Below, piece after piece: positions 1 to 64,000 of a stretch of 64,000 nt of DNA. Within the stretch, counting starts at the first letter, position 1. Each line of letters starts with the position of its first letter. A program made the position numbers and the translations under genes. Origin of the DNA: Macrostomum lignano (Eukaryota); contig NIVC01001185.1 of the NCBI GenBank assembly GCA_002269645.1, positions 1-64,000 of the forward strand, written 5' to 3'. Under the pieces are notes generated by a model that did not search any database, was not told the DNA's origin, and saw only the letters and a program-made list of their open reading frames with translations.

Positions 1-2348
1 GTCTGTCTGTCATTTCGACAACTCCTCCTTGAATAGTGCTCAACTCAGCGTTGAAACTTATATGGGAAGATTGGAAATTATCCGAGGTCGGCTATAGGCT
101 ATTTTAATTCTGAAATTTTTAATTTCTAAGATCCTCAAAAAAGCAGAAAACGGCGGTCTTGACCTTTGATAATCTTAATTGTCCCCTCTTTCTGCTTGGA
201 GCTGAAAATCTGCATGAATTTTAAGTGATTGCGCCATAAAATTTTTGCAACTTGGCAGTGTTTTTTCTCTCCAGTGGGGATAGGAGCGTTCTCATGGCGG
301 CGTGTGTACACTTGGACCCTAGCACTGGCGACAGTGAAATTCAATCATCAATTTGCGACCTCTCTAGCAGGCAGTGAACGTATACTCATATTCAATGCTT
401 TAAATCAGAATTTAATGCTAACTGTTGCTCGCATTTTTTGAACTTTGAGAGGAGGACTTATATTGCTGGAAAGATCTTGCAACGCTGAGTTCAGGGATAT
501 AAGTTGTTTGCTTAAACTGTAAAATTAAAAGCACAGCATTCAAAAAACGATTTTATTACTTTTAACTTTTAACTTGCTGCAAAGATTGTACTTATTTTTG
601 CGATAGGTCAGAGGATAAATTTTGGGGGGTTCAATTGCTAATTGCCACTGCGTAGTGGAAGGCGGTCGGGCGCTGTGTATTGGAGGGTTTGATTTAGATT
701 GCGCAATGTTTTTCTTAACTTTAACTGAGACTGATACTGACTGACTGTGAAATCGGTTGCGCATCAATTTGTTTTATTATCTGTGCCTTTCAATAGGCTG
801 CCTGTGTAATAGCCAGCCTGTGTAATGAATGAATAAATTTGCGAGCCTCTTTGGCAGGCAGTGAACGTACAGGCGATATTTCAATGCCTTAAAACGGGAA
901 CTTTCAAACGCTAACTGCTCTTCGAGTTCTAAACTTTAAGAGAAGATACTTATACTGCTGAAAAGATCTTGCAACGCTGAGTTCGAGGATATAAATTGTT
1001 TGCTAAAATGTAAAGACTAAAAGAGCAGCATCAAAAAAACTATTTCCATACTTTTAGCTTTATGCAAAGATTGTACTCATTTTTTGGTTCAATGCCCCAA
1101 CAGTTCGCGTTCAATTTCTAACTGCTACTGCGTATTGAAAAGAGGTCGGTCTCTGTGTACTGGAGGGTTGATTTAGATTGCGCAATCTTTTTGTTAACTT
1201 TAACTGAGACTGATACTGACTGACTGAGAAATCGGTTGCGCAATCAATTGATTCAATTGGTTCAATTTTTATTTGAACACGCAGCTGTGTAGCTTTAACC
1301 CTAACCCTAACCCTAACAATAACCCTAACCAATGAATCCTGAATTTATTTTTTTTTGACGGAGAAAATTTCGATTGAGTCGCAGTTTAAAAGAGAGAATT
1401 TCGATGGTTTTCAGTTGCACGGACAGGATTTCTGCTTCGCGGAGAGGATCTTGATGGATTTGGCATCTTCAATCAGTCAGAGAAGAGAGTAAAGAGAAGA
1501 CTGAAAAGAGAAGAGAGAAGAGATGATAGAAAACAGAGTATAATTGAGTGGAGAGATTAGACATGACAGATTGGAGATGATAGGAGAGAGAATAGATGAG
1601 GGATAAGAGCGTACAGAGGCAATAGAAGAGAGGGGAGAGTAGAGGAGAAAGAAAGAGTGAGATGAGGAGATGAGGGATGAGAGAGCAGGGGAGAGAGGAG
1701 ACAGGAGAGAGTACAGACGAAAGACTAGGGAGAAGATATAAATAAGGTAGTAAAGATGAGAGGAGAGAGAGGAGAGAGAAGCGAAAGGAGAAGAGAGTGA
1801 GGAGAGAGGAGAGAGATGAAAGGAGCAAGGAAAGGAGAAAGAAGAGAATGGAGAGAATAGAAAAGAGAGAAGAGAAGAGACAGGGGATAGTGAAAAGGAG
1901 GAAGAAAGATGTGAGACAAGAAAGTAGTGTCAGAGCGTATATGAAATATGAGAAATGAGAGCAGACAGAAGAGAAAAGAGAAGAGAGAGAGAGGATTAAG
2001 AGAGACGATAGATAAGTGAGTAGAGATGACATATGAGAGAGGAGAGAAGAGGGAGAGATAAGAGTGAAGAGAGGAGACAGAAGACAGGAGAAGGTACAGA
2101 CGAAAGACGAGGGAGAAGAGATAAATAAGGGAGCAGGGGTAGAGATGAGATGAGAGAGAGGAGAGAGGAGATATGAGAGACTTGAGAGTCTTTGAGCTAT
2201 GGTCTTTGAAAGATTTTGTAAAGAATTTGGAGACGATTTGGAAGATAGGGTTAAAGACATGGAATTTCAGTTGATGGATATTTCAGGGAATAGAATTCCG
2301 GTGATGGGAGTTCTTCCCCTTTCTCCTCCGAAGGAGGAGTTCCACTCG
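1..2348 (+). mobile_element. Helitron-like unit 1 (subfamily A, 5' end outside window)
   Basis: Two ~480-bp internal modules, TAACCC tract 1296-1330, AG-rich tract, 3' hairpin 2323-2339, ends CTCG at 2348. Confidence 0.75.
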
Positions 2349-4807
2349 TATATACTAAAGTTGACGCGTTGTTTGTCTGTCTGTATGTCTGTCTGTATGT
2401 CTGTCTGTATGTCTGTCTGTCATTTCGACAACTCCTCCTTGAATAGTGCCAACTCAGCGTTGAAACTTATATGGGAAGATTGGAAATTATCCGAGGTCGG
2501 CTATAGGCTATTTTAATTCTGAAATTTTAATTTCTAAGATCCTCAAAAAAGCAGAAAACGGCGGTCTTGACCTTTGATAATCTTAATTGTCCCCTCTTTC
2601 TGCTTGGAGCTGAAAATTTGCATGAATTTCAAGTGATTGCGCCACAACTTTTCCCTATCTCTGCAGTGTATTTTCTCTCCAGTGGGGGATGGGGCGTTCT
2701 AAATGGCTGCCTGTGTACAATCGGACCCTGGCTCACTGGCTGACTGTATAGACAATTGCGCAAAGATTTGTGTTCTAATTTTCAATAGGCAGCCCTGTGA
2801 TTTTGTTGAACCTTGAAATTCAATGCATAAACTTGCGGGCCTCTTTAGCAGGCAGTGAACGTACAATCGATACTTCAATGCTATAAATCAGACAGTTTCA
2901 AACGCTAACTGTTCCTCGAGTTTTAAACTTTGAAAGAAGAGACTTATATTGCTGGAAAGATCTTGGAACGCTGAGTTCGGGGATATAAATTGTTTGCTTT
3001 AAATATGAAAAGAAAAAGCACAGCATTTGAAAAACTATTTCCATACTTTTAACTTTTTGCAAATATTGTACTCAGTTTTGCGAGACGAAATAGATAAAGT
3101 TGGGGGAGGGTTCAACTTCTCACTACTGCTGTGGATTGGAGGGTTGATTTATATTGCGCAATGTTTTTGTTAACTTTAACTGAGACTGATAATGACTGAC
3201 TGTGAAATCGGTTGCGACATCAATTTGTTTCATTATCTGTGCCTTTTAATAGGCTGCCCCGTGTAATAGCCGGCCTGTGTAATGAATGAATAAACTTGCG
3301 AGCCTCTTTGGCAGGCAGTGAACGTACACTCGATATTTCAATGCTTTAAAACGGGAACTTTCAAACGCTAACTGCTCTTCGAGTTCTAAACTTTAAGAGA
3401 AGAGACTTATACTGCTGAAAAGATCTTGCAACGCTGAGTTCGAGGATATAAATTGTTTGCTTTAAATATAAAGACTAAAAGCACAGCATACAAAAACTAT
3501 TTCCATACTTTTAGCTTTCTGCAAAGATTGTACTCATTTTTAGTTCAATGCCCCCAACACCCGGGTTCAATTTCTAACTGCCACTGCGTATTGAAAAGGG
3601 GCCGGGCTCTGTGTACTGGAGGGTTGATTTAAATTGCGCAATCTTTTTGTTCACTTTACCCGAGACTGATACTGACTGACTTTGAAATCGGTTGCGCAAT
3701 CAATTGATTCAATTGGCTCAATTTTTTATTTAAACACGCAGCTGTGTGTAGCTCTAACCCTAACCCTAACCCTAACAATAACCCTAACCAATGAATCCTA
3801 ATATTTTATTCTTTTTGACGGAGAAAATTTCGATTGAGTCCAGTTTTAAAGAGATAATTTCAATGGTTTTCAGTTTCACGGAGAGGATTTCTGTTTCGCG
3901 GAGAGGATTTCAATGGTTTTCAGTTTCACGGAGAGGATTTCTGCTTCGCGGAGAGGATCTTGATAGATTTGGCATCTTCAATCAGTCATAAAAGAGAGTA
4001 AAGAGAAGATCAAAAAGAGAAGAGACATGAGATGGTATAAAACAGAGTAGAAATGAGTGGATAGATTAGACATGACCGATGGAAGAGAAGAGGGGAGTAA
4101 GGCGGAAACGAAGAGGGAGAGAGAAGAGAAGAGGAGAGAGGAGATGAGAGGGGAGATATGAGATAGCAGAGGGAGACAAGAGAGATAATAGAAAGAGAAT
4201 AGATGACGGATAAGAGCGTACAGAGGAAATAGAAGAGAGGGGAGAGTAGAGGAGAAAGAAAGAGTGAGATGAGGGAAGAGATATGAGAGAGGAGATATGA
4301 GAGACGTGAGAGTCTTTGAGCTATGGTCTTTGAAAGGTTTTGTAAAGAATTTGGAGAGATGATAGGAGAGAGAATAGAGATGAGGGATAAGAGCGTACAG
4401 GGGAAATAGATGAGAGGGGAGAGTAGAGAAGAAAGAAAGAGTGAGATGAAGGATGAGAGATGAGGGAGGAGAGGGGAGAGAGAAGAGAGGAGAAAAGAGG
4501 GGAGAAATGAGACAGGAGAGAGTAGAGACGAAAGACCAGGGAGAAGATATAAATAAGGGAGTAGGGGTAGAGATGAGATGAGAGAGAGGAGAGAGAAGAG
4601 AGTCACGATAATAGCGAAGAGAGGAGAGAGGAGATATGAGAGACGTAAGAGTCTTTGAGCTATGGTCTTTCAAAGGTTTTGTAAAGAATTTGGAGACGAT
4701 TTGGAAGATGGGATTCAAGTCATGGAGTTTCAGCTGATGGATTTCAGGGAATGGAATTCCGGTGATGGGAGTTCTTCCCCTTTCTCCTCCGAAGGAGGAG
4801 TTCCACT
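2349..4807 (+). mobile_element. Helitron-like unit 2 (subfamily A)
   Basis: Starts TATATACTAAAGTTGACGCG. The 3' end is defective (TTCCACT, lacks CG). Near-identical to unit 10. Confidence 0.75.
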
Positions 4808-7132
4808 TCTATATATACTAAAGTTGACGTGTTGTTTGTCTGTCTGTCTGTGTGTGTGTGTGTCATTTCGACAACTCCTCCTTGAATAGTGGCAACTCAG
4901 CGTTGAAACTTATATGGGAAGATTGGAAATTATCCGAGGTCGGCTATAGGCTATTTTAATTCTGAAATTTTAATTTCTAAGATCCTCAAAAAAGCAGAAA
5001 ACGGCGGTCTTGACCTTTGATAATCTTAATTGTACCCTCTTTCTGCTTGGAGCTGAAAATTTGCATGAATTTCAAGTGATTGCGCCACAACTTTTCCCTA
5101 TCTCTGCAGTGTATTTTCTCTCCAGTGGGGGGATGGGGCGTTCTAAATGGCTGCCTGTGTACAATCGGACCCTGGCTCACTGGCTGACTGTATAGACAAT
5201 TGCGCAAAGATTTGTGTTCTAATTTTCAATAGGCAGCCCTGTGATTTTGTTGAACCTTGAAATTCAATGCATAAACTTGCGGGCCTCTTTAGCAGGCAGT
5301 GAACGTACAATCGATATTTCAATGCTTTAAATCAGAAAGTTTCAAACGCAAACTGTTGCTCGAGTTTTTAACTTTGAGAGAAAAAATTTATATTGCTGGA
5401 AAGAACTTGCAAAGCTGATTTCAGGGATATAAATTGTTTGCTTCAAATATGAAAACTAAAAGCTCTGCATTGCAAAAACTATTTCCATACTTTAAACTTT
5501 CTGCAAAGATTGTACTCATTTTGGCGAGAGGTGAGAGATAAAGTTGGGGGTTTCGACTTCTAACTGGCGCTGTGTATAGGAAGGGGGTCAGTTGCTTTGT
5601 ATTGGAGGGTTGATTAGATTGCGCAAACTTTGTGTTAACTTTAACTGAGACTTATACTGACTAACACAGAAATATATTGCGCAATCAATTGATTCAATTG
5701 GTTAGCTTTTTTATTATCGGCCCTGTGTATTAGCTTGGCAGTGAAATTCAATGTACAAAATTGCGAGCCTCACAGGCAAGCAGTCAGGAAATCGGTAAAT
5801 TTCAAACGCTAACTGATCCTTGAGTTTTAAACTTTGAGAGGAGAGACTTATATTGCTGGAAAGATCTTGCAACGCTGAGTTTAGGGATATAAGTTGTTTG
5901 CTTTAAATATGAAAAGAAAAAGCACCGCATTTAAAAAACTATTTCCATACTTTTAACTTTCTGCAAAAATTGTACTCAGTTTTGCGAGACGTAATAGATA
6001 AAGTTGGGGGAGGGTTCAACTTCTCACTGCTGCTGTGTATTGGAGGGTTGATTTAGATTGCGCAATGTTTTTGTTAACTTTAACTGAGACTGATACTGAC
6101 TGACTGTGAAATCGGTTGCGCAATGATTTGATTCAATTAATTCAATATTTTTATCAGTGCCTTTTAACACGAAGCTGTGCGTAGTTCTAACCCTAACCCT
6201 AACCCTAACCCTAACCCTAATGAATCTGGCGAGTTGAGTTGTTTGACGGAAAAAATTCGATTAAGTCAAGTTTAGCGGAGACGATTTCAATGTTTAAATT
6301 CTGACGGAGAAGATTTCTGTTTCGTGGAGAGGATTTCGATGATGTTCAGTTTCACGAAAGGATTTCCATGGTGTTCAGTTTCACGGAGAGGATTTCGATC
6401 ATGTTCAGCTTCACGGAGAGGCTTTCTGTTTCGCGGAGATAATTTATGATTGATTTCTGTTTTATGGAAACAATTTTGATGGATTTAAGTTTCAAGGAGA
6501 GGATTTCGAAGGAGTCCAGTTTCACTGAGAGGATTTCGATGGTTTTTAGTTGCACAGACAGGATTTTTGCTTCGCAGAGAGGATCTTGATGGATTTGGCA
6601 TCTTCAATCAGTCAGAGAAGAGAGTAAAGAGAAGACTGAGAAGAGAAGAGAGAAGAGATGATAGAAAACAGAGTATAATTGAGTGGAGAGATTAGACATG
6701 ACAGATTGGAGATGATAGGAGAGAGAATAAATGAGGGATAAGAGCGTACAGAGGCAATAGAAGAGAGGGGAGAGTAGAGGAGAAAGAAAGAGTGAGATGA
6801 GGAGATGAGGGATGAGAGAGCAGGGGAGAGAGGAGGGAGAAGAGAGATGGAAGATAGAGATGAGAGAGATAAAAGTGCAGAGAGAAGTAATTAGTGAGGA
6901 GAAAGAAGAGAGTAAAAATAAAAATCAGAGCGCAGGCCGCAAGAGTTGAGAGATGGGAGTTGATAGATTGTAGAGGATTTGGAGATGATTTGGAAGATGG
7001 GATTCAATTCATTGAATTTCAGCTGATAGGAGTTCTTCCCCTTCAGAATTCCGGTGATGGGAGTTCTTCCCCTTCAGAATTCCGGTGATGGGAGTTCTTC
7101 CCATTTCTCCTCCAGAGGAGGAGTTCCACTCG
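4808..7132 (+). mobile_element. Helitron-like unit 3 (subfamily A 5' end)
   Basis: Starts TCTATATATACTAAAG; hairpin 7107-7123; ends CTCG at 7132. Near-identical to unit 11. Confidence 0.75.
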
Positions 7133-7562
7133 TATATACTAAAGTTGACGCGTTGTTTGTCTGTCTGTCTGTGTGTCTGTCTGTCATTTCGACAACTCCT
7201 CCTTGAATAGTGCCAACTCAGCGTTGAAACTGAGAGATATGAGAGAAGAGAGGAGACAAGAGACAGGAGAGGGTACAGACGAAAGACGAGGGAGAAAACA
7301 TAAATAAGGGAGTACGGGTAGAGATGAGATGAGAGAGAGGAGAGAGAAGAGAGTCACGATAATAGCACAGAGTGGAGAGAGTAGATATGAGAGACGTGAG
7401 AGTCTTTGAGCTATGGTCTTTGAAAGGTTTTCTAAAGAATTTGGAGACGATTTGGAAGATAGGGTTCAAGACATGGAATTTCAGTTGATGGATATTTCAG
7501 GGAATGGAATTCCGGTGATGGGAGTTCTTCCCCTTTCTCCTCCGAAGGAGGAGTTCCACTCG
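7133..7562 (+). mobile_element. Helitron-like unit 4, 430-bp internally deleted mini-element
   Basis: About 95 bp of subfamily A 5' end is joined at ~7230 to the 3' AG-rich segment and an intact 3' hairpin/CTCG. Confidence 0.7.
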
Positions 7563-9608
7563 TTAATACTAAAAGTGGTGCGTTGTTTGTGTGTATGTAT
7601 GTTGTAAGTGAACTCCTACAATACTTGCAAGTCAGCGTCGAAACTTATATGGGAAAACTGCAAATTTTCCGGAGCAGGCTTTAGGCTATTTTAATTTTTA
7701 ATTTTCCAATTTTAACATCCTTAAAAAAGCAGAAAACTGCTTTTTTAACCCCCAATAACCTTCTTTGGCCACTCTGCCTGGGGCTGCAGCCAGTTTGTAA
7801 AAATAGCCACCCCAACCTCCGCCCGCGGGCCGCTGTGTATTGAGGGGTGGTGGGTGCGAGTGGAAATAAAACCCCCCGCGTGTTGGGGGGGGGGGTTCAG
7901 TTAAATTTAATGCTTCCCCCAGAACGGGGGGTTGGGCTTGGGCTGAGTGTACATAGCAGTTGTACAGTGTAAATAGATAGGACTGTGTCGAGATTCAATT
8001 GCTTTTATTATTGGCGCCTTTTTTTCTCCATAGGAAAGCCCTGTGTATTAGCTTGGCAGTGAAATTCAATGAATTGCGAGCTTCTCTAGCAAGCAGTCGG
8101 GAAATCGGTAAATTTCAAACGCTAACTGTTCCTTGAGTTTTTAACTTTGAGAGGAGAGACTTATATTGCTGGAAAGATCTTGCAACGCTGAGTTCTGGGA
8201 TATAAGTTGTTTGTTTTATATATGAAAACTGAAAGCTCTGCATTGGGAAAACTATTTCCATATTTTTAACTTTCTGCAAAAATTGTACTCAGTTTTGCGA
8301 GACGTAATAGATAAAGTTGGGGGAAGGGTTCAACTTCTCCCTGCTGCTGTGTATTGGAGGGTTGATTTAGATAGCGCAATGTTTTTGTTAACTTTAACTG
8401 AGACTGATACTGACTGACTGACTGTGAAATCGGTTGCGCAATGAATTGATTCAATTAGTTCAATATTTTTATCAGTGCCTTTTAACACGAAGCTGTGCGT
8501 AGTTCTAACCCTAACCCTAACCCTAACCAATGAATCCGGAGAGTTGAGTTGTTTGACGGAAAAAATTCGATTGAGTCCAGTTTAGCGGAGACGATTTCAA
8601 TGTTTTAATTTTGACAGAGAGGATTTCTGTTTTTCGTGGAGAGGATTTCGATGGTGTTCAGTTTCACGGAGAGGATTTCTGTTTCGCGGAGATAATTTAT
8701 GATTTATTTCTGTTTTATGGAGACGATTTTGATGAATTTAAGTTTCAAGGAGAGGATTTCAATGGTTTTCAGTTGCACGGACTGCTTCTCGGAGAGGATC
8801 TTGATGAATTTGGCATCTTCAATCAGTCAGAGAAGAGAGTAAAGAGAAGAATGAAAAGAGAAGAGAGATGAGATGATAGAAAACAGAGTAGAAATGAATG
8901 GAGAGATTAGACATGACAGATGGGAGACTTAGCTGCAGGGCTGTCCCGGGGGGACACAGCGGGAAGGCGCGAACGCCCATTCCGCTAAACAGATGGGAGA
9001 GAAGAGGGGAGTAAGGCCGGAACAAAGGAGGGAGAAGAGAAGAGGAGAGAGGAGATGAGAGGGGAGATATGAGATAACAGAGGGAGACAAGTTAAGAGAG
9101 GAAAGTAGTGCGGAGAGGAGAGATGAGAGATGCGATGAGAAGAGATGAGTGAGAAATAAGAGAGAAGAGATTAGAGATTATAAAAGAGAGGGAAGAAGAT
9201 GAAAGGAGCAAGGAGAGGAGAAAAGAGAATGGAAAGGATAGAAAAGAGAGAAGAGAAGAGAAAGGGGATAGTGGAAAGGAGGAACGAAAGATAGGAGATA
9301 AGAAAGTAGAGGGTGAGAGCGTATATGAGATATGAGAAATGAGAGCAGAGAGGAGAGAAAAGAGAAGTGAGAGAGGTTTAAGGAGAGACGATAGATAAGT
9401 GAGTAGAGATGACATATGAGAGAGGAGAGAAGAGGGAGAGATATGAGGGAAGAGAGGAGACAAGAGACAGGAGAGGGTACAGACGAAAGAGGAGGGAGAA
9501 GAGACAAATAAGGGAGTAGGGGTAGAGATGAGATGAGAGAGAGGAGAGAGAAGAGAGTCACGATAATAGCGAATAGAAGAGAGAGGAGATATGAGAGACG
9601 TGAGAGTC
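7563..9608 (+). mobile_element. Helitron-like unit 5 (subfamily B, 3'-truncated)
   Basis: Starts TTAATACTAAAAGTGGTGCG. Stops at GAGAGTC with no hairpin, where a new 5' end begins. Confidence 0.7.
8928..8988. other. 61-bp GC-rich structured insertion flanked by a 12-bp direct repeat
   Basis: ACAGATGGGAGA occurs at 8916-8927 and 8989-9000. Sister units (e.g. ~14550, ~17150) have one copy and no insert. Confidence 0.75.
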
Positions 9609-9840
9609 TCTCCTAATACTAAAACTGACGCGATGTTTGTCTGTCTGTCTGTCTGTATGTAGCAAGTGAACTCCTACAATTCTGCCAAGTCAGCGTCGAA
9701 ACTAATATGGGAAAACTGCAAATTTTCCGGAGCAGGCTTTAGGCTATTTTAATTTTTAATTTTCACATTTTAACATCCCTAAAAAAGCAGAAAACTGCTT
9801 TTTTAACCCCCAATAACCTTCTTTGGCCACTCTGCCTGGG

Positions 9841-12800
9841 CGCGGACCCCGGGATTATAAGCAACTGGACTGGAAGGCTAAAAATAACCCATACCACAAG
9901 GGGGCATTAGTTTCCTACACACAGCTTTTCTGCAGAGGGGCATGAATTGCTAACACAAATCACATAAATAGATAAATAGACACGTGCATAACTGAAAAAA
10001 ACACTTTGCAACAGTGGAAAAAGCAAAAGCATTTCTGACAAGCCACTTAATCTGAAACCGAGGCGAATCTGCAGTTAATTATTAGTAGGAACCGGCAGAC
10101 TGACTGGAGAGCTTCGCAATCTTCCGCTTCCTTCGGCGCTCCGAATCGCCAGAAACTTCCTTAGCCAGGTTCTTCATCATGCAGTTGAAGAACGCTTTAG
10201 ACAATCCTGTCTTCACATCATGTCCATGGGTGCATGTTGTGAGGTGGGTGAATGATTCTAGAAAAAGTGCGTCGTCGGTCATTTCGTCCACGAGTCCAAA
10301 AAATACCAGCTGCTGCTGCTGAGCGCACATGAACTCCTTCTTCAATGTCTCCTTTCGCCGAATCTCTTCGAAAATTTTCCAGCAATGAGTGCCCAAAGCA
10401 AAAGCAAACTCAGTTGGCTGGCAGAGACCACCTCGGTTGATCTGGTCAATGAAGGAGGAGGCCTGTGCTGGAACCCAGTCAACATCCAACTGCGCGGCAG
10501 CATCTTCCTCTAACAGCAGTTATCTGCACGAATCACACCTTCGGTTTTTCACCAGAGTTCGGGCAACAGCGGCAATGACGTAATAAATTACCGTCTGATC
10601 AGCAGGAGCTGGCTCGCAATCCATGTCTAGCTTTACGGCCAAGTTGTTGACACACTCCTGAACAGAGCTGCTGCTGTCGTCAGGCTTATCGATTGCAGCG
10701 TCAATCTCCTTAAGTGAGAATTCAGAATATTTCAGCAGACTTACAGCGGCGATCTTCCTGCTGTTCTCCTTGACCTGACGAGCGGAAATGTAAAAATTGG
10801 CTCCTGACATCTGACGCAGCCATCCAAATCGACTTTCGATGCAGTCAGACTGCAGTGCTCCAAGGAGAACAAATGAAAATCCTTCATGATCCAGAAGATG
10901 AGCTGCGCAGGCGGCCAGAGCACGACAAGTCACTCGACAAGCAAGGAACGTTTCTTTAGACAAGCCAGGATACCCAGACTTCTCCCAGCTCTGCAATATG
11001 TAACATGGAGCTATAAATATTATTGAGTACTGCGTCCTTCGATTCAACATAAAAAATGCAATGAAAAGCCTTACCTCTAGAAATTCGGCAAACTCCAGAA
11101 GAAATTGCAGCTTCCAGTCAAGCGAAGAGCGCACAGGATCCTGGCTGATGTCACGTTTCGCTGTCCCTTTGAATGGAGTCCTGACGTTCAAAATATGCCA
11201 GAGCTTCAGCACAAGGCTGATGAAATCTGCAGTGGCCTGCCAGATCTTGCCTTCGTGCTCTGTGTAGTACCGCAGCGCATTTAGAGTGCTCTCATCGAAG
11301 ACCGCCGCTGCCAGCTTCACCGAAGTTTTCTCAATGCTCTTTGGATTAAGCACGGCAGGGCTGAGCTTGTGCGCTAGCTTCAATGGCTTGGTTGCTTCCA
11401 GCTCGTAGAGCCGAACAATGTGTCCAAAGGGAGCCTCAGACACTTGTGGCCGAATTGGAATGGCAGGAAACCGAAATTCTCCTCGGATTTGAAAGTTATT
11501 GTAAATGTTCTTCAAATTGTGCACTGGATCGAACAGCACAAAAACAGGCTGTCCAGTTACTTCATCCATGAAGCAAGGGTTGAAGTTGTTGCCGCACAGG
11601 CCTCTGACAAACTTGCGGTTCACTGCGGCATTATCAACGCACACTGCACAAACGGTGAAATTCAACTTTCTTAAGACACTCATCGCCTGGTGAAACCATT
11701 CCGTAAGTTTCTTCGCAGTCAATGTTGCAACGGCATGCATCGCAATCATGTCCTTGTATTGACTCGCTACAGAGCGGATCATGAAGCAGCAGAGTGTCTT
11801 TGCTGTAGCTCCATCTGCATCCAGTCCATTCAACTGACCATTGTTGTACTCAACCCGATTGGCAATGTAGATCTCATCGATCGCAAGGACGACAACTTTC
11901 TCAACTTGTTCAAGCTTAGATGCCCGAAGTTTAAGATAGCCTTCGTTATCCAAACCTACCTTAGAACCAACTCTAGCTGTGATGGACCTCAAAGTGCGAT
12001 CAGATGGCAGACAAAGTGCCTCCTGCTCCAGCATGGTCTTGTATGCAGCGGCACTGATTGAGTAAATTAAATACGAAAAAACGAGAAGCTCCTGCGAGTA
12101 CCTGCGAGCAGAGGCTGGCTTCCTACTCAGCTTCAATTGCTCCAAAGCAAAGCTCACCGTTCGGTTATCTGCCAGCTCTTCCACCTCTTCTAACAGGTCT
12201 TCAGCCATATCCAGCAGATGCGAAACTTTATCGTCAGACTCGACCGTATCCTCCTTCAAAATCTTGATTCTCGACATGATGTTAACAAGCTGGCTAAGGG
12301 TCGAGACCTTGCCATTAGTCAACAGATCGACAAACCTTTTCATCTTCAGAGGCAATCCACGGAATCCACATGTGACGGTGAGGTCTTCAGCCAAGCAAAT
12401 ATAGCACGCAACATGAAAATTGGGCTCCATCTCAAGCATGTAAATGCACAGCTTGCCGTCACACAGAGAGAATTGAAAACCTGCTGGCTTACTCTCCTCC
12501 TGATCAAGTCTGGAGCGCACGTCGTGTAGGCTGCAATCAGCAATTGAGTCGGCTTCCTGAAAGGTGTCAATACTGCTTTGCAGGGCACTGAGTTCCCGCT
12601 CCAGACGTTCAGAAGAAGTCGCCGCTGTTAATCTCTGCGGCTTTTTTTCAGAGGACAAGTAGGATGGAGCGTTGGGAAAGATGGACGGCACAACCCCTTG
12701 TTTCAAAATGCGTCTTAGTAGTTGCTCCTTGCTTTTCTTACGTGCGACGTTTGTATCCATGGAACTTTCAACGAAGTCGTCCGGATGAAAATGTCTGGAG

Positions 12801-13299
12801 CAAATCCTTGAGTTTTTTGTTGGCTCAAACTCCTGCCTTGGGTTGGCTCGCTTCCACTTTTCCAGAAGGGCGGGGTCCTTCCATGGAAAACTATGGAAGC
12901 TGACTCCTGCGACAGTTCCATTTGCTCGATTTGAGCATCCGTACGCTGAGCAAGCCTTCACCATTAGTGGTCTTCACTCTCAGAGTCTCAGACAATTATA
13001 AGTGCTAGTTAGCAAAAACAAGGAGAGATCGTTCTTAGGACATGCTGTACAGTGCAGCGATTCTTGTAGTCCACTATAGGCCACAACCCCGGCCGAAATA
13101 CGAACAGGGACGAATTGGAATGTACATTGTAGAGAGAGCTTTTTAGTGTACAACGAAAGCTTTCTTTCCCTCGTGAAACAAACACCCCAAGCCCCCAACT
13201 GGGGGACAGAAGGGAGAAGCAGTGCCCCCCTGTGGTATAGGGTGGAAAATAAAATTATCTCTCCTTCCAGTCCAGTTGCTTATAATCCCGGGGTCCGCG
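9841..13299 (-). mobile_element. P-superfamily (THAP-domain) DNA transposon, full length, 3459 bp
   Basis: Perfect 37-bp TIR CGCGGACCCCGGGATTATAAGCAACTGGACTGGAAGG (9841-9877; inverse at 13263-13299). 7-bp TSD GCCTGGG (9834-9840, 13300-13306). The empty site CTCT-GCCTGGG-GCTGCAG is present in sister units. Confidence 0.95.
10082..12964 (-). CDS. P-element/THAP9-like transposase; one predicted 84-nt intron (10991-11074) and one in-frame TAA (10520-10522)
   Basis: N-terminal THAP finger (CSAYGC...CSRHF). RNase H-like motifs LAIDE, CVDN, FDPVHNLKN and QSDCIESRFG; C-terminal CxxC and INRGGL. The frame continues past the TAA into ORF 10082-10489. GTAAGG donor and TTGCAG acceptor bracket an FLE|SWE junction. 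Confidence 0.92.
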
Positions 13300-15719
13300 G
13301 CCTGGGGCTGCAGCCAGTTTGTAAAAATAGCCACCCCAACCTCCGCCCGCGGGCCGCTGTGTATTGAGGGGTGGTGGGTGCGCGTGTTCTGCGTTCAATG
13401 CAAATAAAACCCCCCGCGTGTTGGGGGGTTGAGTTAAATTTAATGCTTCCCCCAGAACGGGGGTTGGACTTGGGCTGAGTGTACATAGCAGTTGTACAGT
13501 GTAAACAGATAGATAGGAGTCAGGACAGGACTGAGTCGAGATTCAATTGGTTTTATTATTGGCGCCTTTTTTCTCCATTGGCAGCCCTGTGTATTAGTTT
13601 GGCAGTGAAATTCAATGAATAAACTTGCGAGCTTCTCTAGCAAGCAGTTGGGAAATCGGTAAATTTCAAACGCTAACTGTTCCTCGAGTTTTAAACTTTG
13701 AGAGGAAAAACTTATATTGCTGGAAAGATCTTGCAATGCTGAGTTCGGGGATATAAGTTGTTTGCTTTAAATACAATATGAAAAGAAAAAGCACAGCATT
13801 TAAAAAACTATTTCCATACTTTTTAACTTTCTGCAAAAATTATACTCAGTTTTGCGAGACGTAATAGATAAAGTTGGGGGAAGGGTTCAACTTCTCCCTG
13901 CTGCTGTGTATTGGAGGGTTGATTTAGATTGCACAATGTTTTTGTTAACTTTAACTGAGACTGATACTGACTGACTGTGAAATCGGTTGCGCAATGAATT
14001 GATTCAATTAGTTCAATATTTTTATCTGTGCCTTTTAACACGAAGCTGTGCGTAGTTCTAACCCTAACCCTAACCCTAACCCTAACCCTAACCAATGAAT
14101 CCGGAGAGTTGAGTTGTTTGACGGAAAAAATTCGATTGAGTCCAGTTTAGCGGAGACGATTTCAATGTTTTAATTTTGACGGAGAGGATTTCTGTTTCGT
14201 GGAGAGGATTTCGATGGTGTTCAGTTTCACGGAGAGGATTTCTGTTTCGCGGAGATAATTAATGATTGATTTCTGTTTTATGGAGACGATTTTGATGGAT
14301 TTAAGTTTCAAGGAGAGAATTTCGAAGGAGTCCAGTTTCACTGAGAGGATTTCGAAGGAGTCCAGTTTCACGGAGAGAATTTCGATGGTTTTCAGTTGCA
14401 CGGACAGGATTTCTGCTTCGCGGAGAAGATCTTGATAGATTTGGCATCTTCAATCAGTCAGAGAAGAGAGTAAAGAGAAGAATGAAAAGAGAAGAGAGAT
14501 GAGATGATAGAAAACAGAGTAGAAATGAGTGGAGAAATTAGACATGACAGATGGGAGAAAAGAGGGGAGTAAGGCGGGAACGAAGGAGAGAGAAGAGAAG
14601 AGGAGAGAGGAGATGAAGGGAGAGGATATGAGAGAGGAGATATGAGATAGCAGAGAGGAGACAGGAGAGAGAAGAAAGGAGGGATAAGAGCGTACAGAGG
14701 CAATAGAAGAGAGGAAAGAGAGGAGAGACGTGAGAGGTGAGAGGAGAGAGATGAAAGATCAGAGATCAGAGATTTAAAAGAAGAAAGTAGTGAGGAGAAA
14801 GAAGAGGGTAAAGATGAGAGTGCAGAGAGGAGAGAAACGAGAGGAGACAGGTGGTAGAAAGGAGTGTAAAAACAGCAGATAAGAAAGGGGAGGGTGAGAG
14901 TGAGAGCATATAGGGAAGTGTAAAAGGGGAGCAGAGGAGAGAGAATAGATAAGTGAGTAGAGAAGAGATATGAGAGAGGAAAGACGAGGGGAGAGAGGAG
15001 ACAGGAGAGAGTAAATTTGAAAGACCTGGGAGAAGAGATAAATAAGATAGTACAGATGAGAGGAGAGAGAGGAGAGATGAGAGATGTAATGAGAAAAGAG
15101 ATGAGTGAGAAAATAAAAGAGAGAAGAGATTAGAGATTAGAGAAGAGATGAGGGGAGATGAGAGGAGAGAAGAGAGAATGGAGAGGAGAGAAAAGAGAGG
15201 AGAGGAGACAGGTGATGCAGTAGAAAGGAGGGAGATAAGAAAGGAGAGGTTGAGAGCGTATAAGAGATACGAGAAATGAGAGCAGAGAGAAGAGAGAAAA
15301 GGGAAGAGAGAAAGTAGAGCGGAGACGATAGATAAGTGATTAGAGATGAGATATGAGAGAGGAGAGAAAAGGGGAGAGATAAGATAGAAGATGGGAGAGT
15401 AGACAGGAGAGGGTACAGACGAAAGACGAGGGAGAAGAGATAAATAAGGTAGTTGAGATAAATAAGAGAGTAGGGGTAGAGATGAGATGAGAGAGAGGAG
15501 AGAGAAGCGAGTCACAATAATAGCGAAGAGAGGAGAGAGTAGATATGAGAGACGTAAGAGTCTTTGAGCTATGGTCTTTGAAAGGTTTGTAAAGAATTTG
15601 AAGACGATTTGGAAGATGGGGTTCAAGACATGGAATTTCAGTTGATGGATAATTCAGGGAATGGAATTCCGGTGATGGGAGTTCTTCCCCTTTCTCCTCC
15701 GAAGGAGGAGTTCCACTCG

Positions 15720-18154
15720 TCTTAATACTAAAACTGACGCGATGTTTGTCTGTCTGTATGTATGTATGTATGTATGTAGCAAGTGAACTCCTACAATTCT
15801 GCCAAGTCAGCGTTGAAACTTATATGGGAAAACTGCAAATTTTCCGGAGCAGGCTTTAGGCTATTTTAATTTTTAATTTTCCAATTTTAACATCCCTAAA
15901 AAAGCAGAAAACTGCTTTTTTAACCACCAATAACCTTCTTTGGCCACTCTGCCTGGGGCTGCAGCCAGTTTGTAAAAATAGCCACCCCAACCTCCGCCCG
16001 CGGGCCGCTGTGTATTGAGGGGTGGTGGGTGCGAGTGGAAATAAAACCCCCCGCGTGGTGGGGGGGGGTCAGTTAAATTTAATGCTTCCCCCAGAACGGG
16101 GGGTTGGGCTTGGGCTGAGTGTACATAGCAGTTGTACAGTGTAAACAGATAGATAGGAGTCAGGACTGTGTCGAGATTCAATTGGTTTTATTATTGGCGC
16201 CTTTTTTCTCCATAGGCAGCCCTGTGTATTAGTTTGGCAGTGAAATTCAATGAATAAACTTGCGAGCTTCTCTAGCAAGCAGTTGGGAAATCGGTAAATT
16301 TCAAACGCTAACTGTTCCTCGAGTTTTAAACTTTGAGAGGAGAAACTTATATTGCTGGAAAGATCTTGCAATGCTGAGTTCGGGGATATAAGTTGTTTGC
16401 TTTATATATGAAAAGAAAAAGCACAGCATTTAAAAAACTATTTCCATACTTTTAACTTTCTGCAAAAATTGTACTTAGTTTTGCGAGACGTAATAGATAA
16501 AGTTGGGGGAAGGGTTCAACTTCTCCCTGCTGCTGTGTATTGGAGGGTTGATTTAGATTGCACAATGTTTTTGTTAACTTTAACTGAGTTAACAAAGTGA
16601 TACTGACTGACTGGGAAATCGGTTGCGCAATGAATTGATTCAATTAGTTCAATATTTTTATCAGTGCCTTTTAACACGAAGCTGTGCGTAGTTCTAACCC
16701 TAACCCTAACCCTACCCTAACCAATGAATCCGGAGAGTTGAGTTGTTTGATGGAAAAAATTCGATTGAGTCCAGTTTAGCGGAGACGATTTCAATGTTTT
16801 AATGTTTTTTGACGGAGAGGATTTCTGTTTCGTGGAGAGGATTTCGATGGTGTTCAGTTTCACGGAGAGGATTTCTGTTTCGCGGAGATAATTAATGATT
16901 GATTTCTGTTTTATGGAGACGATTTTGATGGATTTAAGTTTCAAAGAGAGGATTTCGAAGGAGTCCAGTTTCACGGAGAGGATTTCGATGGTCTTCAGTT
17001 GCACGGACAGGATTTTTCTGCTTCGCGGATAGGATCTTGATGGATTTGGCATCTTCAATCAGTCAGAGAAGAGAGTAAAGAGAAGAATGAAAGAGAAGAG
17101 AGATGAGATGATAGAAAACAGAGTAGAAATGAGTGGAGAGATTAGACATGACAGATGGGAGAGAAGAGGGGAGTAAGGCGGGAACGAAGGAGAGAGAAGA
17201 GAAGAGGAAAGAGGAGATGAAGGGAGAGGATATGAGAGAGGAGATATGAGATAGCAGAGAGGAGACAGGAGAGAGAAGAAAAGAGGGATAAGAGCGTACA
17301 GAGGCAATAGAAGAGAGGAAATAGAGGAGAGAGATGAGAGGAGAGAGATTAAAGATCAGAGATCAGAGATTTAAAAGAAGAAAGTAGTGAGGAGAAAGAA
17401 GAGGGTAAAGATGAGAGTGCAGAGAGGAGAGAAACGAGGAGACAGGTGGTAGAAAGGAGTGTAAAAAAACAGGAGATAAGAAAGGAGAGGGTGAGAGTGA
17501 GAGCATATAGGAAAGTGTAAAAGGGGAGCAGAGGAGAGAGAATAGATAAGTGAGTAGAGAAGAGATATGAGGGAGGAGAGATTCGAGATTAGAGAAGGGA
17601 TGAGGGGAGATGAGAGGAAAGAAGAGAGAATGGAGAGGAGAGAAAAGAGAGGCGAGGAGACAGGTGATGCAGTAGAAAGGAGGGAAGAAAGATGGTAGAT
17701 AAGAAAGGAGAGGGTGAGGGCGTATAAGAGATACGAGAAATGAGAGCAGAGAGAAGAGAGAAAAGGGAAGAGAGAAAGTAGAGCGGAGACAATAGATAAG
17801 TGAGTAGAAATGAGATATGAGAGAGAAGAGATAAGCGAGAAGAGTAGGAATAGAGTAGAGAGAGAAGCGAGAGAAGGGAGAGAGGAGGGAGAAGAGAGAT
17901 GAAAGATCATAGATGAGAGAGAAGAAAGTGTAGAGATGAGTAATTAGTGAGGAGAAAGAAGAGAGTAAAAATAAAAATCAGAGCGCAGGGCGCAAGAGAT
18001 GAGAGATGGGAGTTGATAGATTGTAGAGGATTTGGAGATGATTTGGAAGATGGGATTCAATTCATGGAATTGCAGCTGATAGGAGTTCTTCCCCTTCAGA
18101 ATTCCGGTGATGGGAGTTCTTCCCCTTTCTCCTCCGAAGAAGGAGTTCCACTCG
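15720..18154 (+). mobile_element. Helitron-like unit 7 (subfamily B)
   Basis: Exact CTCG|TCTTAATACTAAAACTGACGCG junction at 15719/15720; ends CTCG at 18154. Confidence 0.75.
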
Positions 18155-20013
18155 TTAATACTAAAAGTGGTGCGTTGTTTGTGTGTATGTATGTTGTAAG
18201 TGAACTCCTACAATACTGCCAAGTCAGCGTCGAAACTAATATGGGAAAACTGCAAATTTTCCGGAGCAGGCTTTAGGCTATTTTAATTTTTAATTTTCAC
18301 ATTTTAACATCCCCAAAAAAGCAGAAAACTGCTTTTTAACCCCCAATAACCTTCTTTGGCCACTCTGCCTGGGGCTGCAGCCAGTTTGTAAAAATAGCCA
18401 CCCCAACCTCCGCCCGCGGGCCGCTGTGTATTGAGGGGTGGTGGGTGCGCGTGTTCTGGGTTCAATGCAAATAAAACCCCACGCGTGTTGGGGGGTTGAG
18501 TTAAATTTAATGCTTCCCCCAGAACGGGGGTTGGGCTTGGGCTGAGTGTACATAGCAGTTGTACAGTGTAAATAGATAGACTGTGTCGAGATTCATTTGG
18601 TTTTATTATTGGCAGCCCTGTGTATTAGTTTGGAAGTGAAATTCAATGAATTGCGAGCTTCTCTAGCAAGCAGTCGGGAAATCGGTAAATTTCAAACGCT
18701 AACTGTTCCTCGAGTTTTAAACTTTGAGAGGAGAGACTTATATTGCTGGAAAGATCTTGCAACGCTGAGTTCGGGGATATAAGTTGTATGCTTTAAATAT
18801 GAAAAGAAAAAGCACAGAATTTAAAAAACTATTTCCATACTTCTAACTTTCTGCAAAAATTGTACTCAGTTTTGCGAGACGCAATAGATAAATTTGGGCG
18901 TATTGGAAGGGGGTCTGCCGCTGCGTATTGGAGGGTTGATTTAGATTGCGCAACCGTTTGTTTAACTTTAAATAAGACTGATACTGTCTGACAGAGAAAT
19001 GGTTTGCGCAATTAATTGATTCAATTAATTCAACACGCAGCTCTGTGCAGCTCTAACCCTACCCTAACCAATGAATTCTGAGAGTTAAGTTCTTTTTGAC
19101 AGAGAAAATTTCGATTGAGTCCAGTTTCACGGAGTATTCTGATGGTTTTCGGTTTCACGGAGAGGATTTCTTTTTCGTGGAGAGAATCTAGATGTATTTC
19201 TGTTTTACGGAGACGATTTTGATGGATGTCAGTTTCACTCAGAGGATTTCCATGGAGCCCAGTTTCACGGAGAGGATTTCTGTTTCGCGGATTGGATTTC
19301 GAAAGGAGTCCAGTTTCACGGAGAGGGTTTCTGTTTCGCGGAGAGGATTTCTGTTTCACGGAGGGATTTTGATGGATTTGGTATCTTCAGTCAGTCAGTA
19401 AAGAGAGTAAAGAGAAGAGTGAAAAGAGAAGAGAGAAGAGATTATAGAAAAGAGAGTAGAGATGAGAGAGGACAGATTAGACATGACAGATGGGAGAGAA
19501 GAGGGGAGTAAGGCGGGAACGAAGAGGGAGAGAGAAGAAAAGAGGAGAGAGGAGATGAGAGTGAAGATATGAGATAGCAGAGGGAGACAGGAGAGATGAG
19601 AGGAGAGAGAAGAGAGGAGCTGAGAGTAGAGGAGAAAGAAATAGTGAGATGAGGCATGAGGGATGAGAGATGAGAGAGGAGAGAAGAGAGGAGAGAGGAG
19701 AAAACAGGGGATAAAGGAGACAGGAGAGAAAGACGAAAGACAAGGGTGAAGAGATAAATAAGGTGGTAGAGATGAGAGACGTGAGAGGAGAGAAAAGAGA
19801 AGAGAGGAGACAGAAGAATCTGAGTCTGGACAATGGCAGTCAGTTTTTGCGAACAGGGAAAACAAGATATGGTTTTATGGCTTTACAGAGGATTTGGAGA
19901 TGATTTGGAAGATATGATTCAAGTCATGGAATTTGAGCTGATGGATTTCAGGGAATGGAATTCCGGTGATGGGAGTTCTTCCCCATTCTCCTCCAGAGGA
20001 GGAGTTGGCCTCG
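18155..20013 (+). mobile_element. Helitron-like unit 8 (subfamily B)
   Basis: Starts TTAATACTAAAAGTGG; ends hairpin+TTGGCCTCG at 20013. Confidence 0.72.
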
Positions 20014-21289
20014 TCTTAATACTAAAACTGGTGCGTTGTTTGTTTGTCTGTATGTGTGTTGCAATTTTTCTCCTAAACTACTGGCAAGTCAGCGTTGAAA
20101 CTTATATGGGAAAACTGCAAATTTTCCGGACTGGGTTTATAGCTATTTTAATCTTTCATTTTTACATTTTAAGATCCCTAAAAAAGCAGAGAACTGATTT
20201 CTTAACCTTCTTTGGCCCTTCTGTGGCCACTCTGCCTCTCCAGTGGAGGGATTGCAGTCTGTTTGTAAAAATAGCCACCCCAACCTCCGCCCGCGGGTCG
20301 CTGTGTTTTAGGGGGGGGGGTGGGTGCACGTATTCCGCGTTCAATGCAAATAACCCCCCCCCCCGCGTGTTGGGGGGTTCAATTAAATTTAACGATTGCC
20401 CCGGAATGGGCGGTTAAGCTTGGGCTGAGTGTACATAGAAGTTGTACAGTGTAAGGAGATAGCTAGGAATGTGTCGAGATTTAATTGATTTTATTATCGG
20501 CGCCATTCAATAGGCAGCCACGTGTTTGCTGGGCAGTAAAATTCAATGAATAAACTTGCGAGCCTCTTTAGCAGGCAGTGAACGCACACTCGATACTTTA
20601 ATGCTTTAAATCAGGAAATTTCAAACGCTAACTGTTCCTCGAGTTTTAAACTTTCAGAGGAGAGACTTATATTGCTGGAAAGATCTTGCAATACTGAGTT
20701 CGGGGATATAAGTTGTTTGCTTTAAATGTGAAAACAAAAAGCACAGCATTTAAAAAACGATTTCCATACTTTTAACTTTCTGCAGTGTACTCATTTTGGA
20801 GTTCAATGGGGTTCGACCAACCCCCCAACAGTTGGTGGGAGGGGGGGGGGCGATTCAACTTTTAATTGCCACTGCGCAAGGGGGTCAGTCGCTGTGTATT
20901 GGAGGGTTGATTTAGTTTGCGCAATCTTTTTGTTAACTTTTACCGAGACTGATACTGACTGACTGTGAAATCGGTTGCGCATTCAATGAATTCAATTGGT
21001 TCAATTTTTTATCGGCGCCTTTCAACACGCTGCTGCGTTGTAGCTCTAACCCTAACCCTAACCCTAACCATAACCACTAAATTCTGAGAGTTGATTCTTT
21101 TTGACGGAGAAAATTTCGATTCAGTCCAGTTTTATGAAGAGAATTTCTGTTTCGCGGAGACGATTTCGATGATGTTCAGTTTCGCGGAGAGGAGTTCGAT
21201 GATGGGATTCAGGGAATGGCATTTCAGGGAATGGAGTTCCGGTGATGGGAATTCTTCCCCTTTCTCCTCCAGGGGAGGAGTTGGCCTCG
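20014..21289 (+). mobile_element. Helitron-like unit 9 (subfamily C, no AG-rich tract)
   Basis: Exact CTCG|TCTTAATACT junction; 1276 bp; TAACCC tract 21047-21069. Confidence 0.72.
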
Positions 21290-23751
21290 TCTCTATATAT
21301 ACTAAAGTTGACGCGTTGTTTGTCTGTCTGTATGTCTGTCTGTATGTCTGTCTGTATGTCTGTCTGTCATTTCGACAACTCCTCCTTGAATAGTGCCAAC
21401 TCAGCGTTGAAACTTATATGGGAAGATTGGAAATTATCCGAGGTCGGCTATAGGCTATTTTAATTCTGAAATTTTAATTTCTAAGATCCTCAAAAAAGCA
21501 GAAAACGGCGGTCTTGACCTTTGATAATCTTAATTGTACCCTCTTTCTGCTTGGAGCTGAAAATTTGCATGAATTTCAAGTGATTGCGCCACAACTTTTC
21601 CCTATCTCTGCAGTGTATTTTCTCTCCAGTGGGGGGATGGGGCGTTCTAAATGGCTGCCTGTGTACAATCGGACCCTGGCTCACTGGCTGACTGTATAGA
21701 CAATTGCGCAAAGATTTGTGTTCTAATTTTCAATAGGCAGCCCTGTGATTTTGTTGAACCTTGAAATTCAATGCATAAACTTGCGGGCCTCTTTAGCAGG
21801 CAGTGAACGTACAATCGATACTTCAATGCTATAAATCAGACAGTTTCAAACGCTAACTGTTCCTCGAGTTTTAAACTTTGAAAGAAGAGACTTATATTGC
21901 TGGAAAGATCTTGGAACGCTGAGTTCGGGGATATAAATTGTTTGCTTTAAATATGAAAAGAAAAAGCACAGCATTTGAAAAACTATTTCCATACTTTTAA
22001 CTTTTTGCAAATATTGTACTCAGTTTTGCGAGACGAAATAGATAAAGTTGGGGGGGGTTCAACTTCTCACTACTGCTGTGGATTGGAGGGTTGATTTATA
22101 TTGCGCAATGTTTTTCTTAACTTTAACTGAGACTGATAATGACTGACTGTGAAATCGGTTGCGACATCAATTTGTTTCATTATCTGTGCCTTTTAATAGG
22201 CTGCCCGTGTAATAGCCGGCCTGTGTAATGAATGAATAAACTTGCGAGCCTCTTTGGCAGGCAGTGAACGTACACTCGATATTTCAATGCTTTAAAACGG
22301 GAACTTTCAAACGCTAACTGCTCTTCGAGTTCTAAACTTTAAGAGAAGAGACTTATACTGCTGAAAAGATCTTGCAACGCTGAGTTCGAGGATATAAATT
22401 GTTTGCTTTAAATATAAAGACTAAAAGCACAGCATACAAAAACTATTTCCATACTTTTAGCTTTCTGCAAAGATTGTACTCATTTTTAGTTCAATGCCCC
22501 CAACACCCGGGTTCAATTTCTAACTGCCACTGCGTATTGAAAAGGGGCCGGGCTCTGTGTACTGGAGGGTTGATTTAAATTGCGCAATCTTTTTGTTCAC
22601 TTTACCTGAGACTGATACTGACTGACTTTGAAATCGGTTGCGCAATCAATTGATTCAATTGGCTCAATTTTTTATTTAAACACGCAGCTGTGTGTAGCTC
22701 TAACCCTAACCCTAACCCTAACAATAACCCTAACCAATGAATCCTAATATTTTATTCTTTTTGACGGAGAAAATTTCGATTGAGTCCAGTTTTAAAGAGA
22801 TAATTTCAATGGTTTTCAGTTTCACGGAGAGGATTTCTGTTTCGCGGAGAGGATTTCAATGGTTTTCAGTTTCACGGAGAGGATTTCTGCTTCGCGGAGA
22901 GGATCTTGATAGATTTGGCATCTTCAATCAGTCATAAAAGAGAGTAAAGAGAAGATCAAAAAGAGAAGAGACATGAGATGGTATAAAACAGAGTAGAAAT
23001 GAGTGGATAGATTAGACATGACCGATGGAAGAGAAGAGGGGAGTAAGGCGGAAACGAAGAGGGAGAGAGAAGAGAAGAGGAGAGAGGAGATGAGAGGGGA
23101 GATATGAGATAGCAGAGGGAGACAAGAGAGATAATAGAAAAGAGAATAGATGACGGATAAGAGCGTACAGAGGAAATAGAAGAGAGGGGAGAGTAGAGGA
23201 GAAAGAAAGAGTGAGATGAGGGAAGAGATATGAGAGAGGAGATATGAGAGACGTGAGAGTCTTTGAGCTATGGTCTTTGAAAGGTTTTGTAAAGAATTTG
23301 GAGAGATGATAGGAGAGAGAATAGAGATGAGGGATAAGAGCGTACAGGGGAAATAGATGAGAGGGAGAGTAGAGAAGAAAGAAAGAGTGAGATGAAGGAT
23401 GAGAGATGAGGGAGGAGAGGGAGAGAGAAGAGAGGAGAAAAGAGGGGAGAAATGAGACAGGAGAGAGTAGAGACGAAAGACCAGGGAGAAGATATAAATA
23501 AGGGAGTAGGGGTAGAGATGAGATGAGAGAGAGGAGAGAGAAGAGAGTCACGATAATAGCGAAGAGAGGAGAGAGGAGATATGAGAGACGTAAGAGTCTT
23601 TGAGCTATGGTCTTTCAAAGGTTTTGTAAAGAATTTGGAGACGATTTGGAAGATGGGATTCAAGTCATGGAGTTTCAGCTGATGGATTTCAGGGAATGGA
23701 ATTCCGGTGATGGGAGTTCTTCCCTTTCTCCTCCGAAGGAGGAGTTCCACT
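21290..23751 (+). mobile_element. Helitron-like unit 10 (copy of unit 2)
   Basis: Starts TCTCTATATATACTAAAG; has the same defective 3' end as unit 2. Confidence 0.75.
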
Positions 23752-26072
23752 TCTATATATACTAAAGTTGACGTGTTGTTTGTCTGTCTGTCTGTGTGTG
23801 TGTGTGTCATTTCGACAACTCCTCCTTGAATAGTGGCAACTCAGCGTTGAAACTTATATGGGAAGATTGGAAATTATCCGAGGTCGGCTATAGGCTATTT
23901 TAATTCTGAAATTTTAATTTCTAAGATCCTCAAAAAAGCAGAAAACGGCGGTCTTGACCTTTGATAATCTTAATTGTACCCTCTTTCTGCTTGGAGCTGA
24001 AAATTTGCATGAATTTCAAGTGATTGCGCCACAACTTTTCCCTATCTCTGCAGTGTATTTTCTCTCCAGTGGGGGGATGGGGCGTTCTAAATGGCTGCCT
24101 GTGTACAATCGGACCCTGGCTCACTGGCTGACTGTATAGACAATTGCGCAAAGATTTGTGTTCTAATTTTCAATAGGCAGCCCTGTGATTTTGTTGAACC
24201 TTGAAATTCAATGCATAAACTTGCGGGCCTCTTTAGCAGGCAGTGAACGTACAATCGATATTTCAATGCTTTAAATCAGAAAGTTTCAAACGCAAACTGT
24301 TGCTCGAGTTTTTAACTTTGAGAGAAAAAATTTATATTGCTGGAAAGAACTTGCAAAGCTGATTTCAGGGATATAAATTGTTTGCTTCAAATATGAAAAC
24401 TAAAAGCTCTGCATTGCAAAAACTATTTCCATACTTTAAACTTTCTGCAAAGATTGTACTCATTTTGGCGAGAGGTGAGAGATAAAGTTGGGGTTTCGAC
24501 TTCTAACTGGCGCTGTGTATAGGAAGGGGGTCAGTTGCTTTGTATTGGAGGGTTGATTAGATTGCGCAAACTTTGTGTTAACTTTAACTGAGACTTATAC
24601 TGACTAACACAGAAATATATTGCGCAATCAATTGATTCAATTGGTTAGCTTTTTTATTATCGGCCCTGTGTATTAGCTTGGCAGTGAAATTCAATGTACA
24701 AAATTGCGAGCCTCACAGGCAAGCAGTCAGGAAATCGGTAAATTTCAAACGCTAACTGATCCTTGAGTTTTAAACTTTGAGAGGAGAGACTTATATTGCT
24801 GGAAAGATCTTGCAACGCTGAGTTTAGGGATATAAGTTGTTTGCTTTAAATATGAAAAGAAAAAGCACCGCATTTAAAAAACTATTTCCATACTTTTAAC
24901 TTTCTGCAAAAATTGTACTCAGTTTTGCGAGACGTAATAGATAAAGTTGGGGGAGGGTTCAACTTCTCACTGCTGCTGTGTATTGGAGGGTTGATTTAGA
25001 TTGCGCAATGTTTTTGTTAACTTTAACTGAGACTGATACTGACTGACTGTGAAATCGGTTGCGCAATGATTTGATTCAATTAATTCAATATTTTTATCAG
25101 TGCCTTTTAACACGAAGCTGTGCGTAGTTCTAACCCTAACCCTAACCCTAACCCTAACCCTAATGAATCTGGCGAGTTGAGTTGTTTGACGGAAAAAATT
25201 CGATTAAGTCAAGTTTAGCGGAGACGATTTCAATGTTTAAATTCTGACGGAGAAGATTTCTGTTTCGTGGAGAGGATTTCGATGATGTTCAGTTTCACGA
25301 AAGGATTTCCATGGTGTTCAGTTTCACGGAGAGGATTTCGATCATGTTCAGCTTCACGGAGAGGCTTTCTGTTTCGCGGAGATAATTTATGATTGATTTC
25401 TGTTTTATGGAAACAATTTTGATGGATTTAAGTTTCAAGGAGAGGATTTCGAAGGAGTCCAGTTTCACTGAGAGGATTTCGATGGTTTTTAGTTGCACAG
25501 ACAGGATTTTTGCTTCGCAGAGAGGATCTTGATGGATTTGGCATCTTCAATCAGTCAGAGAAGAGAGTAAAGAGAAGACTGAGAAGAGAAGAGAGAAGAG
25601 ATGATAGAAAACAGAGTATAATTGAGTGGAGAGATTAGACATGACAGATTGGAGATGATAGGAGAGAGAATAAATGAGGGATAAGAGCGTACAGAGGCAA
25701 TAGAAGAGAGGGGAGAGTAGAGGAGAAAGAAAGAGTGAGATGAGGAGATGAGGGATGAGAGAGCAGGGGAGAGAGGAGGGAGAAGAGAGATGGAAGATAG
25801 AGATGAGAGAGATAAAAGTGCAGAGAGAAGTAATTAGTGAGGAGAAAGAAGAGAGTAAAAATAAAAATCAGAGCGCAGGCCGCAAGAGTTGAGAGATGGG
25901 AGTTGATAGATTGTAGAGGATTTGGAGATGATTTGGAAGATGGGATTCAATTCATTGAATTTCAGCTGATAGGAGTTCTTCCCCTTCAGAATTCCGGTGA
26001 TGGGAGTTCTTCCCCTTCAGAATTCCGGTGATGGGAGTTCTTCCCATTTCTCCTCCGAAGGAGGAGTTCCAC
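23752..26072 (+). mobile_element. Helitron-like unit 11 (copy of unit 3)
   Basis: Near-identical to 4808-7113; the ORF-track translations match. Confidence 0.75.
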
Positions 26073-27251
26073 TCTTAATACTAAAAGTGGTGCGATGTTT
26101 GTTTGTTTGTCTGTTTGTCTGTTTGTCGGTGTGTTGCAATTTTTCTCCTAGAATACTGGCAAGTCAGCGTCGAAAATTATTTGGGGAAACTGCAAATTGT
26201 CCGGGTCGGGCTATAGGCTATTTTAATATTTTATTTTCGATTGTTAAGATCCCTAAAAAAGCAGAAAACTGCAATCTTGACCTTTGATAATCTTATTTGT
26301 CCCCTCTTTCTGCTCGGAGCTGATAAAATGCATCAATTTTGATTGATTGCGCCATAAATTTCTCCTATCTCGCCAGTGCATTTCTCTCCAGTTGGGGGAT
26401 GGGGCGTTCTAAGTGACTGCGTGTGTACACTTGGACCCTGGCTCACTGGCGCACTGTATAGATGATTGCGCAATGATTTGGCTACTGTTAAGTTGTTCTG
26501 CCTTTCAACATGAAGCCCTGTGTATTGTGGGAGAGTGAACTTCATTGCATAACTCGCGAGTCGCTTTAACAGGCGGTGAGCGTACACTCGATATTTCAAT
26601 GCTTTAAATCGGAAAGTTGTAAACGCTAACTGCTCTTCGAGTTCTAAACTTTAAGAGAAAAGACTTATATTGCCGGAAAGAGCTTGCAACACTGAGTTTG
26701 GAGGTATAAGTTGTTTGCTTTAAATATGAAAACAAAAAGGACAGCATTCAAAAACTATTTCCAATCTTTTAACTTTCTGCAAAGATTGCACTTAGTTTCC
26801 CGAGACGTAATAGATAAAGTTGGGGAGAGGGTTCAACTTCTTACTGCCACTGTGTATTGGAGGGTTGATTTAGATTGCGCAATCATTTTGTTCACTTTAC
26901 CTGAGCCTGATACTGACTGAATGAGAAATCGGTTGCGCAATAAATTGATTCAATTAATTCAATATTCTTATCAGCGCCTTTCAACCCGCAGCTCTGTGCA
27001 GCTCTAACCCTAACCCTAACCCTAACCCTAACCCTAGCCACTGAATCCTGAGTTTAGTTCTGTTTGACGGAGAAAATTTTAATTGAGTCCAGTTTCACGG
27101 AGAGGATTTCTGTTCCGCGGAGAGGATTTCGATGGTGTTCAGTTTCGCGGAGAGGGGTTGGATGGTAGGATTCAGCTGATGAATTTCAGGGAATGGAATT
27201 CCGGTGATGGGAATTCTTCCCCTTTCTCCTCCAGAGGAGGAGTTGGCCTCG
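26073..27251 (+). mobile_element. Helitron-like unit 12 (subfamily C-like, no AG-rich tract)
   Basis: Starts TCTTAATACTAAAAGTGG; TAACCC tract 27005-27034; ends TTGGCCTCG. Confidence 0.7.
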
Positions 27252-29489
27252 TTAATACTACAAGTGATGCGTTGTTTGTGTGTATGTATGTTGTAAGTGA
27301 ACTCCTACAAGTAAGTGCGTCGAAACTTATATGGGAAAACTGCAAATTTTCCGGAGCAGGCTTTAGGCTATTTTAATTTTTAATTTTCACATTTTAACAT
27401 CCCTAAAAAAGCAGAAAACCGCTTTTTCAACCCTCAATAACCTTCTTTGGCCACTCTGCCTGGGGCTGCAGCCAGTTTGTAAAAATAGCCACCCCAACCT
27501 CCGCCCGCGGGCCGCTGTGTATTGAGGGGTGGTGGGTGCGCGTGTTCTGGGTTCAATGCAAATAAAACCCCACGCGTGTTGGGGGGTTGAGTTAAATTTA
27601 ATGCTTCCCCCAGAACGGGGGTTGGGCTTGGGCTGAGTGTACATAGCAGTTGTACAGTGTAAATAGATAGACTGTGTCGAGATTCAATTGGTTTTATTAT
27701 TGGCGCCTTTTTTCCATAGGCAGCCCTGTGTATTAGTTTGGCAGTGAAATTCAATGAATAAGCTGAATTGCTCGAGCTTCTCTAGCAAGCAGTCGGGAAA
27801 TTGGTAAATTTCAAACGCCAACTGTTCCTCGAGTTTTAAACTTTGAGAGGAGAAACTTATATTTCTGGAAAGATCTTGCAACGCTGAGTTCGGGGATATA
27901 AGTTGTTTGCTTAAATTATGAAAAGAAAAAGCACAGCATTTAAAAAACTATTTCCATACTTTTAACTTTCTGCAAAAATTGTACTCAGTTTTGCGAGACG
28001 TAATAGATAAAGTTGGGGGGAGGGTTCAACTTCTCCCTGCTGCTGTGTATTGGAGGGTTGATTTAGATTGCGCAATGTTTTTGTTAACTTTAACTGAGAA
28101 TGATACTGACTGACTGTCAAATCGGTTGCGCAATGAATTGATTCAATTAGTTCAATATTTTTATCAGTGCCTTTTAACACGAAGCTGTGCGTAGTTCTAA
28201 CCCTAACCCTAACCCTAACCAATGAATCGGGAGAGTTGAGTTGTTGGACGGAAAAAATTCGATTGAGTCCAGTTTAGCGGAGACGATTTCAATGTTTGTA
28301 TTTTGACGGGGAGGATTTCTGTTCTGTGGAGAGGATTTCGATGGTGTTCAGTTTCACGGAGAGGATTTCGATGATGTTCAGCTTCACGGAGAGGATTTCT
28401 GTTTCGCGGAGATAATTTATGATTGATTTCTGTTTTATGGAGACGATTTTGATGGATTTAAGTTTCAAGGAGAGGATTTCGAAGGAGTCCAGTTTCACAG
28501 AGAGAATTTTTATGGATTTCTGTTTGATGGAGAGGATTTCGATGGATTTGGCACCTTGAGTCAGTCAGAGAAAAGAGAAAAGAGATGATAGAAAAGAGAG
28601 TAGATTTGAGAGAGGAGAGATTAGGGATGACATATAGGAGAGAATAGGAGAGTAAGGCGAGAATGAAGAGGGAGAGAGAAGAGAAGAGGAGAGAGGAGAT
28701 GAAAGGGGAGATAAAAGATAGCAGAGAGAGAGACAGGAGAGATGTGAGGAGAAAAGAGAGGAGGGATAAGAGCGTATAGAGGAAATAGAAGAGAGTAGAG
28801 AGTAGAGGAGAAAGAAGAGTGAGATGAAGGATGAGAGATGAGAGAGGAGAGGAGAGAGGAGAGAGAAGATATGAGAAAAGAGGGGAGAAAAGATACAGGA
28901 GAGAGTAGAGACAAAAGACCAGGGAAAAGAGATAAATGAGGGAGTAGAGATGAGAGGAGAGGGAGGAGAGAGATGAAGATCAGACATGAGAGAAATGAAA
29001 GAGTAGAAAGGAGAAATTATTGAGGAGAAAGAAGAGGGTAAAGATGAGAGTGCAGAGAGGAGAGTTAAGAGATGCAATGAGAAAAGAGATGAGTGAGAAA
29101 ATAAGAGAGAGAGATTTGAGAAGATAGGGGAGAAGATGAGAGGAGAAAGGAAAGGAGAGAAGAGAGAATGGAGAGGAGAGAAAAGAGAGGAGACAGGAGA
29201 CGTTAGAAAGGAGGGCAGAAAGATGAGAGATAAGAAAGGAGAGGGTGATATGAGAGATATGAGATATGAGAGCAGAGACATGAGAGTCCGAGTCTAGACA
29301 ATGCCAGTGAGTTTTTGCAAACAGGGAAAACAAGAAATCCGATATTTAAAATGCATTGTAGAGGATTTGGAGATGATTTGGAAGATGGGATTCAAGTCAT
29401 GGAATTTTAGCTGATGGGAGTTCTTCCCCTTCAGAATTCCGGTGATGGGAGTTCTTCCCCTTTCTCCTCCAGAGGAGGAGTTCCACTCG
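27252..29489 (+). mobile_element. Helitron-like unit 13 (subfamily B)
   Basis: Starts TTAATACTACAAGTG; hairpin 29464-29480; ends CTCG at 29489. Confidence 0.72.
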
Positions 29490-31575
29490 TCTACCTATAA
29501 AAGTCAAAACTCTGTGTGTGTGTGTGTGTGTGTACAAATTACTTCGCTATAGACTCCCAAACCGCTCAACCAAATTACACCAAATTTTGCACCCACCCTA
29601 AATTCACTACGGAAAGTGTCATAGGCTACCTTAAAATTTCCTAAATTTGAGTCTTTCCACCTAAAAGTGCAAAAAACTGCTCAAAATGCGCGATTTTTTC
29701 ACTAAATCCTCCATAGCGCCGCTCCACTTCCACCAATTCTCTTCAAATTTGACACAATTAATCTTCAACTATTTTGACACAATCGTGTAAAATTTTGGGT
29801 TTCAAAATTAATCCTGAGCGGCGCTGTGCACTTTTAAAGTTTGGCTGTTTTTTCAGCGTAGCAACCACCCCAACCTCCGCCCGCCTACCTCTCTTTCCCG
29901 ATCTGGGCCCAGATACGTAAAAGGGGTTTCAAAATTAACTAACTTTCAGCTGCCATACGTTAAGCTCCACGTAAAGCGATTGAGTTTAAACTTGACACAA
30001 TTCTTCATTGACTCATTCTCTATCTAAATGTAAAGTTTCAACTCTGTCACTCATTCAGAAAAGAAACTGTAAGCATGTGAAGTTTGTCTGCTTTTTCTAT
30101 TGTTTGTGCCACTCACTCAATCATCCCCCAGAGCCAGACCAAGGGTCAGGCGATAGGGCTGAATGTACATGGCAATGTACAGTGTTTTGGAATAGCTTTG
30201 TTTATGGCCTTCTCTGCACCCCCATGGAGAGGCTACGTTTAGCCATCCATAACAGTTTAGTGAGAAATTCTAACCACTGTCCTCTACTCCTCTGTATAGG
30301 CAAACTCTGAAGCAGTTAACGGTGGATGGCAAATCAAGGTAATTCAGCAAAAATCAGCATGGTTTGTAAAAGCGAAAGATTTATGAAAAGGCGATGCAAT
30401 GCAATACAAGATACAACCCTACTAAATTAGTCACACCATGGAAATTTAAGGTTTCTCTTAAAGGTACTTTAAAATTTAAATGGCCTCCCAAAAAATGCGT
30501 ATTTCCTTGGTTGTGAGACTGATGCAGACTGCAGTGGAGCTAAAGATACACAAATTCTTTTCAGGGCTTGCAAATTGGCAAGAAAGATGACATGATCGAG
30601 GGATGAGAACAGCCATGAGGGATGAGAACAGCCATGACAAACTACGTCCCACAAACTGGCTTTCCAAGCAGGAATGGGCAGACTTTTACCCCAAAGGCTA
30701 GAAAAGAATCCAGCTTATGGCTGAGTGGCAGTTGAGAGTGGAGAGAAGAAGGAATAGACTATTCGAAAAGAGAGGAGAGGTGAGAGAGGGAATAACAGAA
30801 AGATAAAAGATAATAGGAGAGATAAGGGAGTGAGAGGAGAGAGTAGAGAGGAGCGAGTAGAGAGGAGAGAGCAGAGAGCAGCAGATGAGATGAGAGCAGA
30901 GAGAAGAGCAGAGAAGAGTTAGTAAAGAGGAGAAAGGAGAGATGAGAGAGTAAATGGAAGAGAGAAGAGATAAGGTTGTACAGATGAGAGAGGTGTAAGG
31001 AGAGATGAGAAATGAGAGATGAGAGATAAAGGAGGAGAGTGGAGAGAGAAGAGACGAGACAAGAGAGGGAGAGAGTATATAGAAGAGGGAAGAGAAGAGA
31101 ATAGAAGAAAGGAGAAAGGAAAGTGAGGAGACAAAAGAGGTGAAAGAAAAGAGTACAGAGGACAGAATGAGAGAACATATAAGACAGTAAAGATGACAGA
31201 TGAAAGAGGGGGGATGAGCTGAGAGCAGAGACGAAAACGAACAGACGAGAGATGGGAGAGTAGAGAGAACAGAGGAGAGATAAGAGAGAAGAGATTACAG
31301 GGACGAGAGGAGAGACAAAGGGAGAGAGAAGTGAGTGAGGCGAGAGGAGAGAAAAGAGGAGAATGGAGGGGAGAGAGTAGAGAGGAGAAGAAAGATGGGA
31401 GAAGAGAGATAAGAGAGAGGGGGGAAGCAGAGAGAGAGGGGGGAAGCAGAGAGAGAGGGGGGAAGCAGAGAGAGAGAGGGGGAAGCAGAGAGAGAGGGGG
31501 AAGCAGAGAGAGAGGGGGAAGCAAAGAGAGAGGGGGAAGCAGAGAGAGAGGGGGGAAGCAGAGAGAGAGGGGGAA

Positions 31576-31646
<71 letters not shown>

Positions 31647-32253
31647 GAAGCAGAGAGAAATGAAAAGAGATAAAAGAGAAGAGAGAGAAGAGAAAGGAGA
31701 GATCAGAGAGCAAATAAAGACGAGAGAGAGGAGAGGCGAAGGAAAAGACGAGAGAAGAGTGGGAGGAGAGGAAAGAGAAAAGAAGAGAAATGACATGAGA
31801 TAAGAGAGATGAAAAAGAAGAGAAATGAGGGAAGATACGAGAGAAGAGGGGAGAGAGGAAAGAGGAAAAAGAGAAGAGAGGAGAGGAAAAAGAGCAGAGA
31901 GGAGAGACAAGGGACGAGAGAGAAGAGAGGAAACAGAAGAGAAGATAGAACTTTCAAAGGATCCAAGGGACGTAGGGAGAGTCAGAGGCAGAGGCCAGAG
32001 TTTGCCGATACATGTTTTAGAGTCAGACAGACATTAACTGCCTATTTAAAGTAAAAAGCACCCCAGCCAACAAGATCAATGTTTGCCTCAAATTCTAATT
32101 TTACACGAATGTACTCCATTTGATGTCTACCTCTATCCTACTAACTATTAACAAGTTTTTGTTTGAGTATGGCCTCAGATTTCAGAATACATGGAAAAAT
32201 AGTTCCGGGATTGGAATTCCCCGGGTTCAAAATCCGCGGGTTTCAACAGCTTG
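29490..32253 (+). mobile_element. Helitron-like unit 14, a different non-autonomous family closing the array
   Basis: Starts TCTACCTATAAAAGTCAAAAC(TG)n...CCAAATTTTGCAC...ATAGGCTAC. Ends ...CCGCGGGTTTCAACAGCTTG|T followed by AT-rich ATATAATAAAAG. The interior is unrelated to units 1-13 apart from an AG-rich tract. Confidence 0.6.
30720..31960. repeat. AG-rich low-complexity tract with (GA)n and GGGGGAAGCAGAGAGAGA repeats
   Basis: Nearly pure purine; pure (GA)n at ~31580-31642. Confidence 0.95.
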
Positions 32254-33495
32254 TATATAATAAAAGTGATAGATATTTAAAGATTACTAAAGCCAGCTGC
32301 AAAACTAACCTTCAAGTTTTTTGTCTAATGTCTTGAGTTTTATCTCTTTCTGTACTTTGAGCTTTTACATGTACATGTATAAATACAGCAAAAAAGTGAT
32401 AATTAACGAATGGGGACTCAACTCCTGCACACTCATGTAGAAGTCACTTGCCAATGCCAAGACATTTAGCTGCCACTATGTATAGTAGCACCACAGAATT
32501 GGTTGTTATAGTGCGGCTTATATTAGGAGCCTTGTCTGAAGCTATTGTCACGTTATTGGCGTGGTGACCACAACCCTTAAAAGGGCCGTTTTGACGAAAA
32601 TTACTTGTCACGTTAAGTCGTTGTAGTCCAAAATTCATTGTGAAGTCAATTCTTGCGAAGCGGATTGTGTAGCGGAGCACTTGGCGTATAAAGGCAGGTT
32701 TATTATCGTTATTAATATGATAATTGATTAATGTCAATACAAAACTTATAGCGTTCTGGGGCACTGGCGGCTGCAACAATAGCTGATGTAATTAGAATAT
32801 GAAGTCAAGTAGCAGACGAAGGATGCAATGGCGACGCAACGTGGTAAGTGATGGCGGTGAGCACAGTGATGGTAGTGAGTAGCAAGTAGACAGACAGTCA
32901 AGTAGTGGCGAGATTGGGCGTTAGCCCGTGGCAGTACACGGTGGAGTAAGAGTGCGTAAACAGGCTGGCCCAGACAGAGTGGGGCCGTGGCGAGAGATAA
33001 GGAGGCACGAGGCAGCCAACAAGGAGAGAGAAGGAAAACAAGACGCCAAGAAGCCTAGAAGTGAGGAAGCCCCCAGCCCGCCGCCAGGCGGGGGTTAATA
33101 AAGGAGCGCAGAAGGGTTAACATAATATATGCGGAGAGTTTTCATTGGCTGGCGAGAGAAAAACAAGAAACTGAAATTATTGATCGCGCGAGACCCTACA
33201 GACGTACGCAAGGATTACAAAGTACGCAGTGATTTAGCAATTGATACAGATTCGTTGCGCGCTACTACAAGTAAACGTGAGAATAAGAGATTGGAAAATT
33301 TAGATGAGAAATTGTAGGGAAATTGTAGTCCAACGGCCCTTTTGCGGGACCACTTAAAACTGACAACGTAGCACTATATTCTCATTTATTATTTTATGAT
33401 TTTTATAGGTAGAGATAAACGACCTTTGCATATGTACATGTACATGTATATGACAGAACGAGCTTTGTGCTGTGCTGTTCCTTAGATTTAATTGT

Positions 33496-34052
33496 ACAAC
33501 AACAACAACAACAAAATACATTGTCAGCCAGCCAGTCAAGCGTGGGGCCGGGCAATGTCAGAGGGCGCGTTTTAGGGCCTGGGCGCGAATGTACGTTGTA
33601 GGGCGCACCGCTAGCAGGGCTTGGGCGCGAATGTACGTTGTAGGGCGCACCGCTAGCAGTGCCTGGGGCGCCGGCATCAGCCAGCCGGCAGTCGACGAAG
33701 CGCCGAGTGCGCGCCTGCCCCCGCTGGTAGGGTGCCCCGGCATGTAGCGTCAGCAGCAGCACCTGCTGCGTGCACCGGCTGTGGACAGTACGACTCGGCT
33801 CGGATAAATATGGCCTGCCAGCTGAAGTCGGCACAACAGTTCGCTGGGACGGAACAGGCCGGTGCGGCGATAGAGTGCCGCATTGGTGACTCGCTCGTAG
33901 TAGCCGATCTTGAAGGCGGCGCGCAGCAGACCATCGTGCGCCGCATCGACCTACAGCTGCTCGAGCGAAATCGTCAGCGTCCAGGTATCGGCGTTGTACA
34001 ACAGAGGACGGCGGCTTAGCGTGCTTGGCTACGCCGACGATCTCGCCCTGCC
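33496..34052 (-). mobile_element. 5'-truncated RTE-like LINE remnant with an inverted 5' piece
   Basis: Minus strand (with frameshifts) reads LLYNADTWTLT...RVTNAALY...LQLAGH, typical of an RTE ORF C-terminus. It ends in a (TTG)n tail (33496-33514). 34003-34050 on the plus strand reads RRLSVLGYADDLAL (RT active-site motif). Confidence 0.75.
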
Positions 34053-34060
34053 TGCTGTCC

Positions 34061-34240
34061 TCGACCTTAATACTCATCTAAAGACCTTAGTACTCATCTA
34101 GAGACCTTCGTACTCATCTAGAGACCTTAGTACTCATCTAGAGACCTTAGTACTCATCTAGAGACCTTAGTACTCATCTAGAGACCTTAGTACTCATTTA
34201 GAGACCTTAGTACTCATCTAGAGACCTTAGTACTCATCTA
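34061..34240. repeat. Minisatellite, 20-bp unit GAGACCTTAGTACTCATCTA x9
   Basis: Direct reading of tandem copies. Confidence 0.95.
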
Positions 34241-34332
34241 GTAACTCATGAAAGTCATGTAAATCACGTGAGAATCACGAAAACGACATGGCAAAAAGCC
34301 GAATCTGTTACGTACCGATCTGGCCTTGTCAG

Positions 34333-36893
<2,561 letters not shown>

Positions 36894-37059
36894 ATATAGT
36901 AGCGCATCGGGCACGTTTTGATGCAACTTTGCAATCACGCTACTGTTAGTAGTTTTTGTTTAGGGAAATCTTAGTAACCGAGGTTGGTTAGGGGCTTTTC
37001 AAGTTTTATAGATATAGAATGGAGCTAGCTTTGCTCTTGATTAACCCGTCTTTCTGGTT

Positions 37060-37410
37060 GTTCACAGATTGGTAATTATTAAACAGTTTGGAAACAAAAT
37101 GGTGACGTACACAGTCTACTTGACTCAGCGGGAGGCGTCTCTGCCCATTCTGCTAACCCCTGGTGACCACAGCAGCCAGGGAGATCCCGTGGTCCCCCCG
37201 GTGTCGCTCGATCGGTAGCCCCTTCAAGGTATAGGACTACCTGGCATATTTTTGTTCCTGAAAATGTCGGAAAGGTCCGGGTGAGCCTGTCCTGAATGTC
37301 CTGGCATTCACAGCCGAAGTACTCAGCATTCTCAACACAGGAGAGGCAGAAATGGGCATTCCCCAATGCGGGTTTTTCCCTGGGAGGTAGCGATGCCTAT
37401 AGCAAAGTGA
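37060..37410 (-). mobile_element. Decayed LINE ORF2 3' fragment (C-terminal CCHC region)
   Basis: Reads HFCLSCVENAEYFGCEC...DRLT; homologous to 54040-54170. Confidence 0.5.
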
Positions 37411-38724
37411 AAATGAGGTAGAAATCCTGTTCCCTTCTGGAAAAAAAAATCGCAAAATTTTTCACCTGCCTAACAAAACATCACAATTTTTTATTTCGTT
37501 TTCTGCATGCTGACGCCGAATTTACGAAACTGACAGAGCTGACAGCTCACCAGCTGATAGTTGTGACTCTGACAGACTGCAATTGTACTGCGAAAAACCT
37601 GCAACAGTTGAAAGTTTTTTGTTACCATGGAGCGGAGAAAAACTGTAGACTAAACAGACTCTTTTTTGGTTGTCGAACAAAAATACACATGATTGCCTTC
37701 GATTTTAGATTTTTAACGGGTTGCTGTATTCCGTAGAATTATTTTTGCAGCCCCTTGGCACTTTCTGATTTTAGTTTTTTTGAGTGGCACCGGCTTGCAG
37801 AAGTCCAAAAGTGTTGTGAACAAACATTCGAATTGTAATAAAGAGACAACCAATGAAGTAAATCGTTTTCAATTCGGTAAGCACCATGGCACACAGAAAC
37901 TTTTTGTGTCGTTTTTGGGTTCGTGGCAACCGAACGGAATGAAAGAATTTTGTTGTGACAGTGCAACGTTGATTCAGTAACATGACTAGCCATTTTCAAT
38001 CCCCGTTGGGGCTTGCTATCCTAACTCCATCAATTAGTTGTTCCACACAGAAAACTTCACGAGGCCTTCTTTATCATGAAAATTTCCACTGTAGCATTAT
38101 TTGCCCTTTTTCTTATTTATTCCGATATCAATTTACGTCCCCTAGATAGCAAGCATCCTCCAATAGAAAGCATCCCCGATAGCAAATATCCCTAAATAGC
38201 AATCATCCCCCAAAAAGCAAGCATCTCCAAATAGCAAACATCTGTAACGGTTTTGAAATTCTGTAATTCAAATCTAGTTTATTTACATGGTGTATTTTAA
38301 CTTTATTCAGATCCTTAGCTGTTTGAATTATGTGCGTAATTTATTCTAGGGTTCTAATAATACGTATTTTGTTAATTTGGTTTCCGTTTCCAAGAAATGC
38401 GACTCATAATTTAAACATGTAAGTTCTAGTCTTTTCTGTAAGCGTGTGGCAGCCTTGGACGTAGATCAACTTAGCATGTACGTGAGATACAATAATTATA
38501 ATCAGAGCCGATCATCAGTGTACGCATTCGTACTAAGACAGTAAGATTCCTTATACTACGAGTATAGTAAATCGTCCAGGACTGACAGACGTAGCTGCTG
38601 AACCATACGTTGCTAATACTCTCCTTCACTAGTATTATTATAAATATACCGGACTCGTTACACATCCACCAAAGCAAGCAATCTCAGCACTCCTTTGTCA
38701 GCCATGAAACCTCAGAAATTCCTT

Positions 38725-38842
38725 AGCAGGCCTTGACATCTCAGCAATTCCATAAAAAAGCCTTGACATCTTAACCATTCTCCCCGTAAGCCTTGACATC
38801 TCAGCAATTCCCTCTGTCCGCCTTGACATCTCAGCGATTCCA
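38725..38842. repeat. Degenerate tandem repeat GCCTTGACATCTCAGCAATTCC x4, related to the 58575 minisatellite
   Basis: Shares the CATCTCAGCAA(T/C)TCC core. Confidence 0.7.
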
Positions 38843-39583
38843 AAGGTATCGCTATAACAACCCTGAAATTATTCCTTTAATCCCACAAAACAGACAGTCG
38901 TACTTTTAGCAGCCTGCAGTTATCCCCTTTGCATGTAGTCAGCAGTCCTCTCGGCTGTCTCGTCAGTCGCTTCACCAAACTGCGATGATCCTTTCAACAA
39001 TCACAAAACATTATCAGCATTTATTATGGCTCAATATTTAATATTCAATGAATATCTCAGCACATTACTCTATAGAGAACCTAAAACGAATACCATGCAC
39101 CCTTTACAGTGAGTCAGTTGCGACAGAAAATGTATAGTAATGAGTAAAAATATTAATAAACAATCTGTGAAAGCAACATAAATTTTCATACGTTTTTTAC
39201 TGTGTACTTTCGATTCGATGAATCGATACACAGGAATGAACAGTATTGCAGTGCTGACAACGGTAACAACAACAAAATACGCGGCCCTGCGAGCAAAAGG
39301 TCGCAGTTAGAGCAGGGCACGTCAGATGTAGCGCCGCAGAGCCTGGGAGCGAACAAAGTCCGCTCCGTTGGCAGTGTCGGGCGCCCGTTGACAATCGAAC
39401 AATGATTTGACAATGATGGATGCTCTGATGTTGAGCCAGCCAGGAAACTGTCGGGCGCAGTTTCGGTCAATAACATTGCTGCTGTAGCATGCATGATTTT
39501 AAAGTCTTTAACATCATTTTTACAAAGTAATCTAGAAAGCAACAGAAAAACAGCGAAACAGATTCGCAGTTCAGAAATATCAG

Positions 39584-41293
39584 TTACAGTATTCTGCAGC
39601 AGTATCGAAATTTTGATTCGTTTTCGTCAACGGCATCACGGGCAAAGTGGCCAGATTCTGCGTAGAGCAAGTCGCCTCCGTTGTATCCTTGGTTGTCATG
39701 CCCCTGCTCCGCCTGACCACCATTTGTGTGATTATTCACAAAGTACTCGCTCCTATCATCTACACTTTGCACTCTGTACTGCTCCTGCAACACCTGCTGT
39801 CTCTGCCGTTCCTGCTGCTGCTTCTGTCTTTGCTGCTCTTGCAATCTCTGTTGCTGTTCTAGCAACTGTTGCTGTTTCTGCTGTTCCTGCCATTGCTGTA
39901 ATCTTGGATTCTCTCGAAGCTGTTGCTCTCTTTGCTCCTGCAGCATCCTCTGCTTTTGCTGCTCCTGCAACATCCTCTGCTGCTTCTCCAGCATCTGCTT
40001 TCGCTGCTGCTCCTGCAAAATTCTCTGCTTTCGCTGCTGCTCCTGCAACATTCTCTGCTTTCGCTGCTGCTCCTGCAACATTCTCTGCTTTTGCTGCTGC
40101 TCCTGCAACATTCTCTGCTTTCGCTGCTGCTCCTGCAACATTCTCTGCTTTTGCTGCTCCTGCAACATCGTCTGCTTTTGCTGCTCCTGCAACATCCTCT
40201 GCTGCTCCTCCAGCATCTGCTTTCGCTGCTGCTCCTGCAACATCCTCTGCTTTCGCTGCTCCTGCAACATCTTCTGCTGCTGCTCCTGCAGAAGCTGCTT
40301 TCGCTGCTGCTCCTCCCGCATCTGCTTTCGCTGCTGCTCCTCCAGCATCTGCTTTCGCTGCTGCTCCAGCACCATACTCTGTTGCTGCTCCTCCAACATC
40401 CTCTGCTGCTGCTTCTGCAAAATCCTCTGCTGCTGCTCCTGCAGCTTCTGCTTTTTTTTACAAGCAACCCTAAGAGCTTCGATAGCATTCTCGTAATTAT
40501 TGGTTGGAACATAATGCAGGTGAAAGTTTCCTCGTTTTCTCGTGTACAGACAAATTCCTTTGCCAGTAAATGTTCGTCCGAATCCGTACTCATTCAGTTG
40601 CTGCACTTGTCTGATCTCAATATCCATCACAAAAATGTATCCCACATTGCTCAGCAACTGAGGCAGCTTCACGCCAACTAGACTCAAATTCCTACCAGAA
40701 TCGACAAAACTCAGACTGATGATGTCGAATGGTTGAGCCGTTAGCTTTCGGTCAAGCACAAAGTCCTCCATGGGCATTTCAATGAACTCGTGTCTCGATG
40801 TGTTGAAACACCAATCCGATGTGGCCTGTGCGAATTCGCTGTCGAAAGCGCTCCAGTCCCAGGGAAACGCGTCAACTCCAATGCAGCTCAGCTGCAGCAG
40901 CCTCCCACCACGCACCTGGTTAACCTCGCCTCTGTGTACAACATCTTTGATGGCTCTGACGACTCCAAGCAGGTCGCTGCCGGGACCGCAACCGAGCGAC
41001 AAGATCCGGATCTCCCGAGGCTGCGGCTCGCTGCAAACTGACTGCAGAAGTTGCTTCACCTCATCTCGTATTTTGGTCTGTACGAGTCTAGACTTGCGTA
41101 TAAACTCTTTTTGTGTATAGGCCTTGCGGAATTCCGGGTCGCTGTAGAATCTAAAGTCCTCTTTGTGCTTGGCATCAAGCCATTGCTGGTAAATTGGACA
41201 GTCCATGATCTTTTGCTCCGGCTCTACTCGTAGGAGCTCAGCTCTCTGCTTTGCATCTGCCTCCTTTTGATACGCAGACTTGTGCAAATACAT
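39584..41293 (-). CDS. Intronless 569-aa protein: class I SAM-dependent methyltransferase-like domain + ~220-aa Gln-rich repeat coil + C-terminal CCRIL (copy A, intact)
   Basis: Motif I ILSLGCGPGSD, acidic motif II CIGVD, motif IV-like FDIISLSF. QEQQ(R/Q)KQRML repeats. ATG at 41293; a paralog is present at 55839-57638. Confidence 0.85.
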   Translation of the reverse strand: MYLHKSAYQKEADAKQRAELLRVEPEQKIMDCPIYQQWLDAKHKEDFRFYSDPEFRKAYTQKEFIRKSRLVQTKIRDEVKQLLQSVCSEPQPREIRILSLGCGPGSDLLGVVRAIKDVVHRGEVNQVRGGRLLQLSCIGVDAFPWDWSAFDSEFAQATSDWCFNTSRHEFIEMPMEDFVLDRKLTAQPFDIISLSFVDSGRNLSLVGVKLPQLLSNVGYIFVMDIEIRQVQQLNEYGFGRTFTGKGICLYTRKRGNFHLHYVPTNNYENAIEALRVACKKKQKLQEQQQRILQKQQQRMLEEQQQSMVLEQQRKQMLEEQQRKQMREEQQRKQLLQEQQQKMLQEQRKQRMLQEQQRKQMLEEQQRMLQEQQKQTMLQEQQKQRMLQEQQRKQRMLQEQQQKQRMLQEQQRKQRMLQEQQRKQRILQEQQRKQMLEKQQRMLQEQQKQRMLQEQREQQLRENPRLQQWQEQQKQQQLLEQQQRLQEQQRQKQQQERQRQQVLQEQYRVQSVDDRSEYFVNNHTNGGQAEQGHDNQGYNGGDLLYAESGHFARDAVDENESKFRYCCRIL

Positions 41294-41838
41294 TTATTTC
41301 TTGGAAATTTCAGTTAAGTATCATAAGTGCACACAACTCGAAAGACGTACGCATTAATTTCCTTCTCTACCTCTAAAAACTCCACTGCAGAGTTTATACA
41401 CAACGCGTACATTAGCCAACCGGGCCGAAAGGAATGAGAAGACGCAGGGGTGGCGGCGAAAACTAGGGCAAAACGAGCCCAGCGAAAGCGAGTGTATTTG
41501 ACGCGAAATTGAAGTATTACAAGCAATGGAGTAAAAGCAGAGGGATAAAAACAGAACGGACAAGCATACAGGGAAAAAAATTTAGCCAAGCATGCCAACG
41601 CTGAGCGGCAGAACACGCGAATAAATGGGCCAGCGCGACCCCAACCCCCACCACCCCCACCCAGCGGGCAGAGGCACCGGTCCCGGTCAGCTAAAGCCGA
41701 TTACAGAGCCAGTAAACCGGTCCTGAGATCGCAACATTGGCCAACCGGGCCGAAAGGAACAAGGAGAAGACGCGGGGGGTGGCGGCGAAAAGGCGGGCGA
41801 AACGAGCCCAAAACTCCCAAGAAAACGAGAGGTGAAAG

Positions 41839-42800
41839 TTACACAGACGGAAGGTGGGACGCCAGCCGAAGCGGAAAGTACCGCTCTACCGCGCTGCTCG
41901 ACCAGTCGCCGACCCGCTTGATAGCGTCGACGGGGATGCCGGCATTCGCGGCGGACGTGGCGCCCCCCCCCGCCGCAACGAGTGTCCGGAAAAGTTGGCC
42001 GGCTCTGAAAATCCAGCCGCCTGGCAAAGGTGCGCGCGGTGAGCGGCGCGAGGGCTCCACGCCTGCGGGCCCCGAAAAGATGATGTTGATCATTTTGTGG
42101 ACGGTTGATGAGCAGCTGCTTCTCGAGCGCTGCAACTGGGCAAAGCCGATTGCCGGCTGGGAGCCGCGGCAAAAAGACTCGTTGCTGGCGCGCACCAAAC
42201 TGGTTTGTCTTCGACCTTGAAATGACGAGAACAACGCCGGCACTAGCCGGCCTGATGCAGCTCGCGCTGAGGTCTCGAAGGGGGTCAAACCGACCGGCGA
42301 CACACAGATTGGCCCGTCGTAGCATGGCCCACCAGCCAACAATGCAGGCGCACCAGAACGCGCAGTCACCGGGTTCCTCTGGCTGCAGTGCTCGGCACAG
42401 TCGCAGGAGGTCGGCTGGCAGCAACGCTTTCTTGCTCTTTGGGGCAGCGCCAAGGAGCCGTCGGGCTCCGGGCAGCGCGAGCTGTACCAGTGGCTGCTTG
42501 GTAGGGTCGGCCACACAGTTTGCCTTGTAGAACCAGGACACGGCTGCGAGGTGACAGGACAGGCTGCTGACGGAGAACAGTCGGTTTCCGGTCAGCACCG
42601 CCAGCTAGTTTTACACATCGGCACGCTGCGCTGACAGTGGCCGAACTCCATGGGCATCGCAGAACCGCAGCGAGGATGCGCACTGGGTGGCGTGGGCGGC
42701 GCTGGTTGAGCTTGCGAAGCCGCAGCCGAGCAGTTGGTGGGCGGACGAGCTGAGGCCAGGCACTGAGACCACAGGAGGCAGACCTGAAAAAGAAGGTGAG
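41839..42800 (-). pseudogene. Tyrosine recombinase of the Ngaro element (frameshifted)
   Basis: Motifs MLRRAN (R), SKTNQ (K), SGHSLRRGG|ATSA (HxxR; extra G in a G run at ~41963-41971), GDWSS and VERYF (Y). Confidence 0.88.
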
Positions 42801-42849
42801 AAGCAGCGGCAGGACTCAAGCAAGCAGATGCAGGCAAGCAGGTAGGCAC

Positions 42850-43485
42850 GTAGCAGGTGCCGTAGAAGCGAAAAATAAATTTAGCAAGCTGGCTAGGGTC
42901 GTTAGCTCTGGACAGCAGGTCCGCGAGGAGCTGAAAGCGGTCAGGCACGTGATACGCGCGCAAGATAATGTCACGCTGGATGCAGGTCAGAGTGACGAGC
43001 CTCTGCAGGTCGGCGATGCCGCGATGCTCGGCCGAGCTAGATTTGATGATGCCACAGGCAGCGGTGCTGTCCGTGTACACTGCAACGGAGCGGCCGCTGA
43101 GGGCCTCTTGATGCTTCAGGATAGCGACCAGAGGGGCGGCGCACTCCTTGAAGTTGATGTGGAGCTTTTCGAACTCGCTACCGCAGTCGAGTTGCCAGCT
43201 AATAAAAGCCAGGTCGAGTCACTGTAGTCGAAGTGCAGCACCGCACCGCCGCCTGCATAGCAGGCATCAGACTCGATAGCGGCGGCCGGCCAACGAGATG
43301 GCCAAGCGGACTTTGGCGGCAGAATGCTCAACGCGATCGTCCACCACTCCAGCTGAGACCTGAGCTCCACCGTAACGTCGGACGGACGGTCGGACGGATG
43401 CGTCAGGCTATTGGCGAGATCGATTAGCGGACGCAGGAAGGTTCGACCGTGCTGAGCGGTTGTGCACATATGGCTGATGCCCTAG
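42850..43485 (-). pseudogene. RNase H region of the Ngaro element (frameshifted)
   Basis: Motifs GRTFLR, LEWW, IESDAC, YTDSTAA and YHVP...LLADLLSR. Confidence 0.8.
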
Positions 43486-44374
43486 TGTTGTGCCCGGGTG
43501 CACTTGCACCGATGAGCAATCTCTGGCTCTCAGTCAAGTGTGCCCGGCGCTGCACTCCCCCCCCCCCCCCCGGCCGCGTGCCTGCGCCAACACCCCATTC
43601 TGTTTGCGTCAAACCCCCATCTGTCTGCGTCAAACCCCCCATTCTGTCTGCGTCAACCCCCCATTCTGTCTGCGTAAACCCCCCCCATTCTGTCTGCGTC
43701 AACCCCCCATTCTGTCTGCGTCAACCCCCCATTCTGTCTGCGTCAACCCCCCATTCTGTCTGCGTCAACCCCCTCCAGTTGCACCCACCCCACTGCCTGT
43801 TAGGCCAGCCGGCTTTGGCTGGCTGCGGCCCCAGTGCGCCCCCTCTCTCGCCCTGCGATTGGCTGGTGGTCCAGCCAATCGGTTTGTTTCCTCTCCCCTC
43901 CAATCGCGACCCCGACTTGTAACTTTTTCCTTGTTGGATAAGACGATCGTAATTTTGTCTAGCTGGGCTTGGGGTAGCGATACCCCAGGGCTTAACCAGC
44001 TAGCACAAATATAAATATATGTAGGAGCGGCAGTAGGGGAGGCATCTCTTTCCTTGGTTGAATTGTGCAAGTCACAGCCATAAGTCTAATACTACAATCT
44101 AGATACCTGTCTATTCTATAGACTGAAGAGAGAACATTGAGAGAAGCCAACCCTGCTGCCGCCACCGCTGTTACCCGAAGAAACAGAGTGAGTCGCGTGT
44201 CTTTCTTATTTGAGGGACTGGCGAGAATTAATCTGTGCAATAGGGACGGACTGATTAAGTCTCATGATACGATCCCCCGCTCAGAGTCCGAAGTCAGTCC
44301 GGCCAGTTGACTGACGCCATCTTCGGCTCGTTCACTGTGATAGTCAGGGTAGTGATCCAGCCTGTAGCACAACA
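43486..44374. mobile_element. Solo LTR (889 bp) of an unrelated LTR retrotransposon, with ~8 internal 22-23-bp repeats
   Basis: TGTTGTGC...GCACAACA termini; 4-bp TSD CTAG (43482-85, 44375-78). Removing it rejoins the RT/RNase H connection (QKLL|G..SHMCTT). Confidence 0.85.
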
Positions 44375-45112
44375 CTAGCAGCTTCTGCAACTCAGACTTT
44401 GACACGTCTTGCTGCGACAGGCAGGTGCGAACCAGGAACTGAAGCTTCCTGGCTTTGTCAGCTGGGAAAGAGAGGCTCGCTTACACGGTATCGATGTCTA
44501 TCCCCAGGAACCGCAGCTTGGTTGTTGGCGGCACAGATTTTCTCTTGTTGATGACGAATCCAAGCTCGGTGAGCAGGTTACGCAGCTCGCAGTAGGCTCG
44601 TTTGCACTCAGCTTCTCTGTCCTCGCCATGACAAGAAAATCATCTATGGTGGCCAGGAAGCCTTTGCGGCACATCATACGCCGAACCACTTGGGTGAGAC
44701 AATGGAAGATGCTGACAGAGGCACGACTGCTGAATGGTAGGCGCGTGTCCACTATGTAAGCTGAGCGCCCGTCACCAAAGTCCCAGTGGATCCCGGTGGC
44801 TTGGTAGCACTGCGGAAAAATGGGCACAGCACGGTAGGCGGACGCGATGTCAACCTTCGCCATGAACCAGCCCGGCTGCATCAACCTGATGGCCTCATCG
44901 ACAGAAGTGAAGTGGAGCTTGCGCTGCTGGGCGTAGTGATCGTTCAGGCTTTGGCCGTAAGGAACGGAGCAGTCGTGGATCAGCCGGATGCTGGCGCTGT
45001 CCTTAGGAATCGCGCCGAGCGGTATGACGTTCGCGATGATCTGCCCGACGTCGCTGTGGACTTGCCTGGGCTGCCTTCCGTTGATTTCGCGAGGGCTGTC
45101 CTGCAGTCCGAG
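44375..45112 (-). pseudogene. Reverse transcriptase region of the Ngaro element
   Basis: Motifs PLGAIPK...IRLIHDCS, KVDIASAYRAVPI, DTRLPF and IDDFL. Confidence 0.85.
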
Positions 45113-48100
45113 TGTTCGTTTTTTTTGGGACGAGTAAGAAAATTGATCGAGTCTCAGCCTTTAGCTTAACTCTGCAGACACTTGGTCTTTTCAATTATAT
45201 TTTGGCAACTCTTTAAGCCACCGAATTGAACTGTACAAATGTCCATAGACATCAATAGAATTTTCAGCCGTTGACGGCTACTAAGCAAAGTGCATTCTCT
45301 AATAAATAAAAGTTCATCACAGTGCTAACACTCCTTCCCATTAGTTAACAGCTAGGTAGGTACACCAAGCTTGCGGTACTCAAGTCGCCTTGGTACTTGC
45401 CGATGGCGATTACTTCTCCGAAGACCAGACTAGACTCTTGATCCGTGTGCACATGTTCTTCAGTCTCCATCTCCACCAGGTCATCGGAACCGGAACTCCT
45501 TGGCTTTGTCTGTTCACGATGGTATCGTCCACGCCTTCCGTCCTCCAGCTCAACGTCGACCACAACCTTTCCCTCTGTTGCCACCACTTCGCCAGACTTC
45601 CACTTTGTCATCTCGTTGTTGTAGGTTTTCACCCAGACTGGCTCACGTGCCAGAGAAAATGCAGGGGTGCGAAGTAGGTGACCTCTCATCAGCTCAGAGG
45701 GCGATTTTCCGGTCGTAGAATGTTTCGCGTTCCGGTATTGAAGCAGAAACCGGTCGACGCAACTCTGAAGGTCATCTTCTTCAGCGGCTCGGACGTGATT
45801 TTTTAAATCTCTCACAAAGCGCTCGGCCAGTCCATTTGACCTTGGATGATACGGTGGTGTGAGAACATGTCGGTAGTTGATTCCTTTTAACCAACCTTGC
45901 ATTTCTTTCGATACAAATTGAGGTCCATTGTCGGAAACAATAGTCACGGGCACGCCTTCTTGGGCGAACATTCTTCGCAGTCGCTTGATTGTCTCAGATG
46001 AAGTGGTTCCCTTAGTCACGTGAACTTCAGCCCATTTACTGAACGCATCAATCAGTACCAACATGTAGTTTCCTCCCTTCATAGGCCCTGCGTAGTCCAT
46101 GTGAACTCTTGACCAGCATTCGGTCTCATCCGGCCACGCAGTCCATTGTCGGGTGGCCCCATGATCCTTGTTTTCCTGGCACGAACAACATCCTTTCGCA
46201 TACTTTTCGATGTCTCGATCTACTTCAGGCCACCAGACGCATTGTCTAGCCATGGATTTCATCTTTTCTGGTCCGATGTGTCCTTCGTGCAGCAATCGCA
46301 AAGTTGCAGAACGCTCCTGCTTTGGTACAACCAGCCGAATACCTCTGTACAGCAATCCATTCTCGATGACTAACTCGTCCCTGAATCGGCTAAACTGTTG
46401 TAGTTCTCGAAGTCCTTCTGCATTCCAGCCAAACTTGACTTGAGCGAATAACTTCCGGAGCTCTGAATTCTCTTTCGATTGTCTTCTCAAACGCTCCTTG
46501 TTGATTGGAAAATCTAGTAGGCAGTCCTGCACTGAGCTAATGTCAAACTGCTCCCCTTCAGACGTGCTGTTCTGCAGTCTTGACAGGGCATCGGCCACGG
46601 GAATCTCAGCAGATCTCTTGCACTCAATGGCGTATTCGTAGCTCATCAAAGTGATTGCCCAGCGTTGCACTCTCGCTGCAGCAACAGTTGACAAGGATCT
46701 GCCAGGATCAAAGATGAACTTTAACGGTTGGTGGTCTGTGCGAATGACGAACTTGTGTCCCAGCAAATACTTGTATAAGCGCTTCACAGCCCATACAATG
46801 GCGAGGGCCTCGCGTTCAATTTGAGCATAGTTGCGCTCTGCTTGAGTCAGAGTTTTTGAACTGAATATTACGGGCCCGGACGACTGCTCGAGGACTGCAC
46901 CAAGTCCCGATGGTGACGCGTCAGTAGTGAGAACGATCTTATCTGATGGATCAAAAGGCTTGAGAGCGACTGCATTATGTAGTTCGTCCTTGATGCTCTG
47001 AAAGGCTCTCTGCTCGATTGGGCCCCATGCCCACTTCGTTCCTGACCTGGTCAGTTTCGTTAGAGGTTCTTTCAGGCTCGCGAGATTCTTGATACACCGT
47101 CCGTAGAAATCGACCATCTCGATAAATGACTGCAGCTGCTTGAGATTCTTTGGCTCTTCTAATCCTGCAATCTCCTTGGCTTTCTTTGGTGGTGGACGAA
47201 TGCCGTTTTCACTGATCTCATATCCCAGGAACATGATAGATGGCTTGTTAAAAGTGCATTTTTCCTCGTTAATGCTCAGTCCACTCTCCTTTAAAATTCG
47301 AAGCACATTGGACAGTCTGTTGTCATGACTCTGTTGGTTGAAACCCCACACAAGAATGTCATCTTGGTAGGAAATGACACCTTCTATGTTTAGAAGCAAC
47401 CTGTCCATGAATGACTGAAAAATTGCTGGTGCTTGCTTTACTCCATATGCCAATGCAGTGGGCCTGTATAAGCCGAACGGAGTGCTCCACGTCAGCATCA
47501 CGCTGCTGTCTTCATCCACCGGTACTTGGAGGTACGCATTTGATAGGTCCAACGTAGAGAATCGGCGGGCACGGCCTAGTTTTGACAGAACTTCGTCAAT
47601 TGTGGGCGTTGTTGACACCATGTCTTTCAGCAGTGGGTTGAGGGTAACCTTGTAGTCACCACAAATCCGAACCTTTCCAGACTGCTTTCGAACACAGACA
47701 ATGGGTGTAGCCCACTCGCTGGATTCCACCTTCTGGAGCTGTACAGCCTCTTCCATTCTCTTCAACTCGGCCTTGACATCGTCCTGAATCCCGTATGGAA
47801 TTTGCCGAGGTTTAAAAAAAATGGGCTTTGCTCCCGCCTCAATGGCCAATGATACAGAAAATCTTTTTACAGAGCACGCCGTTGTAGGATTCGAGCCGTC
47901 TTCCTCAGGCACCGTACATTTTGTAATAAAAGTGTAGAGGTCTGGCTCAAGGGCAGCAATCCAATCTAGGCCATAGATAGATTCGGCTTTTGGGTTGTCC
48001 ACCACAAACAGAGTTAGGTCGGAACTTACTGAGTTTAGCTTGGCGTTCACAATAGCTTCGCCTTTCACTAGCACTGGATCCCCTTGATACGCAGCAAATC

Positions 48101-49362
48101 GTCTGCTTGTGGGCCTTACATTTGCTGGTTCGAGTAGGCTTTGAAACACCGAGCTTGACACGAACGTTGAGCACGACCCGGTGTCCAGTAGCATCTTGAT
48201 TTTCGTACCATTGACTACTACATGTCGCGTTATCCTTCTGCTTCCACGATCATCTTCCGGCGTCATCATCGAGAAAATGTGCCCGACTTGATCAGCTGCA
48301 TCGTCGATTGCTCTGACTCTGCTCCTTGGATACCGTCCGCCTCCTTGTGACCATTTGTTGCTCGTTGAAGGCCGTTGTCCACCTTTGTTCAGTCCGCACC
48401 TGCAAACTGCTTTGAGATGACCAACCTTACCACACTGAAGGCATGTCTTAGTCCGGTGGTGGCACTGGTCCTTTGTATGTCCTTCCTTGCCGCAGCAGAA
48501 GCACTTGACTTGGCGCAATTGGCCGTTCTTCTGGTCGCTTTTCTGGTACGCTGGTTTCTGGGCTTTCGATGTCGAAGGAGGATCCGTCTTGACATGTAGA
48601 ATTTCGCCTCCTGAGATCTGTCTCTCGCCGCGACTTACGGCCTCGCATGCATTGGCCACCGTAGTTACTTTTTCCCACGTCAGATCTTTCAGTTTCTCCG
48701 TGAGCAACTTTCTGACGATCTCCTTGTTCGACAATCCGAAGATAAATTGGTCCCGCAGGCGGTCATTCAGTTCGGCGGTTGAAAAGCCGCAGTTCTCCGA
48801 ACCCAGTAGCAGCCTTCTTGCGTAGGCAGAAACGTCTTCGCCGTCGTCCTGCTTGAGGTGATGGAACGCGTACCGGTATGCAATCTCGGATTTCGCCGCT
48901 TTTGTCTCCTTGATCAGCTGAGTTTTCAGATCAGCGTAGGTCTTGGCGTCAGGCTTATCTGGCAATAGCGCGTCCGCCAACAGTGCGAAGGCCTTCTTGC
49001 CGAGATGTGCGATGAGGGCGAACTTCTGAGCGGTGTCATCCCACTTGTTCAGCTTGGAGACTGCTTCGAAGCGTTGGAACCAGCGCTCAATTTCCGCTGG
49101 GGCTTCTGTCTCCAGAGGCTCGATAAGACCAGCCGCCGTCGCCAGTGTTCGTTTTTTTGGGACGAGTAAGAAAATTGATCGAGTCTCAGCCTTTAGCTTA
49201 ACTCTGCAGACACTTGGTCTTTTCAATTATATTTTGGCAACTCTTTAAGCCACCGAATTGAACTGTACAAATGTCCATAGACATCAATAGAATTTTCAGC
49301 CGTTGACGGCTACTAAGCAAAGTGCATTCTCTAATAAATAAAAGTTCATCACAGTGCTAACA
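45113..49362 (-). mobile_element. Full-length Ty3/Gypsy LTR retrotransposon (Mag-like), very young
   Basis: LTRs 45113-45330 and 49146-49362 are identical except for one T in a homopolymer. TG...CA ends; 5-bp TSD CCGAG (45108-12, 49363-67). PBS TGGCGACGG below 49145; PPT TGGGAAGGAG next to the 3' LTR. Confidence 0.97.
45345..49145 (-). CDS. Gag-Pol polyprotein (gag with 2 CCHC knuckles, protease, RT, RNase H, integrase), single open frame
   Basis: Motifs CFCCGKEGHTKDQC and CLQCGKVGHLKAVC; LLDTGS; YQDDILV; TDASPSGLGAVL; HEGH...C..C; DYAGP; DNGPQF; NGLAERFV. The start codon is uncertain (first AUG at 48269). Confidence 0.95.
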   Translation of the reverse strand: MATAAGLIEPLETEAPAEIERWFQRFEAVSKLNKWDDTAQKFALIAHLGKKAFALLADALLPDKPDAKTYADLKTQLIKETKAAKSEIAYRYAFHHLKQDDGEDVSAYARRLLLGSENCGFSTAELNDRLRDQFIFGLSNKEIVRKLLTEKLKDLTWEKVTTVANACEAVSRGERQISGGEILHVKTDPPSTSKAQKPAYQKSDQKNGQLRQVKCFCCGKEGHTKDQCHHRTKTCLQCGKVGHLKAVCRCGLNKGGQRPSTSNKWSQGGGRYPRSRVRAIDDAADQVGHIFSMMTPEDDRGSRRITRHVVVNGTKIKMLLDTGSCSTFVSSSVFQSLLEPANVRPTSRRFAAYQGDPVLVKGEAIVNAKLNSVSSDLTLFVVDNPKAESIYGLDWIAALEPDLYTFITKCTVPEEDGSNPTTACSVKRFSVSLAIEAGAKPIFFKPRQIPYGIQDDVKAELKRMEEAVQLQKVESSEWATPIVCVRKQSGKVRICGDYKVTLNPLLKDMVSTTPTIDEVLSKLGRARRFSTLDLSNAYLQVPVDEDSSVMLTWSTPFGLYRPTALAYGVKQAPAIFQSFMDRLLLNIEGVISYQDDILVWGFNQQSHDNRLSNVLRILKESGLSINEEKCTFNKPSIMFLGYEISENGIRPPPKKAKEIAGLEEPKNLKQLQSFIEMVDFYGRCIKNLASLKEPLTKLTRSGTKWAWGPIEQRAFQSIKDELHNAVALKPFDPSDKIVLTTDASPSGLGAVLEQSSGPVIFSSKTLTQAERNYAQIEREALAIVWAVKRLYKYLLGHKFVIRTDHQPLKFIFDPGRSLSTVAAARVQRWAITLMSYEYAIECKRSAEIPVADALSRLQNSTSEGEQFDISSVQDCLLDFPINKERLRRQSKENSELRKLFAQVKFGWNAEGLRELQQFSRFRDELVIENGLLYRGIRLVVPKQERSATLRLLHEGHIGPEKMKSMARQCVWWPEVDRDIEKYAKGCCSCQENKDHGATRQWTAWPDETECWSRVHMDYAGPMKGGNYMLVLIDAFSKWAEVHVTKGTTSSETIKRLRRMFAQEGVPVTIVSDNGPQFVSKEMQGWLKGINYRHVLTPPYHPRSNGLAERFVRDLKNHVRAAEEDDLQSCVDRFLLQYRNAKHSTTGKSPSELMRGHLLRTPAFSLAREPVWVKTYNNEMTKWKSGEVVATEGKVVVDVELEDGRRGRYHREQTKPRSSGSDDLVEMETEEHVHTDQESSLVFGEVIAIGKYQGDLSTASLVYLPSC

Positions 49363-50745
49363 CCGAGGCCATGCCCGAACGCCAGAGCGGTGATCGAGAC
49401 CGCGTCCTGTTGTACAATTTTACAAATCTTTAGCTGTAGAGACACACTAAATGTAGTTGACTATAAATGGAACACATAATTTAATTAAACTTAAAAGTCC
49501 TTCTGTCATACATGTGTGTCTGTGAAAATAAAATTAGAGTTAAAAAAATTCAGTTAGCTTTCTTTTAGTGTTTTTTAATTATTAAAGTATATCAGCGTTC
49601 AAATGCTGATATGCCATCCCACACGAATGACTGTGTAGGCCGCGCGTTAAAGTGCGGCACGGGCCTTCTGCGCGTGGCAGCTTTGGCACGTGTGACCGAA
49701 CCGTGCCCTGCCACCCCCTGCAGCCCGTGACGTGTGCCTAGAAGGCGAGGACAGTAAATGGAGGAGAGAGCTAAAAACCCTGTCCCCGTAAAGTTAAATA
49801 AACTAGAACATCGGTCCGAGAGACTCCACCGATCTTTTCACTACGGGCCTGAGCTCGGCCGTAGGCTCCTGGCTACAGAAAAATGTAGCCCGAGCATTGA
49901 AATTGTTTTTGTGTTCCATCTTTTGCTGTCGTAGACAGAAGGTAGTGGATAAGTAGCAAAAATATCCGCTACAAAATGTAAACCACGCCAAATGTATCTA
50001 GGGATTAACCTTTAACCTTTAAACTTGAGGGATTAACCCCTCAAAGTCCCCCAAAAATTATATATAATGGTCCACTCTATTCATCATATCTCCAATGACA
50101 AAGTGATAAAGGTATGGAAGAGAGTGGTGACAGCTGGGTTTATGCATTTTCTAATTTATGCATTGCGACAGACAAGTGTGCAGAAGGGGGGATCATCCAG
50201 AGGGCAAACATCGGGAGGCAAACGTCGGCGGGCAAAGGTCGGCTGTCAAACATGCGGTGGGCAAAATGTCGGCGGACTGACGTCGGCAAGACAAAAACGT
50301 CTGACGGATGAAATTTCGGTGGGCAAATGCTCCTCCTCCCGTGGGCGAGGGCAGTGAAGTTGCTGTATACATGTCGGCGCAAATAAATTTTATATACGTG
50401 GCCAATCATATAACGACACGTCTTCAAAATGAACTGCATGGCGTCGCCCCCAAAGATGCTACCCCTGATAAATTGAGACGAAAAGCCTGTCGTTGACTGT
50501 CAATTACATATGTAACCCTACATCTAGCTACGAGTGTACAAATTTACAACGCACCCATCATTGGCTCGTCAGTTTCATTGGTTAATTTGAACAGCCAAAC
50601 TGCCTCTAGCTGCATATATGCGAGTACGAGCGTATGTATCTCATCAGAAAAAAGTTTGTAACTCTGCCGAGTTACCATGGTATACCAACAAGTTTCTCAA
50701 GTTATCTAACCAGTACAGTCTGGAATCTAGATATTTGTCTGAAAC

Positions 50746-52758
<2,013 letters not shown>

Positions 52759-52896
52759 ATATAATAGCGCATCGGGCACGTTTTGATGCAACTTTGCAAT
52801 CACGCTACTGTTAGTAGTTTTTGTTTGGGGAAATGTAAGTATTAAAAGTTAGTTAGGAATTTTTTAGTTTTGGTAGATATAGAATAGAGCTAGCTT

Positions 52897-53215
52897 GGAC
52901 GGGAGAAGAGATTCGAAACCAAGAATCAAAACCAAGGTTTTGTCTCGCATAGAGACGCCTAACCGCAGTACCCCTGTGACACTTGTCTCTGCCTGGTCGA
53001 AAGCTTGTCATGAGTTAGTAGGCTGGGTTGGAGGGTAATAGTGGATCGGGAAGGGCTGTGGGTAGCTGTATAGGAAGGCAGGCCTATACCTGTTCCAGTT
53101 GGTGCTCTGACGGTCCCCCTCGGAGTGCCCTCTGAGCGAACAGCAAGCGACTCTATTAAAGCTGGAGTGTGCCAGAACCAGGACTGAGTCTGAGCAGGAC
53201 GAGACCGTTGGCACG
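52897..53215 (-). mobile_element. Probable LINE 3' end fragment
   Basis: Shares the terminal GGACGGGAGAAGAGATTCGAAACCAA with the LINE end at 53791. Confidence 0.35.
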
Positions 53216-53767
53216 GTCCTAATAAAAATGGCGGGTTGGCGAAGCGAAGGGTGAAACAGTCCCGGCGATTAGCCCTCCTACCGCAAGAGACTGTCAGGCA
53301 AGAGTACCCGGGGTTTAGTTGGGGGGGAGGCTCCTTCGGGTTGCCACGGCCGTGGGGGCGGTCATACGATCGGTTTTTTTGGCTTATCTAACCCTGGAGA
53401 AGGCACGGGCTTCCCTGATTGGTTCACTCAACCCCTTCTGGCCCCGGGGAGGTTTTGATCTGTTTGACAAGAGTACCCGGGGGTGGTGGGTGGTCGGCCC
53501 CAGCATGGTAGCCACGGCTCTCGGCCTTCGGGCCAACCCTAATCTGCAGGGGTTTACTAACCAGGTTTTTTGGGCACGGGCTTCCTGACTGGTTCGTCGA
53601 ACCACTGTCACTGTCCCTCGGGGAGGTTTTGATTTGTCATTTGCTCGATGTACAGTCCTCTTTAGCCTAATTCAGCTTTCAGTGTACATTAGTACACTCC
53701 CAACCTGGAACTTAATTTATCTCTAATGGCGTAAGAGCCTACTCTATGGCTGAGGCGCCGGAATCAC

Positions 53768-54170
53768 TTATTTAGTTAGTTAGTTAGTTAGGACGGGAGA
53801 AGAGATTCGAAACCAAAATTTAAAACCTAAACATTAGTCCAGCGTAGGGTTTAAGGGAGGCGTTGCTGCCCATTATGCCAACCCCTGCCTGGTGACCACG
53901 GGCGGCTGAAGATCCGGTGGTGCTTGTGTCTGCAGCGCTGTCCCCGAATGTCGCTCAGCTGGCAGAGATTCTCGGCTGGTAGCGGAAAAGCTGGTAGAGA
54001 TTCTCGGGCCTGAAAGCGTCGGAGAGGCTCGGGTTTGGGCCGAAGTAGGTGAGCCTGTCCTGAGTAAAGGCGAGGCATTCACAGATAAAGTGCTCCGCAT
54101 TCTCAACACCGGAGAGGCATAATGGGCATTCCTCAATGCGGATTTTTACCTAGAGGTAGCGATGCCTGGC
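53768..54170 (-). mobile_element. 5'-truncated LINE (ORF2 C-terminal CCHC + 3' UTR + (TAAC)n tail)
   Basis: Minus strand reads CPLCLSGVENAEHFICEC..F.QDRL..FG; tail TTAGTTAGTTAGTTAG on + at ~53775-53791. Confidence 0.65.
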
Positions 54171-54820
54171 AAAACAGCCATAGCTTATGACTGATTAAAA
54201 AAAGCGGGTGGAAAGCATGTTCTCTGGAATAGGCTCGTAGCATCGCAACATTTTTTCACCTGTCTAACAAAAAATCACAAGTTTTTATTTCGTTTTCGGC
54301 ATGTTGACGCTGAAAGTCACGAAACTGACAGAGCTGACAGCTCACTAGCTGATTATTTGCGACTTTGCCTGGCTTACAATTGCACTGCAAAAATCGTGAA
54401 ACAGTTGAAAGTTTCTTGTTACCATGGAGCGGATAAAAAAACTGTAGACTAAACAAAACTGTTTTTTTTATGTCGAAGAGATGCGCATGATTGCTTTCAA
54501 TTTCGGATTTTTTAACGCGGCTTGCGGTATCTGTAGAATTAATTTTTGCAGTTTTTAAGAAAAAATGTTCTGAACAATATAATTGAAAGTGTAATAAAAA
54601 ACAACCAATGAAGTCAAGCGTTTTCGATTCGTTACCACCACAGCACACAAAAACTATTTTGTGGTGGGGGTTGGTGACTATTGACTAGAATCTGAGAGAC
54701 TTATGTAGAGGCCAGGACACTTATTGAGATCAGGACACTGCATGGTATTGAGATCAAGACCCTGTTCTTAACAGCATCAGTATTTAGATCAAGACAACTT
54801 GAGATCAGGACAATGCTTTT

Positions 54821-55428
54821 GAGATCAGGACACTGCTTTTGAGATCAGGACACTGCTTTTGAGATCAGCACACTGCTTTTGAGATCAGGACACTGCTTTT
54901 GAGATCAGGACACTGCTTCTGAGTTCAGGACACTGCTTTTGAGATCAGGACACTGCTTTTGAGATCAGGACACTGCTTTTGAGATCAGGACACTGCTTTT
55001 GAGATCAGGACACTGCTTTTGAGATCAGGACACTGCTTCTGAGTTCAGGACACTGCTTTTGAGATCAGGACACTGCTTTAGAGATCAGGACACTGCTTTT
55101 GAGATCAGGACACTGCTTTTGAGATCAGGACACTGCTTCTGAGTTCAGGACACTGCTTTTGAGATCAGGACACTGCTTTTGAGATCAGGACACTGCTTTT
55201 GAGATCAGGACACTGCTTTTGAGATCAGGACACTGCTTTTGAGATCAGGACACTGCTTTTGAGATCAGGACACTGCTTTTGAGATCAGGACACTGCTTCT
55301 GAGATCAGGACACTGCTTCTGAGATCAGGACACTGCTTTTGAGATCAGGACACTGCTTTTGAGTTTAGAACACTGCTTCTGAGTTTAGGACACTGCTTCT
55401 GAGTTTAGGACACTGCTTCTGAGATCAG
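54821..55428. repeat. Minisatellite, 20-bp unit GAGATCAGGACACTGCTTTT x~30, with degenerate copies from ~54714
   Basis: Direct reading; no spacers. Confidence 0.97.
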
Positions 55429-55838
55429 AAAAATCCATAAAGGCCAATGCTTGTAGAGATACCCAGGCACTTCTCTATAGATCTTGATATTTATCTGGGT
55501 TTCGGGTACTGCTCAAAGGACTCTGGTACTTCTCAAGAAATCCACAAACTACTTTAGAAACCCTGAAGCAAATACCATGCACATTTCCAGCGAGTCAGTA
55601 GAGACAGTAAACGTATAGTAATGAGTAAAAGTATTAATAAAAAAACGGGAAAAGCAACATCAATATTAAAACGTTTTTCACAATTTACTTTCGGTTCTAT
55701 ACCTCGATACACAGCAATGAAGTATTACAGTGCTGTGTAGCATGCATTATTTTAATGTCTGTAACATCATTTTTGTTACGTAAACTAGAAAGTAACAGAC
55801 AAACAGCGAAACAGACTAGAATTTCTGCAATATATCAG

Positions 55839-57638
55839 TCACAGTATTCTGCAACAGCATCGGGATTTTGATTCATTTTTGTCAACGGCAGCTGCACGCG
55901 CGAAGTGCCCAGATTCTGCGTAGAGAAAGTCGCCTCCGACGTACTCTTGGTTGTCCTGTTCCTGCTCTGCAGGACCAATACTTGTGTGATTAATCCCACA
56001 GGACTCGCTCTTCCCATTCTCAATTAGCACTCTGCACTGCTTCTGCAACGCCTGCTGTCTCTGCCGTTCCTGTTGCTGCTCTTGCAATCGCTGTTGATGT
56101 TCCAGCAACTGTTGCTGTCTCTGCCGTTCCTGTTGCTGCTTCTGTCTCTGCTGCTCTTGCAATCGCTGTTGATGTTCCAGCAACTGTTGCTGTCTCTGCC
56201 GTTCCTGTTGCTGCTTCTGTCTCTGCTGCTCTTGCAATCGCTGTTGATGTTCCAGCAACTGTTGCTGTCTCTGCCGTTCCTGTTGCTGCTCTTGCAATCG
56301 CTGTTGATGTTCCAGCAACTGTTGCTGTCTCTGCCGTTCCTGTTGCTGCTCTTGCAATCGCTGTTGATGTTCCAGCAACTGTTGCTGTCTCTACCGTTCC
56401 TGCTGCTGCTCTTGCAATCGCTGTTGATGTTCCAGCAACTGTTGCTGTCTCTGCCGTTCCCGTTGCTGCTTCTGTATTCGCTGCTCTTGCAATCGCTTTT
56501 GATGTTCCAGCAACTGCTGCTGTCTCTGCTGCTCCCGCAACTCTTGCAATCTCTGCTGCTCCAGCAACTGTTGCAATCTCTGCTGCTCCAGCAACTGTTG
56601 CTGTCTTTGCTGCTCCAGCAACTGTTGCTGTCTCTGCTGCTCCAGCAACTGTTGCTGTCTCTGCTGCTCCAGCAACTGTTGCTGTCTCTGCTGCTCCAGC
56701 AACTGTTGCTGTCTTTGCTGCTCCAGCAACTGTTGCTGTCTCTGCTGCTCCAGCAACTGTTGCTGTCTCTGCTGCTCCTGCAACATCTGCTTTCTCTGCT
56801 GATCCTGCAACTTCTGTTTCTTAAGAGCTTCGACAGCATAATTTTTGGCTGGCACATAAGGCAGGTGAAAGTTTCCTCGTTTTCTCGTGTACAGACAAAT
56901 TCCTTTGCCAGTAAATGTTCGTCCGAATCCGTACTCATTCAGTTGCTGCACTTGTCTGATCTCAATATCCATCACAAAAATGTATCCCACATTGCTCAGC
57001 AACTGAGGCAGCTTCACGCCAACTAGACTCAAATTCCTACCAGAATCGACAAAACTCAGACTGATGATGTCGAATGGTTGAGCCGTTAGCTTTCGGTCAA
57101 GCACAAAGTCCTCCATGGGCATTTCAATGAACTCGTGTCTCGATGTGTTGAAACACCAATCCGATGTGGCCTGTGCGAATTCGCTGTCGAAAGCGCTCCA
57201 GTCCCAGGGAAACGCGTCAACTCCAATGCAACTCAGCTGCAGCAGCCTCCCACCACGCACCTGGTTAACCTCGCCTCTGTGTACAACATCTTTGATGGCT
57301 CTGACGACTCCAAGCAGGTCGCTGCCGGGACCGCAACCGAGCGACAAGATCCGGATCTCCCGAGGCTGCGGCTCGCTGCAAACTGACTGCAGAAGTTGCT
57401 TCACCTCATCTCGTATATGCGTTCGCATGAGTTTAGACTTGCGCTTCAACTCTTTCTGTGTATAGGCCTCGCAAAATTCCGGGTCGCTGTAGAATCTTAA
57501 GTCCTCTTTGTGTTTGGCATCAAGCCATTGCTGGTAAATTGGACAGTCCATGATCTTTTGCTCCGGCTCTACTCGTAGGAGCTCAGCTCTCTGCCTTGCA
57601 TCTGCCTCCTTTTAATACGCAGACTTGTGCAAAAACAT
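55839..57638 (-). pseudogene. Methyltransferase-like / Gln-rich / CCCRIL gene, copy B, with two nonsense codons
   Basis: ATG at 57638. TAA at 57612-14 (CAA in copy A) and TAG at 56391-93 (CAG in neighbouring repeats). The frame is otherwise continuous to TGA at 55839-41. Confidence 0.85.
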
Positions 57639-58251
57639 TTATTTCTTGGAAATTCCAGTCAAGTATCAGTAGTGCACATAATGAGCACAATATCTACTCA
57701 TTAATCTCTGTTCTCAGCCGAGTTTACATATAGGCCCTTACAGTAACGGTAAAGTGCGCCAAATTTTCAGCCAGGCGTATTTTTTTGTATCCAATAGCTC
57801 TTTAGTAGAACGCACGGCCTACAGGTTGCAGAAGCGCAAAGTGGAGACTCTCTTTATGACCTCAGAAAGTCTTATCGTATTGAAACATAACCCACCCAAA
57901 TTGTCTCTTAATTTAGCCATAGTACGAGCTACAATATAGTATATGCTATATTATTACCACAGAATATACCCATACTCTAAGGGCGTAAAAGGGAAATCAG
58001 AGGGTGCCGTCGTGCTGGAGGAGCTGGATTAGGTGACAAACAAAATTAATAAAGTCTGTGACACGTTAGGGAATTTTCGAAATGGATTGATTTGAACTCA
58101 TTTTTACGAGCATAGCATCAGCTTTGATGTCAATTTATTATAACAAAGCACAAGCTACAATGCTTGAGTGATGCATTGAAAATGAAAAGAACCAAACGAA
58201 TCTATCAATCATTGTTTATGGGCCATTTTGTTGTCAAGCGATTGCGTTTCG

Positions 58252-61200
58252 TCAGCTGTGATGCCGGTTCTCGCCATAGTAGGTGGTCTTTTTCTGCTTA
58301 GTATAAGTCGATCCGTCCGCCGTTCTGTACTTCTCTTCGAATATGACCACGGTGCGATCGTTCTGATACTCAGTGGAAGTGCTTGAGGAGACCAGGGTGT
58401 CCGAGGGTTTCACAGCCCCAATAGCGCCTTCGGGTGGCTCGACGTATTCGCTCATTCGCGAACCGGCTGATCTCACAGCGGCCATTTCTGGGATTGGGAT
58501 TTATTGTGTTTTTTTGGGACTGGTTCAGGGGATAAATAGGGAGACCATGTTGCTTGCAACTCCCTCTTGAGCCTTGGCATATCAGCAACTTCCATGGCAT
58601 CTCAGCAACTCCCATGGCATCTCAGCAACTCCCATGGCATCTCAGCAACTCCCATGGCATCTCAGCAACTCCCATGGTATCTCAGCAATTCACATGGCAT
58701 CTCAGCAATTCCCATGGCATCTCAGCAACTCCCATGGTATCTCAGCAATTCACATGGCATCTCAGCAATTCCCATGGCATCTCAGCAACTCCCATGGTAT
58801 CTCAGCAATTCCCATGGCATCTCAGCAACTCCCATGGTATCTCAGCAATTCCCATGGCATCTCAGCAACTCCCATGGCATCTCAGCAACTCTCATGCATC
58901 TCAGAAACTTCCATGGCATCTCAGCAACTCTCCATTGAGTCACGGAATCTCAGGAAATCCCCATTGAGCCTTGACGTCTCAGAACCCTCTAGTGACACTA
59001 CATTTAGCTAGATGCAAGCGGTTCCTAACGAGTATAGTTTAACACGAGCTGCTGTATTTTGCAGCATGCAGACATTGGTTTCTAATGTATCCCGGCTGCA
59101 ATGGCACTAAAAAGTATAGGACGGAAGTTAACTCACTAGAAGGGCGCTCCAGATGCTCTTCTGAATGCTGCCGGTCCATTGTCGATGATCTGCCGACATC
59201 GTGCAAATTCGCACCCAACGGTGGCAGAACGTTTTCTACGAAGCCTTCAATTGAATTTCCGCCAGGAAAATAGCGCCCGACAACGTAGACGCGGCCGAGA
59301 CGCGAAACGGCCCGGCCGAAACCAACCATTCTTGAGGCTTTCCACACCATCTGCGTGAAGGATAGAGCGCCTGAGCCTGACAGAGGGGTTGTAGTTGGAT
59401 TCCAAGTATTTACAGTTTGAATTGCTTTCTGCATATTTCAAGCTTTCATTGACACAACTGCAGTTGCTTTAACAATCAACAATCCGACCCTACGCATGTG
59501 AAACTTCACAAAAGCAATCCGGCCCGCTCAAGATTTGTGTCTCTTCTCATCTCCTCTCTCTTATAATCCCCTCTTCTGTTTCCTCTAATCTCTCCTCTCC
59601 TTTCTCCTCCCATTTCTCCTCTCTCCTCTCCTCTCTTCTCTCTCCTCTACTCTCTTATCTCTCCTCTTATCTCTCCTCTTATCTCTCCTCTCCTCTCTCC
59701 TCTTATCTCTCCTCTCCTCTCTCCTCTTATCTCTCCTCTCCTCTCGTCTCCAGCCCTTGAGGTAAAAATGCCGATCCAACGAGCAACGACCCCTAAGGTA
59801 AATGAAAACTTAAGCCAACTTGAACGATCAGTTGAAAGTTTTAAACGTACAATTTAATTCATGTAAGATAAGATCCTAATTTTCACCCTACTATACCACT
59901 GGGACTGAGTGTCTTGAGTGACACATATATCTAGACAGAATAGGACTTTCGATGGTTTACCACTCTTTGAGGGTATAACAGTGCGACTAGAAAGGATATA
60001 TGGTTTACAGTTAGTTTGCAACATGGCAACATCAAGACTACAGTCAATCGGCAGACAGAGAGGAGGCAAGTGCAGTCATGACTATACTGTGCACAATGCA
60101 CACTGTTACGTACGCAGGTACATGCTCTAAGACCATCGTCCGACATTTACACTCTCACATTCTCTGTGCCTATGGGTTGGCCTCGAATCAGCAATCGAAC
60201 CCGAGGGATTTTAATAAATGAAATGGTCTATTAAAGTTACCTCGATGCAGCCTGGGTGCATTTTCGCCAAAATCGTAGTCCGCAATGCCCGAGTACCAGT
60301 AGTCCGTAAACTGTGCGCCTTTTGTGAGAAAGTTTTGAAATTTTTTCATTTGTTTGTTCGAAAGATTTTGAAAAAATAATAATAGAAAATGAATACAGAA
60401 GAAACTGAGCGTACATATAAGAGTTTCGTGAAGTAGCATGTTCATTATAAAGTAATTAGGACGAGTAAAAGACTATGCAAAGGCCTGCTCTTTGCAAAGA
60501 CGTTATAGGCGTACTCGTAAGCGTTTTTTTAGATACGAACAGATTATTATTGATGCCATTAAATAATTAAGGTGTTCGACATTCTCGACGTCTGTCAACG
60601 TCGCTGACAATTATGTACTTATACAGTACATCGACGGATAACGAAAGTCATCCGTCCGACGTCGGCTAAACGTCGGTGTAATATAAAAGGACATATTTGT
60701 CAGCGACGTCGATAACGTTAACCGACGTGTACGGTACAGCAGTGAGATGTGGGTGACGTCGGCGACTTTTTCGACGTCTATCGACTAAAACATGTACTTT
60801 TGCATTGCACCGACGTCTAGCCGACGAATTATTTAATGTAAAACTAAAAGTACATATTTGTCAGCTACGTTGGAAGGCGTCAAAAATGTCGGCTGACGTC
60901 GCTGACGTCGAACAGATGTACGGAGAAGTCTCTATTTTTTTACTAGCCTAATTAGCGACATGTAAGGTGATAGATTTTCTTAGACACTTTAACGTAAAAT
61001 TTTCAAATACGCTCACCAGAAAAATCTGTCCTCTCCGAATTAAACTTCATAGCCAAATTTTCGCCAATGTGCGCATTCTTGACGTCCATATCTGGCTTCA
61101 GCTGGTCTTGGCTAGCGATCGTCTCAGCCCAGTGTTGAGCTCCCTCCGTCAGGCTTCTGTCAAGCTTCAACGGTGGCGCCTGATGCATAGCCCGATATTT

Positions 61201-61446
61201 GTTGTGCGCCAGCAGCATTTCGTGAACGAAGTGCTCCAGTACGACTGGATGGTGGCCAACATTCTGCTGATGGTGCTGCATCTGTCTTGAGCTGGTCCGA
61301 GCGCCACTGTGCATTACATACGAGGAGTGCTGCCTCCCACCGCCGCCACCACTGTTCGGGGAATTTTGTGGCGTCCTCGACTGCCGCGGCGAGTTTTCCT
61401 CGTCGCTCTCCCACGGCCAGCGGATGTCGTCGCTGGAAGATGGCAT
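58252..61446 (-). CDS. CAP/SCP (GAPR-1/GLIPR2-like) domain protein, 4 exons: 61446-61017, 60318-60241, 59376-59137, 58487-58252 (327 aa predicted)
   Basis: Motifs HNKYRAMHQAPPL, GENLA, WYS, FTQMVWKAS and YVVGRYFPGGN. All three introns are GT-AG and phase 1; the 984-nt total is a multiple of 3. Confidence 0.85.
58575..58935. repeat. Minisatellite, 20-bp unit CATGGCATCTCAGCAACTCC x~18, inside CAP intron 3
   Basis: Direct reading. Confidence 0.95.
59543..59750. repeat. CT-rich low-complexity tract in CAP intron 2
   Basis: Direct reading. Confidence 0.9.
60573..60914. mobile_element. CpG-rich fold-back / MITE-like element in CAP intron 1
   Basis: TGTTCGAC (60573) and GTCGAACA (60914) ends. Internal 19-bp inverted pair at 60660-60678 / 60808-60826 (1 mismatch). 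Many GACGTC palindromes. Confidence 0.5.
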
Positions 61447-61894
61447 TCTATTGTATTGCTTTGGATTGGCTTAGTTAGACCAGGGAATCTGAAGGCTTTT
61501 TTATGCTTTTTACCGTCTTCCCAGATTCGATAGATCAACTAAAGTAAGGAAGTTTATAACATAGACATATTTACTATTTACTATATAAATATATACTCTG
61601 CTGCGTAGACTGCATGGCTTAGAACTCTACGCCAATATCTTCATTTAGAGCCAAATAGCTCCCGTTATGCCTAAAATCGACCACTTTGGCATTTGGGGAT
61701 CTCTATGGAGAGAAATAGGATAAATGGGGATTTCATGTGAACCTAAGGCTCCAGAAAGTTCACATCCTCTACTGTAATTTTATTTGCTGCCTGAAACTGA
61801 GCGTGTATATTAGAGAAAACAACAACTAGCACTGAGCCGGTTCCGCCCATTCCGCCGATTCCTAAGCATACTAGTACAGGCGCGCCAATGCTGT

Positions 61895-62135
61895 ATGCAG
61901 GCACGCACTCACACACACGCTCATAAGGGGTGTACAGCGGCCCTGATTGACTTTCTAAGCGTCAGGAATGTACACTGTCTGTGCCTTGGGGAGTTGGTAC
62001 TCAAGGGTCTGAATTGTACGACAAACCTCCGGCCAATTATCTTGTACGAAGCCCAAACTAATGTAGCTGCGCAGGGGATCGAACCAAGTGGCGCAACAAC
62101 TGTACGCGTTTATACCACTGAGCTGCTCCGCCCCA
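61895..62135 (-). mobile_element. tRNA-derived SINE-like element (or tRNA pseudogene head)
   Basis: Minus strand has A-box AGCTCAGTGGTA (62112-62123) and B-box GGTTCGATCCCC (62074-62085) at tRNA spacing. The cloverleaf is not intact. There is a GT-rich tail at ~61900-61920. Confidence 0.55.
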
Positions 62136-62539
62136 CAGTCAACTACCGAAACGGTGCATAAGTGAGATTTCTTAACGTCTGCGAAATTGAGTCCTTTCAT
62201 AACACACCGTATGCTTCGTAGCCAGCAAACAAATATACGACACGGTTAAAGACATTTGATTATAGTGCATTTTCAGCCACGCAGAAGCCCCAAAAAACGA
62301 GGGAAACAAGTACAGGTGCCATATGCCCTACTCACAGTAGCAATAATGGCACAGTTTGATCATATATTTGCCTTAGAAGCTAACCGATCATATATTTAAA
62401 AAAACTGGAGGCTTGAGTTTTACCGATTGACAACTATAACTGCAGCTACCAAAATTATTGCGTTGTTATTGTTAGACAAGTCAATATTATTCCTGTAGCA
62501 ACAGACAGTTCCACTAAAATTTCAAGCAACAGTGACGAG

Positions 62540-63140
62540 CATGTAGTCTGCTGGATTTACGAAGTCCTTCTACTTACCAATCTGAAGGCGGAACAGAATT
62601 TTGGCAGATCCGTGCGATTAGCCCCTGTCTGAGCCCACACACATTCATCGGATCGCACGAAAATCACCATGACGCCAGCATCTTTATTGCAGCCACTATA
62701 TGCCATATATTGATGAAGAAGTGTCGTTTTGGCTCGTTCGGTTCACCACCATAATGTCCAACCACAGAAAAGTAGTTGTAGGTCCTGGACGCCAGATCCA
62801 AGTCCGGCTCGCTGCCGACTAGCCTGTCCTTGCTGAACCAGTTCGTCGCATTCAGTCCTGAGAATGTGACGTCGAACGAGATCTTCAACCCCGTGACGCC
62901 ATTTTTAAGCAGCTCGACTTGCCGGGACACGAGTCTCACGAGATCCGGAAGTCGGTCGAGCTAACACGATCGCCAGAAGTTGAGCAGAGGCAGCGTCTTG
63001 AATGTATTCGACTGTTCCTGTGACTCGACTGCTGACGGCATTCGGACCATGATAAGAATGATGCTTATGAAAAGACATTCTTTCTATAAGTCTTGGCTGT
63101 GAAAGTTGGAAAGCAACAGGTTTTTTAGTCACTATCATCA
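62540..63140 (-). pseudogene. Decayed exon(s) of an uncharacterised invertebrate domain (VELLKNG...NWFSKDRL...NYFSVVG...RHFFIN..YSGCNKDAG...C.W...PKILF)
   Basis: The protein-like Trp/Cys pattern continues across a 2-bp insertion at ~62708 (the intact frame is seen in the inverted copy) and an upstream stop. The family is recalled from memory and was not named or verified. Confidence 0.5.
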
Positions 63141-63800
63141 CTTTTTAAATCGCATCATCATATGTAAATCATGTCTATCGATGCATTGATTCGGCTTAGG
63201 CACTCACCAGAGAATCGTCGTTTTAAGCTGCTAAGGAAATTGCTTTGGGTGAGACTTAGGGGAACAGACCTTGGATTAGGTAAACGGATTCCATGATAAT
63301 ATAAAGGTGAGAATAATTGACAGCTAAGGTGAAGAAACAATACCAACGTGCGATTGACACCCGGTCGATCCCATCGAATGATAGGGAAGAACGGTTGAAC
63401 TTTCACTATCTGTTAGAAAGCAGTTGGAAATTGCGTCTGAATTAAGACACAATGCGTTGGAATGACTATATGTCTTTATATCGATTCACGACCTATTGGA
63501 TTGGCGTAGAAAAAAACAAAGGAAGATTGGAAAAAGAGGTCTAAGTCAGTGCTGGGAATAAAGATAATGATAAGCTTTCAGACTGTTTTTTGGAAAATTC
63601 AGGCCTCAGACTGCATGCGTGCTAGCAAGATTCATGGAATAAATTTTCCTTAAGAATCGACGTTAGCAACAGTCCGATGAGGCTTCAGATTAAAGTTGTA
63701 CAATAGTTTTGCTCCAAAAGAAGTTGAAAGTCCTCTTTAAGCGTTTAGTTTGGACTTCACAAGCATAGAAAATAGTACGATGTACATCACTTCTTCATCA

Positions 63801-63940
63801 ACGGCACTTCTTCATCAATATGGCATATAGTGGCTGCAATAAAGATGCTGGCGTCATGGTGATTTTCGTTCGATCCGATGAATGTGTGTGGGCTCAGACA
63901 GGGGCTAATCGCACGAATCTGCCAAAAATTCTGTTCCGCC
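63801..63940 (+). repeat. Inverted partial duplicate of 62586-62736
   Basis: Reverse-complement match of ~140 bp, reading FFINMAYSGCNKDAGVMVIFVRSDECVWAQTGANRTNLPKILF in frame. Confidence 0.9.
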
Positions 63941-64000
63941 TACATGTACGAGAGCTAAAATACGCCTAACGTGCTGTATGACCTTCAACACTAGCAGATG

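Follow-up and report, generated by a model that had tools for sequence, protein, structure and literature searches.

The minus strand of the window (the whole stretch of 64,000 nucleotides that was analysed) contains two related copies of a gene, which are referred to here as copy 1 and copy 2. Copy 1 is an intact open reading frame (ORF) that begins with an ATG, has an in-frame TAA immediately 5' of this codon and ends with the residues ...KFRYCCRIL*. A methyltransferase-like domain, a Gln-rich repeat and a tail containing CCRIL follow one another in its uninterrupted frame of 569 aa, and the ORF listing and the sequence thus bear out the first-pass annotation of this DNA, which had described a single intronless ORF with a motif I, a block of Q/E/R/K/L residues and an RYCCRIL* end. 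The paralog ending in RCCCRIL* that was also mentioned there corresponds to copy 2. The main features of this region are as follows.

39045–39583, minus strand: 3' flank common to both copies, about 540 bp, 79–81% identical to that of copy 2 (alignment)
39584–41293, minus strand: copy 1, intact ORF of 569 codons, with a TAA stop at 39584–39586 (ORF listing)
39587–39601, minus strand: CCRIL, comprising the CaaX box C566-R-I-L569 and the adjacent upstream Cys565; the stop codon follows directly after L569
39587–39772, minus strand: unique tail of 62 aa (aa 508–569), rich in G/D/N, with 81% nucleotide identity to copy 2
39773–40456, minus strand: Gln-rich coding minisatellite of 228 aa (aa 280–507), examined by TRF, composition and Fourier analysis
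40508–41188, minus strand: predicted class I SAM-methyltransferase-like domain (aa 36–262), the stretch that can be aligned to a Macrostomum lignano homolog
40516–41065, minus strand: gene-conversion tract of 550 nt over the methyltransferase core, differing from copy 2 at one (synonymous) position
40871–40888, minus strand: SCIGVD (aa 136–141), at the end of predicted strand beta-2, in invariant columns of the family
40973–41005, minus strand: motif I, ILSLGCGPGSD (aa 97–107), the putative GxGxG SAM-binding loop, invariant in both window copies and the flatworm homologs
41337–45110, minus strand: degenerate retroelement, 43 bp upstream of the copy 1 ATG, with a reverse transcriptase (RT)-like fragment and frame-shifted ORFs
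55839–57638, minus strand: copy 2, ending ...SKSRCCCRIL*

Sequence motifs and structural modelling indicate that the N-terminal part forms a genuine but divergent class I SAM-methyltransferase-like domain, for which SAM binding and catalysis are predicted. The Gly-rich loop of motif I (h-h-x-h-G-x-G-x-G, after strand beta-1) is present as RILSLGCGPGSD (aa 96–107), and in a profile search of the PDB it pairs with motif I of RNMT, VLDLGCGKGGDL. When the two copies were aligned with their homologs, the invariant columns were concentrated on LSLGCGPGS, SCIGVD, FDI..LSFV and G.IF..D. The predicted strand E102–109 of the AF2 model described below corresponds to aa 131–138 of the ORF, which places SCIGVD141 at the strand end, and D141, as the acidic residue after beta-2, presumably contacts the ribose hydroxyls of SAM, a role that we assign from its position and from general knowledge of class I methyltransferases. 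Against the Pfam family Methyltransf_23 (PF13489), copy 1 (18.5 bits, E = 0.0018) and copy 2 (18.7 bits) scored below the curated gathering threshold of 27 bits, whereas the M. lignano homologs P0001 and P0007 passed it (28.5 and 27.8 bits, respectively). All five matches at E ≤ 1 in the PDB profile search were methyltransferases, and four of them were the mRNA cap N7-methyltransferase RNMT, aligned on motif I, with the best E value of about 0.04 denoting marginal sequence similarity; a single-sequence phmmer search of the PDB gave only noise (E > 0.5).

An AlphaFold model from the single sequence had a pLDDT of 40.8, and the AF2 model based upon a three-sequence alignment (A2) was also of low confidence (pTM 0.65, pLDDT 58.8), with its elements following the order beta1-alphaA...beta6-beta7 of class I methyltransferases. 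When this model was used in Foldseek, all of the PDB matches at E ≤ 1e-3 (46/46) had the class I methyltransferase fold, with TM scores of only 0.30–0.38; they included DOT1L, vaccinia D1, spermidine synthase, CheR1 and one entry named 'a methyltransferase complex'. The SAM-methyltransferase fold proposed in the first-pass annotation is thus supported by the Pfam result for the homolog, by the topology of the AF2 model and by the Foldseek matches. With the class I enzymes (Methyltransf_23, DOT1L, RNMT/vaccinia D1, CheR, spermidine synthase and NNMT), copy 1 shares motif I and FD..h.S on beta-4 and appears to share the acidic residue after beta-2 and, by prediction, the seven-strand order with a beta6-beta7 hairpin; however, its sequence similarity to them is marginal, and its subfamily and substrate class are not assignable.

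The relatives of this gene are few. A phmmer search with aa 1–280 against 1.84 billion representative proteins identified the M. lignano protein A0A1I8FYA5 (P0001; E = 1.8e-9), and BLASTP of copy 1 against the M. lignano homolog showed 29% identity over 207 aa (E = 3e-16). The multi-exon gene family of M. lignano to which this protein belongs was the sole real relative in this collection, a marginal match to plant SABATH being one further phmmer result. No representative in it was more than 50% identical to the copy 1 protein, an exact look-up in a collection of 15 billion sequences gave no record of the 569-aa product, and there were zero matches in NCBIfam and, at the gathering threshold, in Rfam across the window. 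The earlier statement that the architecture corresponds to no described family therefore stands, since the matches comprise one Macrostomum gene family and the marginal SABATH protein. Word-indexed homolog searches returned nothing, whether the query was the N-terminal domain or the methyltransferase region of M. lignano; likewise, zero relatives emerged when contigs from viruses, prokaryotic genomes and metagenomes were scanned for the DNA pattern of alignment A2, exhaustive HMMER searches found none of viral, bacterial, archaeal or metagenomic origin, and the viral matches in Foldseek were generic methyltransferases (8–14% identity). The gene family is lineage-restricted and apparently confined to macrostomid flatworms.

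The M. lignano relatives (A0A1I8FYA5, A0A267EYB4, A0A1I8J7Q8 and the BOX15_Mlig012580 genes) are uncharacterised 'Methyltransf_25/23 domain-containing proteins'. They are 29–33% identical to copy 1 over about 205–220 aa, which cover the whole methyltransferase-like core and the following helix (Y..A[IV].ALR), and the SAM-binding motifs are invariant between them. In contrast to copy 1, these proteins are 726–1004 aa long, carry an extra N-terminal region of about 430 aa, and end in ...SKTVSD or ...SKTVTE. The Gln repeat is lacking from this only homolog outside the window, and so is the terminal Cys motif, whose absence from homologs had been named in the first-pass annotation as evidence against its proposal. 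Their genes contain at least 11 exons, whereas copy 1 is uninterrupted, although the methyltransferase core of the relatives is itself encoded by a single exon of about 1 kb; copy 1 also lacks the intron that follows ...CLVYRKCE in the relatives, together with about 26 adjacent codons. Synteny with the M. lignano locus, which was considered on the basis of short matches at 33665–33896, was rejected, because in our reading of the alignment this segment resembles the C-terminal portion that is conserved in LINE-type reverse transcriptases, and hence a repeat.

The two copies arose by segmental duplication, in tandem. The collinear duplicated block that holds both of them also includes the segments 34354–37031 (paired with 51363–52896) and 37449–37750 (paired with 54242–54551), and it extends into the common 3' flank, where a 227-bp segment of copy 1 (39256–39482) is missing in copy 2. 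The reading frame of copy 2 contains two in-frame stops, at codon 9 (57612–57614) and codon 416 (56391–56393). The flanks of the conversion tract differ between the copies by 8% (5') and 19% (3'), and the near identity of the tract is significant versus these flanks (Fisher p = 6e-10 and 1e-22). Between the copies, omega was 0.48 at the N-terminus and 0.60 in the tail (p = 0.052 for both combined), indicating that purifying selection is only marginal.

Upstream of the genes, homology between the copies ends at the retroelement, which may have displaced the promoter of copy 1. The RT-like fragment of this element matches RVT_1 with E = 0.008, and its frame-shifted ORFs read, in our own interpretation, like a tyrosine recombinase, an identity that Pfam and PDB searches with the ORFs at 41687–42598 and 41839–42516 left unconfirmed. 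Upstream of copy 2 there is no such retroelement, but a different 450-bp spacer and a small unrelated ORF, and no match to this region was found beyond the retroelement/Gypsy insertions that adjoin copy 1; hence, these insertions do not simply interrupt a promoter region common to both copies. An exact look-up of the product of the THAP transposase ORF gave no record.

The Gln-rich repeat is built of units of 27 or 30 nt, encoding 9–10 aa (e.g., QEQQRKQRML; TRF), and it consists of 42% Q, 13% E, 13% R, 11% L, 9% K and 7% M, with no Gly and one Pro as helix breakers in its 228 aa. Pairs of E with K/R number 18 at i+3 and 17 at i+4, versus two each at i+1 and i+2. This region had been taken for a coiled-coil stalk; however, heptad (3.5-residue) hydrophobic periodicity with a continuous a/d seam was absent from the repeat of both copies by Fourier analysis. 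At 3.5, 3.6 and 3.67 residues, the power of the hydrophobic indicator was 0.00, 0.03 and 0.02, respectively, in copy 1 and 0.02, 0.03 and 0.12 in copy 2, versus peaks at 8.35–9.05 residues. The hydrophobic residues form adjacent doublets (Met-Leu or Leu-Leu) that are spaced 6–9 residues apart, and it is this recurrence, every 8–10 residues, together with the missing heptad pattern, that speaks against the coiled-coil stalk.

Because of the lack of heptad periodicity and of Gly, and the E-to-K/R pairs at i+3/i+4, the repeat is most plausibly viewed as more like a single helix or a low-complexity/flexible spacer than a heptad coiled coil; it could equally be disordered, or self-associating like the polyQ-type coiled coils. 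Charged single alpha-helix (SAH, ER/K) spacers are found in myosin VI/X and caldesmon. The repeat resembles them in being long and nearly free of Gly and Pro, in its E-to-K/R pairs at i+3/i+4 and in the lack of a hydrophobic heptad seam, but it differs from them in its composition (35% charged and 42% Gln, with a net charge of +20) and in its Met-Leu/Leu-Leu doublets every ~9 residues; in classical SAH domains, the charged fraction is higher than 35%. The repeat periods are all multiples of 3 in both copies. The arrays of the two copies consist of completely different units, those of copy 2 being of 27, 60 and 75 nt and up to 100% identical, and the presence of units that are 97–100% identical indicates that slippage or unequal exchange took place very recently. 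In the ORF listing, the copy 1 repeat is also open in several further frames, on both strands, so that a long ORF across it is by itself no evidence of coding.

Prenyl anchors typically occur on small GTPases, lamins, G-gamma subunits and a few enzymes, and no class I methyltransferase known to us has a CaaX box. Substrates of geranylgeranyltransferase I (GGTase-I) have a Cys at -4, an aliphatic residue at a2 and Leu or Phe as X at the extreme C-terminus. The CRIL ending of copy 1 satisfies this rule (Cys at -4, Ile at a2 and Leu at X), as the first-pass annotation had noted, and the upstream Cys is placed as in RhoB. In the -CINCCKVL end of RhoB, the Cys of the CaaX box, C193, carries an isoprenoid and the neighbouring C192 a palmitoyl group, and the C-terminal peptide of eight residues suffices for membrane targeting of GFP (PMC2780327). 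Copy 1 shares with RhoB the ending CC-[K/R]-[V/I]-L; however, RhoB, a small GTPase, has another palmitoyl Cys at -8, whereas the motif of copy 1 comes after an acidic tail rich in Gly/Asn, in a protein of methyltransferase-like type. Among the 407 stop-to-stop segments of at least 60 aa in the window, C-x-[ILVM]-[LF] endings were observed only in the two homologous ORFs, versus chance expectations of 0.77 for CxaL and 0.033 for CCxaL (about 8e-5 per ORF for the latter). It had also been suggested that this motif was kept while its neighbours diverged. CCRIL is indeed present in both copies, with a synonymous change (TGC>TGT) in the first Cys and a stop that differs (TAA>TGA) at the same position, but its retention does not exceed chance, the probability of at most one change in 15 nt being 0.20 at the 18.8% nucleotide divergence of the tail. 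The tail as a whole is no better conserved between the copies (81%) than the non-coding 3' flank (79–81%).

The explanation that we favour, tentatively and with slightly less than even confidence, is that this locus represents a lineage-restricted animal gene, most likely of a macrostomid flatworm, in two tandem segmental duplicates, of which copy 1 is intact and combines a divergent class I methyltransferase with a Gln spacer and a CC-R-I-L tail, while copy 2 would be a decaying duplicate with two nonsense codons whose methyltransferase core was recently homogenised with that of copy 1 by gene conversion. The product is possibly a lipid-tethered methyltransferase. If so, Cys566 would be geranylgeranylated by GGTase-I, the -RIL tripeptide would then be removed and the new C-terminus carboxymethylated, and Cys565 would receive a palmitoyl group, as its counterpart in RhoB does. 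Such an anchor would keep the catalytic domain at the cytoplasmic side of a membrane, with the repeat determining how far from it the domain lies (up to about 30 nm). A bolder version, in which copy 1 is the first prenylated and palmitoylated class I methyltransferase and its minisatellite encodes a fast-evolving single-alpha-helix 'ruler' of up to ~30 nm whose repeat number tunes the reach of the enzyme, appears improbable to us. If it is made and lipidated, the protein would represent an unusual way of localising a methyltransferase, and a natural example of a helical spacer that is encoded by a minisatellite and evolves quickly in length. The present evidence mainly concerns a lineage-restricted gene family in which duplication, gene conversion, turnover of repeats and pseudogenisation are under way; both the C-terminal motif and the 'coiled coil' are suggestions at the sequence level, which fail statistical tests of conservation.

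A less probable, but still substantial, competitor accepts the methyltransferase-like domain as real and regards the remainder as fortuitous: the locus would be a young or decaying duplicate, maybe unexpressed or pseudogenising, with a 3' half that is an expanded CAG/CAA-rich minisatellite and a CCRIL that arose by chance, without lipidation or a stalk. The two nonsense codons of copy 2 and omega values of 0.5–0.6 that are not significantly below 1 agree with this account, as do a tail that diverges at the rate of the non-coding flank, a P of 0.20 for retention of CCRIL, arrays that share no units between the copies and contain some that are 97–100% identical, and several other frames that are open across the repeat on both strands. 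It also fits the lack of a repeat and of a CaaX box in the M. lignano homologs, of a database entry for the copy 1 protein by exact look-up and representative search, and the position of the retroelement 43 bp from the copy 1 ATG. It accounts less readily for the maintenance of one frame over 1.7 kb of copy 1, of which 186 nt belong to the non-repetitive tail, for repeat periods that are all multiples of three in both copies, for the per-ORF chance of CCxaL of about 8e-5, and for a stop retained at the same position (TAA>TGA) next to a synonymous change in the first Cys.

A lineage-restricted gene duplicated with its surroundings, as favoured above, also has to be weighed against two readings that derive the ORF from elsewhere. 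That it is a retrogene or was acquired horizontally, as had been proposed from its lack of introns, is decidedly unlikely. The uninterrupted frame compared with at least 11 exons in the relatives, the missing intron after ...CLVYRKCE with its adjacent codons, and homology between the copies that starts only 43 bp upstream of the ATG are what one could cite for it. However, the methyltransferase core of the relatives is likewise one exon of ~1 kb, the copies lie within a larger collinear duplicated block with about 540 bp of 3' flank, no poly(A) tract was seen in the 3'-flank alignment where their homology ends (~39045), and phmmer found no close parent gene among the 1.84 billion representative proteins. 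Viral, bacterial, archaeal and metagenomic relatives were also absent from the exhaustive HMMER and DNA-pattern scans, the viral Foldseek matches were generic, and the relatives found are only multi-exon flatworm genes. The least probable reading, to which we give very little credence, makes the ORF a part of the adjacent tyrosine-recombinase retroelement, which would be DIRS-like with a methyltransferase-like domain. The RT-like fragment and the tyrosine-recombinase-like ORFs do lie directly upstream of the ATG on the same strand, and DIRS1-type elements carry a methyltransferase domain. In those elements, however, this domain is located between RNase H and the recombinase and not beyond the terminal repeats; here, no ORF is common to copy 1 and the retroelement, the flatworm relatives are ordinary multi-exon genes, and copy 2 is preceded not by such an element but by its own spacer and small ORF.

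The first-pass annotation placed copy 1 exactly (39584..41293), and its description (motif I, repeat and RYCCRIL* end) was accurate; by the ORF listing of the window, copy 1 is a minus-strand open reading frame (ORF) of 569 aa; an in-frame TAA lies immediately 5' of the ATG. The paralog reported to end in RCCCRIL*, here termed copy 2, was also present, and it carries two in-frame stops that had gone unnoticed, a nonsense change in codon 9 (CAA to TAA, 57612-57614) and a stop at codon 416, within the repeat (56391-56393). The parts of the two copies, the duplicated blocks and the differences between copies 1 and 2 are as follows.

Copy 1, aa 97-107: motif I, ILSLGCGPGSD
Copy 1, aa 280-507: Gln-rich repeat, by composition
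Copy 1, final 62 residues: non-repetitive tail, ending RYCCRIL*
55839-57638 (-): copy 2, ending RCCCRIL*
34354-37031 and 51363-52896: duplicated block
37449-37750 and 54242-54551: duplicated block
39045-41336 and 55533-57681: duplicated block with both ORFs
First 228 nt of the gene: 19 differences
Next ~550 nt, the methyltransferase core (40516-41065): 1 difference, synonymous
213-nt tail: 40 differences

The N-terminal domain is very probably a genuine, divergent class I methyltransferase fold, assignable to no substrate class. Copy 1 matched the Pfam family Methyltransf_23 at E=0.0018 with 18.5 bits, which is under the cut-off of 27, and the threshold of this family was reached by two Macrostomum lignano homologs, P0001 and P0007. 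Run exhaustively against 1.84 billion representative proteins, phmmer returned two matches to the domain, the best being P0001 (A0A1I8FYA5, E=1.8e-9), one of six near-identical proteins of this flatworm, and the second a plant SABATH methyltransferase (E=7e-4), matched on motif I. Residues 36-255 could be aligned with the M. lignano homologs, and the invariant columns (LSLGCGPGS, SCIGVD, FDI..LSFV and G.IF..D) are, judged by their sequence, classical SAM-binding elements. All PDB entries matched by the family profile were methyltransferases (motif I, E~0.04). The structure predicted by AlphaFold upon a shallow alignment (pLDDT 58.8, pTM 0.65) has its strands and helices in the order expected for class I methyltransferases. 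This fold is shared by all 46 PDB entries that Foldseek matched with E<=1e-3, at TM-scores of just 0.30-0.38; they comprise DOT1L, vaccinia D1, spermidine synthase, CheR1 and one 'a methyltransferase complex', and NNMT follows slightly above E 1e-3. The earlier methyltransferase call is supported by the homology to P0001 and agrees with the predicted topology and these Foldseek matches.

Both methyltransferase-like ORFs lie within one collinear segmental duplication, through which copies 1 and 2 arose, and their homology extends from 43 bp 5' of the ATG to ~540 bp beyond the stop. Their divergence is very unequal along the gene, the core contrasting with the flanking parts at p=6e-10 and p=1e-22. 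As synonymous differences are not removable by selection, the near-identical core (40516-41065) reflects recent gene conversion.

The repeat (Gln 42%, Glu 13%, Arg 13%, Leu 11%, Lys 9% and Met 7%) carries little weight as coding evidence, because several further frames are open there on both strands in the ORF listing of the window. Tandem Repeats Finder identified it as a coding minisatellite with periods of 27/30 nt in copy 1 and of 27, 60 and 75 nt in copy 2, where the units are 92-100% identical; these different periods indicate that the arrays were rebuilt independently after divergence, always in multiples of three. The repeat has no Gly and one Pro in copy 1 and neither residue in copy 2. 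A 'coiled-coil stalk' had been proposed, but the hydrophobic residues form ML/LL doublets, one per 8-10 residues, and a canonical heptad coiled coil is unsupported because hydrophobic Fourier power at 3.5-3.67 residues is about zero. The E-to-K/R pairs cluster at i+3/i+4, in which the repeat resembles single-alpha-helix spacers; classical single-alpha-helix domains have a charge density above that of the Gln-rich repeat. It is better described as a Gln-rich, probably helical minisatellite spacer, although it may instead be disordered or self-associate in the manner of polyQ.

The mechanism that we tentatively place foremost is that copy 1 is a lipid-tethered methyltransferase. At its C-terminus, C566-R-I-L meets the GGTase-I substrate rule, which is established knowledge. 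The chance of a CCxaL ending is ~8e-5 per ORF, and the two paralogs account for all endings of this type among the window's 407 ORF ends. With the adjacent Cys565, CRIL mirrors the -CCKVL of RhoB, which carries an isoprenoid on its CaaX Cys193 and a palmitoyl group on Cys192, and whose terminal octapeptide alone is enough for membrane targeting of reporters (PMC2780327). The main rival, which is somewhat less likely, is that a real methyltransferase-like domain resides in a young or decaying duplicate, the repeat and the ending being fortuitous. The suggestion that the motif is kept while its neighbours diverge holds in that CCRIL occurs in both copies, but retention of its 15 nt has P=0.20 and the tail (81% identity between the copies) has diverged like the non-coding 3' flank (79-81%). 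Omega between the copies is 0.60 in the tail and 0.48 in the unconverted N-terminus (combined p 0.052). The first-pass annotation had also staked the motif on its presence in homologs, and the M. lignano proteins end in ...SKTVSD or ...SKTVTE, with no terminal Cys. Conservation lends little support to a lipid-anchor motif; the putative anchor is a reasonable prediction, motif conservation being no better than chance.

Retroposition or horizontal transfer, which had also been suggested as the origin of the gene, is improbable. The gene of the M. lignano relative comprises at least 11 exons, its methyltransferase core being confined to a single ~1-kb exon, and the 67-bp intron 3' of this exon is absent from the window gene. 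Against a retrogene, no poly(A) tract is apparent in the copy 1/copy 2 alignment where the shared 3' flank ends, and phmmer found no close parent gene among the 1.84 billion representative proteins; against horizontal transfer, no viral, prokaryotic or metagenomic relatives were found by phmmer of representative proteins, Foldseek or scans of contigs. Both origins are therefore unsupported. Mobile elements abound in the window, which is animal DNA. That the ORF is borne by a retroelement is very unlikely. The neighbouring gene segments and elements are as follows.

34326-36900 and 51449-52760 (+): duplicated ALK/LTK glycine-rich-domain-like exon segments (PF12810, E=2e-8)
59039-59434 and 61003-61446 (-): CAP-domain (cysteine-rich secretory protein/PR-1) exon-like ORFs (second, E=2.9e-7)
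58252-58485 (-): 77-aa ORF (MAAVRSAGSRMSEYVEPPEG...), ~600 bp upstream of copy 2, same strand
10520-12964 (-): intact 814-aa THAP9/P-element-type transposase ORF with THAP, TNP-like RNase H and GTP-binding insertion domains
41337-45110 (-): degenerate retroelement that contains an RT-like fragment (RVT_1, E=0.008)
45111-49363 (-): Gypsy LTR retrotransposon with an unbroken 1293-aa gag-pol ORF and LTRs of 212-221 bp

The ALK/LTK-like segments are broken by long (GACA)n-type microsatellites, whose reading as TDRQ repeats enlarges the ORFs. The CAP-like ORFs jointly point to an intron-containing host gene adjoining copy 2. An AATAAA-containing stretch follows the 77-aa ORF, which may be a small neighbouring gene; nothing corresponding to this ORF lies upstream of copy 1.

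Positions 1-30000 hold a complex repeat array with related units of ~2.4 kb and strong positive GC skew; two copies of a 4.96-kb block within it (2280-7229 and 21221-26175) are 98.9% identical. The transposase ORF sits inside this array, whose long Ser/Leu-rich minus-strand 'ORFs' look like repeat by-products. The Gypsy element is a recent insertion, since its LTRs are 99.5-100% identical, and the nearest database pol is merely 67-71% identical. The frame-shifted ORFs of the degenerate retroelement, ending ...GDWSSSAVERYF, read like a tyrosine recombinase, with no confirmation from Pfam or PDB; direct repeats of 45-80 nt, 325 nt apart, lie near the end of this element, which also has a 22-nt tandem array (43567-43799).

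A 505-bp segment (52936-53429) is 90% identical to a stretch within intron 1 of a M. lignano methyltransferase-family copy (locus L005, 6314-6812), is missing from the equivalent locus L006, and is probably a small mobile element that both genomes share. Taken with the sole homolog, it is the chief sign of taxonomic origin and suggests Macrostomum or a near relative. Short matches of 33665-33896 (85-97% identical) occur at L005 14221-14409, L006 18756-18944 and L007 (a further such locus) 5773-5961; synteny 3' of the methyltransferase genes was rejected, as they resemble the conserved C-terminal region of LINE-type reverse transcriptases (RVTNAALYR...) and are most likely a common repeat. Two tandem arrays have ~20-bp register steps and copies 85-95% identical: 54713-55428, between duplicated blocks, and 58572-58935, 5' of copy 2.
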